DNA from: Escherichia coli
Lineage (GTDB): Bacteria > Pseudomonadota > Gammaproteobacteria > Enterobacterales > Enterobacteriaceae
Reading direction: 5' to 3' (one strand)
NCBI RefSeq assembly: GCF_003019035.1
Contig: NZ_CP027447.1
DNA: 64,000 nucleotides
Part shown: in pieces, positions 1 through 64,000 of the stretch
Layout: every line of letters starts with the position of its first letter
Numbering within the stretch: position 1 is the first letter of the stretch
The notes under the pieces: generated by a model
Databases searched by the model: none
What the model saw: only the letters and a program-made list of their open reading frames with translations
Told to the model about the DNA's origin: nothing
Position numbers and translations under genes: made by a program

Positions 1-758
<758 letters not shown>

Positions 759-868
759 CTAACGAAATATCGCTACCAGCCGTTGCGTGTCGTTAACCGC
801 CCGGCTGGTAACTGAAAAGTGGGAATAAGATAAGTTTTCTTGACTGGGAAGTAAAATCCCGTATGCGT

Positions 869-1369
869 TCAGTCGGCAAAATTTCGCCAAATATCCTGGA
901 TATCTTCCATCAGATAGCCACGATAGAGCAGAAAACGCTGGATCTTAACTTTTTCTGAAAAGGCAGTTGGCAAAGGTTCGCCATATTTTCGCGTCGCCTG
1001 ATCGCGCGCCAGTTCGCACCAGTCGATGTCACATTCACGCATCGCTTTTTCTGTCGCTTCGCGGGAAATACCTTTCTGATTCAGTTCCTGACGAATACGC
1101 GCAGGTCCATAACCTTTGCGACTACGACTGGCAATAAAGCGCGCCACAAATCGGCTGTCATCGAGATAGCCATGTTCATGGCACCAGGCGATAACCCGCT
1201 CGTAATCTTCTGCCGTAGCATCAATCTCTTCCGGGCCATTTTTGCCCATAATCGGTGCCGCGAGTTTACGCCGCAGTTCTTGCTCACTGTGATCGCGCAC
1301 CGCCAGAATGCGTACCGCACGATCCAACAGGCGAGCATATGCCGGGCGACGGGATGTTGATTCTGTCAT
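869..1369 (-). CDS. recX: RecA regulator RecX
   Basis: 166 aa ORF directly downstream of recA on the same strand; length and sequence match RecX. Confidence 0.93.
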
Positions 1370-1437
1370 GGCATATCCTTACAACTTAAAAAAGCAAAAG
1401 GGCCGCAGATGCGACCCTTGTGTATCAAACAAGACGA

Positions 1438-2578
<1,141 letters not shown>

Positions 2579-3076
2579 TCAAGTGTTTTGTAGAAATTGT
2601 TGCCACAAGGTCTGCAATGCATACGCAGTAGCCTGACGACGCACCGCATCACGGTCACCGCTGAAGCATTCCCGCCGGGTAATGCCTTCACCACGGGCAG
2701 TGGCAAAAGCAAACCAGACGGTGCCGACAGGCTTCTCTTCACTGCCGCCATCCGGCCCGGCGATACCACTAATAGACACAGCATAATCAGCACGAGCCGC
2801 TTTCAGTGCGCCTATCGCCATTTCCACCACGACAGGCTCGCTCACCGCGCCATGCTGCGCCAGCGTCTCTTCACGTACGCCGATCATTTGCGCTTTGGCT
2901 TCGTTACTGTAGGTGACAAATCCGCGTTCAAACCAGGCGGAGCTACCGGCAATATCGGTAATCACTTTCGCTACCCAACCACCGGTACAAGACTCAGCAG
3001 TTGTTACGGTTGCGCCACGGACTTTCAGCGCCTGCCCAACCTGTTCGCTTAACTGCATCAGTTCACTGTCAGTCAT
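2579..3076 (-). CDS. pncC: NMN amidohydrolase PncC (CinA-like competence/damage-inducible domain)
   Basis: 165 aa MTDSELMQLSEQVGQALK...; conserved position immediately upstream of recA. Confidence 0.9.
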   Translation of the reverse strand: MTDSELMQLSEQVGQALKVRGATVTTAESCTGGWVAKVITDIAGSSAWFERGFVTYSNEAKAQMIGVREETLAQHGAVSEPVVVEMAIGALKAARADYAVSISGIAGPDGGSEEKPVGTVWFAFATARGEGITRRECFSGDRDAVRRQATAYALQTLWQQFLQNT

Positions 3077-3220
3077 CACAACCTCTGTCAGTCATAAATT
3101 TATGCCGGACAAGATAGCACTTTCGTCAGGAAGATGGTGTTGGCGTTGCAATTTTACGAGGAGGATTCAGAAAAAAGCTGATTAGCCAGAGGGAAGCTCA
3201 CGCCCCCCTCTTGCAAATAG

Positions 3221-4306
3221 TTACTGCACGCGCGCCAGCGCCACGGCTTGTCCTAACTGCCAGACCGCCATTGCGTAATGGGTGCTGTGGTTATAACGGG
3301 TAATGGTGTAGAAGTTCGGCAGACCGTACCAGTACTGGTAACCTGTTCCAACATCCAGACGCAGCAGGCTGGCTTGTTGATGGTTGCCCAGCGGCTGCTG
3401 TGGCGTTAAACCTGCCGCGGCAAGTTGTGAAATGCTGTACTTGGTTTTGAAGCCATTTGGCAAGCCTGGAGCCTGACCGTTTGCCATCACCGCAACCTGA
3501 TCACCTTTCACCCAGCCGTGCGCTTTGAAATAGTTCGCCACACTACCAATGGCATCAACCGGATCCCACAGGTTGATATGCCCGTCGCCGCTGAAATCTA
3601 CCGCATATTGTTTGTAAGACGACGGCATAAACTGTCCGTAGCCCATCGCCCCGGCAAAGGAACCTTTCAGATTGAGCGGATCGTCCTGCTCATCGCGCGC
3701 CATCAGCAGGAAAGTTTCCAGCTCGCCAGAGAAATACTCCGCGCGGCGTGGGTAGTTAAATGACAGCGTTGCCAGCGCATCGAGGATACGGGTTTTCCCC
3801 ATCACGCGCCCCCAACGGGTTTCAACGCCGATAATCCCGACGATAATTTCCGGCGGTACGCCATACACCTGCCACGCGCGATTCAACGCATCTTCATACT
3901 GATTCCAGAAAACCACACCATTCTGCACGTTGTCCGGCGTAATAAATTTTTTGCGATAACGCAGCCATGCGCCGTTCGGACCTGATGGCGGTTTCACCGA
4001 TGTGGTTGGTGCCTGGTTATCCATCAGCCGCAGTACCGAATCCAGACGTTTCGCCTGAGAGAGAATTTCCTGCAACTGCTGACGATCGAAACCGTGTTTG
4101 TTCACCATTTTGTCGATGAACTGCTGGGCATTCGGGTTATTGGCGAAGTCACCGCCCATCTGCATCACATTGTGCTGCGGCTCAAGCAGGAAGCCGCCAG
4201 ACGGCGTTCCGGTGGTCGTTTCAGTCTCAGTAGGTTTTGGCTTGCTGCTACAGGCGGCAAGCAACACAAAAAGGGGAAGCAATGTTACATAACGACGCTT
4301 GAACAT
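3221..4306 (-). CDS. mltB: Membrane-bound lytic murein transglycosylase B
   Basis: Lipoprotein N-terminus MFKRRYVTLLPLFVLLAACSS (lipobox LAAC); track ORF extends 35 codons upstream of the likely start. Confidence 0.9.
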   Translation of the reverse strand: MFKRRYVTLLPLFVLLAACSSKPKPTETETTTGTPSGGFLLEPQHNVMQMGGDFANNPNAQQFIDKMVNKHGFDRQQLQEILSQAKRLDSVLRLMDNQAPTTSVKPPSGPNGAWLRYRKKFITPDNVQNGVVFWNQYEDALNRAWQVYGVPPEIIVGIIGVETRWGRVMGKTRILDALATLSFNYPRRAEYFSGELETFLLMARDEQDDPLNLKGSFAGAMGYGQFMPSSYKQYAVDFSGDGHINLWDPVDAIGSVANYFKAHGWVKGDQVAVMANGQAPGLPNGFKTKYSISQLAAAGLTPQQPLGNHQQASLLRLDVGTGYQYWYGLPNFYTITRYNHSTHYAMAVWQLGQAVALARVQ

Positions 4307-4544
4307 GAGGGGTCCATTTAACAGATTCAACCAGGGGCAAGTATGGTAAAGCATCCCGCCCCGCACAAGGAAGCGGTAGTCACTGCCCGATACGGACTTT
4401 ACATAACTCAACTCATTCTCCTCACTACCTTCTTTATATAAACTTTCAAAATAAAATATTTATCTTTCATTTTGCGATCAAAATAACACTTTTAAATCTT
4501 TCAATCTGATTAGATTAGATTGCCGTTTGGTAATAAAACAATAA

Positions 4545-6082
<1,538 letters not shown>

Positions 6083-6092
6083 AGGCTGAAAC

Positions 6093-7247
<1,155 letters not shown>

Positions 7248-7292
7248 TTAACAGCGGAGATCCGTTAAGGATCTCCGCGAGACTAATAGAAT

Positions 7293-7321
7293 GCCTGATG
7301 CGCTACGCTTATCAGGCCTAC
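7293..7321. repeat. REP (repetitive extragenic palindrome) element, preceded by a perfect hairpin at 7254..7278
   Basis: gcctgatgcgctacgcttatcaggcctac matches the E. coli REP consensus; gcggagatccgttaaggatctccgc is a perfect stem-loop after srlD. Confidence 0.7.
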
Positions 7322-7352
7322 AGGACTTCCGCCACTACATTAAGGAGAAGTT

Positions 7353-7712
7353 ATGGTATCCGCACTCATCACCGTCGCCGTTATCGCCTGGTGTGCGCAA
7401 CTGGCCTTAGGCGGCTGGCAAATTTCTCGTTTTAACCGTGCCTTCGACACACTATGCCAGCAAGGGCGGGTTGGCGTGGGCCGTTCCAGCGGGCGCTTTA
7501 AACCGCGGGTCGTGGTCGCCATCGCCCTGGACGATCAGCAGCGCATCGTCGACACCTTGTTTATGAAAGGACTGACCGTCTTCGCCCGACCGCAAAAAAT
7601 TCCCGCAATTACCGGTATGCATGCGGGTGATTTACAGCCCGATGTGATCTTTCCCCATGATCCACTATCACAGAATGCTCTATCATTGGCGCTTAAACTG
7701 AAACGTGGATAA
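7353..7712 (+). CDS. gutM: Glucitol operon activator GutM
   Basis: 119 aa; position between srlD and srlR. Confidence 0.9.
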   Translation: MVSALITVAVIAWCAQLALGGWQISRFNRAFDTLCQQGRVGVGRSSGRFKPRVVVAIALDDQQRIVDTLFMKGLTVFARPQKIPAITGMHAGDLQPDVIFPHDPLSQNALSLALKLKRG

Positions 7713-7778
7713 TTTCGTTGTGAATGTTACTTGCTTGCGAAGTTATCATTTTGAAACCTAAATCAGGTAATCACGCCC

Positions 7779-8552
7779 ATGAAACCTCGTCAGCGTCAGG
7801 CCGCCATTCTGGAGTATCTGCAAAAGCAGGGTAAATGCTCGGTTGAAGAATTGGCGCAATACTTTGACACCACAGGCACAACCATTCGCAAAGATCTGGT
7901 CATTCTGGAACATGCCGGAACCGTCATTCGTACTTATGGCGGAGTGGTGTTGAATAAAGAGGAATCCGATCCGCCTATCGATCATAAAACACTCATCAAC
8001 ACCCACAAGAAAGAGCTGATTGCAGAAGCTGCCGTTAGTTTTATCCATGATGGCGATTCGATCATTCTTGATGCTGGCAGTACCGTTTTGCAGATGGTTC
8101 CCCTGCTCTCGCGCTTTAATAACATCACAGTGATGACCAACAGCCTGCATATCGTCAATGCGCTATCCGAACTGGATAACGAACAAACTATCCTGATGCC
8201 AGGCGGAACATTTCGTAAAAAATCGGCCTCATTTCACGGGCAACTGGCAGAGAATGCCTTCGAGCATTTCACCTTCGATAAATTGTTTATGGGCACCGAC
8301 GGCATCGATCTCAATGCGGGCGTAACCACCTTCAACGAGGTCTATACCGTCAGTAAGGCGATGTGTAATGCCGCGCGCGAAGTGATTTTGATGGCTGACT
8401 CATCGAAGTTTGGTCGTAAAAGCCCCAACGTGGTTTGTAGTCTTGAAAGCGTCGATAAGCTAATTACCGACGCAGGTATCGATCCAGCGTTTCGTCAGGC
8501 GCTGGAAGAAAAAGGGATCGACGTGATCATAACCGGAGAGAGCAATGAGTGA
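7779..8552 (+). CDS. srlR: DeoR-family glucitol operon repressor
   Basis: 257 aa, N-terminal HTH, DeoR-like sugar-binding C-terminus. Confidence 0.92.
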
Positions 8553-9510
8553 AGCACTACTGAACGCGGGACGTCAGACGTTAATGCTGGAGTTGCAGGA
8601 AGCAAGCCATTTACCGGAACGTCTGGGCGATGATTTTGTTCGCGCCGCCAATATCATCCTGCACTGCGAAGGCAAAGTGGTGGTTTCGGGAATTGGCAAA
8701 TCGGGCCACATTGGTAAGAAAATCGCCGCAACGCTTGCCAGCACTGGCACACCGGCTTTTTTTGTCCATCCGGCAGAAGCACTGCACGGCGATCTGGGGA
8801 TGATTGAAAGCCGCGATGTGATGCTGTTTATCTCTTACTCCGGTGGCGCGAAGGAACTGGATCTCATTATTCCGCGTCTGGAAGACAAATCTATCGCGCT
8901 GCTGGCAATGACCGGAAAACCGACGTCACCGCTGGGCCTGGCGGCGAAAGCGGTGCTGGATATCTCCGTAGAACGCGAAGCCTGCCCGATGCATCTTGCG
9001 CCGACCTCCAGCACCGTGAATACCCTGATGATGGGCGACGCGTTGGCGATGGCAGTCATGCAGGCGCGTGGTTTTAATGAAGAAGATTTTGCCCGCTCCC
9101 ACCCAGCCGGGGCACTGGGCGCTCGCTTGCTGAATAAAGTGCATCATCTGATGCGCCGTGATGACGCTATTCCGCAGGTAGCGTTAACCGCCAGCGTGAT
9201 GGATGCGATGCTGGAACTCAGCCGCACCGGTCTGGGGCTGGTGGCAGTATGTGACGCTCAGCAACAGGTACAAGGCGTCTTTACCGACGGTGATTTACGT
9301 CGCTGGCTGGTTGGCGGCGGCGCACTCACCACGCCAGTCAATGAAGCGATGACGGTCGGCGGCACCACGTTGCAATCGCAAAGCCGTGCCATCGACGCCA
9401 AAGAAATCCTGATGAAACGCAAAATCACCGCCGCACCGGTAGTGGATGAAAACGGCAAACTCACCGGCGCAATTAACCTGCAGGATTTCTATCAGGCCGG
9501 GATTATTTAA
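8545..9510 (+). CDS. gutQ: Arabinose-5-phosphate isomerase (SIS + CBS domains)
   Basis: 321 aa; SIS motif [14 protein letters not shown] and C-terminal CBS pair. Confidence 0.92.
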
Positions 9511-11021
9511 TCCTTCAGCCCCAGACGTTTCGCCAACCGATGCAAGTTGGCGACGTCGGTTTCCAGCATCCGTGCGCTGGCAGCCCAGTTGTGATGATTT
9601 TGTGCCAGTGCCTGACGAATGGTTTCACGCTGGAACGCTTCTGTCGCTTCACGCAGGTTTTGCTTAACGATAGGCACCGCCGCCGCTTCTGGCGGCGGCA
9701 ACGTCACCTCAGGAAAAGCAAAATGTTGCGCTTCAAGAATCACTTCATCGCCGCTGCGAGTGGCTCTCGCCAGCACTACCGCCCGATGAATAGCATGTTC
9801 CAGTTCACGAACGTTCCCCGGAAAATTGTAGTGTTGCAGTAAATTTCGCGCTCCGGCACTTAATACCACGCGGGAGAGCCCCAACCGCAGGCGGCACTGT
9901 TCGCAGAAATACCCCGCCAGCAGAATGACATCATCGCCCCGCTCACGCAGCGGCGGCACTGAAAGTGGAAACACGCTCAGGCGGTGGAACAAGTCAGCGC
10001 GAAATCGCCCTGCCAGTACCTCTTCGCGTAAGTCACGGTTAGTCGCCGCCAGCACGCGCACATCGACCCGCAAACTGCGGTCATCGCCAACGCGCTGAAT
10101 ATCGCCATACTGCAACACCCGCAGCAGCTTGGCCTGCAATGCCAACGACAACTCGCCGATCTCATCCAGAAACAGCGTGCCGTTATCCGCCATTTCAAAC
10201 TTCCCGCTGCGGTTACTGATAGCGCCAGTAAACGCCCCTTTCACGTGCCCGAACAACTCACTTTCCGCCACACTTTCCGGCAGTGCGGCACAGTTGAGAT
10301 AGACCAGCGGATTCACCGCCCTTGGCGAGGCTTCATGAATCGCTTTCGCCACCAGCTCCTTACCGGTTCCCGTCTCACCGCTGATTAAGACGTTGAGATC
10401 GGACGCCGCCACAATCTCAATCTCTTTTTTCAATTGCGTCATGCCTGGCGACAGACCGATCATCTGCGTCTGTTTCACCGCTTCAAACGGCGCGGCATCG
10501 CCCGGCAGCATATTCTGGCTTTCCAGTTGCTCAATCAGCAACGCATTGCTTAACGCTCCCGCCGCCAGCGCGGCAATCAGGCGTAACTCTTCGTCGCTGA
10601 AAACATCGAACTGATCGGGCTGCATCCCGTCGAGCGTCAATGCGCCGATCAGGTTTTGCCCGGCAAACAATGGCAGACCAACGCAGGCGTGAACCTTCAG
10701 ACTCTCCTGCCCGGGAATCAAACCGTCATAGGGATCGGGCAATTCGCTGTCTGCGGGAAAGCGCACCACGTCCCCGGCGCGGGCAATCGCTTCCAGCCGT
10801 GGATGCCCTTCCAGCGCAAAGCGTCTACCGAGTACATCCTTCGCCAGCCCGTCGATGGCAAGCGGAATAAACTGCCGCGAGTCATAACGTAGCAACGCAG
10901 AGGCATCACACTCCAGCACCTGACGCAGCGTGGTGATCAGGCGCTGAAAACGATCCTGATGACCAATCCCACGCTGCAATTCGATGGCGATATTCGCCAG
11001 CACATCAACGGAAAAACTCAT
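9507..11021 (-). CDS. norR: Sigma54-dependent anaerobic nitric oxide reductase regulator
   Basis: 504 aa; GAF-like N-terminus, AAA+ sigma54-interaction domain (GETGTGKE), C-terminal HTH. Confidence 0.95.
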
Positions 11022-11033
11022 CTTTGCCTCACT

Positions 11034-11089
11034 GTCAATTTGACTATAGATATTGTCATATCGACCATTTTATTGATAGTCATTTTGAC
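11034..11089. promoter_or_regulatory. Three NorR enhancer-binding sites
   Basis: gtcaatttgac, gtcatatcgac, gtcattttgac (GT-N7-AC inverted repeats) upstream of norV. Confidence 0.8.
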
Positions 11090-11144
11090 TACTCATTAAT
11101 GAGCACAATTTTATTTATAGAGTAAAAACAATCAGATAAAAAAC

Positions 11145-11160
11145 TGGCACGCAATCTGCA
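11145..11160 (+). promoter_or_regulatory. Sigma54 (-24/-12) promoter of norVW
   Basis: TGGCAC-N5-CTGCA about 50 bp upstream of the norV start. Confidence 0.8.
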
Positions 11161-11207
11161 ATTAGCAAGACATCTTTTTAGAACACGCTGAATAAATTGA
11201 GGTTGCT

Positions 11208-12647
11208 ATGTCTATTGTGGTGAAAAATAACATTCATTGGGTTGGTCAACGTGACTGGGAAGTGCGTGATTTTCACGGTACAGAATATAAAACGCTGCGC
11301 GGCAGCAGCTACAACAGCTACCTCATCCGTGAAGAAAAAAACGTGCTGATCGACACCGTCGACCATAAATTCAGCCGCGAATTTGTGCAGAACCTGCGTA
11401 ATGAAATCGATCTGGCGGATATCGATTACATCGTGATTAACCATGCAGAAGAGGACCACGCCGGGGCGCTGACCGAACTGATGGCGCAAATTCCCGATAC
11501 GCCGATCTACTGTACAGCCAACGCTATCGACTCGATAAATGGTCATCACCATCATCCGGAGTGGAATTTTAATGTGGTGAAAACTGGCGACACGCTGGAT
11601 ATCGGCAACGGCAAACAGCTCATTTTTGTCGAAACGCCAATGCTGCACTGGCCGGACAGCATGATGACTTACCTGACAGGCGACGTGGTGCTGTTCAGTA
11701 ACGATGCTTTCGGTCAGCACTACTGCGACGAGCATCTGTTCAACGATGAAGTGGATCAGACGGAGCTTTTCGAGCAGTGCCAGCGTTACTACGCCAATAT
11801 CCTGACGCCGTTCAGCCGCCTGGTAACGCCGAAAATTACCGAGATCCTGGGCTTTAACTTGCCAGTCGATATGATAGCGACCTCTCACGGCGTGGTATGG
11901 CGCGATAACCCGACGCAAATTGTCGAGCTGTACCTGAAATGGGCGGCGGATTATCAGGAAGACAGAATCACCATTTTCTACGACACCATGTCGAATAACA
12001 CCCGCATGATGGCTGACGCTATCGCCCAGGGGATTGCGGAAACCGACCCACGCGTGGCAGTGAAAATTTTCAACGTCGCCCGAAGCGATAAAAACGAAAT
12101 CCTGACCAATGTCTTCCGCTCAAAAGGCGTGCTGGTCGGCACCTCTACGATGAATAATGTGATGATGCCGAAAATCGCCGGGCTGGTGGAGGAGATGACC
12201 GGATTACGCTTCCGTAACAAACGCGCCAGTGCTTTCGGCTCTCACGGCTGGAGCGGCGGTGCGGTGGATCGTCTTTCCACGCGCCTGCAGGATGCGGGTT
12301 TCGAAATGTCGCTTAGCCTGAAAGCCAAATGGCGACCAGACCAGGACGCTCTGGAGTTATGTCGTGAACACGGTCGCGAAATCGCCCGTCAGTGGGCGCT
12401 CGCGCCGCTGCCACAGAGCACGGTGAATACGGTGGTTGAAGAAGAAACCTCTGCCGCCACGACGGCTGACCTCGGCCCACGGATGCAGTGCAGCGTCTGC
12501 CAGTGGATTTACGATCCGGCAAAAGGCGAGCCAATGCAGGACGTTGCGCCAGGAACGCCGTGGAGTGAAGTCCCGGATAACTTCCTGTGCCCGGAATGCT
12601 CTCTCGGCAAAGACGTCTTTGACGAACTGGCATCGGAGGCAAAATGA
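11208..12647 (+). CDS. norV: Flavorubredoxin (anaerobic NO reductase)
   Basis: 479 aa; metallo-beta-lactamase-like and flavodoxin domains plus C-terminal rubredoxin Cys motifs (CSVCQW...CPEC). Confidence 0.95.
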
Positions 12648-13777
12648 GCAACGGCATTGTGATCATTGGTTCGGGCTTCGCCGCCCGCCAACTGGTGAAA
12701 AATATTCGCAAACAGGACGCCTGTATTCCATTAACCCTGATTGCCGTCGACAGCATGGATGAGTACAACAAACCGGATCTCAGCCATGTTATCAGTCAGG
12801 GGCAACGTGCCGACGACCTTACCCGCCAGACGGCGGGTGAATTTGCCGGGCAGTTTAATCTGCACCTGTTTCCGCACACCTGGGTGACGGATATCGATGC
12901 CGAAGCCCATGTGGTGAAAAGCCAGAATAATCAGTGGCGATACGACAAGCTGGTGCTGGCAACTGGTGCCAGCGCCTTTGTCCCGCCTGTGCCCGGGCGT
13001 GAGTTAATGCTGACGTTAAATAGTCAGCAAGAGTATCGCGCCTGTGAAACGCAACTGCGGGATGCCCGACGCGTGTTGATTGTTGGCGGTGGCTTGATTG
13101 GTAGCGAGCTGGCGATGGATTTTTGTCGGGCAGGCAAAGCGGTCACGCTGATCGACAACGCTGCCAGTATTCTGGCGTCGTTAATGCCACCGGAAGTAAG
13201 CAGCCGCTTGCAGCATCGGTTGACGGAGATGGGCGTTCATCTGCTGTTAAAATCTCAGTTGCAGGGGCTGGAAAAAACGGATTCTGGCATTCTGGCAACG
13301 CTGGACCGCCAGCGTTGCATCGAAGTGGATGCGGTAATTGCCGCCACCGGGCTGCGCCCGGAAACCGCCCTGGCACGACGCGCCGGGCTGACGATTAATC
13401 GCGGCGTTTGCGTCGATAGTTATCTGCAAACCAGTAATGCCGATATTTATGCGCTGGGCGATTGCGCGGAAATTAACGGTCAGGTATTGCCGTTCCTCCA
13501 GCCGATTCAACTTAGCGCGATGGTGCTGGCAAAAAATCTTCTCGGCAATAACACGCCGCTGAAACTCCCGGCGATGCTGGTGAAAATCAAAACGCCAGAA
13601 TTACCGCTGCATCTGGCTGGCGAAACCCAGCGTCAGGATTTACGCTGGCAAATTAATACCGAACGCCAGGGAATGGTTGCGCGCGGTGTTGACGATGGTG
13701 ACCAGCTTCGCGCCTTTGTGGTCAGTGAGGATCGGATGAAAGAGGCGTTTGGATTGTTGAAAACGTTGTCGATGTAG
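12644..13777 (+). CDS. norW: NADH:flavorubredoxin reductase
   Basis: 377 aa; FAD/NAD dinucleotide-binding motifs ([22 protein letters not shown]). Confidence 0.95.
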
Positions 13778-13855
13778 GCATGGTTTTCTCCCTCGCCCAA
13801 AGGGCGAGGGGACTGTCCGCGCTACTTTTAACGCTTAGTTACGCCACATCCGCCA

Positions 13856-16096
13856 CTATGCAGCATGCAGGATGCGCGCCGCAGCAATAACCCCCTGCCC
13901 CAGAGACAAGCCGCCATCACCCGCCGGTAAACTCTGCGGAAAGAGTAATGTGAAATCAGCGAGATAATGCGCCAGGCGTGTACGCAGCAATCGGTTATGA
14001 ATAACCCCACCGCTAAATACCAGCGTAGTGATACCGCGCATCGTGGCCTGCTCACGCATCAACGCGGCAAAACCCTGCGCCAGCGCATCATGAAACGCCC
14101 ACGCGCGTTGATTAACCGGTGCCTGCCAGTTCAGCCACTGCTGCCAGAAAGTGGCGAGATCCAGTTGATTGTCCACCAGCGGTATCGTCACCGGATGCGT
14201 CACTCCGTCGCATGAGGCTGCGAGCGCCTCCAGAGCACAAGCCGCTTCACCTTCATAACTTAACGTGGCTGGCGCACAGCCCAGTGCCGCCGCCACAGCA
14301 TCGAACAAACGCCCACACGACGACGCCAGCGGCGCGTTAATTCCACGCTCAATGGCCCGCGCCAGCACGCTCCAGTTTTGCTGTTGCACACTTGCCGTTT
14401 CAGGGTAATTCTGCCACTCCGGCACAAAGCGCAGGCACTGCGCCAGCAGGTTACGCCACGGCTGCTTCGCCGCAAAATCGCCACCCGGAAGCGCCACCGC
14501 AGGCAAGCCGCCCAGATGCTGGCATTCGCGATAGTTCACCCGCAGACACTCGCCGCCCCACAAAGCGCCATTCTCCCCCATACCGATACCGTCGAGCGTC
14601 AACGCAATGACATCACCGCCATCCAGTGGCCAGTGATGTTCTGCCAGACACGCCGCCGCGTGGGCATGATGATGCAGCACCGTTTGCGTCGGCAGATTCA
14701 TTTCGCGCGCCCACTGGCTGGAGACATAGCCCGGATGCGCGTCATGCACAACGTATTGCGGAGTGAAATCGTAGATGTTTTGCATCAGGCGTAACGCTTC
14801 GCGCCACTGCATCTGGATGCCATCGTCACTTAAATCGCCCAGATGCTGACTCAACACCGCTTGTTCACCGCGCACCAGGCAGAAGGTGTTTTTCAGATCC
14901 GCGCCGAGACACAGCACAGGCGGAACATTTTTAAAGCCCGGAGGCAAAGCCAGCGCATCCGGCACATACCCCCGCGAACGGCGCAGCATTTCGCCGCTTT
15001 CGCGCACCACCGAATCATCCATCCGCTGCACGATGTCGCGGTTATGTATCAAGAATCCGTCGGCAATCCCCTGCAAATCCGCCAGCGCCTGTTCGTTGCT
15101 GATAGCTGGTGGTTTACCGCTCAGGTTGCCGGAGGTCATCACCAGCGGGCATTGCAGTTCCTGTAACAGCAAATGCTGGAGCGGGTTCGCAGGCAACATC
15201 ACCCCAACTTCGTTAAGGCCAGGGGCGATATCATCACAAAGCTCAGGTATGTATTTTTTATCCACCAGCACAATCGGCGCAGCGGGCGTGGTAAGCAACT
15301 GGCGCGCAGCGTCTGGTAAACTTTCTGCCACTGGCAACATGACTGCCAGCGGTTTCGCCGGGCGATATTTGCGCTCCCGCAGTGTTGCCACCGCGTTACT
15401 GTTACGCGCATCGCAGGCGAGATGAAATCCGCCAATCCCTTTGATGGCGACAATGTTGCCCATTTTTAACTGTGCGATAGCTGCCTGTAATGCCGCCTCT
15501 TGTTCTGCATGTTCACCATGACTTACCCATTCAAGATGTGGGCCACACTCCGGGCAGGCCACCGGCTGGGCGTGGAAGCGACGATCGAGCGGGTCGCGGT
15601 ACTCTTTATCGCAGGCCGGACATAGCGGAAACGCCTCCATCACGGTAAACGGGCGGTCGTAAGGCATCGCGCGAATAATAGTGAAACGTGGGCCGCAGTG
15701 AGTACAGTTGATAAACGGATAACGATAACGCCGCTCGCCTGGGGTATTCATTTCAGCAAGACAGGCAGGACAAGTGGCGGCATCGGGAACAATTTGCGTA
15801 TTCATGACGCCGCCTGCGCTCTGGCGGATAGTGAACTCAGTGGGCAGTTGTGACCAGATAAACGGCTCACGCTCGACGCTATCAATACGCGCCAGCGGCG
15901 GGCAGTGCTGATGCAACTGCACAAGAAACGTTTCCGGGGCTTCCAGCAGCCGGACTTCTACGCCATCGCCGTCATTACAGACATCGCCGTGAAGATTTAA
16001 TTGCTGTGCCAACTGCCAGACAAACGGACGAAAACCGACGCCCTGCACTTTGCCACGAATACGCAGTTGGACACCGCAAGATGTGTTTTTTGCCAT
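13856..16096 (-). CDS. hypF: Hydrogenase maturation carbamoyltransferase HypF
   Basis: Acylphosphatase N-terminus, two Zn-finger CxxC pairs, YrdC and Kae1-like domains; start at [11 protein letters not shown] (track ORF begins 24 codons upstream). Confidence 0.93.
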
Positions 16097-16248
16097 TGAG
16101 TTATTCCCGCCATCATGAATTGCGTAACCCGCCCTGCCGGACACGACAGCGTCGTATCCGGCAATCACAGGTCGGCGATACCGCCCGCTCCGTATTCTAC
16201 GAATATTTCCGGGAATTCCTTTGATGCCAGAACAGTTCAGTAAGATTT

Positions 16249-16776
16249 TTAGAACATCAGCGCCGTACGGCGACGTTTTTCTGCGCTCAGTTGTTCAAGT
16301 TTATTACGATCGACACAAATCAGCGCATGGGTCGGGCAAGCCGCCATACACGCCGGGCCGTCTTCACGATGGTTACAGAGGTCGCATTTATTAGCTTCGG
16401 CTTTGTCAGCGCGTACGTTAAGCCCTGCGCCGCTGTTGCGAATCACCGGACGTACCACCACTTCCATCGCGCCATACGGGCAAGCCACAACGCAGGTTTT
16501 GCAACCAATGCAACGTTCCTGCATCACATGAACAAACCCTTTATCACGGCTGATAGCACCATTCGGGCAGACGTTAGCGCACGGTGCATCTTCACACTGA
16601 CGGCAGACTGTTGCCGTGGAAATGTTCACACCTTTAATGACATGGATTCGCGGTAAAAAAGTTTCCGGGGTCAGCGATGCACAGTCCTGATTCTCCTGAT
16701 GAGAAACCACGCACGCCACTTCACAGGTACGGCAACCAATACATTTACTCGCGTCAGCAATGATGAAACGGTTCAT
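16249..16776 (-). CDS. hydN: Formate dehydrogenase-H electron-transfer ferredoxin-type subunit
   Basis: Multiple 4Fe-4S CxxCxxCxxxCP motifs; start at [11 protein letters not shown]. Confidence 0.93.
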
Positions 16777-16924
16777 CAAATTCTCCAGCAATGACAGTTA
16801 ATGCGCCGATACATTCACAAATCATGCCAGTTTTTAATTTACTGTTATTTAAAGAAATTAAATTCTGTAATGCAGGAAAAACGATGTCATCGACACTAGT
16901 GACGATGACATGTGTTGACAATGT

Positions 16925-17938
16925 TTATTGCGAAAGAGCAATGAGGGAGCCGCGGCGGATCAGTTTTCCGCTGAAGGTTTTCGGCGGTGAGAAATCCCCA
17001 CCATCGAGCATAAAAATCAGCCGTCCAATAATTTCCTGAATCATCTCAGTCACCGGAATTTTTACGCTGGAGAGCGCCGGAACGGTGTAGGGGGCAATAG
17101 CGATATCATCGAATCCGATAACTGACACCTGCTCTGGCACCGCTACGCCGCGCTCGTGCAACGCTTTCATCGCACCTATCGCCATATCGTCGTTACTGGC
17201 AACTAACGCGCTAAATTTAGCCCCACGTTCGAGCAACGTTTCTACCCCTTCGGCCCCGCTGGCGGGCGTCCATTTACCGTTAGCGATAAGTTTTTCATTG
17301 AGCGCAATACCATGCTGCGCCAGCGCGTCTTTATACCCGGCAAGACGTTCAACGCTGGTGGGGGAATCCATCGAGCCGGTAAGGAAAGCAATCTCCTGAT
17401 GTCCGGCGTTTATCAACTCTGCCACGGCGTTAAAGCTGGTCTGTTTATGATCGCACCAGACGCTATGGCTGGTGTTTTTGCGCAGGCGGCGATTAAGCAC
17501 CATTATCGGCTGACTGTGTGCGTCAATGATGTCATCAATCTCATCCACGCTTAAAAAACGCGGGTAAATCATAATGGCGTCGCAGCGCAAATCCAGCAGA
17601 TACTGAATCGCCTGGCGCTCTTCTTCGGCGCTGTGTTTACCATCTGCCAATAGCAACTGTCGCCCTTTCTCTTCCGCCATTCGCGCGGCATGAAACAGTA
17701 GTTCACTAAAATAAATGCCGTGGTAAAGCGTGTTGGTCACTACCAGCCCCAGCGTCTGAGTACTCTTCGCCGACAGATTGCGCGCCAGCAAGTTTGGGCG
17801 GTAACCGCTCTCTTCTACCGCCTGAAACACGCGATCTTTAGTCTCCTGGCTGACGTAGCCATTACCTGAAAGCACGCGGGAAACGGTCGCTTTTGAAACC
17901 CCGGCGCGCTTCGCCACTTCCAGCATCGTCGTCATCAT
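16925..17938 (-). CDS. ascG: LacI-family repressor of the asc operon
   Basis: HTH MTTMLEVAKRAGVSKATVSRVL; periplasmic-binding-like C-terminus; start chosen at internal Met. Confidence 0.9.
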   Translation of the reverse strand: MMTTMLEVAKRAGVSKATVSRVLSGNGYVSQETKDRVFQAVEESGYRPNLLARNLSAKSTQTLGLVVTNTLYHGIYFSELLFHAARMAEEKGRQLLLADGKHSAEEERQAIQYLLDLRCDAIMIYPRFLSVDEIDDIIDAHSQPIMVLNRRLRKNTSHSVWCDHKQTSFNAVAELINAGHQEIAFLTGSMDSPTSVERLAGYKDALAQHGIALNEKLIANGKWTPASGAEGVETLLERGAKFSALVASNDDMAIGAMKALHERGVAVPEQVSVIGFDDIAIAPYTVPALSSVKIPVTEMIQEIIGRLIFMLDGGDFSPPKTFSGKLIRRGSLIALSQ

Positions 17939-18193
17939 TTTCATCCCTTTACACGCAATCAACGCAGTGTACTGCACCGTTTGCCGATTGTCCTTGCGCA
18001 ATCGGCGGGAAAAATATTCAGGTGACCGGTTTCACAAATATAAAAAATGAACAATTAACTCTCTTGCTTATTTAGTGACAACTATTCATGATTTTGTGAA
18101 ACCGGTTTCCTAATTCCGTTTCAGCATCGGCATTTTCCGTCACGTCGACTGATAACAACTACATCTACCCTACTGATAACAGGATAAAATCCG

Positions 18194-21084
<2,891 letters not shown>

Positions 21085-21092
21085 GTAACCGT

Positions 21093-21155
21093 GCCGGATG
21101 CGGCGTGAACGCCTTATCCGGCCTACAAGGCCCGATAAGCGTTGCGCATCGGGCA
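21093..21155. repeat. REP elements (two palindromic units)
   Basis: gccggatgcggcgtgaacgccttatccggcctac is the classic REP consensus; second unit cccgataagcgttgcgcatcggg. Confidence 0.8.
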
Positions 21156-21170
21156 ATCTGGCGTTTGGCA

Positions 21171-21434
21171 TCAGAGCTGGTTCACCCCATCAAGAACATC
21201 CCCCTTTATCAAGCAACGCTGCGTCAGCGCCAGATCTTCCGATTGCGGGTCGCGCCCGGCGATGGGTTTGAGGACGAGTTTACGGTTGGGGGTATAAGTA
21301 AAACGCGTGAGCGCGGGATAGCTTAACTTGCCAAACCAGCCGTGAACACGCTGCCATTTGGCGTCTTTTACCTGATACAGACTGGTTATCCAGTAACCGG
21401 AATCAAACTGCATATCCAGCAATTGCGTGTGGCC
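21171..21434 (-). pseudogene. C-terminal fragment of a host ORF split by the prophage
   Basis: Frame is continuous with the N-terminal fragment at 57696..58204 once the prophage and one copy of the direct repeat are removed. Confidence 0.7.
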
Positions 21435-21440
21435 ATTCCT
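21435..21440. repeat. Left target-site duplication (ATTCCT; 5 or 6 bp)
   Basis: Identical ATTCCT immediately flanks the other prophage end at 57695..57700. Confidence 0.7.
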
Positions 21441-21483
21441 TGATCAGACATGAGATAAATGAAGGGGGATCCGTGAGATAAAT
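21441..21483. repeat. Left prophage end with putative transposase-binding repeats
   Basis: TGAGATAAAT at 21451 and 21474; inverted copy at the right end (57652..57661). Confidence 0.6.
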
Positions 21484-21801
21484 AACGAATTGGAGTGGGT
21501 TAACATGGGTTCTGGTGAACAGAACTGAAATTCTTTTTCGTTATACGATAGATAAGTCGGACATTGAAATCATCCTTTCTGGCAACTTAGAATCGAGTTT
21601 GCTGAAACATGACTCGTAACAAAAAGGATGATTCCAATGACTACTCAAAACAATAAGCATGATAGCCTGGATTACTCAGAAAAGCCCAAAAGCAAGCACA
21701 TCGTGACGTTCGAGCGCGATTCCGGTAGAAAAGGAGAATCGTCTTCCTCTGCCAATAAAAACACTATACCGGCAGCTCCTGCTCCGGGGAAAAAATAAAC
21801 A

Positions 21802-22434
21802 TCATTCATCGTTCGTTGCACGAACGCGCCTGATCTCCACTCTGGCAATCTGATCTGCTGGAATATAGGTTGCCAGAGCTCCCCAGTACTTATCAACCAC
21901 GCCTTTATACTCTTCCCATTCGTTACTGCCTGAAGGGCTGCTGTGTGTGACGTAAAGAACCATATCGCCTTTATTCCCCAGGGTAAACGGACCGTTAGGC
22001 CACTCTTCAAAGTTCCCTGGCAGTCGTGACATCATACCGGAACCATCGCGAAGAATCACTCTGACCTCGGTGACGCTGAAGTCTGTTTGATCAAACATTG
22101 CCTGCCATGCTGAGCTGGTATCGTCAGACCATGAAATATCATTATTCCACAGTAATCTGTACATCCATTTGCGACCGTACCTGCGCCACCACGCACCACA
22201 TGTAACAGCACACAGAAGTGCTGGTGGTGTTGCCAGCCAGGCATTCAGACCTGCCCACATAACAGCCTGGTAAGCCATCATTGCTGTCAGGCCAAAAATT
22301 AGCGAAGAAAAAGTCACCTCAATGGGTTTGTGCTGATCCTTCAGCCCCACATTCGCAATAAAATACCCAATATAGCCACTGGTCAGAGTCACCAGTGTTG
22401 CCCATGGCAAATTTAACAACGAAACGTCAAACAT
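21802..22434 (-). CDS. Hypothetical membrane protein (three predicted TM helices plus ~130 aa soluble domain); terminal moron
   Basis: ORF with GGAG RBS before MFDVSLLNL; lies between the mor terminator and the prophage left end; lower GC than neighbouring phage genes. Confidence 0.55.
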   Translation of the reverse strand: MFDVSLLNLPWATLVTLTSGYIGYFIANVGLKDQHKPIEVTFSSLIFGLTAMMAYQAVMWAGLNAWLATPPALLCAVTCGAWWRRYGRKWMYRLLWNNDISWSDDTSSAWQAMFDQTDFSVTEVRVILRDGSGMMSRLPGNFEEWPNGPFTLGNKGDMVLYVTHSSPSGSNEWEEYKGVVDKYWGALATYIPADQIARVEIRRVRATNDE

Positions 22435-22472
22435 ATTTTCTCCCTGCATCCTGAATACTACAGAGAGAGCAT

Positions 22473-22504
22473 AAAAAAAGCACGGTAAGGGGTCTACCGT
22501 GCTT
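22473..22504 (-). terminator. Rho-independent terminator downstream of mor
   Basis: Stem agcacggta/taccgtgct followed by a U7 run on the minus-strand transcript. Confidence 0.7.
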
Positions 22505-22548
22505 TTATACAATAAGGAGATTTTTGAAAGGACTTTAACAAGCAGGAA

Positions 22549-22947
22549 TTATCTGGATTTGTTAACGTCTCTCGTCTCTTCTGGCAGATCTTCATCAAAC
22601 AACCTGCCCTGCATCCGATCCAGTTCTTCTTTTCTGACCCGCTTAACCACGCTGTAGACCCACTGAAGCGAAACACCAAACTTGCGGGCCAGTTCATGGT
22701 GGTTGCGTCCGTTAAACTCCCGGAAGATTTCCCGGTCGCGCTGACTGACCTTCCATACCATGCCCATCGGGAAATAAACGTTTTGCCCGCCCCAGACCTG
22801 CATCATGCGGTTCGCGACGGCCTGACCAATCTGGTCGGCAATTGCGGGCTCAATATCAATAATCTCGCGAACGGTCTCAGAGGTATGCTGTGCCAGTTCC
22901 ACCAGGAGTTCCGGCCCTTTACTTCGAAACTGATTCAGGTCGCTCAT
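22549..22947 (-). CDS. mor: Mor/C-family middle/late transcription activator
   Basis: IFREFNGRNHHELARKFGVSLQWVYSVVKRVRK closely resembles the conserved Mu Mor C-terminal HTH region. Confidence 0.75.
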   Translation of the reverse strand: MSDLNQFRSKGPELLVELAQHTSETVREIIDIEPAIADQIGQAVANRMMQVWGGQNVYFPMGMVWKVSQRDREIFREFNGRNHHELARKFGVSLQWVYSVVKRVRKEELDRMQGRLFDEDLPEETRDVNKSR

Positions 22948-23371
22948 GTTTTACTCCCGCAGCTCTGCGCTGCCACTTCTTCAGTTTCTCAATAACACTG
23001 CTTGCCTGTTCTGTATTGAGCCAGCGCAGGGCGCTGATGCCCGTTTCCCGCTTGATCCACCGCGCTAATGCATTTTCTGAACGGTCACGAACAATGCCGG
23101 CAGCAGCCATTTCAAGCCATAGCGCACGGATTTTCCTGGACTGCGGATGGTTATCCAGCGGTAAACCGGAGCTGGCTTTTCCGGCAGGCTTAACGCGAAA
23201 GCCTTTCCTTTTCATGGATTCCAGCACGCAGTTTAGTTGTGTGGTATCCATTCCTTTGGTTGAGGCTTTACCGGTCAGCCCCTGTAACATCTGGCGGTAG
23301 GTGTCTTCATCCATACCCAGTTCATTACGGGCAATATGAATGAGCTGGATAAGACGTTGTTTAGTCATCAT
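22919..23371 (-). CDS. GemA-like (Mu gp16 family) protein
   Basis: Position immediately upstream of mor as in Mu; start codon uncertain (track ORF extends to 23410). Confidence 0.5.
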   Translation of the reverse strand: MMTKQRLIQLIHIARNELGMDEDTYRQMLQGLTGKASTKGMDTTQLNCVLESMKRKGFRVKPAGKASSGLPLDNHPQSRKIRALWLEMAAAGIVRDRSENALARWIKRETGISALRWLNTEQASSVIEKLKKWQRRAAGVKHERPESVSK

Positions 23372-23576
23372 CGTTGCTCCTTTTACCTGCGCCACCGATA
23401 TAATCGACATATAAAGGAAGCGCCACAGGCCAGCACAGGAACATCACCGACCAGCTAATCCAGTAGCCGGCACCACTGTAACGTGAATAAAACCCTGAAC
23501 GGCGGTGCAGTTCAGCAGTACACCAACCGACAAAACAATACCAGAACAGGGCACATACAACAGATTCAGCCGTCAT
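23361..23576 (-). CDS. Small hypothetical membrane protein (~71 aa, two hydrophobic segments)
   Basis: MTAESVVCALFWYCFVGW...; GGGGGA RBS; overlaps neighbouring genes in the early operon. Confidence 0.4.
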   Translation of the reverse strand: MTAESVVCALFWYCFVGWCTAELHRRSGFYSRYSGAGYWISWSVMFLCWPVALPLYVDYIGGAGKRSNDDD

Positions 23577-23796
23577 TCTGAATATCCCCCCAACTGATAT
23601 GAATATTACGGGCAGCAATGACAGGGTCGTTATCCCACCATGCACCTGACATGTATTTTTCAACCTGTTCGCGTCCGGCAATAACACCAATTGTGATCCC
23701 CGGCCTGACGTTCTTAAAAAAGGCGCGGGCAAAAAGGTATCTGGCAGATATTCGGCAGGCTTTTAATTTCCGGCTGTTACCTGATAGCGTAATCAT
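23566..23796 (-). CDS. Hypothetical early protein (76 aa)
   Basis: ATGA start/stop overlap with the upstream gene. Confidence 0.35.
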   Translation of the reverse strand: MITLSGNSRKLKACRISARYLFARAFFKNVRPGITIGVIAGREQVEKYMSGAWWDNDPVIAARNIHISWGDIQNDG

Positions 23797-24476
23797 CTGG
23801 CCTCCAGTTTCTGTTGTTCCTGCCCACTGACCGGGCGGTGCAGTCTGACGTTCTGCCCTTCACGAAACCCCGCATAGCGCGAGGCGTCACCATTGCGGCT
23901 TCTTCCCGGTTTACGCGCCCTGGTGGTTTGCGTTTGCGGGTATTTATGTTCCAGCCACTGCTGCATCAGTTCACGTTCGTCATCAGTCAGGGCGAAGGAC
24001 TGTATTTCACTGATAACGGCCAGCACCCAGCCTTCAGCAAACTGGTCTCCACGGCTGGTGCGGGTGGCGGTTTTTATTCTTTTGTTCTGTGTGCTGATAT
24101 ACTGCTGACGCGCCTTTTTCAGCTGGCGGGCCAGCACTTCCCAAGTGTACGCAGCCAGTGCGGCCCGTTCCCGGTTGCCGTAGAATCCCACACCCGGATA
24201 TGTGCCGGGGTGAATGATGGAGTTAACACCAAATGCCTCGCGGATGATGTTCATCAGGCCCAACATATAGCGCGGTGGACGGAGGCTGCCTGTCGGCCAG
24301 TAGTGGCTGATGGTTTCATCAATATCACTCATGGCAATGTCGGAATGTGTGATGCCGTGAACATCCATCAGTTTACGGGCACGGCGCAGTGCCAGAGCGG
24401 CCTCGTGCGGGTTGCCGGATGCAGCCAGCGCCAGCAGTTTTTTCAGTTTCTCAATGTGTTTATCCAGGTCTGTCAT
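23793..24476 (-). CDS. Hypothetical early protein (227 aa)
   Basis: Long ORF in the early operon; no recognisable catalytic motif. Confidence 0.5.
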   Translation of the reverse strand: MTDLDKHIEKLKKLLALAASGNPHEAALALRRARKLMDVHGITHSDIAMSDIDETISHYWPTGSLRPPRYMLGLMNIIREAFGVNSIIHPGTYPGVGFYGNRERAALAAYTWEVLARQLKKARQQYISTQNKRIKTATRTSRGDQFAEGWVLAVISEIQSFALTDDERELMQQWLEHKYPQTQTTRARKPGRSRNGDASRYAGFREGQNVRLHRPVSGQEQQKLEAR

Positions 24477-24778
24477 TGTTCGGTATCTCCGGTGTACATG
24501 ACGCCCAGCCGTGCGGCAAGGCGTTCCAGTTTTTTCTGTTTGTGGAAGTCAATCAGCCGGCCCATCCCCTGAAGACGCAACTGCTCTGTCATGATTTCCA
24601 CGTCTGCCAGCTCTGCCGCGAGGTCACTTTCGCTGCCCTGTCCGTTCAGGTTGCGGGCAGCACTGGCCGCCAGTTCGGCGGCCTCTTCTGTCAGTTTCAG
24701 GGCCTGTGCATCCGGCCCGAAACGCTGCAGAGCCAGACGATAGAGGGCAGTGCGTGTGAGTATGGTGTTCCGTGTCAT
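24473..24778 (-). CDS. Small all-alpha NTP pyrophosphohydrolase-like (MazG-like) protein
   Basis: LTEEAAELAASAARN...LAAELADVEIMTEQL resembles the paired E-rich helices of MazG-type domains. Confidence 0.45.
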   Translation of the reverse strand: MTRNTILTRTALYRLALQRFGPDAQALKLTEEAAELAASAARNLNGQGSESDLAAELADVEIMTEQLRLQGMGRLIDFHKQKKLERLAARLGVMYTGDTEQ

Positions 24779-24787
24779 GCCGCGCCC

Positions 24788-25060
24788 TCAGTGCTTCCGG
24801 TCGACGGTGATGTGCAGGCCGCCTTCTGCAGTGGTTTCCATCCGGTACGGCACCTCATGCTCTGCCGTGTGGGTGAGTGTGTTCACCAGTACCTGCAGGG
24901 CAGCCTCCTTTCCGTTGGTCGTCACAATGGCCTGAGCGGCCATGCTGATTAGCGCTGTCAGGACGTGCTTCACATCGGTGAGGTCGCGGCATTCACACTC
25001 GTTGACATAGTGTTCAACAAGGGTTCGGGTGCGCTGTCGTGCTTCCTGTGGGGTAATCAT
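24788..25060 (-). CDS. Hypothetical early protein (90 aa)
   Basis: ORF in the early operon. Confidence 0.4.
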   Translation of the reverse strand: MITPQEARQRTRTLVEHYVNECECRDLTDVKHVLTALISMAAQAIVTTNGKEAALQVLVNTLTHTAEHEVPYRMETTAEGGLHITVDRKH

Positions 25061-25251
25061 TGCGAGTCCTCCCTGTCAGGGCGGGAGAATTCCATGACGG
25101 GCACGTCCGCTGAAAAATGTTGGCTGCAGTACGGACAGACCAGGGTGACGCGCACTGCAGGTACGTGGTACTTACCGGACATCACGGCGATGGCGCTGTG
25201 AAAACGCAGGGCTGTTATATCCCTCTCGCACTGAATACATTTAAATATCAT
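25057..25251 (-). CDS. Small zinc-ribbon protein (64 aa)
   Basis: Two CxxC pairs (CIQC ... CPYC). Confidence 0.45.
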   Translation of the reverse strand: MIFKCIQCERDITALRFHSAIAVMSGKYHVPAVRVTLVCPYCSQHFSADVPVMEFSRPDREDSQ

Positions 25252-25348
25252 GATTTAATTCTCCTCTGTTTCCGGCGTGCAGAAGCCCACGGCGCTGACG
25301 CCGGAATAAAAAAGAAAATGTTTTTATTAAATAATTAACGTGGTGTGT

Positions 25349-25879
25349 TTACTGCACATCCTGCTCAAAAGGAATTATTGAAAAATCCTCAATATCACTT
25401 TTTATGGTAATACCGGGAATATTTTTCACGGCCTCTTTTTCATTCAGAATGGCATCTTTATTTATTTCCTCTTTTACACGAATAAAGCGCTCAAGCCCCA
25501 GACGTCTCAGTAGTTCAATAACATTATCCGCTCCACGGATACTGACTGATGGCGGACGGTTTCGCCACTGCACCTCGCCGGTGGTGAGGTTAGCGAACTT
25601 CACCTTCCCGTTGCCGGTCAGTTCATCACGGTGTGCCTCACACCATGTCTGAATACCGGACTGCAGTTCGGCCATGCGTTTTTTCAGGCTCTCGGTGAGC
25701 GGGGCATAACGTGCGGTGATATCGCCAATGGCGTCATTCATTTCTGTTTCAGCCCTGACCAGTTCACGTTGTGCGTCACCGAGCAGTCTGATTCCCTCAA
25801 TGACCTCTTCGCGTGTCCCCGGTACCCAGAGTGCCGCTGCGGACTTGATACGTTTTGCCCCTTTTGTACTTTTTGCCAT
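25349..25879 (-). CDS. gam: Gam-like host-nuclease inhibitor (DNA-end binding)
   Basis: 176 aa; AKRIKSAAA, RPPSVSIRG and GITIKSDIEDFSIIPFEQ closely match Mu Gam. Confidence 0.85.
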   Translation of the reverse strand: MAKSTKGAKRIKSAAALWVPGTREEVIEGIRLLGDAQRELVRAETEMNDAIGDITARYAPLTESLKKRMAELQSGIQTWCEAHRDELTGNGKVKFANLTTGEVQWRNRPPSVSIRGADNVIELLRRLGLERFIRVKEEINKDAILNEKEAVKNIPGITIKSDIEDFSIIPFEQDVQ

Positions 25880-25906
25880 ATCTTATGATTTCTCCGGTTG
25901 TGCTGA

Positions 25907-26176
25907 TTACCACAAAGATTCCGGCCACACGACGCGACAGCCGTGCAGTTCGAAAACGCCCTGACGGAAATATCCCCTGTGGTCATGTCCGGTATACAGA
26001 TAACAGGCCTTTCCCTGCTCAAGCATGCGCATGCAATGCGCACTTCGGGAAACGCGGATGACAGGTTTGTTACCCCTGATGGTGATGCTTTGTACATCCG
26101 TGTTCGTCGCCTTAAGCGCCATAATGGCTGACTGCACTTTGCTGATTTGCTGGTTGATACCTGTGGTGGATTTCAT
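25907..26176 (-). CDS. Hypothetical early protein (89 aa) in the position of Mu kil
   Basis: ORF immediately downstream of B. Confidence 0.4.
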   Translation of the reverse strand: MKSTTGINQQISKVQSAIMALKATNTDVQSITIRGNKPVIRVSRSAHCMRMLEQGKACYLYTGHDHRGYFRQGVFELHGCRVVWPESLW

Positions 26177-26178
26177 TA

Positions 26179-27345
26179 TTAAACCCCTTTGACAACGTCA
26201 GCGTTGACCTGTGGAACCCCGATTTCAGCGGCCAGATTCATGGCGGCTATCACCAGGTTACTGACGGCCAGCGGATACAACAGGCTGACCATATTTTTAC
26301 GATGACTTCCCGGATTGCTCAGGCGGGCACGTATGGCATCCACTGCACTGGCGTCCATAATGTCCGTCAGTTGTTTACCTGCCCGTTGCAGTTTGAACGT
26401 CAGAAACTCTTCAAGGTTATTGTCCAGAGGCAGAAGTTCGACCACCTCACAGCGCTGAACGACTTCACGGACTTCCATATTGCGTTCAGACAGTTTTGTC
26501 GCCAGTTCCGGCTGGCCAATCAGCACGATGGACAGCAGTTTTTTGAAACCGGACTCCAGCTCAAAAAAGCGTTTGAGGTGTTTCAGTGTCGGAATGGGCA
26601 GACTGTGGGCCTCCTCAATCACCAGAACGTGGCTGAACCCCGCCTGGCTGCTGTCTTTCAGGACGCGATGCAACTGGCGAAAGCGGGCGTCCTGACTGCG
26701 TCTGATGCTTTCCAGTGGTGCGATGGTACTGATAATGGCTTCGGCAATAGCTGCTGCCTTCAGGGTTTTCCCTTTCACATCGTTGTCTTCCATAGCGATG
26801 ATGTATGGCTCGATAACAATTACCGGCGCATTCTCGCGGTTGATACGTTCAGTCAGGTCGCGGCGCAGCGTGGATTTACCCGCACCGGACTCACCGATGA
26901 CGGCCATAAACCCACCATGACGGGCTGTCTGGTACAACGCCTCACGCACGTAGCGAATGTCCGGGGTGGTGAACACATCATCAGAACCCTGCATGGCTTC
27001 GTCGGCGAACGGGTCACGGAAAAGACCAAACGCTTTTTTGGTTGCTGGAAATAACACCTGTTTTTTGAGTAACATATTCTCTTCCTCACTGAGGCTCGTT
27101 TTATCTGTGGTACCCGCTGTACGGGGCGTGGCCGCGCCCTGTACAGCATCAAAACTCTTCGCTGTATCAATCCCCTGACTTTCCAGCCAGGACGCAAGAC
27201 GCCGGCGCACTTCTCCGGGGCTGGTGCGGGGCCACGCGTTATGATTCACAATCTGGGCCAGCGTGGCCTCAGAAACATCGACAGCTCTCGCCACCACCGC
27301 CTGTGGAATACGGGCCTCTTTCAGTTGCTGCTTCAGTACCAGCAT
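26179..27345 (-). CDS. Transposition ATPase (Mu B-like AAA+ protein)
   Basis: Walker A GESGAGKST; N-terminal HTH-like region; GAGGAGG RBS; immediately downstream of the transposase. Confidence 0.8.
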   Translation of the reverse strand: MLVLKQQLKEARIPQAVVARAVDVSEATLAQIVNHNAWPRTSPGEVRRRLASWLESQGIDTAKSFDAVQGAATPRTAGTTDKTSLSEEENMLLKKQVLFPATKKAFGLFRDPFADEAMQGSDDVFTTPDIRYVREALYQTARHGGFMAVIGESGAGKSTLRRDLTERINRENAPVIVIEPYIIAMEDNDVKGKTLKAAAIAEAIISTIAPLESIRRSQDARFRQLHRVLKDSSQAGFSHVLVIEEAHSLPIPTLKHLKRFFELESGFKKLLSIVLIGQPELATKLSERNMEVREVVQRCEVVELLPLDNNLEEFLTFKLQRAGKQLTDIMDASAVDAIRARLSNPGSHRKNMVSLLYPLAVSNLVIAAMNLAAEIGVPQVNADVVKGV

Positions 27346-27355
27346 GTTTCCCTCC

Positions 27356-29125
27356 TCAGTTGCCGTTAACAATGCTGATAACGCTGCTGCGGGCCGGCGT
27401 GGTCAGCGTGGCCATGACTTCATCCAGTGCGGCTTCCGGTACGCCGTCCGGGTACTGTGCCGTTAACTGGCGGTAATGTTCCGGCGTCCAGGTAAGGCCG
27501 TCGGCGCTGAACTTATCGCGCAGGGCTTTCGCGGCCTCCACATGAGTCATGGGACGTTGTTCAGTGCGCGGTCTGCGTACATCAGAGGCCTGACCGCGCT
27601 TCGGTATACAGGCCGGAAGTGTGGCGTCATCAATATGTTTATACGGGTCAAGCCGCCCGCCGAACGGCAGCGCCTTCGCCTTGCGTGCGGCAGCTGCATC
27701 TGCGGCGTTGTCTGTACCGGTGACCAGCGCTTCGGTTTCTTTTGCCGCCGTCTGTGCCGGTGTTTCCGGCAGGGCTTTGTAACTTTCGCCAAATACCGCC
27801 GCGCCTTCAGCAAAGCCAAACTCGTTCTTTCTGACCTCTTCGACCAGGAAGAACGTCTCGTGGCCGTCCTCACCGGTCAGAACCACCTGTGCCACATCGC
27901 TGCGCCATGGGTTACGGGTAATCATCAGTTTTTCACCAACCAGTACGCCCGGTACCGTTGATACGTCAAATTCAGTGCCCCGGAACGAGACACGAAGTTT
28001 TGGCGTGACTTTGCGGAGTTCTGGTGTCGTCACAGCCAGTTCACGGCATACCTCAACGGAAGGCGCTTTTTTCAGCTGCTCAGCAGTAATCTTCAGCCAG
28101 ATATCCGTGCGGGTTTTACCGTGGCGGCTGTGAACAGCTGTTGCGTTAAAGTGGCTACGCCATTTCGCGGCCAGCGCGTTGAGTTCTTCCAGACTGTGAA
28201 CCGGCCGGAACTTCAGACCCGGCTCCAGCTTGCGTTCGATAATGTCACGCGCCTTTTCCACCTGTCCGGTGGCGCGGGCGTTATGCGGCTTGTGCGCTAT
28301 CAGGTCGATGCCCAGTGAGCGGCACATGTTTTTCGTCATACCCGCGGTGTTTGCCGAGCCGGGGTCGAGATAGAGTATTTTCGGCACGCCGTGCAGCACG
28401 TCTGCGCCGCCACGCTCCTGCATGGCGTTGATAAGCACAGAACACAGGTTCTCACCGGATTCCGCACCCGTCACATACTCAACGTAAATCCAGCCGCTGG
28501 CATGGTCGGTAATCTCGTAACTCCACACGCGGTCACTGGCGATACGGGCAAGGTTAGCGGGCTTGTTCTTGTAGAACTTCGCGCTGTCCATCACCTGCAG
28601 CCCTTTGTGTCCATTGCTCAGGTAGTAAAGCGTGCAGAGAGAGGCATCAATCTGCCAGACATGATTGGGATGCAGACTGGCCACTTCGGTATGCGGCGCA
28701 GGGGCATCCAGTTGTTCCGGGTGCAGGCCATAGTTACGCAGGGCACGGCTGATAGCATCTTCGGACAACGGGAAAAACTCACCGGTGGTTTCATCTGTTC
28801 TGCCTGCGGAGATAAAGCCGTTAGCCCGCAGGGTTTCCACTGCATCTGCGATGGAATAGAGACGCTTACCGTTCTTGCGGGTGGCCTCACGTAGTGTGGC
28901 AGATATCAGCGCGGCTTCGTCGCGGGTCAGGGCGCTGCGCCCGGCATCGGCGCGTTTTTTGCGTTTATCAGTCACAGAGACCTCCTTCAGCCTGCGCAGC
29001 AGAGTGGCGCGGGACATGCCAAGTTCAGCACAGGCGGCGTCATATATTGCACCACGTTTACCATGCCCCGCGTCACGTGCCGCGCGGGCGACATAAACCA
29101 GTCGTTCAGTCAGGGCAGCATTCAT
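27356..29125 (-). CDS. DDE transposase (Mu A-like)
   Basis: 589 aa; N-terminal HTH-like region, integrase-core motifs (HVWQIDAS, YLDPGSANT). Confidence 0.8.
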   Translation of the reverse strand: MNAALTERLVYVARAARDAGHGKRGAIYDAACAELGMSRATLLRRLKEVSVTDKRKKRADAGRSALTRDEAALISATLREATRKNGKRLYSIADAVETLRANGFISAGRTDETTGEFFPLSEDAISRALRNYGLHPEQLDAPAPHTEVASLHPNHVWQIDASLCTLYYLSNGHKGLQVMDSAKFYKNKPANLARIASDRVWSYEITDHASGWIYVEYVTGAESGENLCSVLINAMQERGGADVLHGVPKILYLDPGSANTAGMTKNMCRSLGIDLIAHKPHNARATGQVEKARDIIERKLEPGLKFRPVHSLEELNALAAKWRSHFNATAVHSRHGKTRTDIWLKITAEQLKKAPSVEVCRELAVTTPELRKVTPKLRVSFRGTEFDVSTVPGVLVGEKLMITRNPWRSDVAQVVLTGEDGHETFFLVEEVRKNEFGFAEGAAVFGESYKALPETPAQTAAKETEALVTGTDNAADAAAARKAKALPFGGRLDPYKHIDDATLPACIPKRGQASDVRRPRTEQRPMTHVEAAKALRDKFSADGLTWTPEHYRQLTAQYPDGVPEAALDEVMATLTTPARSSVISIVNGN

Positions 29126-29128
29126 TGG

Positions 29129-30043
29129 TTATGCCTCCAGCCCGTTAATCTGTGGCGTCGGCTCAGTCAGCCATGAAGGCGCGACATCGCCTGTTGGCTC
29201 GTCCGGCAGGTCAAATGTGGAGCGCAGGCTACGCGCTGTGCTTTCCAGTTGACAGACCAGGCCTGCCATGAAGTCTCTGGGGGTATCAATCATGTTTTCA
29301 GCACAATATGCGCACAGCGTCTCAAAAGCGCTGGACAGTCGAACGGCGATAGCAGATTCCGCCTCAACCGCTAATGCTGTCACTTCCGCCCGCAGCTTCT
29401 TAACCTCTTCATCAGGCTCAGGCGGCTGAATACGGGATTTCTTCTCCAGTTTTGTGGAAAGCGAGTCGATTTTTTCGTTTTTGTCGGCCAGCACGCGCTG
29501 TTGTGCTGCGTTGGTTTCGCGGGCTTCGCGCAGGGCCTGACGCAATTCACGTACTGACATGCGATCAACGTCGTCAAGCGTCAGGCCGGCAACTGTGCCG
29601 CCGTCGGCCAATTCATCAAGTTCTTCATTATCCAGAACCATCAGGTCGTACAGTTTGGCTTTCCCCAAAACGCTCAACGTTGAGCGTTTTGTTGGCTCAT
29701 CACCTTCTCCCAAAAACTTCATACTGGCTTGCATCATGCGGCGAGCAACTTGTGGTGCAAGTCCGAGTTCATTTTCTAAAATGTTTGTAAAATCACCGTG
29801 TGGCTCATTTTCTTTTAAGATGATCAGCCGTTTACCCGCTTCCAGCATAGATTCAGCACTCTGCGCCATATAAAAACGTGCTTCGTGAACAATGCGATCA
29901 CGTTCATAAGGCAGTCCATCACCAAACTGCTGCATAATTTCCATGCGATGCTGTGTCATAGCGTTCAAATTGACATTGATGTTATCTGACAGCGGAACCT
30001 CAACATTCAGTTCAGTGTTAACGGGTGATTTGGTGCGTCCCAT
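29129..30043 (-). CDS. Hypothetical conserved early protein (304 aa, coiled-coil C-terminal half)
   Basis: ORF between the Ner-like genes and the transposase. Confidence 0.5.
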   Translation of the reverse strand: MGRTKSPVNTELNVEVPLSDNINVNLNAMTQHRMEIMQQFGDGLPYERDRIVHEARFYMAQSAESMLEAGKRLIILKENEPHGDFTNILENELGLAPQVARRMMQASMKFLGEGDEPTKRSTLSVLGKAKLYDLMVLDNEELDELADGGTVAGLTLDDVDRMSVRELRQALREARETNAAQQRVLADKNEKIDSLSTKLEKKSRIQPPEPDEEVKKLRAEVTALAVEAESAIAVRLSSAFETLCAYCAENMIDTPRDFMAGLVCQLESTARSLRSTFDLPDEPTGDVAPSWLTEPTPQINGLEA

Positions 30044-30053
30044 TGATTACTCC

Positions 30054-30425
30054 TTACAAACGACTACCTGAAATAACTCGTTGGTTGATTTCGTTAATAC
30101 GATCCTGTGCACGCGCCATCTCGTGACTGTGAGCCATGGCGATCTGTAGTAACTGGATTCCCGGTGCGAAACGTCCGTTCTCTAATTTCATGGCCAGTCC
30201 CTCTTCAATAAGGGTATTAAGTGCTCGATTGATATTCGCCGGGGACTCCCCCAGGGCTGATGCCAGTTCACCGTTAGAAACACCGTTCAGAGCATGACCG
30301 CGTAGAGCTTTGAGTACACGTAGGATGCGGCTCCCGGAACTGGAAATATTTACTTTACTCATGTCACATTTCCATTTTTGCAATATGTGATAACCTGTTG
30401 CATATGTGGAAAATTTATGCCGCAT
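30054..30425 (-). CDS. Putative winged-helix DNA-binding protein
   Basis: SRILRVLKALRGHALNGVSNGELASALGESPANINRALNTLIEEGL resembles MarR/IclR-type wHTH; start uncertain (alternative Met at 30362). Confidence 0.45.
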   Translation of the reverse strand: MRHKFSTYATGYHILQKWKCDMSKVNISSSGSRILRVLKALRGHALNGVSNGELASALGESPANINRALNTLIEEGLAMKLENGRFAPGIQLLQIAMAHSHEMARAQDRINEINQRVISGSRL

Positions 30426-30603
30426 TTGACGTGGGTTTTAATCCCAGTTTTACGGCAATTTCATGGGCTTTGCCGTAACGAGCTTTGGTCTGTCCATTGA
30501 GAACACGATAGACCTCATTGCGGCTGTAGCCGTGTTCTTCGGCCCAGCGGGTAAACGTGATACCACGCTGACGGAAGAGATTTTTAACTTGTTCGGAAGT
30601 CAT
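30415..30603 (-). CDS. Small HTH DNA-binding protein in the Ner position (first gene of the early operon)
   Basis: 62 aa with AGGAG RBS; divergent from the repressor gene. Confidence 0.55.
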   Translation of the reverse strand: MTSEQVKNLFRQRGITFTRWAEEHGYSRNEVYRVLNGQTKARYGKAHEIAVKLGLKPTSNAA

Positions 30604-30689
30604 TGTTGTCTCCTTTGTTGATGCAATGATGTTTGTTTTATATGTGATAGATTATGTGAACTATTGTTCTCATTGTCAATGAGGTTTAT
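30604..30689. promoter_or_regulatory. Divergent early/repressor promoter-operator region
   Basis: 86 bp AT-rich spacer between divergent starts; three direct copies of TATGTGA (30641, 30653, 30687). Confidence 0.55.
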
Positions 30690-31115
30690 GTGAATTTTGA
30701 TTCTCTTTGCGCGTCGCGGTTCAAAGCTGAGCGTTCGCGGTTATCACTCAAGCAGGCTGAAGTAGCAGCCCTTTGTGGCGTTTCAAGAGAAATGTGGGGG
30801 AAATATGAACGAGGGGTTGCTGTTCCCGGAGGTGAGTTACTTGCAGCCTTTGCAAGAATTGGGGCCAATGTACAGTTCATTCTTACCGGGGAGTCATCAG
30901 GTATAACTTTATCACGTGATGAAATGGAGTTACTGCAGCACTACCGGCAAGCACCGTTACAGGTCAAAGGTTCAGTTTTGTCGGCTTTGACTACTGGCTC
31001 CTCCAGAGAACGGGCGGAACAGGTTATTCATGGAGATGTTCTGGGGAATGTTATCAAAGGTAACGTAACCATAGGAACAGGTGGAATAATGAACAAAAAT
31101 ACCAAGAGAAGATGA
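30690..31115 (+). CDS. Prophage repressor (XRE-family HTH)
   Basis: GTG start with GAGG RBS; HTH LSLKQAEVAALCGVSREMWGKYERG; divergent from the transposition operon. Confidence 0.75.
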   Translation: MNFDSLCASRFKAERSRLSLKQAEVAALCGVSREMWGKYERGVAVPGGELLAAFARIGANVQFILTGESSGITLSRDEMELLQHYRQAPLQVKGSVLSALTTGSSRERAEQVIHGDVLGNVIKGNVTIGTGGIMNKNTKRR

Positions 31116-32098
31116 GTAAAGAGAAGCAAACAGTTAACGGGGATGTGGGTAACGTTGTCAGCGGTGATGTTACCATTCATAACTATTCTGCTGACATACT
31201 TCCTTCTGCCCAGCAACCAATTTCGTTGCTGCAAAAACGCGATTTACACAGATTGATGGATGAATTGGTTGATCTGGGGGAAAGTAAGCGCGAGCTATGG
31301 ATGACGATCCACACGAAACTTAATACCAAAACAGTTAATGAAATGACTGCGGCTGATTATCATGGTGCGGTTGAGATCCTTCAGAGATATGCACAACAGA
31401 TCCAGAATATGAAGGACTGTAATCTTCTGGTCAGCAAAATAATGGCGCTTACTGACCCTGGGTATCGTCTTGACCGTGACAGATACTGTCTGAAGCATTT
31501 CGGTACAACCCATCTTAAAGGCCTGGACAAAGAGCAGTTGCAGGCTGTGTTTGGTTATTTTGATGATCTGCTGAATATTCGTGATGAGAGTAAAACTCTA
31601 TCACCTCCATCGGAAAGCGGTGCAAAATCAGTCGCAACTGTACCAACCAGAAGCCGGAAGCCTCATGTAGTAGTGTTGGGGGGAGCGTTAGTTCTTGTAG
31701 CAATATTTTTCGTGGGAATGATTGTGTTCGCTGGTAAATGGGGAAATGCTAAAGCAGTAGCTTCTACTGAAACCAGCGTTTTTAACATTAAAACCAACGA
31801 CAAAATAATAGAAGATTCCATCCCCGCACTGCGCAGCATGTTTCCAGGATTAAATAAGTACTCAGATGATTTCCATTCGGTTTCAAGCTACAAGCAAAAA
31901 ACGGGCTGGCATACCCTTAAATTTACTGTATCAGCAAAGGCATCCGTCCCCGAAAATTATAGTGTTAAGGGCAAGGTTTGTTACATTAACATAAACCCTG
32001 ATGGTAGTTATGCTCGGGTTTTGACTGCTCCATGTCGTTCACTGCTACTTGATCAGCAAAGCACTCCTGACAGTAAGTACCGTTTTATTCTTAAATAG
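31112..32098 (+). CDS. Hypothetical single-pass membrane protein (moron), translationally coupled to the repressor
   Basis: ATGA overlap with the repressor stop; markedly AT-rich; one TM segment (VVVLGGALVLVAIFFVGMIVFAG) between N- and C-terminal domains. Confidence 0.6.
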   Translation: MSKEKQTVNGDVGNVVSGDVTIHNYSADILPSAQQPISLLQKRDLHRLMDELVDLGESKRELWMTIHTKLNTKTVNEMTAADYHGAVEILQRYAQQIQNMKDCNLLVSKIMALTDPGYRLDRDRYCLKHFGTTHLKGLDKEQLQAVFGYFDDLLNIRDESKTLSPPSESGAKSVATVPTRSRKPHVVVLGGALVLVAIFFVGMIVFAGKWGNAKAVASTETSVFNIKTNDKIIEDSIPALRSMFPGLNKYSDDFHSVSSYKQKTGWHTLKFTVSAKASVPENYSVKGKVCYININPDGSYARVLTAPCRSLLLDQQSTPDSKYRFILK

Positions 32099-32410
32099 AA
32101 AATAACAGCTGAATTACCATGGGAGCAGAAAAAAGACAAAGGCGATATCATGCTGCGTTCTAAAATTTTAATGTAAAAGGTGATGAACATGGCAGGGATT
32201 CAGGTTATCGCAGGAAGTTTTCCTAAAGGGTGGGCAAGCATGGGGTTCGGTACCATCGTGTTTGCCACCAATCCATGGAACGATGGGTAATGTCTGCATT
32301 TTCATAATCTGTAAGCCTTTTACAATTATTAAAAATATGGCAGGCTAGTCTGGTCTCGCGAGACTGACTGAACCTCGGTCGGCTCACAGTGCATTCCTGT
32401 GGGACGATGG

Positions 32411-32447
32411 CCAGCCCGGCTTTCGGGTGCCGGGCTGGTCGTTCTTT
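32411..32447 (+). terminator. Putative rho-independent terminator
   Basis: Perfect 10 bp stem ccagcccggc/gccgggctgg with 8 nt loop, followed by tcgttctttc. Confidence 0.5.
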
Positions 32448-32494
32448 CATGATGCGGCAGGGATAGTGGGATTTCTGTTAATGTGGTTTAGGGA

Positions 32495-32710
32495 TTATCC
32501 GGGGTGATTGTCTGCCTTTATCTGGTCCAGGGCATAAGTGATCCCTTCAGCAAAAACAGAAGTATCGAACTGCTTTTGTATTTCCTGAAAATGAACAGTG
32601 GCACGACAGATACTCAGTTCTCCGCGATGTAACCGGATAATATCTTCCAGAACATTGTTCACTGCTTCGGCACGGCGCTGATGTTCTGTTAACGTTAATC
32701 GGGGATTCAT
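32495..32710 (-). CDS. Hypothetical small protein (71 aa)
   Basis: Strong AGGAG RBS 7 nt before ATG. Confidence 0.5.
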   Translation of the reverse strand: MNPRLTLTEHQRRAEAVNNVLEDIIRLHRGELSICRATVHFQEIQKQFDTSVFAEGITYALDQIKADNHPG

Positions 32711-33113
32711 GATGCACTCCTTAAATGATGATTTTTATGTACTCACCGGCAAAATATTCTGCCGATTACTGAACACGCATCCGGCACCTCAGGTTTTGAT
32801 TTATTCTGGTTTTTTCGATATCCCGGACCAGGTTGATCACGACCAGAAAAAGTGCCGGTATTTTATTGATACGCTGATATGGCTTCGGGATAACAGCTAT
32901 ATTCGTTACTCTCAGTTGCTGGCTGTGGGAGCGGCTGATGTCGTCCTCACGGAAAAAACGCTCTGTCTGCTCAATGCCATGCCGACCTTTCTGCAGCCCC
33001 GGCCCGTACCATTTAAAGAGTTGCTTCTGGATGCAGTAAAAACCGGCGAAAATGCAGTCATCGCTGAATGCGTATCCCGGATTATGCGTTACGTGTTTAA
33101 TGAACGTAAGTGA
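32709..33113 (+). CDS. Hypothetical protein (134 aa), uncertain
   Basis: Only long ORF in the 380 bp gap; weak RBS; start overlaps the divergent 71 aa gene and 3' end overlaps the convergent NTPase gene. Confidence 0.3.
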   Translation: MMHSLNDDFYVLTGKIFCRLLNTHPAPQVLIYSGFFDIPDQVDHDQKKCRYFIDTLIWLRDNSYIRYSQLLAVGAADVVLTEKTLCLLNAMPTFLQPRPVPFKELLLDAVKTGENAVIAECVSRIMRYVFNERK

Positions 33114-33832
33114 GGTTTATCTGCTGTCTGCATAATCCCGATAGCCAGTGCGAGGGGAAGTAATTCCGGGGAAACTCTTTCAAACAGCGATGCCCATTCT
33201 CCTCTCGCCATCACTCTGTCCAGCCCGCCCCCCAGCTGCATTTCAGCAATCTTCCTGATTTCCCGGAACAACGCCGCTTTGATCTCTTCATGCTCAGCTT
33301 TATTTTCCGGTGTCAGAATGTATTCGTCGAAGAACCGGGGAGGCTGGTTAACGGGGATTGTGTTTACCGGGATGTGTTCCTGTTTCCCGTACTTCGGGGA
33401 CGAACAACATTCTGTTGGCTGACCGGTGAGTTTACGTAACTCCTTCATGAGCAGCTCCTGATCGTAAACTGTCATCAGTGCCGCAATGGTGGCATGCAGT
33501 GCATCGGGCAGTATCCAGGGTTGCCGGCCCGTGGGGCATATAACATCCAGTAGCTCATTCGTCCGACAGATACGCTCCTCTCCGTATGACAACAGGCCCT
33601 GTCCCGTGTATTCCTCCAGCCTGATCACTGTGCCAGCCCGTGGCTTCTGCCAGGTCGTCAGATCATCGCCACTCATACGGCGCTCATTCTCCACGTCAGC
33701 AGCATCGACAATGACGCTGTTTCCGAGTTCCTGTTTCACCACTTCCTCTATCCGCGCCAGTACGTAACTTTTACCGCTGCCCACAGGACCGGACACGGTG
33801 ACAGTGATGACCGGATTCAGTGTATGTGTCAT
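33089..33832 (-). CDS. P-loop NTPase/kinase-like protein (247 aa)
   Basis: N-terminal Walker A VSGPVGSGKSY and probable Walker B VIVDAAD; strong AGGAG RBS. Confidence 0.55.
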   Translation of the reverse strand: MTHTLNPVITVTVSGPVGSGKSYVLARIEEVVKQELGNSVIVDAADVENERRMSGDDLTTWQKPRAGTVIRLEEYTGQGLLSYGEERICRTNELLDVICPTGRQPWILPDALHATIAALMTVYDQELLMKELRKLTGQPTECCSSPKYGKQEHIPVNTIPVNQPPRFFDEYILTPENKAEHEEIKAALFREIRKIAEMQLGGGLDRVMARGEWASLFERVSPELLPLALAIGIMQTADKPHLRSLNT

Positions 33833-33962
33833 GTTGCATTCTCCTCTGTGAATAATTCATCGTTTATCCTGCACATCCCGTATCCCCGGCTCTCTTAACG
33901 CGCTTTAAAATCCTTCGCGCCCTGTATTTGTGATGCTGTCTCCACCAGACAAGGAGACACAC

Positions 33963-34313
33963 ATGAAAAACCTGAAAAAATTCATTCCCCCTGTTAAAAA
34001 ACCTCGCCTCAGCGGCTGGCTGCTGACCTCAGTGCTGTTGCTGGGCACCATCGCTCTGGTCTCGCCACAGCAGCTGCCTGTTGTGATCTACAAGCTGGCA
34101 CTCATCACGCTGGCAGCAGTGCTGGGTTACTGGCTTGACCGTTCACTCTTCCCCAAAGCCCGTCCCGGTCAGTACCTGAAACATGAAGACAGGCTGATGG
34201 CTGAAGGGCGTTTCCCTGTGCAGACCGGCCTTCACCTTGTATTTTCTGCTGCGTTAATCCGCCGTGCACTGATTGTTGCAGCGGTCTGTCTGGCTGTGGC
34301 AACAGGACTGTGA
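33963..34313 (+). CDS. Putative holin-like membrane protein
   Basis: AAGGAGA RBS; hydrophobic segments; immediately upstream of the endolysin. Confidence 0.4.
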   Translation: MKNLKKFIPPVKKPRLSGWLLTSVLLLGTIALVSPQQLPVVIYKLALITLAAVLGYWLDRSLFPKARPGQYLKHEDRLMAEGRFPVQTGLHLVFSAALIRRALIVAAVCLAVATGL

Positions 34314-35038
34314 CCATGAACTGGCCTCAAATCACCCTCATTATTCTGTTCGCCTTTGGTCTGGGCGTAACCGCCATCAGACACGGAGAACCACGTAACG
34401 ATAAATACAGCTTCTGGTGGCAGCTTGCTGGCAACCTGGTGATTGTCTGGCTGCTCTGGTGTGGCGGCTTCTTCAGTCAGGCCCGCGCAGCGCAGCCTCC
34501 GCAGGCTGCGCTGCAGTATCGCGATGATGTGATCCGTAATGCCCGGCTTGAATGGGGACTGTCTGCGCCGGTGGCCGATTTCGCTGCGCAACTGCATCAG
34601 GAAAGCGGCTGGCGACCTGATGCGGTCTCGCCGGCTGGCGCTCAGGGACTGGCGCAGTTCATGCCCGCCACTGCTGACTGGATAAGTCAGCTGATGCCGG
34701 GGCTTAACAGCCGTGAGCCGTTTAATCCGGCATGGGCCATCCGGGCGCTGGTCAGCTATGACCGCTGGCTGTGGCAGCGCGTCAGCGCCGCCAGTGACTG
34801 CGAACGTATGGCCATGACACTGTCGGGCTATAACGGTGGTCTGGGCTGGGTACAACGGGACAGGCAGCTAGCATCACAGAAAGGCCTGGACAGTACCCGC
34901 TGGTTCGGGCATGTCGCCACGGTGAATGCCGGACGCAATGCTGCCAGCTGGCGGGAGAACCGCCATTATCCGCAGCGCATCCTGCACGAACTGGCCCCCC
35001 GTTATCTGACATGGGGGGGCGGCAGCTGTGTGGACTAA
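34310..35038 (+). CDS. Endolysin, soluble lytic transglycosylase (SLT) family
   Basis: SLT motif ESGWRPDAVSPAGAQGLAQFMPATA. Confidence 0.75.
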   Translation: MTMNWPQITLIILFAFGLGVTAIRHGEPRNDKYSFWWQLAGNLVIVWLLWCGGFFSQARAAQPPQAALQYRDDVIRNARLEWGLSAPVADFAAQLHQESGWRPDAVSPAGAQGLAQFMPATADWISQLMPGLNSREPFNPAWAIRALVSYDRWLWQRVSAASDCERMAMTLSGYNGGLGWVQRDRQLASQKGLDSTRWFGHVATVNAGRNAASWRENRHYPQRILHELAPRYLTWGGGSCVD

Positions 35039-35681
35039 CCTGCTAAAAAATCTGCCGTGGCGCAGTCTGCTGCTGGCTGTGCTCATAAATGCTTTTCTGA
35101 TTGGACTTTATTACCTGGGCTACAAAAGCGGGCATGAAAACGCCACGCGCGACGGCGATAAGGCGATCAGTGAGTTGCAGTCAGCATTCGACACATACAA
35201 AACGGAGCAGGCAATGCTTGAGAACGCTGCGTTGCGAGCATGGGCAAAACGGTATCAGGAGCAGGTGGCCGCCGGGCAGCGGGCTGAAGCCGGTTATCTT
35301 GAGCAGATTGCTCAACTGGAGAGCCGGAACAAACAACTACAGGGGCAAATTAACGATGTCACACAGCGCTGGATTGATGAAAAAGGTAAGAGCCATCCCA
35401 TTGAGTGCGTGTTTACTCGCGGTTTCGTGCGCCAGTACAACGCCGCACTCGGGTATGACAACGCATCCGTCGACACCGGTCATTCAGACGCAACTGCCGC
35501 CGCTGGCACCGGCACTGGCGCAGCGACCGGGCAACCTGAAACCGCTGACGCCCGGTTACGCAATTCGGGTGTCTCCCAGCGTGACGTCCTCGCCAACATC
35601 ATCGACAACGCAGGGCAATGTCGTCGCTGGCGAAACCAGATAAACGCGCTGCTGGATGAACGGGAAGGATTACAGAAATGA
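35028..35681 (+). CDS. Putative i-spanin (Rz-like)
   Basis: GTG start; N-terminal TM anchor then coiled-coil; follows the endolysin. Confidence 0.5.
   Translation: MWTNLLKNLPWRSLLLAVLINAFLIGLYYLGYKSGHENATRDGDKAISELQSAFDTYKTEQAMLENAALRAWAKRYQEQVAAGQRAEAGYLEQIAQLESRNKQLQGQINDVTQRWIDEKGKSHPIECVFTRGFVRQYNAALGYDNASVDTGHSDATAAAGTGTGAATGQPETADARLRNSGVSQRDVLANIIDNAGQCRRWRNQINALLDEREGLQK
35377..35643 (+). CDS. Putative o-spanin (Rz1-like lipoprotein) embedded in the i-spanin gene
   Basis: Alternate frame inside 35028..35681; lipoprotein signal MKKVRAIPLSACLLAVSC and proline-rich mature part. Confidence 0.5.
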   Translation: MKKVRAIPLSACLLAVSCASTTPHSGMTTHPSTPVIQTQLPPLAPALAQRPGNLKPLTPGYAIRVSPSVTSSPTSSTTQGNVVAGETR

Positions 35682-36004
35682 CACTGCAGGTTGAATTCTG
35701 GACGGTGGTGAGTTTTCTGCTCACCTTCATGGGGTTTGTTGGAGGGCTCGCCAAATGGTTGTTCAGTAAAACAGAAGAACGCCAGGCGGCACGATTCGCC
35801 TCCCTTGAACAGGCCCTGCAACAGTCCGCCTCCAACTGGGGCGAGCTGGAAAAGGAATTTATGCGATTTAAAGCGGATTTACCGCTGAATTATGTCCGTC
35901 GCGAGGATTATATCCGTGGCCAGACAGTCATCGAGGCCAAACTGGACGCACTTTACAACAAACTGGAAGTGGTACAGCAGTACCGCAATACCGGAGGTCA
36001 ATAA
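35678..36004 (+). CDS. Hypothetical membrane protein (N-terminal TM, coiled-coil)
   Basis: ORF overlapping the spanin stop. Confidence 0.45.
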   Translation: MTLQVEFWTVVSFLLTFMGFVGGLAKWLFSKTEERQAARFASLEQALQQSASNWGELEKEFMRFKADLPLNYVRREDYIRGQTVIEAKLDALYNKLEVVQQYRNTGGQ

Positions 36005-36315
36005 TGGTCGATATTACCCGGGTACGCCGCGAATCCCTGCGCTGGAGTCTGCTGGTTGCCCTGAACAAAACCCGCCCTTACACCGCCAGCGAAACGTTGC
36101 TGCTGGACGTGTCCCGTGCCATCTACCCGGACACCACGCAACTGGAGCTGCGCCGGGAGCTTGATTATCTGGCAGATCGCAAAATGGTGGAGCTGGAGAA
36201 GAGACCGTCCGGTGACTGGTTTGCCGATCTGAGTCGCCTTGGTGTGGATATTGTGGAATACACCGTGGAATGCGGCCCGGGTATTGCCCGCCCGGAAAAA
36301 TACTGGAGTGAGTGA
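36004..36315 (+). CDS. Hypothetical protein (103 aa)
   Basis: ORF in operon context upstream of the packaging genes. Confidence 0.45.
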   Translation: MVDITRVRRESLRWSLLVALNKTRPYTASETLLLDVSRAIYPDTTQLELRRELDYLADRKMVELEKRPSGDWFADLSRLGVDIVEYTVECGPGIARPEKYWSE

Positions 36316-36866
36316 TTATGGGACGTCGCAGCAGCATTGATTCTCTGCCGACGGAGGTCCGCCGCTGGCTGGAGCGGGCACTGACGGAGAATAACTTCAG
36401 TGGATATGCCCGGCTGGAAGCCCTGCTGAAGGAGAAGGGATACGTCATCACCCGCTCTTCCCTGCAGCGGTTTGGCTACAAAATGGAGCGACAACTGGCC
36501 CGCATCCGCGCCGCCACCGAGGCCGCGCGTCTGATGGCGCAGGAAGCCGGTGACGAGGCGGACGATCGTTCTGCCGGGATGATGGCACTGATTCAGACCG
36601 AGATGCTGGATGTTCTGATGCGTCTGCAGGAAATCGGGGAAAGTGATGATCCTGCAAAACGCGCAAAACTGCTGGCCACTGCTTCGGAAAGTATAGCCAC
36701 ACTGGTACGGGCTTCGGTGACCCACAAGCGATTCCGGGCCGAGGTGCTGGCAAAAATTGAGGCGCGGATGAATGCTCTGGAAAAACAGGCGAAGTCCGGC
36801 GACACCCGCCTGAGTCTGGAAACCCTGAAGATGGTGCGGGAACAGATTTACGGGGTGATCTCATGA
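36312..36866 (+). CDS. Mu gp27-like protein (possible terminase small subunit)
   Basis: 184 aa immediately upstream of and overlapping the terminase large subunit. Confidence 0.5.
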   Translation: MIMGRRSSIDSLPTEVRRWLERALTENNFSGYARLEALLKEKGYVITRSSLQRFGYKMERQLARIRAATEAARLMAQEAGDEADDRSAGMMALIQTEMLDVLMRLQEIGESDDPAKRAKLLATASESIATLVRASVTHKRFRAEVLAKIEARMNALEKQAKSGDTRLSLETLKMVREQIYGVIS

Positions 36867-38179
36867 CAGCGGCCATTCAGCTGTATCCCTATCAGCAGTC
36901 GTGGTTTCTGGATCGTGCCCGTTTCAAGATTGGTATGTTTGCCCGTCAGACGGGCAAGACGTTCACCACCACGCTGGAACTGGTTGATGACTGTTTTGAA
37001 ACGGAGGCCTCAGGGGGACGTACACGCTGGGTGATCCTCTCGCGCGGGGAGCGTCAGGCAAAAGAAGCCATGGTGGAGGGGGTGAAAAAACACTGCAGCG
37101 CCTACCGGATGGCGGCCCGTGAGGTGGAAAGTTATTACCGTGCTGAAAGCGGCGAACGCTACACCATGCTTGAGGTGGAGTTACCCGGCGGCTCCCGTAT
37201 CACGGCCCTGCCGGCGAATCCCGACACGGCTCGTGGGTTTGCGGCTAACGTCTTTCTGGATGAGTTCGCCTTCCATGCCGACAGTCGCAAAATCTGGACC
37301 GCTCTGTTTCCGGTCATTTCCAACGGCTACAGACTGCGTGTGACATCGACACCGAACGGCAAGGGAAACAAGTTTTATGAACTGATGACCAGCAACGCCC
37401 TTGAAAATGTCTGGTCACGTCACATCGTGGATATTTACCGTGCCGTGCGTGATGGTCTGCCGCGGGATATTGCACAGATGCGACAGGCGCTCAACGATGA
37501 TGACGCCTGGGCACAGGAGTTTGAACTGAAGTGGCTGGATGAGGCATCGGCCTGGCTGACGTTTGAACTGATTGACGGCGTGGAGCACGATGCTGCCGGG
37601 CTGCCGGTGCACTATACGGGTGGCCCCTGCTTTGTGGGGGTGGATATTGCTGTTCGTAATGACCTGTTTGTCATCTGGGTGCTTGAACAGGTGGGGGATG
37701 TCTACTGGACCCGGGAAATCATCACCCGTAAACGGGCCACCTTTGCTGAGCAGGATGCTTTGCTGGATGACGTATTTTTCCGTTACCGCGTGCTGCGCTG
37801 CTGTATGGATCAGACCGGGATGGGAGAAAAGCCGGTGGAGGATGCACAGGGTCGCCATGGCAGAAGCCGTGTGGAGGGGGTGATATTTAACAGCCCGAAC
37901 AAGCTCACCCTCGCGACCCGTGGCAGGGAGATGTTTGAGGACCGCCGCCTGCGTATTCCGGCGGGAGATGTGGTCCTGCGCAGTGATCTGCATAAACTTC
38001 GCAAGGTTACCGGGCCTACCGGAACTCCCCGCTTTGTGGCCGAAAGTGATGCAGCAGGTCACGCCGACCGCACATGGGCCTGTTTTCTGGCAATAAACGC
38101 CACTGACGGACCGTCAGGGCCGGTGATGGCCCGTTCGCGTCACCGCCGTGAGGCTGGTCATATACTGGAGGGATTCTGA
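36863..38179 (+). CDS. Terminase large subunit (Mu gp28-like)
   Basis: 438 aa; Walker A-like FARQTGKTF; nuclease-like C-terminus. Confidence 0.8.
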   Translation: MTAAIQLYPYQQSWFLDRARFKIGMFARQTGKTFTTTLELVDDCFETEASGGRTRWVILSRGERQAKEAMVEGVKKHCSAYRMAAREVESYYRAESGERYTMLEVELPGGSRITALPANPDTARGFAANVFLDEFAFHADSRKIWTALFPVISNGYRLRVTSTPNGKGNKFYELMTSNALENVWSRHIVDIYRAVRDGLPRDIAQMRQALNDDDAWAQEFELKWLDEASAWLTFELIDGVEHDAAGLPVHYTGGPCFVGVDIAVRNDLFVIWVLEQVGDVYWTREIITRKRATFAEQDALLDDVFFRYRVLRCCMDQTGMGEKPVEDAQGRHGRSRVEGVIFNSPNKLTLATRGREMFEDRRLRIPAGDVVLRSDLHKLRKVTGPTGTPRFVAESDAAGHADRTWACFLAINATDGPSGPVMARSRHRREAGHILEGF

Positions 38180-39675
38180 TGGCGAGGGGTATCTGGGTTT
38201 CACCCGATGAATTTGTTGCTTTTTCTGAGCCTCAGAAATCACTGACCGCGCAGATTGCCTCCCGCAGCCGCGCGATCGACTTTTACGGACTGGGCATGTA
38301 TCTGCCCAATCCTGATCCCATTCTCAAGGCTCAGGGACGGGATATCCGTATCTACCGCGAACTGCGCACCGACCCGCTGGTCGGGGGCTGTATCCGCAGA
38401 CGTAAAGCAGCGCTCAAATCGCTGGAGCGTGGACTGGAGCGCGGTCACGCTTCTGCCCGGGTCTTCCGTTTCATCCGCGACATGCTCGACGATCTGGATC
38501 TGTCCCGCATCATCGGTGAGATGAGCGATGCCGTGCTCTACGGGTATCAGCCCTGTGAAATCATGTGGGGCCGTTCGGTCAGGGCGTGGGCGGTGACGGA
38601 TATTGTCGGCAAACCGCCTGAGTGGTTTCAGTTTGATACGGACAACTGCCTGCGCTTCCGGGCGCGTGATGCGGGTGTGGAGGGTGAGCTGCTGTCACCG
38701 TCAAAATTCGTGGTGCCGGCACAGGATGCCTCGTATGACAATCCTTACGGTTTCCCTGACCTGTCCATGTGCTTCTGGCCGGTCGCCTTCAAGAAAGGCG
38801 GGATGAAATTCTGGCTCCGCTTTGCCGAAAAGTTTGGCTCCCCATGGGTGATCGGTAAGCACCCGAGGGGTGCAAATGATGCAGAGATTGAAAAACTGCT
38901 GGACTCCATGGAGCAGATGGTGGAGGACGCGGTGGCCGCCATCCCTGATGACAGCAGCATCGAACTCAAAGCAGCGGATGGCAAGGCGGACAGCAGCGAG
39001 GTATTCCGCGAGCTGATCACACTGTCACGCAGTGAGATCTCCATTGCATTACTCGGTCAGAATCAGACCACGGAAGCGAACAGTAACAAGGCCTCTGCAC
39101 AGGCCGGGCTGGAGGTGACGGCTGATATCCGCGATGCGGATGCGGACATCATTCAGGCGGCAGTGAATCAGGTCATAAGAACGGTGGTCACCCTGAACTT
39201 CGGCGATGTGCCGTGTCCGGTCTGGGCCATGTGGGAACAGGAGGCCATTGATGACACCCGTGCCACCCGCGACGAAAAACTCACCCGGGCGGGTCTGCGT
39301 CTGACCCCGCAATACTTCAAGCGTGAGTACCAGCTGCAGGACGGCGATATTGACGAGACACCACCGTCAGAACGCGAGAAGAACATGCTGCCGCTGTCAT
39401 TTGCCGAGGCGATTGATGCCGATATTCAGGCTCAACAGCAGCTTGACGACGCGCTGGACATTCTGATGAACGGAGGTGTGTTAAATGGCACGCTGGAACC
39501 CGTCCTGGCACCTCTGTTTAAGCGGGTCGAAAACGGGGTTAACCCGTCTGAGCTGCTGGGCGAACTGGCGGAGCTCTACCCTCAGATGAACACGGACGAT
39601 CTGCAGGAACGGCTGGCCCGCATTCTCTTTGTGGCAAATATCCGGGGGCGTCTGCATGAGCGTGACAACGGCTGA
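38179..39675 (+). CDS. Portal protein (Mu gp29-like)
   Basis: 498 aa directly after the terminase; Mu-like head gene order. Confidence 0.75.
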   Translation: MARGIWVSPDEFVAFSEPQKSLTAQIASRSRAIDFYGLGMYLPNPDPILKAQGRDIRIYRELRTDPLVGGCIRRRKAALKSLERGLERGHASARVFRFIRDMLDDLDLSRIIGEMSDAVLYGYQPCEIMWGRSVRAWAVTDIVGKPPEWFQFDTDNCLRFRARDAGVEGELLSPSKFVVPAQDASYDNPYGFPDLSMCFWPVAFKKGGMKFWLRFAEKFGSPWVIGKHPRGANDAEIEKLLDSMEQMVEDAVAAIPDDSSIELKAADGKADSSEVFRELITLSRSEISIALLGQNQTTEANSNKASAQAGLEVTADIRDADADIIQAAVNQVIRTVVTLNFGDVPCPVWAMWEQEAIDDTRATRDEKLTRAGLRLTPQYFKREYQLQDGDIDETPPSEREKNMLPLSFAEAIDADIQAQQQLDDALDILMNGGVLNGTLEPVLAPLFKRVENGVNPSELLGELAELYPQMNTDDLQERLARILFVANIRGRLHERDNG

Positions 39676-40477
39676 ACTGGCGTACTGCATGACGCTTCCC
39701 CCGAAGCGGGCAGTCAGTTACCTGAAGTCCAAAGGGTATCAGATTACCTGGGACTGGGAAGAAATGTGGCAGGAAGCCCATGCCCGCGCCTTTACCGTCG
39801 CTAAAGTGACCCGCCTGGATATTCTGGAAGATATTCGCGGGGCACTGCAGCAGGCTGTCGATGAAGGAAAAACCGATCGCTGGTTCCGGCAGGAGCTGGA
39901 GCCGGTGCTGAAGCGTAAGGGATGGTGGGGACCACGTGACACGACTGACCCGGTAACGGGTGAGCCGGTCACCATTCAGCAGGGCAGCCCGTGGCGGCTC
40001 GACACCATCTTTCGCACCAATATGTCCGTACTCTACAGCGCCGGTCGTTGGGCGGAGCAGATGGAAAACGTCGACGACAGGCCGTACTGGATGTATACCG
40101 GCATCAACGACAGCCATACCCGCAGGAGCCATCTGGCGCTGCATGGTCTGGTGCTGCGCTGGGATGACCCGTTCTGGCAGGCATTTTACCCGCCGAACGG
40201 CTGGCGCTGCCGCTGTAGTGTGATTGCCCTGAGTGCGGCGGATGTACGTGCCCGGGGCCTGAAGGTTATCAGCTCCGGCTCTGCCATGGGCCAGGAACTG
40301 AAACTGGTCTCAGAGAAAACCGGCGAAATGCGGAACGTGGCCACCTTTAATACCGGCACCACGAAGGTGACCACCGACGTCGGCTGGTCTTATGCACCGG
40401 GGGCAGCATACCGTCCCGACCTGGCCCGCTATCAGGGTACGCTTCAGCCACTGGCACAACAGGAACTGAGAGGATAA
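39656..40477 (+). CDS. Head morphogenesis protein (Mu F-like)
   Basis: Follows the portal as in Mu; start at ATG for MSVTTAEL. Confidence 0.7.
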   Translation: MSVTTAELAYCMTLPPKRAVSYLKSKGYQITWDWEEMWQEAHARAFTVAKVTRLDILEDIRGALQQAVDEGKTDRWFRQELEPVLKRKGWWGPRDTTDPVTGEPVTIQQGSPWRLDTIFRTNMSVLYSAGRWAEQMENVDDRPYWMYTGINDSHTRRSHLALHGLVLRWDDPFWQAFYPPNGWRCRCSVIALSAADVRARGLKVISSGSAMGQELKLVSEKTGEMRNVATFNTGTTKVTTDVGWSYAPGAAYRPDLARYQGTLQPLAQQELRG

Positions 40478-40479
40478 CA

Positions 40480-40938
40480 ATGGCTTCCGATAACCTGGTC
40501 AGTATCACCATTAACGATAAATCCCTGCGCCGGAGCCTCCGTGCGCTGGATCTTGCTGCCACAGACCTGGAGCCCGCGATGCGCAAAATCGCCGGAACCC
40601 TGCTGGCGGAAACACAGTTTAACTTTCTTGATGAGGGGCGTCCGGGGTGGATGCCCTCGCTGGCAGCGGAAGAACGTGACGGGCAGACACTGCAGGATAC
40701 CGGGCGTCTGATGGGGTCAGTATCAACCGACCATGACGCCCGGCAGGCTGTTGTGGGGACCAACGTTGTTTACGGTGCCATTCACCAGTTCGGGGGTAAA
40801 ACGGGGCGTAATGAGTCTGTTGAACTTCCGGCCCGCCCGTTCCTGCCGGTGACGGGGGATGGAGAACTACAGCCTGAAGTGGTAATCCCCATCCTCGATA
40901 CCATTGTCCGCCATCTTGAATCAGCGGCCCGTCGCTGA
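40480..40938 (+). CDS. Virion morphogenesis protein (Mu G-like)
   Basis: 152 aa, position after F. Confidence 0.65.
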   Translation: MASDNLVSITINDKSLRRSLRALDLAATDLEPAMRKIAGTLLAETQFNFLDEGRPGWMPSLAAEERDGQTLQDTGRLMGSVSTDHDARQAVVGTNVVYGAIHQFGGKTGRNESVELPARPFLPVTGDGELQPEVVIPILDTIVRHLESAARR

Positions 40939-40980
40939 GTTTTCTCTCTTCAGGCGGGTGATTTATCATTGCCAGCGAAT

Positions 40981-41026
40981 GAGGGGCTGTATTACCTTTA
41001 TAAAGGCTTTACAGCCTCTGTTTTAT
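40981..41026 (+). terminator. Putative terminator between head-assembly and capsid operons
   Basis: Stem ggggctgta/tacagcctc followed by gttttat. Confidence 0.45.
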
Positions 41027-41152
41027 AACCGCTTCCGGTTCACCGCATTGCTTTCCCTGTCCTTCTCCCCTGATGTTTTCTAAAGCAGATTAAAATCGCC
41101 GGGCCTGCATTTCTCACAAACTGTCTCCGACAACATAACGCGGGACAGCAAA

Positions 41153-42268
41153 ATGTCAGCCATTCACATTTTTAAAGCCGGTACTCATACCGATATGCAC
41201 GGCAAAAAACTGCCGTTCACGCCAGACGATCTTGCCGCCTGCGTGAAAGCCTATGACCCGTCCGTCCATGAAGCACCACTCGTGATTGGTCATCCCAGAA
41301 CGGAAGACCCGGCGTGGGGCTGGGTGAAAGCCCTGTCGCTCAGCGGCGTCGATCTGATGGCAGAGCCTGCCCAGCTGGACCCGCAGTTTGCTGAGATGGT
41401 CACCGACGGACGATTCAAAAAAGTGTCCGCCTCTTTCTACCTCCCGGATTCACCGTCCAATCCGAAGCCCGGCGTGCTCTACCTGCGCCATGTGGGCTTT
41501 CTCGGGGCACAGCCACCTTCCGTCAAGGGGCTGAAACAGGTGTCCTTCAGTGAGCAGGAAGAAGGTGTGGTGGAGTTCGCCGACTGGCAGGCCATCACGA
41601 ATGCCTCCCTGTGGGGAAAGCTGCGCGATTTTCTGATCGCCCGCTTCAGTCTGGACGAGGCAGAAAAAGTCCTGCCGGAATGGCAGCTCAACAGTCTGCG
41701 CGAAGAGGCGTACCGCGACACACTGTCGCAGGATGCAGCAGGTGCCCAATTCAGTGAGACAGGCCCGGGGCCGTCTTCCGCAAGTAACGAGGAATCATCG
41801 ATGACAAAAGAAGAGATTGAAGCCCTTCAGGAGGAGAACCGCCGCCTGAAGCAGCAGGCTGCTGATCGCGATGCGCGTGATGCACAGGTCAGACAGGAGC
41901 AACTGCATAAGGACAATGTGGCCTTTGCAGAAAAACTGGTCGCAGAGGGCCGTCTGGCTCCCCGCGCCTCCTCCGTGGTGGTTGCCCTGCTGGATGCCGT
42001 CGCCGGTGGCGACAAGCCGGTGGAGTTTGCTGAGGGGGAAAGCCGCACACCGCTGGCCACCGCCTTTCGTTCATTGCTCTCCGACGGGGAGCCGGTGATG
42101 AATTTCGCCGAACAGGCCACAAAAGAGCGTGTCGGCGACACGGTGAAGGTGGATGTGGCGGAGTTTGCGGAAGCCGATCCTGAGCGTCTGGCCCTGCATC
42201 AGAAAGCAGTGGCCCTGTCCAAAAAAGAAGGCATCAGCTATGAGGCTGCTGTCGCACGCTGCCTGTAA
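41153..42268 (+). CDS. Putative head protease/scaffold (Mu I-like)
   Basis: 371 aa with coiled-coil C-terminal half, immediately before the major capsid gene. Confidence 0.55.
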   Translation: MSAIHIFKAGTHTDMHGKKLPFTPDDLAACVKAYDPSVHEAPLVIGHPRTEDPAWGWVKALSLSGVDLMAEPAQLDPQFAEMVTDGRFKKVSASFYLPDSPSNPKPGVLYLRHVGFLGAQPPSVKGLKQVSFSEQEEGVVEFADWQAITNASLWGKLRDFLIARFSLDEAEKVLPEWQLNSLREEAYRDTLSQDAAGAQFSETGPGPSSASNEESSMTKEEIEALQEENRRLKQQAADRDARDAQVRQEQLHKDNVAFAEKLVAEGRLAPRASSVVVALLDAVAGGDKPVEFAEGESRTPLATAFRSLLSDGEPVMNFAEQATKERVGDTVKVDVAEFAEADPERLALHQKAVALSKKEGISYEAAVARCL

Positions 42269-42282
42269 TTTAAGGAGAAATC

Positions 42283-43236
42283 ATGTCTGATTACTTAAAA
42301 GGTAAACGTGTCGTTGATCCGGTACTGACCAGTATCGCCCGTGGCTATAAAAATGCCGCATTCATCGGCGAACGTATTTTCCCCGTCGTGCTGACGGACA
42401 AGGAAGGCGTGCGTGTACCGACCTTCGGGAAAACCGCCTTTGTGGAATATGACACCGAGCGCGCCGTCGGGGCGGACAGCAATGTTCTGGTCCGTGAGAA
42501 AACCGGCACGCTTGATCTGGTGCTGGGTGAACACGATCTGGCAGCGCCGGTGGATTACCGCGAACAGGCGGAGTCCATGTTTAACGAGGAGAGCAAGGCC
42601 ATCCGTCGCGCCACGAATGGCGTGAACCTGCGCCGTGAACTTATCGCTGCCCGTCTGGCTCAGGATGAAAAGGTCTACCGTACCGGACACGTCAAAAAAC
42701 TGACGTCCGGCGACCGCTGGGCCGGTGGTAAGGGTGACCCCATCGGGGTGATTGAAGCCGGTATGGAAGCGGTCCGTACGGCCACAGGGCTGCGTCCTAA
42801 CCTGATGACCATGGGTGCCGGCGTGATGGCGCTGCTGAAGTTCCATCCAGCACTTCAGGCAGCCATCGGAGCCAACGAGCGTAAGCGCATCACCACGGAG
42901 ATCCTGCAGGACCTCTTTCAGATCGAAGAGATCGTCATCGGTGCTCCTGTTTCCCTGCCATCCATGAAAGCGGCAATGGATAAAAACAGCGTGCCGGCGG
43001 ATATCTGGGGAGACAACCTGATGCTGCACTATGTCGGCAAACCGCAGCCCGGGGCGGACAGCGCGGACGAGAACGAGCCGTCCTTCGGCTACACTCTGCG
43101 TCGTAAGGGGATGCCTGTTGCTGACAAATACGACGGAGCCGGTGGCAAGGTGAAGTACTGCCGTTATACCGATATCTACAAAGTCGCCGTGGTTGGTGGC
43201 GATGCCGGGTATCTCATCACCGGTATCAGTAAATAA
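42283..43236 (+). CDS. Major capsid protein (Mu T-like)
   Basis: 317 aa; strong AAGGAGA RBS; position after protease/scaffold. Confidence 0.7.
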   Translation: MSDYLKGKRVVDPVLTSIARGYKNAAFIGERIFPVVLTDKEGVRVPTFGKTAFVEYDTERAVGADSNVLVREKTGTLDLVLGEHDLAAPVDYREQAESMFNEESKAIRRATNGVNLRRELIAARLAQDEKVYRTGHVKKLTSGDRWAGGKGDPIGVIEAGMEAVRTATGLRPNLMTMGAGVMALLKFHPALQAAIGANERKRITTEILQDLFQIEEIVIGAPVSLPSMKAAMDKNSVPADIWGDNLMLHYVGKPQPGADSADENEPSFGYTLRRKGMPVADKYDGAGGKVKYCRYTDIYKVAVVGGDAGYLITGISK

Positions 43237-43245
43237 GGAGGCGTT

Positions 43246-43584
43246 ATGGGAACCACTCAGCAGGTCATTCTGATTACAACCGTAACGGCAGGGGCAGAAC
43301 TGGCACAGCAGCGTTTTGTCGGGGCAGATAATACCCCCTGTAAAGCCGGTGCCGCAGCGCTCGGGGTTGCCGATGTGGATGCTGTTACCGGCGACAGCAC
43401 GCCGGTGAGCGTTCTGGGCATTATTGCTGTTGAGGCCGGTGCTGCGGTCAGCCGTGGTGTGGCTGTTCAGTCAGATGCTCAGGCCAGAGCCGTGCCGCAG
43501 TCCGGCGACGGTAAATCCTGTGGTATTGCACTTGATGAAGCCGGGGGTGAAGGCGACGTCATTCGTATCCTGCGCGGGGTGTGA
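43246..43584 (+). CDS. Small Ala/Gly-rich head protein (possible decoration protein)
   Basis: 112 aa following the capsid gene. Confidence 0.45.
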   Translation: MGTTQQVILITTVTAGAELAQQRFVGADNTPCKAGAAALGVADVDAVTGDSTPVSVLGIIAVEAGAAVSRGVAVQSDAQARAVPQSGDGKSCGIALDEAGGEGDVIRILRGV

Positions 43585-43585
43585 C

Positions 43586-44032
43586 ATGTACTGCACCCTG
43601 GAGGATTTGCTTGCGCAGGTGCCGGAACGAACGCTGATCGAGCTCACCAGTGAAGAGATGGACTTCGACTCGCCTGCAACAGTGAATACCCGTGTGGTGG
43701 ACAGCTGTATCCGCTATGCCGACGAGCTGATTGATGCCCATCTGCGCGGACGCTATATCCTGCCACTGGCAGAGATACCGACTGTTCTGCGGGACATTGC
43801 CATCACGCTGGTCCGTTACCGGCTCTACGCCCGCCGCCCGGAAGGTGACCTCCCGGATACGGTGAAGGATGACCACAAAGAAGCGCTGCGGCAACTCAGG
43901 GAGTTACGTGATAACAGGCTCACGCTGGGGCTGCCGTCCACTCAGAAAGATGTGCCTGAGCCTGGCGAGTTTCGTGTACGCAGCCGCCTGGCCACTTTCG
44001 GCGGTCGTGACGGTTTACTGGAGAAATACTGA
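43586..44032 (+). CDS. Head-tail joining protein (Mu gp36-like)
   Basis: Start at MYCTLEDLL; position. Confidence 0.5.
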   Translation: MYCTLEDLLAQVPERTLIELTSEEMDFDSPATVNTRVVDSCIRYADELIDAHLRGRYILPLAEIPTVLRDIAITLVRYRLYARRPEGDLPDTVKDDHKEALRQLRELRDNRLTLGLPSTQKDVPEPGEFRVRSRLATFGGRDGLLEKY

Positions 44033-44496
44033 TGAACGTTCTGCCCGTCCTTGATGCGGTACTGGCCCGGTTACGCGAGAAGCTGCCGCAACTGCAGGTG
44101 GAGTACTTCCCGGAGAAACCGGCTGAATATCGCCTGAACCATCCGGTTGGCGCGTTGCTGCTGAGCTATGCCGGTTCGCGCTTTGACAGGCCGGATGATA
44201 CCGGTGCGGTGATCCAGTCTCAGACTATCCAGCTCTACGTCACGGTGGTCTTCCGCCAGCTCAACGGTAAAAAAGGGGCGATTAATGTCCTGGATGCTGT
44301 CCGCCGCATTCTCGGCGGCCACACCCCGCCCGGCTGCCGCCGCCGTATCTGGCTGACCCGCGAGGTGTTCATCGGTGAAGTCAGGGGGCTGTGGCAATAC
44401 GCCCTCGACTTCGCGACTGAAAGCGTCTTTATCGAAGACAGCGATTTACCGTCCGGCCCGCTGTTAACCGAAGTGAACTATGAGGAAAGCGAGTGA
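44032..44496 (+). CDS. Head-tail completion protein (Mu gp37-like)
   Basis: 154 aa; position. Confidence 0.45.
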   Translation: MNVLPVLDAVLARLREKLPQLQVEYFPEKPAEYRLNHPVGALLLSYAGSRFDRPDDTGAVIQSQTIQLYVTVVFRQLNGKKGAINVLDAVRRILGGHTPPGCRRRIWLTREVFIGEVRGLWQYALDFATESVFIEDSDLPSGPLLTEVNYEESE

Positions 44497-44747
44497 TGAA
44501 AGAATACCGCTATTCCGGCCCGGCCAGCGGCGTCACGCTGTGGGACGGAACCGAAATCCTGCTCTGGCCGGGGAAGACGGTTTCCCTGCCGGAGGAGCAT
44601 GACTACGTGAAGGTACTGGTGGCGCTGAAGCATCTGACGCCGGTACCAGAAGATACTAAACCCGCCGTCACACCGGCAGTGCAGTCACCAAAGCGCAGAA
44701 GCAGCAGTGACAGCGAAGTGAAAACGGAGGACTCCCATGGCAGCTAA
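44493..44747 (+). CDS. Hypothetical small protein (84 aa)
   Basis: ORF overlapping both neighbours. Confidence 0.45.
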   Translation: MMKEYRYSGPASGVTLWDGTEILLWPGKTVSLPEEHDYVKVLVALKHLTPVPEDTKPAVTPAVQSPKRRSSSDSEVKTEDSHGS

Positions 44748-46164
44748 CTATCTGCATGGCGTCGAAACCATTGAGGTGGAAAACGGAGCCCGCCCGGTTA
44801 AAACGGTGAAATCTGCCGTTATTGGCCTGATTGGTACCGCCCCGATGGGGGATGTCAATACGCTGGTACAGTGCCTGTCTGAGAAAGACGCTGCGGCATT
44901 TGGCAGCCAGTTCACCGGCTTTACCATTCCGCAGGCGCTGGATGCGATTTATGACCATGGTGCAGGCACCGTTCTGGTCATTAACGTACTCGATCCGTCT
45001 GTGCATAAAACCGCTGTGGTCAGTGAGAATGTGTCGTTCGACAAGGCGACAGGCAGAGCCCGGCTGGCTAATCCGGTGGTCGCGCAGCTGGTACTGAAAC
45101 CGGACAGCGACGGTCAGCCTTATGTTGAAGGTCAGGACTACTCGCTTGATGCACAGACCGGGGTGATTACTAACCTGGGTAAAAGCATTGCTGCAGATGC
45201 AACGGTGAAGGCCAGCTATAACTATGCTGATCCGACCAAAGTCACCCCGGCTGATATCATCGGTACCGTTAACGCTGCAGGCAACCGTACCGGCATGAAG
45301 CTGCTTAACGACAGTTTTAACCTGTTTGGCTACTTCGCCAAAATCCTGATTGCTCCGGTATTCTGCACCCAGAATAGCGTCTCGGTTGAGCTTATCGCCA
45401 TGGCTGAGAAACTGGGAGCAGTAACCTATATTGATGCGCCGGTTGGTACCACTTTTGCGCAGGCTCTGGCGGGACGTGGCCCGGAAGGCACCATTAACTT
45501 TAATACCAGCTCTGACCGTGTCCGCCTGTGCTACCCGCATGTGAAGGTATATGACCCGGTGACGAACACGGAGCGTCTGGAGCCACTGAGCCAGCGTGCG
45601 GCGGGCCTGCGTGCCAAAGTCGACCTGGACAAAGGGTACTGGTGGTCATCCTCCAATCAGGAAATTCTGGGGATCACCGGCGTGGAGCGCCAGCTGTCGG
45701 CAATGATTGACGATCCGCAGAGCGAGGTGAACCTGCTTAACGAACAGGGGATCACCACGGTATTCAGCAGTTACGGCAGCGGCCTTCGTCTGTGGGGTAA
45801 CCGGACGGCAGCATGGCCAACGGTCACCCATATGCGTAACTTTGAGAACGTTCGCCGCACCGGTGATGTGATCAACGAGTCCATTCGTTACTTCAGCCAG
45901 CAGTACATCGACATGCCGATTACTCAGGCGCTGATTGATGCACTGACGGAGTCGGTCAACGCCTACGGTCGCAAAATGACTGGTGATGGTGCGGTACTGG
46001 GCTTCCGTTGCTGGTTTGATCCGGCCCGCAATCCGGAGACGGAGCTGGCCGCCGGGCACCTGTTGCTGAGCTACAAATATACGCCACCACCGCCGCTGGA
46101 GCGACTGACGTTTGAGACTGAAATCACCTCGGAATACCTGTTAACCCTGAAAGGGGGCAACTGA
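44737..46164 (+). CDS. Contractile tail sheath protein
   Basis: 475 aa directly upstream of the tube gene. Confidence 0.8.
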   Translation: MAANYLHGVETIEVENGARPVKTVKSAVIGLIGTAPMGDVNTLVQCLSEKDAAAFGSQFTGFTIPQALDAIYDHGAGTVLVINVLDPSVHKTAVVSENVSFDKATGRARLANPVVAQLVLKPDSDGQPYVEGQDYSLDAQTGVITNLGKSIAADATVKASYNYADPTKVTPADIIGTVNAAGNRTGMKLLNDSFNLFGYFAKILIAPVFCTQNSVSVELIAMAEKLGAVTYIDAPVGTTFAQALAGRGPEGTINFNTSSDRVRLCYPHVKVYDPVTNTERLEPLSQRAAGLRAKVDLDKGYWWSSSNQEILGITGVERQLSAMIDDPQSEVNLLNEQGITTVFSSYGSGLRLWGNRTAAWPTVTHMRNFENVRRTGDVINESIRYFSQQYIDMPITQALIDALTESVNAYGRKMTGDGAVLGFRCWFDPARNPETELAAGHLLLSYKYTPPPPLERLTFETEITSEYLLTLKGGN

Positions 46165-46685
46165 TGTCAAAGATTGAGATAAACCGAATCACGAATGCCA
46201 ACATCTATCTGGATGGTACTAACCTGCTGGGACGGGCTGAGGAAGTTAAACTCCCCGATGTCTCCATGATTATGCAGGAGCACAAGGCACTGGGGATGGT
46301 GGGTAAGGTGGAACTCCCGGCTGGTTTTGACAAACTGGAAGGCGAAATCAAATGGAACAGCTTTTACCGCGATGCGATGTTGTCTGCCGCGAACCCGTAC
46401 AGGTCGCTGGCGCTGCAGTGTCGCTCCAGCGTCCAGCGCTACAGCTCGCAGGGGCTGATCGACGAAATCCCGCTGGTCACCTTCCTGACAATTATGTTCA
46501 AGAAGAACCCGCTGGGGACGTTCAAACAGCACGAGAACGCCGAGTTCTCCAGTAGCTTCACCTGCACGTATATCAGACAGGTACTGGATGGTGAAGAGTT
46601 GCTGCAACTGGACTATCTGGCCAACATCTTCCGCGTCGGTGGCGTTGATCAACTGACTGACTATCGAATCAATATCGGGGGCTGA
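46164..46685 (+). CDS. Tail tube protein
   Basis: 173 aa following the sheath. Confidence 0.8.
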   Translation: MSKIEINRITNANIYLDGTNLLGRAEEVKLPDVSMIMQEHKALGMVGKVELPAGFDKLEGEIKWNSFYRDAMLSAANPYRSLALQCRSSVQRYSSQGLIDEIPLVTFLTIMFKKNPLGTFKQHENAEFSSSFTCTYIRQVLDGEELLQLDYLANIFRVGGVDQLTDYRINIGG

Positions 46686-46687
46686 CG

Positions 46688-46969
46688 GTGAGTGTTGAAC
46701 TGACTGACAAAGGAGGGCGATGTGCGTCACTGGGCATGTCAAATGGTACGTGGTTTACCCTCCTTGATATTCCGGGGGTGGAGACCCTCTTTAATACCCG
46801 TAAAACCAATGACCCGATTGACTGCACACGTTCAAAGGCCCGCAAACTGGCCGATTTGATTGAAGCATGGGAGCCGCCCGACCAGTGGTTCTCCGGCACC
46901 GGCAACTCTGAGGGAAAGGCGCTTCTCATCGCTTTCCTGCGTAACTGCAAGGGTTTTCGCACTTGCTGA
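46688..46969 (+). CDS. Hypothetical small protein (93 aa) followed by a terminator
   Basis: GTG-start ORF between tube and chaperone genes. Confidence 0.4.
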   Translation: MSVELTDKGGRCASLGMSNGTWFTLLDIPGVETLFNTRKTNDPIDCTRSKARKLADLIEAWEPPDQWFSGTGNSEGKALLIAFLRNCKGFRTC

Positions 46970-46976
46970 CATCACA

Positions 46977-47001
46977 GGGGCTCCGGCCCCTTCTTTTTAA
47001 T
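46977..47001 (+). terminator. Rho-independent terminator inside the tail operon
   Basis: GGGGC-TCCG-GCCCC hairpin followed by TTCTTTTTAAT. Confidence 0.65.
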
Positions 47002-47066
47002 CCCCTTTAATATCCGTCACGTCCACCGCCAGACATACTGCTCTGAATTTACAAAGGAGTATGATC

Positions 47067-47402
47067 ATGTCACAGACCCAGTCCGATACTTTTACGCTGT
47101 CTTATCCTTTCACCACTGCTGCAGGTACCAGAATTGAACAGATTGAACTGAAACGCCTGACAGTAAAAGACCTGAAGCAGGTGCGCAAAATCAACAAAGA
47201 CCCGACAGACTGGGACGAACCACTGATTGCCCGTAGCACCGGTATCCTCCCGGAAGACCTCGATAACATGGATCTTGCCGACTATATGGAGCTGCAGAAA
47301 CGATTTCAGAAAATCACTGGGCTGGGCAAGAGCGACAAAAACACTGATGCAGGCGCAGGGCCTGCTGGCGAGATGGTTCAGGTTTCAACCGGGGGAGATT
47401 GA
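47067..47402 (+). CDS. Tail assembly chaperone (frame-0 product)
   Basis: AGGAG RBS 7 nt upstream; position between tube and tape measure. Confidence 0.65.
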   Translation: MSQTQSDTFTLSYPFTTAAGTRIEQIELKRLTVKDLKQVRKINKDPTDWDEPLIARSTGILPEDLDNMDLADYMELQKRFQKITGLGKSDKNTDAGAGPAGEMVQVSTGGD

Positions 47403-47484
47403 TGCCCTCGATACTGACGATCTGGAGATGTGGCTGGAGCAGGCTGAAGAGCAAATCAAAAGCGAGTTCGGCGACAATCAGTAA
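47227..47484 (+). CDS. Overlapping ORF, probable frameshift extension of the tail chaperone
   Basis: ORF in the other frame overlapping the chaperone 3' half and extending 82 nt beyond its stop. Confidence 0.5.
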   Translation: MPVAPVSSRKTSITWILPTIWSCRNDFRKSLGWARATKTLMQAQGLLARWFRFQPGEIDALDTDDLEMWLEQAEEQIKSEFGDNQ

Positions 47485-47577
47485 CAACGTATCACTTAAC
47501 AGCCGCCAGTCGCGGCTGTTCTGCATGGGTTTCAGACACTTCCCTTCCGTTTTTTTTGCTTTCAGAGGATAGCCACC

Positions 47578-50043
47578 GTGGCCAGTGAATTTTCAGTCGG
47601 CGTCATTATTGGCGGCATTGTCGGGAGCAGCTTCCGCTCAGCCGTCAGTGGCACCCGACGCGCCCTTGATTCCCTTGGTGATACCTCCCGCCGTCTGCAG
47701 GAACGCCAGAATGCCTTAACCCGGGCAACAGAACGTTATGGTCAACTGGGTTCTTCCCGGATGCAGCATCTCAACAGCGAGTTGCTGCGGGTAAGCCGCA
47801 CCATGGAGCAAATTGAACGTCAGCAGCGCCGTCTGTCAGCAGTATCAGCCACCGGTGATGCGTTGAAGGCTAACCGCCTGGCGCTCTATGGTCAGGGTGC
47901 AGAAACCTATGCTATTGGCAGAACGCTGGGCGCACCGGTCATGGCCTCGGTTAAACAATATGCCTCGTTTGAATCACAGTTGCGGGATATCAGTGTCACA
48001 GGAGACCTGGATGCAAAACAGGAACGTGCAATTGGCCAGGCTATCAGACAGGCCTCGCTGAAGGTTAACCAACTGCAGGAGTCTCTGTTAGGGGGAGTCG
48101 GACAATTAGTTGCTGATGGTATGGCCCCCGAACGGGCAGCAACGTTTGCAGAGATGCTTGGAAAGACCGCTACAGCAACCAAAGCCGATATGACCGACCT
48201 TGCCAAAATGACTTATGCCTTCAGCGATGCACTCAGAATCACTGATGCGAAAGAACTTGAACAGGCGTTTGGTATTGCGGCAACAGGAGCCAAACTTGGG
48301 TCATTTGAGCTGAAGGATATGGCAAAAGCATTACCCGGTATGGCTAAAGCCTTCGCTGCTCGTGGTATTTATGGAAAAGATGCGATTACCCAGATTGTTG
48401 CCAGTCTGGAGGTCGGTAAAGGTAGTGGCTCTGCAGAGGAAGCGGTCACCAATATGTCCAACTGGCTGGCAGCAATGGGCCGCGGAGATACCATCCAGAA
48501 ATATGCTAAAGCCGGGGTGGATTACCAGGGGTCAATGCAGAATTACGTCGCTCAGGGTTTTTCGCAGTACGAAGCTTCACTGATGATTGCCAACCGTTTT
48601 ATCGACAGTAAAGGCAAAGCGTTCTTGCAGCAATGGAAAGCTGCAGGAGCAAGAGGCGATCAGGAAGGTCAGCAGAAACTCATGGAGTCATTTGGTCTGG
48701 CTGAGGTCTTTACCGATATTCAGACTGTCAACCATTTACTGTCAATGCGACAGGGCTGGGATAAATACCTTTCCAGTAAGCAGGAAATGAATGCTCCGGC
48801 TGCAATGTCTACCCTGGATAAGGATGCTGCAAAGCAGAATGATACGCTTGAAGGTCGCTGGCGCAGAATGCAGATCGGCTTTAATGATTCTGCTATCAGC
48901 ATCGGGCAATCCTTGCGTCCGGCTTTGCTCCAGTTGGGTGAAACATTTATTCCTTTAATGGACAGCGTCGGCAAATGGATAGCGGCAAATCCGCAGCTCG
49001 TCAGCAGCACCATAAAGGTTGTGGGCGCATTACTCGCTTTCAGGATGGCCACTATCGGTCTCAAGTTTGGGCTGAATCTCCTTATTTCCCCCTTTGTAAG
49101 CGTCTGGAAAAATGCTGTTTTACTTCGGGCCAACTGGCTTCGTCTGATGCTCGCACTGGGGGAAGGCGGTAAACTCCGCTGGCTGGTGACAGGCTTTGGT
49201 GCCGTCGCCAGAGGAGCCAGAACACTGGGGGGTGTGCTCTCAGGGGGGCTGGTTCGCGGAATTATGAGCGCCGGGCGTGCCGTTCTCTGGATTGGCCGGG
49301 CGCTGATGATGAATCCCATCGGTCTCGCTATCACCGCCGTCGCGGCAGCAGCTTACCTTATCTACCGCAACTGGGGCGCGGTCAGTAGCTGGTTTAAACA
49401 GCGCTGGGCTGACATTCAGGAAGCCTTTAACGGCGGTATCGCGGGAATTGGTAAACTGCTGGTTAACTGGTCTCCGGCAGGTCTGCTTTATAAAGCCTTT
49501 GCGGCTGCGCTGAAATATCTCGGCGTTGATTTGCCGGCGAAATTCACCGACTTCGGTGGTCATCTTATTGACGGGCTGATAAATGGCATCAGAAACAAAT
49601 GGGAGTCACTGAAAACCAGCATAACCGGAATGGGTGACAGCATCAGTGACTGGTTCAGCGAAAAGCTGGGCATCCATTCACCGAGTCGCGTGTTTATAGG
49701 CTTTGGTGACAATATCGCGCAGGGTGCCGCCATTGGCCTGCAACGGACCACTCCGCTTGCTGCACTGGCCGGGCAGCGCCTGGCCGCTGAAATGACACCG
49801 GATGTTCCCCGTATCCCGTCGCCGGAAATCATGGCTGCCGGATATTCAGGCCGTGGCGCAACGGCAACCGGCGGTGGAGCGTCTGGCGGTATCCAGGTCA
49901 GCTTTAATCCTCAGTTTTTCCTCAATGGTAAGGAAACCGCAGCGCCTGCCGGGCTGACTGGTGCCCTGAATATGAGCCTGCATGAGCTGGAAAAAATGCT
50001 GGAGCGTCTGCTGGCTCAGAAACAACGTAAGGAGTACAGCTGA
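47578..50043 (+). CDS. Tail tape measure protein
   Basis: 821 aa, helical, Ala/Gly-rich with hydrophobic central segments; GTG start with AGAGGA RBS. Confidence 0.85.
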   Translation: MASEFSVGVIIGGIVGSSFRSAVSGTRRALDSLGDTSRRLQERQNALTRATERYGQLGSSRMQHLNSELLRVSRTMEQIERQQRRLSAVSATGDALKANRLALYGQGAETYAIGRTLGAPVMASVKQYASFESQLRDISVTGDLDAKQERAIGQAIRQASLKVNQLQESLLGGVGQLVADGMAPERAATFAEMLGKTATATKADMTDLAKMTYAFSDALRITDAKELEQAFGIAATGAKLGSFELKDMAKALPGMAKAFAARGIYGKDAITQIVASLEVGKGSGSAEEAVTNMSNWLAAMGRGDTIQKYAKAGVDYQGSMQNYVAQGFSQYEASLMIANRFIDSKGKAFLQQWKAAGARGDQEGQQKLMESFGLAEVFTDIQTVNHLLSMRQGWDKYLSSKQEMNAPAAMSTLDKDAAKQNDTLEGRWRRMQIGFNDSAISIGQSLRPALLQLGETFIPLMDSVGKWIAANPQLVSSTIKVVGALLAFRMATIGLKFGLNLLISPFVSVWKNAVLLRANWLRLMLALGEGGKLRWLVTGFGAVARGARTLGGVLSGGLVRGIMSAGRAVLWIGRALMMNPIGLAITAVAAAAYLIYRNWGAVSSWFKQRWADIQEAFNGGIAGIGKLLVNWSPAGLLYKAFAAALKYLGVDLPAKFTDFGGHLIDGLINGIRNKWESLKTSITGMGDSISDWFSEKLGIHSPSRVFIGFGDNIAQGAAIGLQRTTPLAALAGQRLAAEMTPDVPRIPSPEIMAAGYSGRGATATGGGASGGIQVSFNPQFFLNGKETAAPAGLTGALNMSLHELEKMLERLLAQKQRKEYS

Positions 50044-50927
50044 TGTTTGCCGTACTGGGTGATATTGAGTTTGAACTGATTACCTACTGGGACGGCTTCG
50101 AGGCCACGTTTGGCGTCGATTATGCGGAGCATGCCCGCATCGAGGGTAAACCCGGCCTGCAGTTCGTCGGCGACAGGCTGGACGAAATCCAGATAAGCCT
50201 GGTCTTCCATCAGCATTATTGTGTGCCCGACGTGGAGCTGGCGAGAGTGCGAACAGCCATGAAGGCCCATCAGGCACTGGCGCTGGTCTTCGGCAACGGT
50301 GACTATCGCGGCTGGTTCGTGATTACCGATGTGACCGCAACCAGCGAGCAGACAGACAGCACCGGTAACGTGCTGGCTGTCAGTGCCACCGTGTCTCTCC
50401 GGGAATACACCGGTGACCCGAAAAATCCTCTGCAACCGCCGGCAATACGCAGGCAGGTTCCCGGTGCCGGGGCCGTATCTGGTGCTGTTCCATCGCCTTC
50501 CGGGGTGGCGCAGTTCGTCCGTAACGGCGTCAACTATGCGAAACAGGCGCAGTCTGTACTCCAGACCACCATCAGTGCCGTTCGGGTGGCACAGAAAATG
50601 AAGGGTAACCCTGTTGTCGCGCTGACCCGTGTACCGGGACTGATGAGCGGACTGGGTAATATATCCGTGGCTCTGGGGAAAAGTGTTCCGGCGTTTAATG
50701 CACTCTCTGAATCCATGCCCGATGCCATCAGTCTGGCCAGAACAGCCAGTGAGGCAGCCACGTATGTACAGCAGGCGCAGTCGGCGCTGAGTGGTGTGGA
50801 CAAAAGAAATATTGCAGGTGCTCTGGATACCGTTTCCGGGCAGCTTAACGCCGCCGGCACAGCATTCAACCGCATGTCTCCGGGATTAAGTGCAATGGCC
50901 GCCAGAATACTGACGAGGAGTGTGTGA
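50043..50927 (+). CDS. Tail protein (P2 gpU / Mu gpN-like, by position)
   Basis: 294 aa immediately after the tape measure. Confidence 0.5.
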   Translation: MFAVLGDIEFELITYWDGFEATFGVDYAEHARIEGKPGLQFVGDRLDEIQISLVFHQHYCVPDVELARVRTAMKAHQALALVFGNGDYRGWFVITDVTATSEQTDSTGNVLAVSATVSLREYTGDPKNPLQPPAIRRQVPGAGAVSGAVPSPSGVAQFVRNGVNYAKQAQSVLQTTISAVRVAQKMKGNPVVALTRVPGLMSGLGNISVALGKSVPAFNALSESMPDAISLARTASEAATYVQQAQSALSGVDKRNIAGALDTVSGQLNAAGTAFNRMSPGLSAMAARILTRSV

Positions 50928-51139
50928 TGTTTCTTGAACATATTACCCGTGACGGAGAGCGCTGGGATTCGCTGGCATGGCAGTACTACGGTGACCCGCT
51001 GGGCTATCCCCGGATTATTGCAGCCAATCCGCACGTGGCCATTACGCCGGTGCTGCCCTCCGGGTTGTTGTTACTGATCCCGGTTATTGAGGCTGAAGAT
51101 GCCCGTACAGAAGAGGATATTGCCCCATGGCTGAGATAA
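50924..51139 (+). CDS. Tail protein X (LysM-like)
   Basis: 71 aa resembling P2 gpX. Confidence 0.6.
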   Translation: MMFLEHITRDGERWDSLAWQYYGDPLGYPRIIAANPHVAITPVLPSGLLLLIPVIEAEDARTEEDIAPWLR

Positions 51140-52281
51140 ACAGTACTGCGCAAGCCACATCAGCGTTAACCGGCGTCAGCGATGTGCTGACGCCGGTATT
51201 CACTCTGTGGTATCTGCAGAAAAACATCACCTCTGATATCGCGCCTTATGTCACCCGTGTGGTCTGGAGCGATAACATCAAAAATGAGTCCGATACCATT
51301 GAGGTGGAGCTGGACGACACCGATGGCCGCTGGCTGGATAAGTGGTATCCGGGCAAGGGTGACACGCTGACGCTGAAAATGGGTTATCAGGGCGAGAAAC
51401 TGCTGTCCTGCGGTACATTCTCAATAGACGAGATCGAAGTGAGTTCGCCCGCGTCCGTTGTCGCTATCCGTGGGGTGGCCACCTCGGTTAACAGTGCTCT
51501 GCGGACTAAATCCAGCCGTGGTTTTGAGAACACCACGCTGGCAGCTGTTGCGGGGCGGATTGCCAGAAAGCACCGGCTGAAACTGGTGGGCAGCATTGAG
51601 TCCATCAGAATCGACCGGGTGACCCAGTATGCTGAAACCGACGTGGGTTTTCTGCGCCGGCTGGCCAGCGAGTATGGTTATGCAGTGAAAGTGGTCAGTG
51701 ACCAGTTGATTTTTTCTCATCTGGCCACACTGCGCAGTCAGGAGCCGGTCAGGCAGTTAAAACCGCAGGATGTGGCCTGCTTTTCCCTGCGTGACACCAT
51801 CAACCGGGTCTATAAATCTGCAAAGGTAAAACACCAGAAAAGCAGCAGTAAAAAACTGATCGTCTACGAAGCTGATGGTGGTACCCGTGAAAGCGACAAA
51901 AAGCTCAAAGGCGGTAAGGTTACCAGCGCTGACTCACTTAAAGTTAACAGCCGCGTCAGCGACCCGGACAGTGCCCGGATTAAAGCGGATTCAGCACTGG
52001 CCAGACATAACGAATACCAGCAGAACGGCTCCCTGACGCTGACGGGAACGCCTCAACTGACAGCAGGCAACAAAATTGAACTGGTGGGCTTTGGACAGTT
52101 ATCCGGTCCATGGCTGATAATCACTGCCCGCCATGCGTTTGAGCGTAACAGCGGCTACACCACAGAGCTGGAAGTGGCACGGGGGCCAGTCACAAGAGGG
52201 AAAAAACAAAAAACTCAGAAACTCACGGTTTATCACCCGGATGGCAGTACATCGACGGTGATTAAGGAGAAGAAAAAATGA
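51127..52281 (+). CDS. Baseplate hub (P2 gpD / Mu gpP-like)
   Basis: 384 aa; position between X-like and spike genes. Confidence 0.7.
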   Translation: MAEINSTAQATSALTGVSDVLTPVFTLWYLQKNITSDIAPYVTRVVWSDNIKNESDTIEVELDDTDGRWLDKWYPGKGDTLTLKMGYQGEKLLSCGTFSIDEIEVSSPASVVAIRGVATSVNSALRTKSSRGFENTTLAAVAGRIARKHRLKLVGSIESIRIDRVTQYAETDVGFLRRLASEYGYAVKVVSDQLIFSHLATLRSQEPVRQLKPQDVACFSLRDTINRVYKSAKVKHQKSSSKKLIVYEADGGTRESDKKLKGGKVTSADSLKVNSRVSDPDSARIKADSALARHNEYQQNGSLTLTGTPQLTAGNKIELVGFGQLSGPWLIITARHAFERNSGYTTELEVARGPVTRGKKQKTQKLTVYHPDGSTSTVIKEKKK

Positions 52282-52805
52282 CTGGTGTCACCCGTCAGAT
52301 CGGTACGGTCAGTGCCGTTGATGCCGACAGGGTTCAGGCCCGCGTTCGTCTGCCTGAATGCGATAATCTGCGCACAAACTGGCTTAACGTGCTACAGCGC
52401 AATACCCAGGATAACAAGGATTACTGGCTCCCTGACGTGGGGGAGCAGGTTGAGGTGCTGCTCGATGCCAACGGCGAGGATGGTGTTATTCTGGGCGCGG
52501 TGTACTCAGACGTCGATAAACCGCCGTTCAGTGATAAAAACGTCCGGGGTACGAAATACGCTGATGGCGCGGAGTTCAGTTATAACCGCGCGACCCATAC
52601 GCTGACGGTCAGAGGAGGTATTGAGCGTATCGTGGTGGAGGTTGCCGCTGATATCTCTCTCAAAGGGAAAAAACTCGACCTCACGGGAGTTACCACGATC
52701 AACGGCCCCGCGACACTCAATGGTGATCTGGAAATCAACGGAAGCGCCCATGCAACGGGTAACATATTTGCTGATGGTCAGAACTCTAATCACCATTCCC
52801 ATTGA
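52278..52805 (+). CDS. Baseplate spike (P2 gpV-like)
   Basis: 175 aa; position. Confidence 0.7.
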   Translation: MTGVTRQIGTVSAVDADRVQARVRLPECDNLRTNWLNVLQRNTQDNKDYWLPDVGEQVEVLLDANGEDGVILGAVYSDVDKPPFSDKNVRGTKYADGAEFSYNRATHTLTVRGGIERIVVEVAADISLKGKKLDLTGVTTINGPATLNGDLEINGSAHATGNIFADGQNSNHHSH

Positions 52806-52861
52806 ACCTTCTTAAACGCCTTTAATATCGGCGCTTACTTCCCGGGGGCAATACTGCCTCC

Positions 52862-53209
52862 ATGAAAACGACCTCAGTATTCTGGCAACCAGCTCTGCAG
52901 GCTCCCGGCGAAATCGTCCGGGGGCTGGATGATATCCGGCAGTCCATCCAGATCATCCTGCGGACTCCCCGCGGCAGCGACCCGCATCGCCCGGAGTTCG
53001 GCAGCAATCTGCACCTTTATATCGACTGGCCTGTCGACCGGGCCATTCCGCATGTGGTTCGCGAATCCGTCGATGCCATCAGGCGCTGGGAACCCCGCTG
53101 CCAGCTTATGTCGGTTAAACCCGCCGTCGACGGCGAACATCTTACGCTCCGGGTGAGCTGGAAAGGCTCAGACGGACAACCCCGTACTCAGGAACTGCTA
53201 TGGCGCTGA
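52862..53209 (+). CDS. Baseplate wedge (GPW/gp25-like)
   Basis: 115 aa; position. Confidence 0.7.
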   Translation: MKTTSVFWQPALQAPGEIVRGLDDIRQSIQIILRTPRGSDPHRPEFGSNLHLYIDWPVDRAIPHVVRESVDAIRRWEPRCQLMSVKPAVDGEHLTLRVSWKGSDGQPRTQELLWR

Positions 53210-54303
53210 CAGAACCCGATTTTATTGAACGCGATGCCGATAAAATCACGGCAGAAATGATTGCGAAGTATGAAGAGGATACCGGAAAAACGCTGTACCC
53301 GGCACAGGCTGAACGTCTGCTGATTGACCTGTGGGCCTATCGCGAAATGCTGGTCAGGGTGGCAGTACAGGAGGCGGCGAAGCAGAATCTGGTCGCTTTT
53401 TCCCGTGAGCCGATGATTGATTACCTCGGTGAACTGGTCGGTGTATACCGCCTTGCCGCGCAGCCTGCCACCACCACACTTCAGTTCTCTGTGGATGAGG
53501 CACTGGCCATTGATGTGCTGATCCCGGCAGGCACCCGCGTCAGCGCTTCCGACAGTATTATTTTTGCCACCGATACAGACGTGGTGCTGAAGGCCGGATT
53601 GCTGCTGGTCAATGTCACGGCCACCTGTACCGAGCCGGGTACCGCTGGCAACGGCTGGCAACCGGCGCAGGTCAGTCAGTTACTCGATGAGATTGATAAC
53701 ATTGACCTGCTGGTGACCAATCTGACGGCCAGCTCTGGCGGTTCAGAGCAGGAAGACGATGACCGGCTCCGGGAGCGTATCAGGCTGGCCCCGGAGTCAT
53801 TCACCAATGCCGGAAGCCGTGGTGCATACCGTTTTCATGCTATGGGGGCGCATCCCGGCATTGTCGACGTTGCTGTTCTTTCTCCCGCTCCCGGCACTGT
53901 CGAGCTGTATCCGCTGCTCAGCACTGGTCTGCCGGACAGCAGTATCCTCACTCTGGTAGAGAGTTTCTGTTCTGACGAAAAAGTCAGACCACTCACTGAT
54001 ACCGTGCGGGCTAAAACACCTGTTCAGGTGGATTACACCATTGAAGCCAGGATTACGATCTATCGTGATCAGGATGCAAGGTTGGTAAAGGACAACGCTA
54101 ACAGCGCCATACAGAACTGGGTGGCATCCCGTACCGCCACGCTGGGGCGCGATATTGTTCCCAGCCAGATTATCAGCGTGTTGTCCGTTTCCGGGGTGTA
54201 CCAGGTCGAACTGGTGACACCGGCACTGAGGGTGGTGGCAGAAAACGAATGGGCAAACTGTACGGCGATCACTCTTAACATGACCGGGGTGTCCGATGGC
54301 TAA
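53200..54303 (+). CDS. Baseplate J-like protein
   Basis: 367 aa; position. Confidence 0.75.
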   Translation: MALTEPDFIERDADKITAEMIAKYEEDTGKTLYPAQAERLLIDLWAYREMLVRVAVQEAAKQNLVAFSREPMIDYLGELVGVYRLAAQPATTTLQFSVDEALAIDVLIPAGTRVSASDSIIFATDTDVVLKAGLLLVNVTATCTEPGTAGNGWQPAQVSQLLDEIDNIDLLVTNLTASSGGSEQEDDDRLRERIRLAPESFTNAGSRGAYRFHAMGAHPGIVDVAVLSPAPGTVELYPLLSTGLPDSSILTLVESFCSDEKVRPLTDTVRAKTPVQVDYTIEARITIYRDQDARLVKDNANSAIQNWVASRTATLGRDIVPSQIISVLSVSGVYQVELVTPALRVVAENEWANCTAITLNMTGVSDG

Positions 54304-54874
54304 GGTGCTACAACTCCCGCCACCGCTTGAGGGTGATATCAGTCTCAGAACGCTGGGAAGACTGGCCGGACGGCTGGATAACATCGACCTGAGCGTACTG
54401 ATGGTCGGTCTCGTCGATATTGTCGACAGTTCCGCGCTGCCATGGCTTGGCGAGCAGTTCTCGCTGTTCGGCGATGGCTGGGAACTGGCGGAATCGGACG
54501 ATGTACGCCGCATGCTTATCAAATCCGCTATCGAGCTACACCGCTATAAAGGAACACCGTGGTCAATCCGGGAAATTATCCGCCGTTTTGGCTTCGGCGA
54601 AGTGGATCTGATTGAAGGTACGGGGCAGATTGGCTATGACGGCAGACACACGTACAACGGGCTTTTCGTCCATGGTGATGCACAAGCCTGGGCAGTCTAT
54701 CGCGTCATCTTTCAACAACCCATCACTAACGATCAGGCGGCGCTGTTACGTCAGACGCTTGCTGCCTTTGCTCCGGCTCGCTGTCATCTGGCAAGTCTGG
54801 AATATCAGTCTGTCGCCATTCGATACAACAGTACTACCTGTTATGACGGTAGTTACAACCACGGGAGCAGTTAA
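54296..54874 (+). CDS. Tail protein I (P2 gpI / Mu gp48-like)
   Basis: 192 aa; position before the fibre gene. Confidence 0.65.
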   Translation: MAKVLQLPPPLEGDISLRTLGRLAGRLDNIDLSVLMVGLVDIVDSSALPWLGEQFSLFGDGWELAESDDVRRMLIKSAIELHRYKGTPWSIREIIRRFGFGEVDLIEGTGQIGYDGRHTYNGLFVHGDAQAWAVYRVIFQQPITNDQAALLRQTLAAFAPARCHLASLEYQSVAIRYNSTTCYDGSYNHGSS

Positions 54875-54876
54875 TT

Positions 54877-55845
54877 ATGGCAAATCTACCCGAAACCCCG
54901 CAGTGGGAAAGCGGCATCTACCAGATTGAGGTCTCTGACCCCGTTCTGGGCGGACCTGACGGAATTTCTAACCGCCAGGCTAAACAACTGGCCAGCCGAA
55001 CGTCATACCTCAAACAGAAGGTCGAAAAAAGCGGAACAGACCTGGCTGCACATATCGCGGCAGTTGACCCGCATACCCAGTACGCGACGAAAGCCAGTCC
55101 GACATTCACCGGCACACCAACAGCACCTACACCTGCAAATGGTGATAACAGCAAAAAGCTGGCGACGACGGAGTTTGTGGCCAAAGCACTTGCGGCACTT
55201 GCAGGCAGCGCCCCTGAGACACTGGATACGCTTAAAGAGCTGGCTGACGCTCTCGGTAATGATCCAAACTTTGCGACTACGGTACTGAACAAGCTGGCGG
55301 AAAAGCTGGCTAAAGACCAGAACGGCGCAGATATTCCTGAGCCTGCGCTGTTTGTCAAAAACCTTGGTTTGGGGGAAGGCTCTGCACTGCCCGTTGGTGT
55401 GCCCGTTCCGTGGCCCTTAGCAACACCACCAACGGGCTGGCTGAAATGTAACGGTGCAGCATTTTCTTCTGAAATGTACCCCAAACTGGCAAAAGCCTAC
55501 CCCGCGAATAAATTACCGGATTTACGCGGAGAATTTATCCGTGGCTGGGATGATGGGCGAGGAATTGATGCGGCACGCGCTTTATTGAGCATTCAAAACG
55601 GGATGTTGGAAAAACACCGCCATATTGTTGTAGCTAACGATGGATATGACACAAAAGATGAATGGGAGTTGGCTACGATTTTCAAAAAAACATATACACA
55701 AGGCAGGGGGCTTGATGCCACAAATACAGGAGGGAGTTTGACTCCATCACCAACGCTTCATTCACGAGGAAGTATTGGTAACACAGGTGGTAGTGAAACC
55801 CGCCCCCGCAATATTGCATTTAACTATATCGTGAGGGCGGCTTAG
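54877..55845 (+). CDS. Tail fibre protein (constant N-terminus plus invertible C-terminal variant 1)
   Basis: 322 aa; tail-collar-like domain (GWLKCNGAAFSSEMYPKLAKAY...LPDLRGEFIRGWDDGRGID); C-terminal part lies inside the invertible segment. Confidence 0.8.
   Translation: MANLPETPQWESGIYQIEVSDPVLGGPDGISNRQAKQLASRTSYLKQKVEKSGTDLAAHIAAVDPHTQYATKASPTFTGTPTAPTPANGDNSKKLATTEFVAKALAALAGSAPETLDTLKELADALGNDPNFATTVLNKLAEKLAKDQNGADIPEPALFVKNLGLGEGSALPVGVPVPWPLATPPTGWLKCNGAAFSSEMYPKLAKAYPANKLPDLRGEFIRGWDDGRGIDAARALLSIQNGMLEKHRHIVVANDGYDTKDEWELATIFKKTYTQGRGLDATNTGGSLTPSPTLHSRGSIGNTGGSETRPRNIAFNYIVRAA
55352..55377. other. Left invertase crossover site (gix/hix-like)
   Basis: TTGTCAAAAACC-TT-GGTTTGGGGGAA; outer half-site matches the Hin/Gin half-site TTATCAAAAACC. 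Confidence 0.7.
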
Positions 55846-55851
55846 TTATAT

Positions 55852-56469
55852 TCAACTGGCTGCTGCCAGAGGCATTTCCGGCCAGTTGATATCCGGTGCA
55901 GTGCTGATGTCAGTCGCATTAAGCACATCTATGAAATCAAGCACGGCGTTTAGTTTTTCCGTCTCCTGGGGCGTCAATCGGCGTCCGGCTCGTAGTTTGA
56001 GATTTATAAGCTCAACAGATGCCATTGCCTGTTCCTCAAGTTGCTGACGATGCACTCCGGCAGCTTCCAGTTCTGCTGCGTGCTGTCGTCCCGCATCTGT
56101 CACCCAGGTCTCACCATCCCAGACATCATAGATAGTAGCTGGCTGTTTCACCGTCGTATCAGGAGGGTAATCTCCCGGTTGTGTGATTTGCACAGCGTTA
56201 CCATTCTCTGTGCTGTAAACCGTTTCGCCTCTGTGGTCTGGAACATATTTCCAGATGTTCTGGTCGGTATCACGACAGACAGCGAAGCCGGGGCGTTTTT
56301 CTGGTGGCGCGTCAATGCATGAGTGAGCCGGAATTCCAACACCATAAGCGAGATACTCAACAGTGGCAGAGAGATATTCACGGTTTTCAGCATCGTAGTT
56401 ATAAACGGTAATATCGCCTGCAGTTATAGCGATACCATTCTGATCAAGTACTGCAGCAGCATTATTCAT
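55852..56469 (-). CDS. Tail fibre assembly protein (Tfa)
   Basis: 205 aa; C-terminal TDISTAPDINWPEMP resembles the Tfa motif DTSTAPDIEWP. Confidence 0.8.
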   Translation of the reverse strand: MNNAAAVLDQNGIAITAGDITVYNYDAENREYLSATVEYLAYGVGIPAHSCIDAPPEKRPGFAVCRDTDQNIWKYVPDHRGETVYSTENGNAVQITQPGDYPPDTTVKQPATIYDVWDGETWVTDAGRQHAAELEAAGVHRQQLEEQAMASVELINLKLRAGRRLTPQETEKLNAVLDFIDVLNATDISTAPDINWPEMPLAAAS

Positions 56470-56966
56470 TAAGTAGCCCTTACAATATAGTTAAACGCAA
56501 TATTACGGGGGCGGTTTTCCGTTCCTGTATTCCCTCCGTTGGCACCTAATCTATAAACACCACGAGTGCCAATAGCACGTAGTGAAGATGGAACTTTTAC
56601 ACCTGACTCATCTGTTTTAACAATCCCGCCATCACCGTATGTAGCCAGTATACCAGGGTTTGTTCCTGCACGGGTGCTATTTGCGGCAAGCCCTTCACCA
56701 GTCCATAACTCCATATAGTGAATATGATCTATAACCGAATGTGATTGTGCATTAAGCAAGGAACGCCCTGAATCAATTCCCCGCCCGTCATCCCAGCCGC
56801 GAATAAACTCACCCCGTAAATCCGGTAATTTATTCGCGGGGTAGGCTTTTGCCAGTTTGGGGTACATTTCAGAAGAAAATGCTGCACCGTTACATTTCAG
56901 CCACCCTGCTGGCGGTGTGGCTGAGGGCCACGGAACGGGCACACCAACGGGCAGTGCAGAGCCTTC
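56469..56966 (-). CDS. Alternative tail-fibre C-terminal cassette (expressed after inversion)
   Basis: Encodes the same tail-collar region (GEGSALPVGVPVPWP...RGWDDGRGID) followed by a different C-terminus. Confidence 0.7.
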   Translation of the reverse strand, partial: EGSALPVGVPVPWPSATPPAGWLKCNGAAFSSEMYPKLAKAYPANKLPDLRGEFIRGWDDGRGIDSGRSLLNAQSHSVIDHIHYMELWTGEGLAANSTRAGTNPGILATYGDGGIVKTDESGVKVPSSLRAIGTRGVYRLGANGGNTGTENRPRNIAFNYIVRAT

Positions 56967-56978
56967 CCCCAAACCAAC
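56953..56978. other. Right invertase crossover site (gix/hix-like)
   Basis: TTCCCCCAAACC-AA-CGTTTTCGTCTT; inner half-site is the inverted copy of the left inner half-site. Confidence 0.7.
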
Positions 56979-57043
56979 GTTTTCGTCTTAACTCCCACCT
57001 ATACCAGCTATGTATTTTTAACAAAACAAAGAGGATATTTTTC

Positions 57044-57616
57044 ATGCAAATTGGCTACATTCGTGTGTCAACAAATGACCAGAATACAGATTTACAACGA
57101 AACGCACTGAACTGCGCAGGATGTGAACTGATTTTTGAGGATAAAATCAGCGGAACAAAGTCAGCCCGACCGGGATTGAAAAAGCTGCTCAGAACGTTAT
57201 CAGAAGGAGATACGCTCGTTGTCTGGAAGCTGGACAGGCTGGGCAGAAGCATGAAACACCTCATCACTCTTATTGAGGAACTGCGGGAAAAAGGGGTTAA
57301 CTTCCGTAGTCTTACAGACAGCATTGATACGTCAACACCCATGGGACGTTTCTTTTTTCACGTCATGGGGGCTTTAGCGGAAATGGAGCGTGAATTAATA
57401 GTTGAACGAACACTGGCCGGACTTGAAGCAGCACGTGCACAGGGGCGTATTGGTGGACGTCGTCCGAAACTGACAAAAGAGCAACATGAACAAATAGCAA
57501 GGCTGATCAAAAATGGCTATAGCAGGAAACAGTTGGCAATTATTTACGATATCGGTATATCGACGATTTATCGTTATCACCCTGTAGAGGAACTTCAAAC
57601 TCAAGCTGAGTTGTAA
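57044..57616 (+). CDS. gin: Serine DNA invertase (Gin/Hin/Pin family)
   Basis: MQIGYIRVSTNDQNTDLQRNAL... with catalytic Ser in the YIRVST motif and C-terminal HTH; AAGAGGA RBS. Confidence 0.9.
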   Translation: MQIGYIRVSTNDQNTDLQRNALNCAGCELIFEDKISGTKSARPGLKKLLRTLSEGDTLVVWKLDRLGRSMKHLITLIEELREKGVNFRSLTDSIDTSTPMGRFFFHVMGALAEMERELIVERTLAGLEAARAQGRIGGRRPKLTKEQHEQIARLIKNGYSRKQLAIIYDIGISTIYRYHPVEELQTQAEL

Positions 57617-57651
57617 TTCTTTTTCTGATATTGAAATGCCGCGGCGATGTA

Positions 57652-57694
57652 ATTTATCTCACGGAAATAGGTACGTTTATCGCGCGGCGCATCA
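57652..57694. repeat. Right prophage end with putative transposase-binding repeat
   Basis: ATTTATCTCA (inverse of TGAGATAAAT) 33 bp inside the terminus, symmetric with the left end; terminus ...GCGCATCA. Confidence 0.6.
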
Positions 57695-57700
57695 ATTCCT
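57695..57700. repeat. Right target-site duplication (ATTCCT; 5 or 6 bp)
   Basis: Identical to 21435..21440. Confidence 0.7.
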
Positions 57701-58204
57701 TTGTAAATCCAGCAAATCATCAATGCCAGTTTCACTTGCGGTATAAAAACTATCGGACTGAAAAACACACGGGCGACCTTGCTGATTAAAGGTCATCAGA
57801 ATCAAAAACGCGTTAGGTGCCAGACCATTTCCTGAAATACCCCGCCAGATAACCAGATCCTGAATGCCGTTACGATCAAGATCGGCACGGTAAAGTTGCG
57901 CATTACCCGCCATATTTTGCAGCACCCCCACAGGCACAGACCAGGATTTACCGGCGCGATCTTTACCGTTCAATTGCCATTCACTATCATCATTTGGCAT
58001 CTTTTCAAGCGTCACGCCAGCAACGCCGACTTTTCTAAAATGCCAGGTTTGCTCGGCATCATAAGGCATGGTCAGGAGAGGTTTCAGCGCCCGCTTTTGC
58101 GCGTATTCGCTGTCACTCATCGGCAGATATTCGGTAAAGCTGGTGGCCTGTGCAGGCAGCACTAAGCTCAATAAAAAAGCGCACATCCCTGTTCTGATGT
58201 TCAA
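57696..58204 (-). pseudogene. N-terminal fragment of the host ORF split by the prophage (signal-peptide protein)
   Basis: Signal-peptide-like N-terminus (MCAFLLSLVLPAQA); terminated by a TGA formed by the prophage's last 3 bp; in frame with 21171..21434. Confidence 0.7.
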
Positions 58205-58228
58205 TTCCCTGAATTCCTTACTGAAAAA

Positions 58229-58699
58229 CTACTCTTCTTCCACCGCTAACTGCGCGAAGCCGCCGTTCCCTTCCCAGCCTTCCAGACGTTGATAAACGGT
58301 TTCCACCGCATCTTTAATCGGCTGGGTCATCGGGTAGTAAAAGCCGACGATATCCGGCTGGATGCCGAGGAAAATCACTTCGCCAATGTCTTCTTTCAAC
58401 TGGTCGATAAGGTAGTTCAGCGGCATGTTATGGGTAGTCATCATAAACATCTCGGCGATGTCATCCGGGTCGATGATGCGGATCTCGCCGGGGTTTAGCC
58501 CCATATCCGTGGCGTCGACAATCAGCAGTCGTGTCGGGCGCAGTTCACGGATGGCGACGATATCGTTTTCCGGTGCGCTACCGCCGTCAATCACCACCCA
58601 GTTACCTTTCGGCGCGGCGGCGCACTTTTCCGCCAGCAGCGGGCCTGCGCCATCATCGCCCATCATGCTATTGCCAACACAGAGTAAAACGTCAGTCAC
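58229..58699 (-). CDS. hycI: Hydrogenase 3 maturation endopeptidase
   Basis: 156 aa; hyc operon context. Confidence 0.93.
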   Translation of the reverse strand: MTDVLLCVGNSMMGDDGAGPLLAEKCAAAPKGNWVVIDGGSAPENDIVAIRELRPTRLLIVDATDMGLNPGEIRIIDPDDIAEMFMMTTHNMPLNYLIDQLKEDIGEVIFLGIQPDIVGFYYPMTQPIKDAVETVYQRLEGWEGNGGFAQLAVEEE

Positions 58700-59102
58700 G
58701 CAATCTCCTCACCATCAAATAGATGGCATTTTCCTGATAAATATCATGCAGCATACTTAACAGCATGGTACTCCATTCTTTCTGCTGCGAAGTTTGCGCT
58801 GCCCGGGCTTTATCGAATGCGTTAGCCAGCATCGGCACATGGTTAATGTCGATGACGATCTCACCGTACTTCGGCACGCCTTCCATTTTACGGCGGGCTT
58901 CACTGCCCGCCTCCAGAGTGGCAATCCATGCCAGATATTCATCCCACGGGCAGGTGAGCGCGGCTTCCAGGCAATCGATAACCCCAAGGTGGTGACCAAT
59001 CGCCAGGCTGTAATAGACCACCTGCTGCGCCTCGGCGGGCGTGGCATCGTTCTCATCAATAAATTTACGGCTCAGTTGACTGAACACCACCTTTTCACTC
59101 AT
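58692..59102 (-). CDS. hycH: Formate hydrogenlyase maturation protein
   Basis: 136 aa; operon order. Confidence 0.92.
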
Positions 59103-59866
59103 CGGATACGCGCCTCTTCAACAACATGATTCAGATGGCTGACAATCTCGTTCAGACGCGGATCGTTTTCCGCTTCCAGCCAGCGTGCAACCTGTTCTTC
59201 ACCCTGCCCTAACTGTGTCAGGAAGTCATCGGCAATCTGACGACCGTAACGATAACCCGCCAGGCGGCGTGCTTCGCGATCCACTTTCACACGCAGCGGC
59301 TGCACCATATCGCCATGAAGGATTTCCGCCGGTTGTTCATCCTGCTCACCCGGGCCACGGGCGTGAATTTTCTGCTCCAGCAGGCCGAGCGCCATTGCAA
59401 AGCCGTACAGCGTGGCGGCTGGCGTTGGCGGGCACCCCGGAATGTAGACATCCACCGGGACGATTTTATCCGTACCGCCCCACACGCAGTAGAGATCGTG
59501 GAAAATGCCGCCGCTGTTACCGCAGGCACCGTAGGAGATACAGATTTTCGGGTCCGGCGCGGACTGCCACGCACGCAGCGCAGGGGATCGCATTGCACGG
59601 GTGACCGCGCCGGTAAACAGTAAAATATCCGCATGACGCGGTGACGGGACGACTTTAATGCCGAAGCGTTCTGCATCGAACAGCGGCGAAAGCGTGGCGA
59701 AAATTTCGATTTCACAGCCGTTGCAGCCGCCGCAGTCCACGCGGTAAACGTAGGCAGAACGTTTGATTTTTTTCAGTAACGACGCCTTCATGCTGGCGAT
59801 GGATTCATCCACCGTCATCGGGACCGGAATGCCGTTGGCGTCACGGGGGCCTAATAAATTGCTCAT
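59099..59866 (-). CDS. hycG: Hydrogenase 3 small subunit (NuoB-like)
   Basis: 255 aa with NuoB-like Cys motifs ([12 protein letters not shown]). Confidence 0.95.
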
Positions 59867-60408
59867 CAGATGGCCTCTTTCATATGGCGAGTCAGTTCAA
59901 TACGGTCGGACGGCACCAGGCATTTCTGGCGCTTACATTCCGGGCAAGTCTCAAAGCTTTCGCGGTGGTTTTCCGCGCGGCTGTCACCATTGTGCTTAAG
60001 CAGCGCAATGGCGTAGTCGATCTCTTTCTGGACGGCGAAAGGACGATTGCAGACGCGGCAGTTGCACAGCGCGAAGCGGGACTGTTGCAGGAAGTCTTCT
60101 TTCTTCCACACCGCCAGTTCGTACTCTTGCGACAGTTTGATCGCCGCCGTCGGGCAAACTTCTTCGCAGCGTCCACAGAAGATGCAGCGCCCGAGATTAA
60201 ACTCCCAGGCAAGCTCTCCTGTGGCGAGGTCGGTTTCAACCGTTAAGGCGTTTGACGGGCAGGCATTGACGCAGGCCGCGCAGCCGATGCACTGCTGCGG
60301 GTTCTGCTCTGGCTTACCACGGAAGTTTTTATCAACCGCAATCGGCTCCAGCGGATAAGACGAGGTCGCCGTGCCGGTTTTGATGACTTTTTTGATAAAG
60401 GTAAACAT
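59866..60408 (-). CDS. hycF: Formate hydrogenlyase 4Fe-4S subunit
   Basis: 180 aa with two CxxCxxCxxxCP ferredoxin motifs. Confidence 0.95.
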
Positions 60409-60417
60409 GGCGATTCC

Positions 60418-62127
60418 TTATTTCAGCGGCGAGTTTTTACGCTCAATGCTGTAGCGCTCGAGTTCTTTGTACGGCACCACTTTGCTCTTCTTCTTACGTA
60501 CATCGACCACGGTCATGCGGTCGGTACAGGAGTAGCAAGGGTCCAGGCTACCGATAATCAGCGGCGCATCGGAAACGGTGTTGCCGCGCAGCATGTAGCG
60601 CAGGGTCGGCCAGTTCGCGTAGGTCGCCGCACGGCAGCGCCAGCGGTACAGCTTCTGGTTGTCGCCGGTCATGCTCCAGTGGATATCGTCGCCGCGCGGC
60701 GCTTCGGCAAAGCCCAGCGCGAAACGGTGCGGAATATAGGTAAAGCCTTCCACCATCAGCGGACCGCCCGGCAGGTTATCCAGACCGTAGTCGATCATGT
60801 TCAGCGCGGTATAGACCTCGTTGATTCGCACTTTCAGACGGGAAATAACGTCGCAGCCCTGCTCGCTGTGGACTTCCATTGGCAGCAGGCCATAACCGAC
60901 AAACGGGTGATCGGCGCGAGTATCGCGGGCGTGACCGCTGGCGCGAACCATCGGGCCAACGTTACTGAAGTCGCGAGCGATTTCCGGGTCCAGACGACCA
61001 ATACCGACGGTGCGTTGTTCCATGTTCGGTGTGCTCAGCAGCACATCCACCAGCTCCTGCACTTCACGACGCATCTGTTGTGCCAGCTGGCGGGTCTGGA
61101 TCATGTCGTCTTTCAGCAGATCGCGACGAATCCCGCCGATCAGGTTCAGGCCGTAGGTTTTACGTGCACCGGTAAGGATCTCTGCCATTTTCATGGAGGT
61201 TTCACGCACGCGGAAGAACTGCATAAAGCCGGAGTCGAAGCCGGTAAAGTGACAGGCCAGGCCGAGATTGAGCAGATGCGAGTGCAGGCGTTCTACCTCC
61301 AGCAGAATGGCGCGGATCATCTGCGCGCGTTCTGGCACCTGAATACCCATCGCGTTTTCCACCGACGTGGTATAGGCGGTGCTGTGAGCAAAGCCGCAGA
61401 TCCCGCACACACGGTCAGAGAGGAAGGTCACTTCGTTGTAACCCATACGGGTTTCCGCCAGTTTTTCCATGCCGCGATGGACGTAGAACAGGCGGTAGTC
61501 GGCGTCGATAATGTTTTCACCATCGACGAACAGACGGAAGTGACCCGGTTCGTCAGAAGTGACGTGCAGTGGACCAATCGGCACGACATTGTTTTTCTTG
61601 TCGCCCAGTTCGTTGATGAACTCGTAGGTTTCAGCATCAGTAGTCGGTGCCGGACGCTGACGATAATCCATGCTGTCTTTACGCAGCGGATAAAGTTCAT
61701 CCGGCCAGTCATCCGGCAGCACCAGACGACGTTCATCCGGCAGACCAACCGGAATCAAACCGTACATATCGCGCACTTCGCGCTCGCCCCACACCGCCGC
61801 CGGAACGCGCGGCGTTACGGACGGATATTCCGGTTTGTTGGCGTCAACTTCGACGCGCACCGTTACCCAGCACTTAGTCCCCTTCTCCATCGACAGCACG
61901 TAGTAAACGGCGTAATGACCATTAAGTTTGCGTTCGTCGTTACCAAACAGCACCGACAGCCAGCCCCCCTGCTTGTAATAGAGAAACTCCACCACTTCCG
62001 GCAGGTAGTTCACCTTCACGGTCACGGTCAGCTGATCTTTGGTCTGCCAGGCGTGGTCCAGCACGACGCCCGGAAATGCCTCATTCAGCGCGGCGAGATA
62101 ATGTTGACCTAATTTTTCTTCAGACAT
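60418..62127 (-). CDS. hycE: Hydrogenase 3 large subunit
   Basis: NiFe large-subunit motifs (RVCGICGFAH N-terminal, DPCYSC C-terminal); start at MSEEKLGQHYL. Confidence 0.95.
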   Translation of the reverse strand: MSEEKLGQHYLAALNEAFPGVVLDHAWQTKDQLTVTVKVNYLPEVVEFLYYKQGGWLSVLFGNDERKLNGHYAVYYVLSMEKGTKCWVTVRVEVDANKPEYPSVTPRVPAAVWGEREVRDMYGLIPVGLPDERRLVLPDDWPDELYPLRKDSMDYRQRPAPTTDAETYEFINELGDKKNNVVPIGPLHVTSDEPGHFRLFVDGENIIDADYRLFYVHRGMEKLAETRMGYNEVTFLSDRVCGICGFAHSTAYTTSVENAMGIQVPERAQMIRAILLEVERLHSHLLNLGLACHFTGFDSGFMQFFRVRETSMKMAEILTGARKTYGLNLIGGIRRDLLKDDMIQTRQLAQQMRREVQELVDVLLSTPNMEQRTVGIGRLDPEIARDFSNVGPMVRASGHARDTRADHPFVGYGLLPMEVHSEQGCDVISRLKVRINEVYTALNMIDYGLDNLPGGPLMVEGFTYIPHRFALGFAEAPRGDDIHWSMTGDNQKLYRWRCRAATYANWPTLRYMLRGNTVSDAPLIIGSLDPCYSCTDRMTVVDVRKKKSKVVPYKELERYSIERKNSPLK

Positions 62128-62144
62128 GCTCAAACTCTCTTTAA

Positions 62145-63068
62145 TCACGCCGCCAGCAAGGAGACGAACGCTAAAAATGCAAAGCCAAACCCGGCCCAGG
62201 TAATGCGTGGTGTAATATCAAGACGCAGACGGGCCATGCTGTTTTCGAACAGCGCGATAACCAGGACGCCAACCACCAGTTTGACGATGGCAATCACCAG
62301 CGCCAGCAGCAGCCCACCGACGGTGAAGGTTTCCATTTGTCCCCACGGAATAAACACCCCGACGAACATCTGCAACACCACCAACTGTTTCAGGCTGATG
62401 CCCCATTTCATGACGCCAAAACCGCTGCCGCTATACTCAGAGAGCGGACCTTCCTGCAACTCCTGCTCGGCTTCCGCCAGGTCGAACGGCAGTTTGCCCA
62501 TTTCGATAAAAGTGGCGAACGCACAGGCACAAAGCGCCAGCACCAGCGGGATGCTCTGGCTCAGTGGCCAGTGATAAACGGTGTCGGTGATGTTGCTGAT
62601 GTTGGTGGAACCGGCAACCTGTGCGGCAACCCACAGACCAAGCAGCAGCATCGGTTCAACCAACACGCCAAGCATCGCTTCACGGCTCGCGCCGATAGCG
62701 GTAAACGGGCTACCGGTATCCAGACCAGAAATGGCAAAGAAGAAACGCGCGATGGCGAAGAGATACAGTAAGGTGATCAAATCGCCCAGTTGCGGCAGCG
62801 GAGAACCGACGGTCACCACCGGCAGCGCAGTGGCGATAGTCAGCATGACGCCCACCATCACATACGGCGTCAGGCGGAACACCCAGCCGGAGGCATCCGG
62901 GCCAACGCTCTGACGCCCCAGCAGTTTGATAATGTCGCGATACTCCTGCAACACACCCGGCCCACGACGGTTATGCAGACGGGCGCGCGCTACGCGGGTA
63001 ATACCGGAGAGCAGCGGCGCAACGGCAAATAGCACCAGCGCCTGAATTAACGGATATAAAACACTCAT
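62145..63068 (-). CDS. hycD: Formate hydrogenlyase membrane subunit (NuoH-like)
   Basis: 307 aa polytopic membrane protein; operon position. Confidence 0.93.
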   Translation of the reverse strand: MSVLYPLIQALVLFAVAPLLSGITRVARARLHNRRGPGVLQEYRDIIKLLGRQSVGPDASGWVFRLTPYVMVGVMLTIATALPVVTVGSPLPQLGDLITLLYLFAIARFFFAISGLDTGSPFTAIGASREAMLGVLVEPMLLLGLWVAAQVAGSTNISNITDTVYHWPLSQSIPLVLALCACAFATFIEMGKLPFDLAEAEQELQEGPLSEYSGSGFGVMKWGISLKQLVVLQMFVGVFIPWGQMETFTVGGLLLALVIAIVKLVVGVLVIALFENSMARLRLDITPRITWAGFGFAFLAFVSLLAA

Positions 63069-63070
63069 TC

Positions 63071-64000
63071 TCAGGCTCCTCGTGAAACAATAATCACCAC
63101 CAGCACCGCCAGTTCAACCAGCGCCATCCGGCGGAACAGCAACGCACTCCCCTCGCACTGCCAGCCCGGTACCAGCGACACCGGATTCAGCCATTTGCGC
63201 AGTTTCAGCACCGGCGCAAACGCCTGTTTCACCGGCATGGCAAAACCGTGAGCGGTAATCACCATTGATTTTTCATGGTCGTAGCCGCACACCCAGGCCG
63301 CGCCGCGGGAACGCGACGGCAAACGATCGCCTTTGCAAATCGCCATAATGATGAATGGCAGCAGCGGGCAGGCAATCAGCAGCAACGTGATCATTGGTTG
63401 AGAAACGGTGGTGTTAGCAGGCTCCAGCGGCAGAGGTACAGCAGCAGAGAGCATCGGCAGTAGCCACGGCGCAGCAACACCGCCAATTACGCAGCAAATC
63501 GCCAGTGCCACTACGCTTACGCTCATCAGGAGCGGCGCACAGGTGGCGTTTTCGGCTTCTTTGGTACGCGGCGCGCCGAGGAAAGTAACACCATAGACTT
63601 TCGCCATACACATCACCGCCAGCGCACCGGTAATTGCCAGCCCCACGGCGAGCAGCGGCCCGAGAAGACGGGCAACAAACGCGCCACTATTGCTCAGTTT
63701 GAAGAAGGATTGATAGATAACCCATTCCCCGGCAAACCCGTTCAGTGGCGGCAGCGCAGCCATTGCCATCAGCCCGACTAACATGGCGATGGAGATAACC
63801 GGCATTTTCTTGCCAATACCACCGAGTTTTTCGATATCGCGATGACCGGTACGGAACCAGACGCTCCCCGCCCCGAGGAAAAGCACGCTTTTGAACAGGC
63901 TATGGTTAAGCAGATGGTACAGACCACCGACCAGGCCAAGGGCAATCAGCGCCGGTTGTTCGAGCGCGATACCCGTTACGCCAGCGCCCAGCCCCAGCAG
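63071..64000 (-). CDS. hycC: Formate hydrogenlyase membrane subunit (NuoL-like), C-terminal part; gene continues beyond window end
   Basis: Open minus-strand frame to the window edge; polytopic membrane sequence; operon position upstream of hycD. Confidence 0.9.
   Translation of the reverse strand: MLGLGAGVTGIALEQPALIALGLVGGLYHLLNHSLFKSVLFLGAGSVWFRTGHRDIEKLGGIGKKMPVISIAMLVGLMAMAALPPLNGFAGEWVIYQSFFKLSNSGAFVARLLGPLLAVGLAITGALAVMCMAKVYGVTFLGAPRTKEAENATCAPLLMSVSVVALAICCVIGGVAAPWLLPMLSAAVPLPLEPANTTVSQPMITLLLIACPLLPFIIMAICKGDRLPSRSRGAAWVCGYDHEKSMVITAHGFAMPVKQAFAPVLKLRKWLNPVSLVPGWQCEGSALLFRRMALVELAVLVVIIVSRGA

Follow-up and report, generated by a model that had tools for sequence, protein, structure and literature searches.

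Invertible fibre tips decide which host bacteria are open to a temperate phage, and several systems that exchange them have been described. In the G segment of phage Mu, served by the invertase Gin, the two alternatives are mirror images, Sv-U and U'-Sv', with one tail-fibre assembly gene (tfa; U or U') behind each fibre end, and the Sv parts are about 330 aa long. The boundary repeats of the G segment are short, far below the 212 bp of the locus described here. The C segment of P1 (Cin) and the P segment of e14 (Pin) employ recombinases of the same family for the same swapping of fibre C-termini and, unlike our locus, possess one tfa per alternative tip. A further parallel is the R64 shufflon, in which Rci shuffles several alternative C-terminal cassettes behind one constant gene start; it differs in its tyrosine recombinase, in acting on PilV adhesins and in not being known to have a chaperone gene.

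The multiple-inversion system Min was reportedly described by Sandmeier et al. in 1990-92 for plasmid p15B and P1-like phage-plasmids. As in the present locus, a serine invertase acting on the same crossover core joins alternative 3' fibre ends to one constant 5' part. PMC2481393 quotes 240 isomers for Min of p15B, the number that enumeration gives for six crossover sites, as found in six-site relatives of our locus. The P1-like plasmid pKOr024_2 carries nine same-frame cassettes and a single tfa; by analogy with this relative, p15B itself would also have only one. Forde et al. (2014; PMC4134206) observed the related segment of prophage Phi2 in E. coli EC958 in both orientations in PacBio reads. 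Their paper calls the Phi2 loci mirror images and passes over the single tfa.

The locus analysed here lies in a window of 64,000 nucleotides of E. coli DNA (the whole stretch under study) and appears to be a real DNA-flipping switch of the Gin/Min family, exchanging the receptor-binding fibre tip in a Mu-like prophage. It forms the right end of this prophage, which is about 36.2 kb long (21440..57694, + strand) and is inserted beside hycI. An ATTCC(T) target duplication is present at both junctions (21435-21440 and 57695-57700), and host DNA resumes at 57695, from where the sequence is 100% identical to E. coli SCU-301. The prophage right end (57617..57694, +), in which, unlike in Mu, no com/mom genes were found, terminates in ..GCGCATCA, and in sister copies the same end is joined to at least 14 different host sequences. 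The short duplication of the target and the conservation of the phage ends at different insertion sites identify the element as a Mu-like transposable prophage. Its tail module comprises Phage_GPD, base_V, GPW_gp25, Baseplate_J and Tail_P2_I, and the order of baseplate (GPW_gp25, J, tail protein I) and fibre genes is shared with EC958 Phi2. As in Mu, the switch is located at the right end of the genome, directly upstream of the invertase gene, with a homologous crossover site and Sc/Sv junction peptide; the peptide at the left site is conserved with Mu S (KDxNGADIP..LF..NLGL).

The expressed tail-fibre gene (54877..55845, +; 322 aa; phrog_3100, tail fibre, E=1.5e-133) is composed of a constant part (54877-55363) and the tip cassette c159 (55366..55845, +). 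Its product has a Collar domain (PF07484) at aa 174-221. Cassette c159 consists of a collar, a variable insert containing an HRH motif and a C-terminal collar strand. The silent cassette c168, with an HIH motif, is an open reading frame on the opposite strand (56469..56975, -), and tfa (55852..56469, -; 205 aa; Caudo_TAP PF02413, E=3.7e-25; phrog_105) follows directly behind it, the c168 stop and the tfa ATG overlapping as TAATG. The tfa gene is convergent with c159, their stop codons lying 6 bp apart. The cassettes, about 160 aa long, are short in comparison with the Sv parts of Mu. Both the N-terminal collar and the C-terminal strand of c159 are homologous to the T4 gp37 tip (PDB 2XGF), where the HxH motif is present as well; the C-terminal ETRPRNIAFNYIVRA shared by the two cassettes matches the C-terminal strand of the gp37 collar (NIAFNYIVRLA, of which NIAFNYIVR aligns with the cassette). 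Compared with T4 gp37, the needle and tip encoded in the window are much shorter, and T4 is not known to have an inversion. Each tip is a conserved, gp37-like collar frame, made of the first ~70 and last 16 aa, round a variable HxH-containing insert, and we propose that this insert would determine receptor specificity.

The shared parts of the cassettes lie in two pairs of inverted repeats. In the first pair, 212 nt long and 93% complementary, the left arm (55358..55569, +) encodes the N-terminal ~70 aa of the c159 collar and the right arm (56772..56983, -) the collar of c168. The earlier note had rightly seen repeats with collar sequence on both strands but had put their length at about 190 bp. 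The two variants, which the note described as a common collar fused to two different C-termini, have the first ~70 aa in common and, through a second pair of repeats (50 nt, 86%), the last 16 as well. Its c159 arm (55795..55844, +) encodes ETRPRNIAFNYIVRA, and its c168 arm (56470..56519, -) the C-terminus of c168.

Two 26-bp crossover sites bound the segment. The left site, TTGTCAAAAACC-TT-GGTTTGGGGGAA, is situated within the fibre reading frame at 55352..55377 (+; codons ..N-L-G-L-G-E..). The right site at 56964..56989 reads AAGACGAAAACG-TT-GGTTTGGGGGAA on the - strand. A near-identical crossover site (..AAACGTTGGTTTGGGGGAA) is present in EC958 Phi2. The central dinucleotides of the two sites in the window, TT at 55364-65 and AA on the + strand at 56976-77, enclose a 1,610-bp block with c159(+), tfa(-) and c168(-). 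In the earlier note, the TT was placed correctly at 55364 and the AA wrongly at 56965; likewise, the core AAACC-NN-GGTTT given there holds for the left site, whereas the right one reads AAACC-AA-CGTTT on the + strand, one half-site departing from GGTTT. As a search pattern, the site occurs as AAAACC-TT-GGTTTGGGGGAAGG at 55358-55379 (+) and as AAAACG-TT-GGTTTGGGGGAAGG at 56962-56983 (-); even with three mismatches allowed, nothing else in the 64 kb matches, and shuffled sequences give an expectation of 0. Both 26-bp sites fit the Sandmeier consensus as quoted in PMC4134206. They are imperfectly palindromic, inverted and matched in their central dinucleotide, as sites of the Gin/Hin/Cin/Pin/Min family are.

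The serine DNA invertase gene (57044..57616, +; 190 aa; phrog_125) encodes a member of the Gin/Cin/Pin/Min family with 75% identity to Mu Gin across 182 aa. The active-site serine is present (RVSTNDQ; motif MQIGYIRVSTNDQ), and the domains Resolvase (PF00239) and HTH_7 (PF02796) were found on identical copies of the protein. The gene is intact, and its product has the make-up of a small serine recombinase with N-terminal catalytic domain and C-terminal HTH, typical of the Gin/Hin/Cin/Pin/Min group. The DNA between the right site and the gene, together with the 5' gene region that could be aligned, is collinear with Mu at 81% identity overall, and the right site is separated from the invertase start by 68 nt (67-68 nt across Mu and the window). 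Inversion would need Fis and, as in Mu, an enhancer located in this 5' gene region; one match to the Fis consensus, at nt 71, is common to Mu gin, and a search for pairs revealed no clear pair.

Evidence that the segment inverts comes from sister copies in public assemblies. The 1,610-bp block is present without a single mismatch in the same orientation in two loci (L023, L024) and exactly inverted in two others (L015, L019). In all four it adjoins an identical constant half-site and TT, the breakpoints being the central dinucleotides; both orientations therefore occur, with exchange at the central dinucleotide, in sister copies. The fusion of the constant part with c159 (Hc-c159) was found as an exact protein in 21 public contigs, and the predicted alternative fusion Hc-c168 (331 aa) in 13-14. 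A flip replaces the last ~160 residues of the 322-aa fibre by tip c168, giving the 331-aa form. These findings uphold the proposal of the earlier note, a Gin-type invertible segment of about 1.6 kb. Neither of the observations that it had named as fatal, one orientation only or a defective active site, applies, given the two orientations among sister copies and the active-site serine.

Long repeats with 93% identity might also invert the segment by general homologous recombination, with no part for the invertase, and in two relatives (L014, L016) the collars contain gene-conversion patches. In the c168-fused locus L017, however, both cassettes are identical to those of the window along their whole length and their collars are unmixed, which points to a crossover at the site and not inside the 212-bp repeat. 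Together with the exact inversion in L015 and L019, this confines the exchange to the crossover core, ahead of nt 52, where the first polymorphism occurs, and makes homologous recombination a highly improbable source of the inversions.

It could further be argued that the two-cassette copy is a frozen relic, which after deletion of other cassettes inverts at no useful rate. The copy at the hycI site was seen with c159 expressed only (the window and L023 were inspected, and three further places were grouped as similar to L023), and none of the loci expressing c168 is a hycI-site copy. Against this, both sites, the invertase and the 68-nt spacing are all intact, copies for which shuffling is demonstrated have an invertase and right end with 100% identity to those here, and a consensus assembly shows the majority orientation only. 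We consider a frozen relic improbable.

A query of 651 nt, covering the invertase and right end, was matched full-length by 24 loci, 21 of them at 97.8% identity or more (14 at 100%) and these 21 with 20 different host flanks. Related Mu-like loci contain two to seven cassettes in permuted orders and, among those surveyed, always one tfa, set in an invariable core [c168->tfa<-c159], which is kept in all of at least 25 loci. The order c159/tfa/c168 and its 6-bp and 1-bp junctions are the same in E. coli Mu-like relatives and in pKOr024_2; KP12 has the same core order but a gap of about 215 bp after tfa. The single-tfa layout recurs in EC958 Phi2, in a Klebsiella Mu-like phage and in the P1-like plasmid with nine cassettes. 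EC958 Phi2 has collar cassettes and a single tfa in the core block, as here, and differs in its three cassettes, other tip alleles, a Tfa with 71% identity and invertase DNA with ~76%. Because sister copies and these more distant elements have the same layout, a single tfa is, on the gene orders compared, the norm of the family and no local defect or peculiarity of the locus. A search of IMG/VR with Tfa as query returned five loci only.

Cassettes that are built on one frame and begin at a crossover site, together with a fixed tail-to-tail core holding one tfa, are the marks of a Min-type module, and the window shows them. Such modules have at least three sites, three to seven in the sisters and nine in the P1-like plasmid, whereas the window has exactly two, with two tips, and thus a simple flip-flop; unlike p15B, it also belongs to a Mu-like transposable prophage and not to a P1-like plasmid. 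The window is the minimal two-tip form of a known multi-tip module, and the description in the earlier note, although correct, concerns a largely ordinary locus. We suggest that this copy arose by deletion from a module of six cassettes and 240 isomers, of which the fixed core alone would remain. Taken together, the locus is very probably a working switch, borne by a Mu-like prophage at its right end and equipped with the single tfa usual for its module. It confirms that Min-type tip shuffling occurs in a Mu-like E. coli phage with recent activity, and it shows that the module can be cut down to a switch with two states.

In the whole 64-kb window, tblastn found one tfa and two collar cassettes, and no second tfa or extra cassette; with the Caudo_TAP assignment and the convergence of tfa and c159, this bears out the statement of the earlier note that the only tfa stands behind the silent cassette and none behind the expressed variant. 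The contrast drawn there with Mu, which has both U and U', is correct but not new: a tfa behind each fibre end is not what the window has. Tfa has no similarity to Mu U by BLASTP and none to any solved structure by BLASTP and phmmer. Decay of a second tfa was rejected because only 6 bp separate the fibre and tfa stops and this junction is the same in the E. coli relatives examined. Counts of tfa orientation in genomes were rejected as a test of function, since prophage orientation equilibrates in lysogens and the samples were picked by orientation.

In an enumeration of isomers, c159 was never co-oriented with tfa and never co-transcribed with it in sense, and exactly half of the isomers had tfa running antisense to the fibre operon. 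The idea that tfa has its own promoter, raised in the earlier note, is unsupported: a consensus scan of the tfa strand found no sigma-70-like promoter of 9/12 or better upstream of tfa. A laxer scan of that strand yielded CTGGCA-17-TAAATT, which lies within the collar, together with TGgTATACT, an extended -10 at 56655-56647 (-). Both candidates are weak (about 0.2 such matches are expected by chance) and both are absent from EC958 Phi2 and KP12, so expression of tfa independent of orientation is so far without support.

Our best reading, held tentatively at slightly less than even chances, is that Tfa may be a generalist chaperone, which would recognise what all tips share, the collar frame, and not one cognate tip. 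This is suggested by the common frame itself, by pKOr024_2, whose only tfa is linked to other tips and where those of c159 and c168 type are free cassettes, and by the N-terminal regions of Tfa, which are conserved despite differing neighbour tips. The T4 gp37 distal tip has the chaperone gp38, and lambda Tfa can replace gp38, which fits a generalist. While c159 is expressed, a generalist Tfa would have to be made from a source that is not the late fibre transcript, unless small amounts of it suffice.

Tfa may instead be required only by c168, to which it is translationally coupled through the overlap of its ATG with the c168 stop, c159 and the other free tips folding without it. With a dN/dS of 0.05-0.09 in its unique region, c159 is evidently under purifying selection, which could partly act in other elements having c159 as a free cassette, and yet it is never transcribed in sense with tfa. 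There is also a resemblance between the cassettes and short-fibre tips of the T4 gp12 type, which are not known to use a Tfa/gp38-type chaperone. Such a restriction to c168 is nevertheless unlikely: in pKOr024_2 tfa is coupled to a different tip and the c168-type tip is free; the tip upstream of tfa differs each time in EC958 Phi2, KP12 and CFS3292; and at least one related collar tip outside such modules (phage HK106) has an annotated adjoining tfa. A tfa beside a collar tip is a general rule in lambdoid and P2-like fibre operons.

A third reading takes the isomers with antisense tfa, among them the present c159-expressing one, to yield fibre-defective, poorly infectious particles, whether this is a cost that the phage tolerates or an OFF phase built into the switch. 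It would account for a tfa without a detected promoter, antisense in half of the isomers; moreover, no terminator was found after the fibre gene, and the late transcript would cross tfa in antisense. In Mu-like elements, however, c159 is expressed solely in this state, and the strong purifying selection on it and the conservation of the core block in every locus make this reading rather improbable. It is possible but doubtful that in Min-type modules generally the chaperone is uncoupled from the tip, one generalist Tfa serving all collar cassettes although its gene is antisense in half of the isomers and always so for c159; tfa would then have a hidden orientation-independent promoter, possibly dependent on a late activator, or the module a fibre-less OFF phase.

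One chaperone for many tips is the point of wider interest, and no natural system would be cleaner for testing Tfa supply than the two-cassette copy in the window. Should the conserved collar frame be what Tfa recognises, such fibres could be given new, engineered tips with no need for a chaperone to match. As a minor observation on tfa number, the sister prophage CFS3292 carries two tfa.

The tail-fibre gene of the switch (54877-55845, +) is an ORF of 322 aa with matches to Pfam Collar and PHROGs tail fibre. It is followed by a tail-fibre assembly (chaperone) gene, tfa, of 205 aa (55852-56469, -; Pfam Caudo_TAP, PHROGs tail fibre assembly), a silent 5'-truncated fibre cassette, c168, on the strand of tfa (56469-56975, -), and a recombinase gene of 190 aa (57044-57616, +; PHROGs DNA invertase). 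The tip cassette currently fused to the expressed fibre is called c159. A repeat finder paired 55358-55569 with 56772-56983 as an inverted repeat of 212 nt whose arms are 93% complementary, and returned a second one of 50 nt (86%) at the 3' ends of both cassettes. The crossover motif AAAAC(C/G)-TT-GGTTTGGGGGAAGG occurs just twice in the 64 kb searched, the two copies being inverted relative to each other, where chance alone would give none. The earlier note had placed two inverted sites here, and both are present, the left one with TT at 55364-65 as described; the central AA of the right one lies at 56976-77, 11 nt from the position 56965 proposed for it, and its core, AAACC-AA-CGTTT, departs from the suggested AAACC-NN-GGTTT. 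The remainder of that description stands: one tfa and two collar cassettes are present in the whole window, and the expressed variant has nothing behind it now, tfa being antisense to the fibre gene.

Host DNA from 57695 on is 100% identical to E. coli sequence adjoining hycI, ATTCC(T) is duplicated at 21435-21440 and 57695-57700 as a target duplication, and the tail module upstream of the fibre is of the Mu/P2 baseplate type. The switch is therefore the right end of a Mu-like transposable prophage of ~36.2 kb (21440-57694), whose exact left terminus, TTGATC.. or TGATC.., has a 1-nt ambiguity. The target was a hypothetical gene beside hycI; its truncated remainder is the 170-aa ORF at 57692-58204 (-), with the other part left of 21440. 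Mu carries its G segment and gin at the same position, followed by a com/mom module that is absent here, where the phage ends only 78 nt (57617-57694) past the invertase stop. Both the spacing between the right site and the invertase start codon and the 5' DNA of this gene run collinear with Mu, and the junction peptide encoding the crossover site is common to the window fibre and Mu S. With Mu Gin the invertase shares 75% identity; it has kept the RVSTNDQ serine motif, and the active-site defect considered in the earlier note was not found.

The locus is a real, active switch. The 1,610-bp block between the central dinucleotides recurs without mismatch in sister copies among the public loci compared, directly in two (L023, L024) and as the exact reverse complement in two others (L015, L019), so that more than one orientation is detected; in all four it adjoins an identical constant half-site and TT. 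When the predicted inversion product, the constant part joined to the silent cassette (331 aa), was built and its exact sequence sought in public assemblies, copies were present on 13-14 contigs, compared with 21 for the current 322-aa fusion. The related prophage EC958 Phi2 has a crossover site near-identical to that of the window, and PacBio reads captured its segment in either orientation (PMC4134206). L017 is a copy in the c168-fused orientation, and neither of its cassettes has a hybrid collar; exchange therefore took place within the first 52 nt, i.e. at the site, which speaks against general recombination over the length of the 212-bp repeat. The insertion at hycI (the window, L023 and three similar places, collapsed and uninspected) was retrieved in the c159-ON orientation only, with no hycI-site copy among the c168-fused loci retrieved; this is weak evidence either way, because consensus assemblies report only the majority form.

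Some copies show further peculiarities. The c159 collar of L014 and L016 has patches of exactly c168-type bases at nt 52-89 past the crossover, a probable sign that different cassettes trade collar sequence by gene conversion or homologous exchange. In L017 (1-3420), the fibre gene is preceded at a distance of only ~3 kb by host yjbF and yjbG, the interval having no called genes; the prophage may be truncated or rearranged in this copy.

All cassettes share their first ~70 residues (GLGEGSALPVGVPVPWP...RGWDDGRGID) and last 16 (ETRPRNIAFNYIVRA), enclosing a variable middle of roughly 55-110 residues in which an HxH motif is often present. Both tips of the window have it at the same place past the collar, as EKHRHIV (55600-55640) and IDHIHYM (56700-56740, - strand); the motif also occurs in the metal-binding needle of T4 gp37 and gp12 fibres. 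In the gp37 tip structure, the chain exits the collar, reaches the receptor-binding tip and re-enters the collar. This path accounts for the second, 50-nt inverted repeat, which corresponds to the returning collar strand and is no recombination site. The best solved relative of the cassettes is this distal tip of the T4 long tail fibre (PDB 2XGF), the match spanning the N-terminal collar and the very C-terminal NIAFNYIVRLA.

Relatives were sought with 651 nt comprising the invertase gene and the phage right end. Full-length matches were obtained in 24 other loci, 21 of them at least 97.8% identical and set in 20 different host flanks; 14 of the 21 (L003, L014-L017, L019-L021, L023-L025, L027-L029) are 100% identical over the 651 nt, with different host sequence at each right flank. 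This indicates one recently active transposable phage, which has probably transposed or infected repeatedly in E. coli. Related Mu-like loci have 2, 3, 4, 5, 6 or 7 tip cassettes, in an order that is permuted between strains, and every locus has exactly one tfa and the same core block: c168, then tfa, with c159 convergent 6 bp past the tfa stop. Each cassette starts at a crossover site; at internal sites the sequence is GCGGCATAGAAACG-TT-GGTTTGGGGG, in which the stop codon of the preceding cassette leads into the following cassette's site. Since cassette number varies from 2 to 7 among near-identical copies (L001-L029 against window 55366-56975), cassettes are lost (or gained) besides being shuffled, putatively where directly repeated sites or collars recombine. 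When all states that inversion between inverted sites can reach were enumerated, two cassettes gave 2 and six gave 240; 240 is also quoted for Min, the multiple-inversion system of plasmid p15B (PMC2481393).

The window is a minimal form of such a Min-type module, and its two-cassette form is most likely the product of a deletion that joined directly repeated sites or collars; both the c168 collar and the outer half-site on the invertase side are intact. By its recombinase, its sites and the occurrence of both orientations, the locus belongs to the Gin/Cin/Pin/Min invertase family. A search for the Fis-dependent enhancer gave one Fis-consensus match, common to the window invertase gene and Mu gin, and no clear pair of sites. 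Having two sites, it is the core of a multiple-inversion system without being one itself. It works like Mu G/Gin, yet with one tfa it is not a Mu-type mirror segment; the contrast with Mu already drawn in the earlier note is borne out, and the layout is family-wide. The same layout occurs in a Klebsiella Mu-like phage (two cassettes, one tfa) and in the P1-like plasmid pKOr024_2 (nine cassettes, one tfa), whereas the sister prophage CFS3292 has the Mu-like arrangement with two tfa genes. The plasmid (92.7 kb) carries its module at 5022-10092, behind a P1-type fibre gene, and its cassettes include close homologues of c159, c168, c178 and c143; P1-like plasmids and Mu-like prophages therefore have tips in common. 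In phage vB_EcoM-673R5 (3706-4277) the invertase is annotated as two fragments, Hin1 and Hin2, and the collar cassettes stop short at 93-96 aa, apparently through frameshift errors in the record and not for a biological reason. Multi-tip inversion in E. coli prophages has already been shown experimentally (PMC4134206; PMC4272514); no comment on the single chaperone was found in the literature covered, which did not extend to the original Min papers.

A single tfa, antisense in the present state, is a property of the whole family. In every module enumerated it is antisense in exactly half of the isomers, and c159 is never expressed with tfa in sense because no crossover site separates the two. 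A promoter of its own had been envisaged for tfa, but no convincing one was found. It is quite possible that one generalist Tfa serves all tips. The collar frame is common to all of them; the tip upstream of tfa differs each time in EC958 Phi2, the Klebsiella phage KP12 and CFS3292, and the N-terminal region of Tfa is conserved despite this. In pKOr024_2 tips of the c159 and c168 types are free cassettes, with tfa coupled to other tips, and beyond these modules a tfa is annotated beside a related collar tip in at least one case (phage HK106). The TAATG overlap and the resemblance of the cassette to gp12-type tips speak instead for a Tfa needed by the coupled tip only, a rather unlikely arrangement. 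That the tfa-antisense states are fibre-defective is more doubtful still, given a dN/dS of 0.05-0.09 in the unique part of c159 (the most divergent pair differs by 17 synonymous and 4 non-synonymous changes), although part of this selection may act in elements with c159 free.

No terminator-like site was seen 3' of the fibre gene in the window. Late transcripts reading through would therefore carry the two 212-nt arms together and could form a long RNA duplex, 93% paired, over part of the fibre coding region.

Follow-up and report, generated by a model that had tools for sequence, protein, structure and literature searches.

A conserved C-terminal motif on two divergent, invertase-switched tail fibre cassettes of an Escherichia coli prophage: probable closing β-strand of the tail-collar domain

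Why do two alternative tail fibre ends with divergent receptor-binding regions finish in the same residues? The question was raised by an invertible fibre region in a stretch of 64,000 nt of Escherichia coli DNA (contig NZ_CP027447.1, assembly GCF_003019035.1), called the window here. The earlier note on this DNA had proposed that the conserved extreme C-terminus might be the docking site for a single shared Tfa, which would explain why one tfa suffices. The analysis points to another answer: the motif core RPRNIAFNYIVRA is very probably the β-strand that closes the phage tail-collar domain. As such, the shared ending is a commonplace mark of this fold and gives no grounds for assuming that a chaperone docks there.

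The fibre gene was preceded by P2/Mu-type baseplate genes V, W, J and I, and the prophage, which adjoined hycI, was of the Mu-like transposable kind (rve transposase, Portal_Mu). The features of the region are given in Table 1. A Pfam Collar domain (PF07484) was found at aa 174-221 of the fibre ORF, and both cassettes carried the collar N-terminal segment (P-x-G...W...LPDLRG; Pfam Collar E 1e-13 for the fused cassette and 2e-14 for the silent one). Each arm of the 212-nt inverted repeat began with a 26-bp crossover site. The two sites agreed with the published consensus and with the site of EC958 Phi2; the right half-site GGTTTGGGGGAA listed for the invertible segment of E. coli EC958 Phi2 was identical to that of the window (PMC4134206). 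In 15 related loci the junction crossover sequence likewise stood where the constant part of the fibre meets the variable part, and the invertase-side boundary sequence was found in 14 related loci. The region belongs to the invertible fibre segments of Gin/Min type and lies in a Mu-like prophage; it adds one more member to a known class, that of collar-type fibre tips switched by an invertase.

Table 1. Positions of the features of the invertible fibre region (numbered from the first nucleotide of the window).
Feature	Position	Strand	Remarks
26-bp invertase crossover site TTGTCAAAAACCTTGGTTTGGGGGAA	55352-55377	+	Junction of constant and variable parts; pattern scan
Tail fibre gene, present state	54877-55845	+	322-aa ORF; constant part to ~55365, fused to collar cassette GGSET159
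212-nt inverted repeat, left arm	55358-55569	+	Collar N-part GLGEGSALPVGVPVPWP...DLRGEFIRGWDDGRGID; 93% complementary
Collar cassette GGSET159 (cassette 1)	55366-55845	+	Currently fused to the constant part of the fibre
HxH motif H-R-H (putative metal-binding)	55615-55623	+	Variable insert of cassette 1; read from sequence
Motif copy 1, codons for RPRNIAFNYIVRA	55801-55839	+	Stop codon at 55843-55845
tfa, single copy	55852-56469	-	Lambda-Tfa type, 205 aa; in the present state it runs towards the fibre gene (convergent)
Silent alternative collar cassette TGTEN168 (cassette 2)	56469-56975	-	ORF; Pfam Collar E 2e-14
Motif copy 2, codons for RPRNIAFNYIVRA	56475-56513	-	Read from sequence
HxH motif H-I-H (putative metal-binding)	56718-56726	-	Variable insert of cassette 2; read from sequence
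212-nt inverted repeat, right arm	56772-56983	-	Collar N-part of cassette 2 (TGTEN168)
Second 26-bp crossover site AAGACGAAAACGTTGGTTTGGGGGAA, inverted	56964-56989	-	Boundary on the invertase side; pattern scan
Serine DNA invertase, Gin/Cin/Pin/Hin family	57044-57616	+	Outside the invertible segment; Pfam Resolvase E 1.7e-51, HTH_7 E 1.3e-13

The variable inserts carried an HxH motif each, and HxH was kept in the consensus of an alignment of 71 sequences. In gp37-type tips, HxH motifs coordinate metal (PMC12609058); both window cassettes resembled tail-collar tips in this respect, and their HxH was read as a putative metal-binding motif. The tfa product matched Pfam Caudo_TAP (PF02413; E 2.5e-25, residues 80-200), with precomputed hits to PF28596 Caudo_TAP_N and PF02413, and the conserved C-terminal PF02413 domain ending in ...TAPDI-WP was present. 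Along its whole length it was 33% identical to lambda Tfa (E 1e-30), and it had no sequence match among solved chains. The stop codon of TGTEN168 overlapped the start of tfa (TAATG), and the V-R-A codons of motif copy 2 (GTA AGG GCT) made up an AAGGG Shine-Dalgarno sequence 7 nt ahead of the tfa ATG. A TGT-N12-ACA palindrome at 57011-57028, similar to P2 Ogr-type sites, was considered as a sign of a tfa promoter that would act in either orientation of the segment, and was rejected: 13 such palindromes were found in the window vs. 15 expected, and the prophage was Mu-like rather than P2-like.

The plus-strand fibre ORF ended in ...GGSETRPRNIAFNYIVRAA and the minus-strand cassette ORF in ...TGTENRPRNIAFNYIVRAT, in both cases directly before the stop codon. 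The near identity of the last ~15 residues described in the earlier note was borne out: the core was the same at 13/13 residues, and 14/17 of the last 17 residues were identical. The divergence that it had reported for the receptor-binding regions was found as well, with identity between the two cassettes in 66/70 residues of the collar N-part and in only 21/87 aligned columns of the middle. The DNA identity of the endings, put at ~80% in that note, was measured as 86% complementarity over two inverted arms of 50 nt obtained from a repeat search (55795-55844 and 56470-56519). The span that it had given for the similarity (55790-56525) reached from the first motif copy to the second and took in tfa, which lies between them. 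For one random pair of 50-mers the chance of at least 43 matches is ~4e-18, and ~5e6 pairs are possible in the region; a chance origin of the arm similarity is negligible.

The 13 core codons of copy 1 and copy 2 differed by 5 synonymous and 0 non-synonymous changes. In 19 distinct cassette tails from related loci, each core codon was represented by 2-4 synonymous codons, and the amino acid was fixed except for I/V and A/T. Because the codons varied synonymously while the peptide stayed fixed, the similarity reflects purifying selection on the peptide, and not merely recent DNA copying. The final Arg codon was always AGA or AGG in those tails, a hint of some constraint on the last codons at the level of nucleotides.

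The cassette family comprised 12,962 cluster representatives at E ≤ 1e-3. The motif was the C-terminal end in 118 of the best 150 of these, with ~8 more one-residue variants, and the remainder of the 150 looked like fragments or frameshifts. Close E. coli homologues (88-100% identical) added no diversity; it was supplied by the search of representatives. Conserved positions in the 71-sequence alignment were limited to 10-72 and 147-159, and RPRNIAFNYIVRAA was near-invariant across the inspected representatives of less than 50% identity. By tblastn, the motif was present in 867 phage records, Klebsiella, Ralstonia and Synechococcus phages included.

Proteins of well-known phages ended in the same way. 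The ending of T4 gp37 was ...TENTVKNIAFNYIVRLA (phmmer against PDB sequences), that of T4 gp12 was given as ...GNETRPWNISLNYIIK, ...ETRPWNISLNYIIK or ETRPWNISLNYIIKA, and that of lambda Stf was ...KNIAFNYIVRLA, with tfa overlapping the Stf stop codon. RB43 gp12 ended in ...ETRMKNLAINYVIRVR and was followed by wac. The collar protein of cyanophage ME01 ended in ...EARPRNIALLYCIKF; the genes downstream of it were without Pfam match, and none was Tfa-like by Pfam. T4 gp12 requires gp57A, and not gp38 or Tfa (PMC3004832). Internal copies of the motif occurred in tandem-collar proteins (P0129, P0183 and PDB 9cuy). As the motif was present in gp12 and the cyanophage protein without Tfa, and also at internal positions, Tfa and a free C-terminus are both dispensable for its conservation. 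Alignment with other tail-collar fibres had been named in the earlier note as a check on the docking site; the motif was present in those fibres, but equally where there was no Tfa.

What the motif does in these proteins was suggested by the solved structures. The PDB sequences matched by the cassettes with phmmer included 2xgf, 1ocy and 9cuy. On the 2xgf chain, the cassette N-part aligned with residues 27-105 (gp37 ~811-889); the motif aligned with residues 219-242 (gp37 ~1003-1026). Both pieces were also seen in gp12. The gp37 collar domain D10 is made of residues 811-881 plus 1010-1026, with the needle inserted into it, and has the gp12 collar fold (PMC6957217); the chain of gp37-type tips doubles back to the collar (PMC12609058). 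The return-strand pattern N-[IVL]-[AS]-x-N-Y-[IV]-[IV]-[RK] was present in the cassettes and aligned with the ends of gp37, gp12 and lambda Stf. By analogy with these tips, the motif would stand at the proximal collar, which is closed by the C-terminus, and not at the distal tip (PMC6957217, PMC12609058).

An AF2 model, built with the 71-sequence alignment, agreed with this placement. In the model, which was a single chain though the real protein is a trimer, the collar N-part had a pLDDT of 91-96 and the insert a pLDDT of 39-50 (low confidence), and the motif was predicted as a strand (E153-158, pLDDT 87); all other strands were in the N-part. When the N-part was deleted in silico, the motif had a pLDDT of ~60 and was modelled as a helix. 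The best Foldseek match was 2xgf_A (probability 1.00, E 1e-6), and gp12 chains were matched with probabilities of 0.84-0.95. That the strand pairs with the N-part in the window protein is inferred from DSSP, pLDDT and the homologous crystal structures. The motif was conserved more strictly than a typical edge strand, so that a further constraint, for instance from contacts within the trimer or from recognition by a chaperone, may act on it as well.

Each cassette would then be a complete tip module. Its ~70 N-terminal residues would form most of the collar, the chain would leave the collar into the variable, HxH-containing receptor-binding insert, and it would then double back, so that the last ~15 residues complete the collar sheet beside the N-part. 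The serine invertase would exchange entire collar modules on a fibre shaft that stays the same. As the two collar halves must fit each other and the trimer, both would be kept constant while the insert diverges freely; this constraint on the collar halves would be the reason why interchangeable cassettes share the first ~70 residues, with the crossover site, and the last 13.

Related E. coli genomes and viral contigs had 2-7 collar cassettes permuted around a single tfa. The earlier observation of a single tfa at the locus was therefore also the rule among its relatives. Except for two frameshifted copies, each cassette of the related loci began at a crossover site and ended in RPRN[IV][AT]FNYIVR[AT][ATV]. 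TGTEN168 was directly upstream of tfa in all loci examined but one (L003), where a diverged cassette took its place; it was fused to the fibre in locus L014 and co-oriented with tfa in locus L028. Loci L002 and L028 encoded identical proteins in two arrangements that were one inversion apart, and WP_074157625.1 stood as the fibre protein in the expressed position both in the isomer with tfa in antisense (L002) and in the isomer with tfa in sense (L028). Of the complete E. coli genomes retrieved with two junction queries, 7 had tfa in antisense to the fibre and 8 had it in sense. The isomers in other genomes show the switch to be live and unbiased. An orientation bias that had appeared in the first 17 loci (antisense in 15) was rejected on the counts from complete genomes, and the apparent excess was due to sampling. 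A P1-like phage (L024) had six cassette matches broken up by frameshifts, and was unusable as a Min-type comparison.

Three other explanations of the shared ending or of the single tfa were weighed. Where cassettes stood in tandem, the following 26-bp crossover site overlapped the stop codon of the cassette before it and the two codons ahead of that stop, the last Arg was AGR-only, and the two conserved stretches bounding the cassettes would favour modular exchange; all this would suit a similarity that is a DNA feature, be it homology at the flanks that serves gene conversion or the exchange of cassettes, or a lengthened recombination site. The overlap, however, was limited to the last ~7 nt, a pattern scan of the window gave no crossover site after either motif copy, and the peptide was conserved in distant phages with unrelated DNA. 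The synonymous variation of all core codons around a fixed peptide largely refutes an origin at the DNA level, which is highly improbable. A putative handle for one lambda-type Tfa across cassettes, formed by the conserved C-terminus alone or within the collar surface, is unlikely, though several observations pointed towards it. One tfa accompanied 2-7 motif-ended collar cassettes in all related loci, and non-collar alternative cassettes with different endings (L020, L023) brought their own, different Tfa of 147 aa. The Tfa N-domain was 58-60% identical where the adjoining fibre inserts were unalignable. A lambda-type Tfa is thus plausibly matched to the conserved collar module and not to the variable insert. 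Lambda Stf had the same collar and ending with tfa over its stop, and the homology between the window Tfa and lambda Tfa extended over the full length. Moreover, lambda Tfa can substitute for gp38 with gp37 (PMC9659904), and gp38 was long ago proposed to gather C-terminal ends (PMC3004832). Set against these, the motif was conserved equally in gp12 and the cyanophage collar protein without Tfa and at internal positions, solved Tfa-fibre complexes have Tfa on the distal moiety and not at the proximal end (PMC9608196), a sigma-70 scan of the minus strand gave no candidate promoter for tfa, and GGSET159, which is joined to the fibre shaft in the window, was convergent with tfa there and in every related locus examined. 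The proposal of the earlier note thus stood as to one tfa per collar set, but not as to Tfa being required to account for the conserved ending. The handle does not conflict with the structural explanation and might come as a second role beside it.

As GGSET159 was always convergent with tfa, it never shares a fibre transcript with tfa, and the sharing of Tfa is itself unproven. The same orientation would suit a Tfa that serves only the translationally coupled TGTEN168, the other collar cassettes folding without it; the single tfa would then reflect need and not sharing. The position of tfa directly after TGTEN168 (or its diverged equivalent in L003), the stop/start overlap and the Shine-Dalgarno sequence within the motif codons are consistent with such a restriction, as are the presence of WP_074157625.1 as the expressed fibre protein in both the antisense and the sense isomer and the example of gp12, a collar tip that folds without Tfa. 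In the multi-cassette isomer L028, however, tfa was in sense downstream of other expressed cassettes, which makes sharing possible, and collar fibres in non-invertible contexts usually adjoined a Tfa (L019, phage Dina, lambda). A Tfa restricted to TGTEN168 is fairly unlikely. It may tentatively be proposed, with rather little confidence, that the collar, N-part and C-terminal strand together, is a universal handle for lambda-type Tfa; in a sharper variant, the insert would set Tfa dependence, and some cassettes, such as GGSET159, would fold without Tfa. This extra role is possible, and is unneeded to account for the conservation. If true, it would explain a single tfa with up to seven cassettes and a separate Tfa for non-collar cassettes, and one chaperone could fold any insert placed between conserved collar halves.

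With the closing strand as the preferred reading, the locus calls for caution, for a conserved tail on divergent tips resembles a binding site and would here be half of a split structural domain. The conserved collar halves would mark out the unit that is exchanged when host range is switched. The cut made by inversion falls exactly where the collar starts, and the motif forms the end of the module, which may be useful for the design of chimeric fibres. Loci with several cassettes and a single tfa would be a good natural test set for Tfa sharing and for the contact surface.

Among known systems, the T4 gp37 tip (PDB 2XGF) and lambda Stf were like the window in having a collar N-part, one or more HxH motifs, a chain that doubles back, an ending of the ...KNIAFNYIVRLA type and a chaperone gene immediately downstream, which in lambda overlaps the stop codon as it does in the window. 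The inserts differed: those of the window had ~75-95 residues and one HxH, and that of gp37 is a needle of ~130 residues with seven HxH. Unlike those of gp37 and Stf, the window modules were invertible cassettes, and T4 uses gp38 and not a PF02413 Tfa. T4 gp12 (PDB 1OCY, 1H6W/5LYE) likewise had a collar domain with one HxH-type insert of about the same size, and ended in ...ETRPWNISLNYIIK, but it is a baseplate-bound short fibre that depends on gp57A without Tfa or gp38 and has no inversion system.

In the organisation of the switch, the window resembled Mu G/Gin, P1 C/Cin, e14 P/Pin, p15B Min and EC958 Phi2, all with an adjoining serine invertase and inverted 26-bp sites at the junction. Mu, P1 and e14 have two mirror-image pairs of fibre end and tfa, an arrangement also given in the EC958 figure legend; the window, unlike these, had a single central tfa between convergent cassettes. 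The relatives of the window carried many cassettes, in which they were like p15B Min. The EC958 Phi2 cassettes are described with tail-collar domains (PMC4134206), as found in the window. In the complex of Mu Tfa with its fibre (PDB 5YVQ) and in Pam3 gp24-gp25, the chaperone has a variable fibre-binding N-domain and a conserved, trimerising helical C-domain (PMC9608196). The window Tfa, with its conserved PF02413 C-domain, was alike in this logic to the chaperones of Mu and Pam3; the fibres of Mu and Pam3, unlike those of the window, are not of the collar type, and their chaperone caps the distal tip.

In some proteins, several modules of the collar domain (PF07484) stood in tandem, and every module was closed by its own internal copy of the motif, the C-terminal closing strand of that domain (Table). 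The last Arg of the motif was encoded by AGA or AGG in all 19 distinct tails, and its other two Arg always by CGY. Within the cassette upstream of tfa, the single lambda-type tail fibre assembly gene, GTA AGG GCT formed an AAGGG Shine-Dalgarno sequence 7 nt 5' of the tfa ATG.

GGSET159, the cassette at present fused to the fibre, was convergent with tfa in the window, as in all the related loci inspected, and therefore the two could never be co-transcribed. Either GGSET159 folds independently of Tfa, or tfa has a promoter that escaped detection. Mixed invertible segments were found in two related loci (L020 and L023), with a collar cassette and a 200-aa lambda-type Tfa on the first side, and a non-collar (gp53-like) cassette ending in ...SALIIGR with its own 147-aa Tfa on the second. 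These segments suggest that each tip fold is paired with one Tfa type.

Coordinates of features in the window, in related loci and in tandem-collar proteins
Feature	Source	Position	Strand
Mu-like prophage around the fibre locus	window	22000-57616	
rve transposase (Mu-like prophage)	window	27359-29125	-
Portal_Mu (Mu-like prophage)	window	38179-39672	
Invertible fibre region	window	55352-56989	
GGSET159	window	55366-55845	+
Motif-end codons	window	55831-55842	+
tfa	window	55852-56469	-
Motif-end codons	window	56472-56483	-
TGT-N12-ACA palindrome	window	57011-57028	
170-aa ORF	window	57692-58204	-
Crossover site overlapping cassette end	L001 (related prophage; equivalents in other tandem arrays)	2052-2077	
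Mixed invertible segment	L020	1-2324	
Mixed invertible segment	L023	1501-3804	
Motif copies	P0129 (tandem-collar protein)	268, 556 of 570	
Motif copies	P0183 (tandem-collar protein)	452, 812 of 977	
Motif copy	PDB 9cuy	about 303 of 554	

The element around the fibre locus was a Mu-like transposable prophage, which also carried sheath, tape measure and P2/Mu baseplate genes; its insertion adjoined the hyc operon, and the same insertion was present in related locus L010. Between the invertase gene and hycI, the 170-aa ORF had a signal-peptide-like N-terminus (MNIRTGMCAFLLSLVLPAQA...), and could belong either to the host or, as cargo, to the prophage. The stretch separating the crossover site from the start codon of the invertase gene held a perfect TGT-N12-ACA palindrome (TGTATTTTTAACAAAACA); this pattern showed no enrichment across the window (13 occurrences vs 15 expected).

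Related E. coli prophages (L001-L018, L028), relatives of the invertible region, carried 2-7 collar cassettes each, of about nine recurring types, and cassette order around one tfa was permuted between them. L002 and L028 encoded identical proteins as two isomers, one inversion apart. Where cassettes stood in tandem arrays, each following cassette had its 26-bp crossover site overlapping the final two codons and stop codon of the one before it (GCG GCA TAG AAACGTTGGTTTGGGGGAA), and the left half-site therefore moves with the end of that preceding cassette. The permuted arrays resemble a Min/shufflon-like multiple inversion system.
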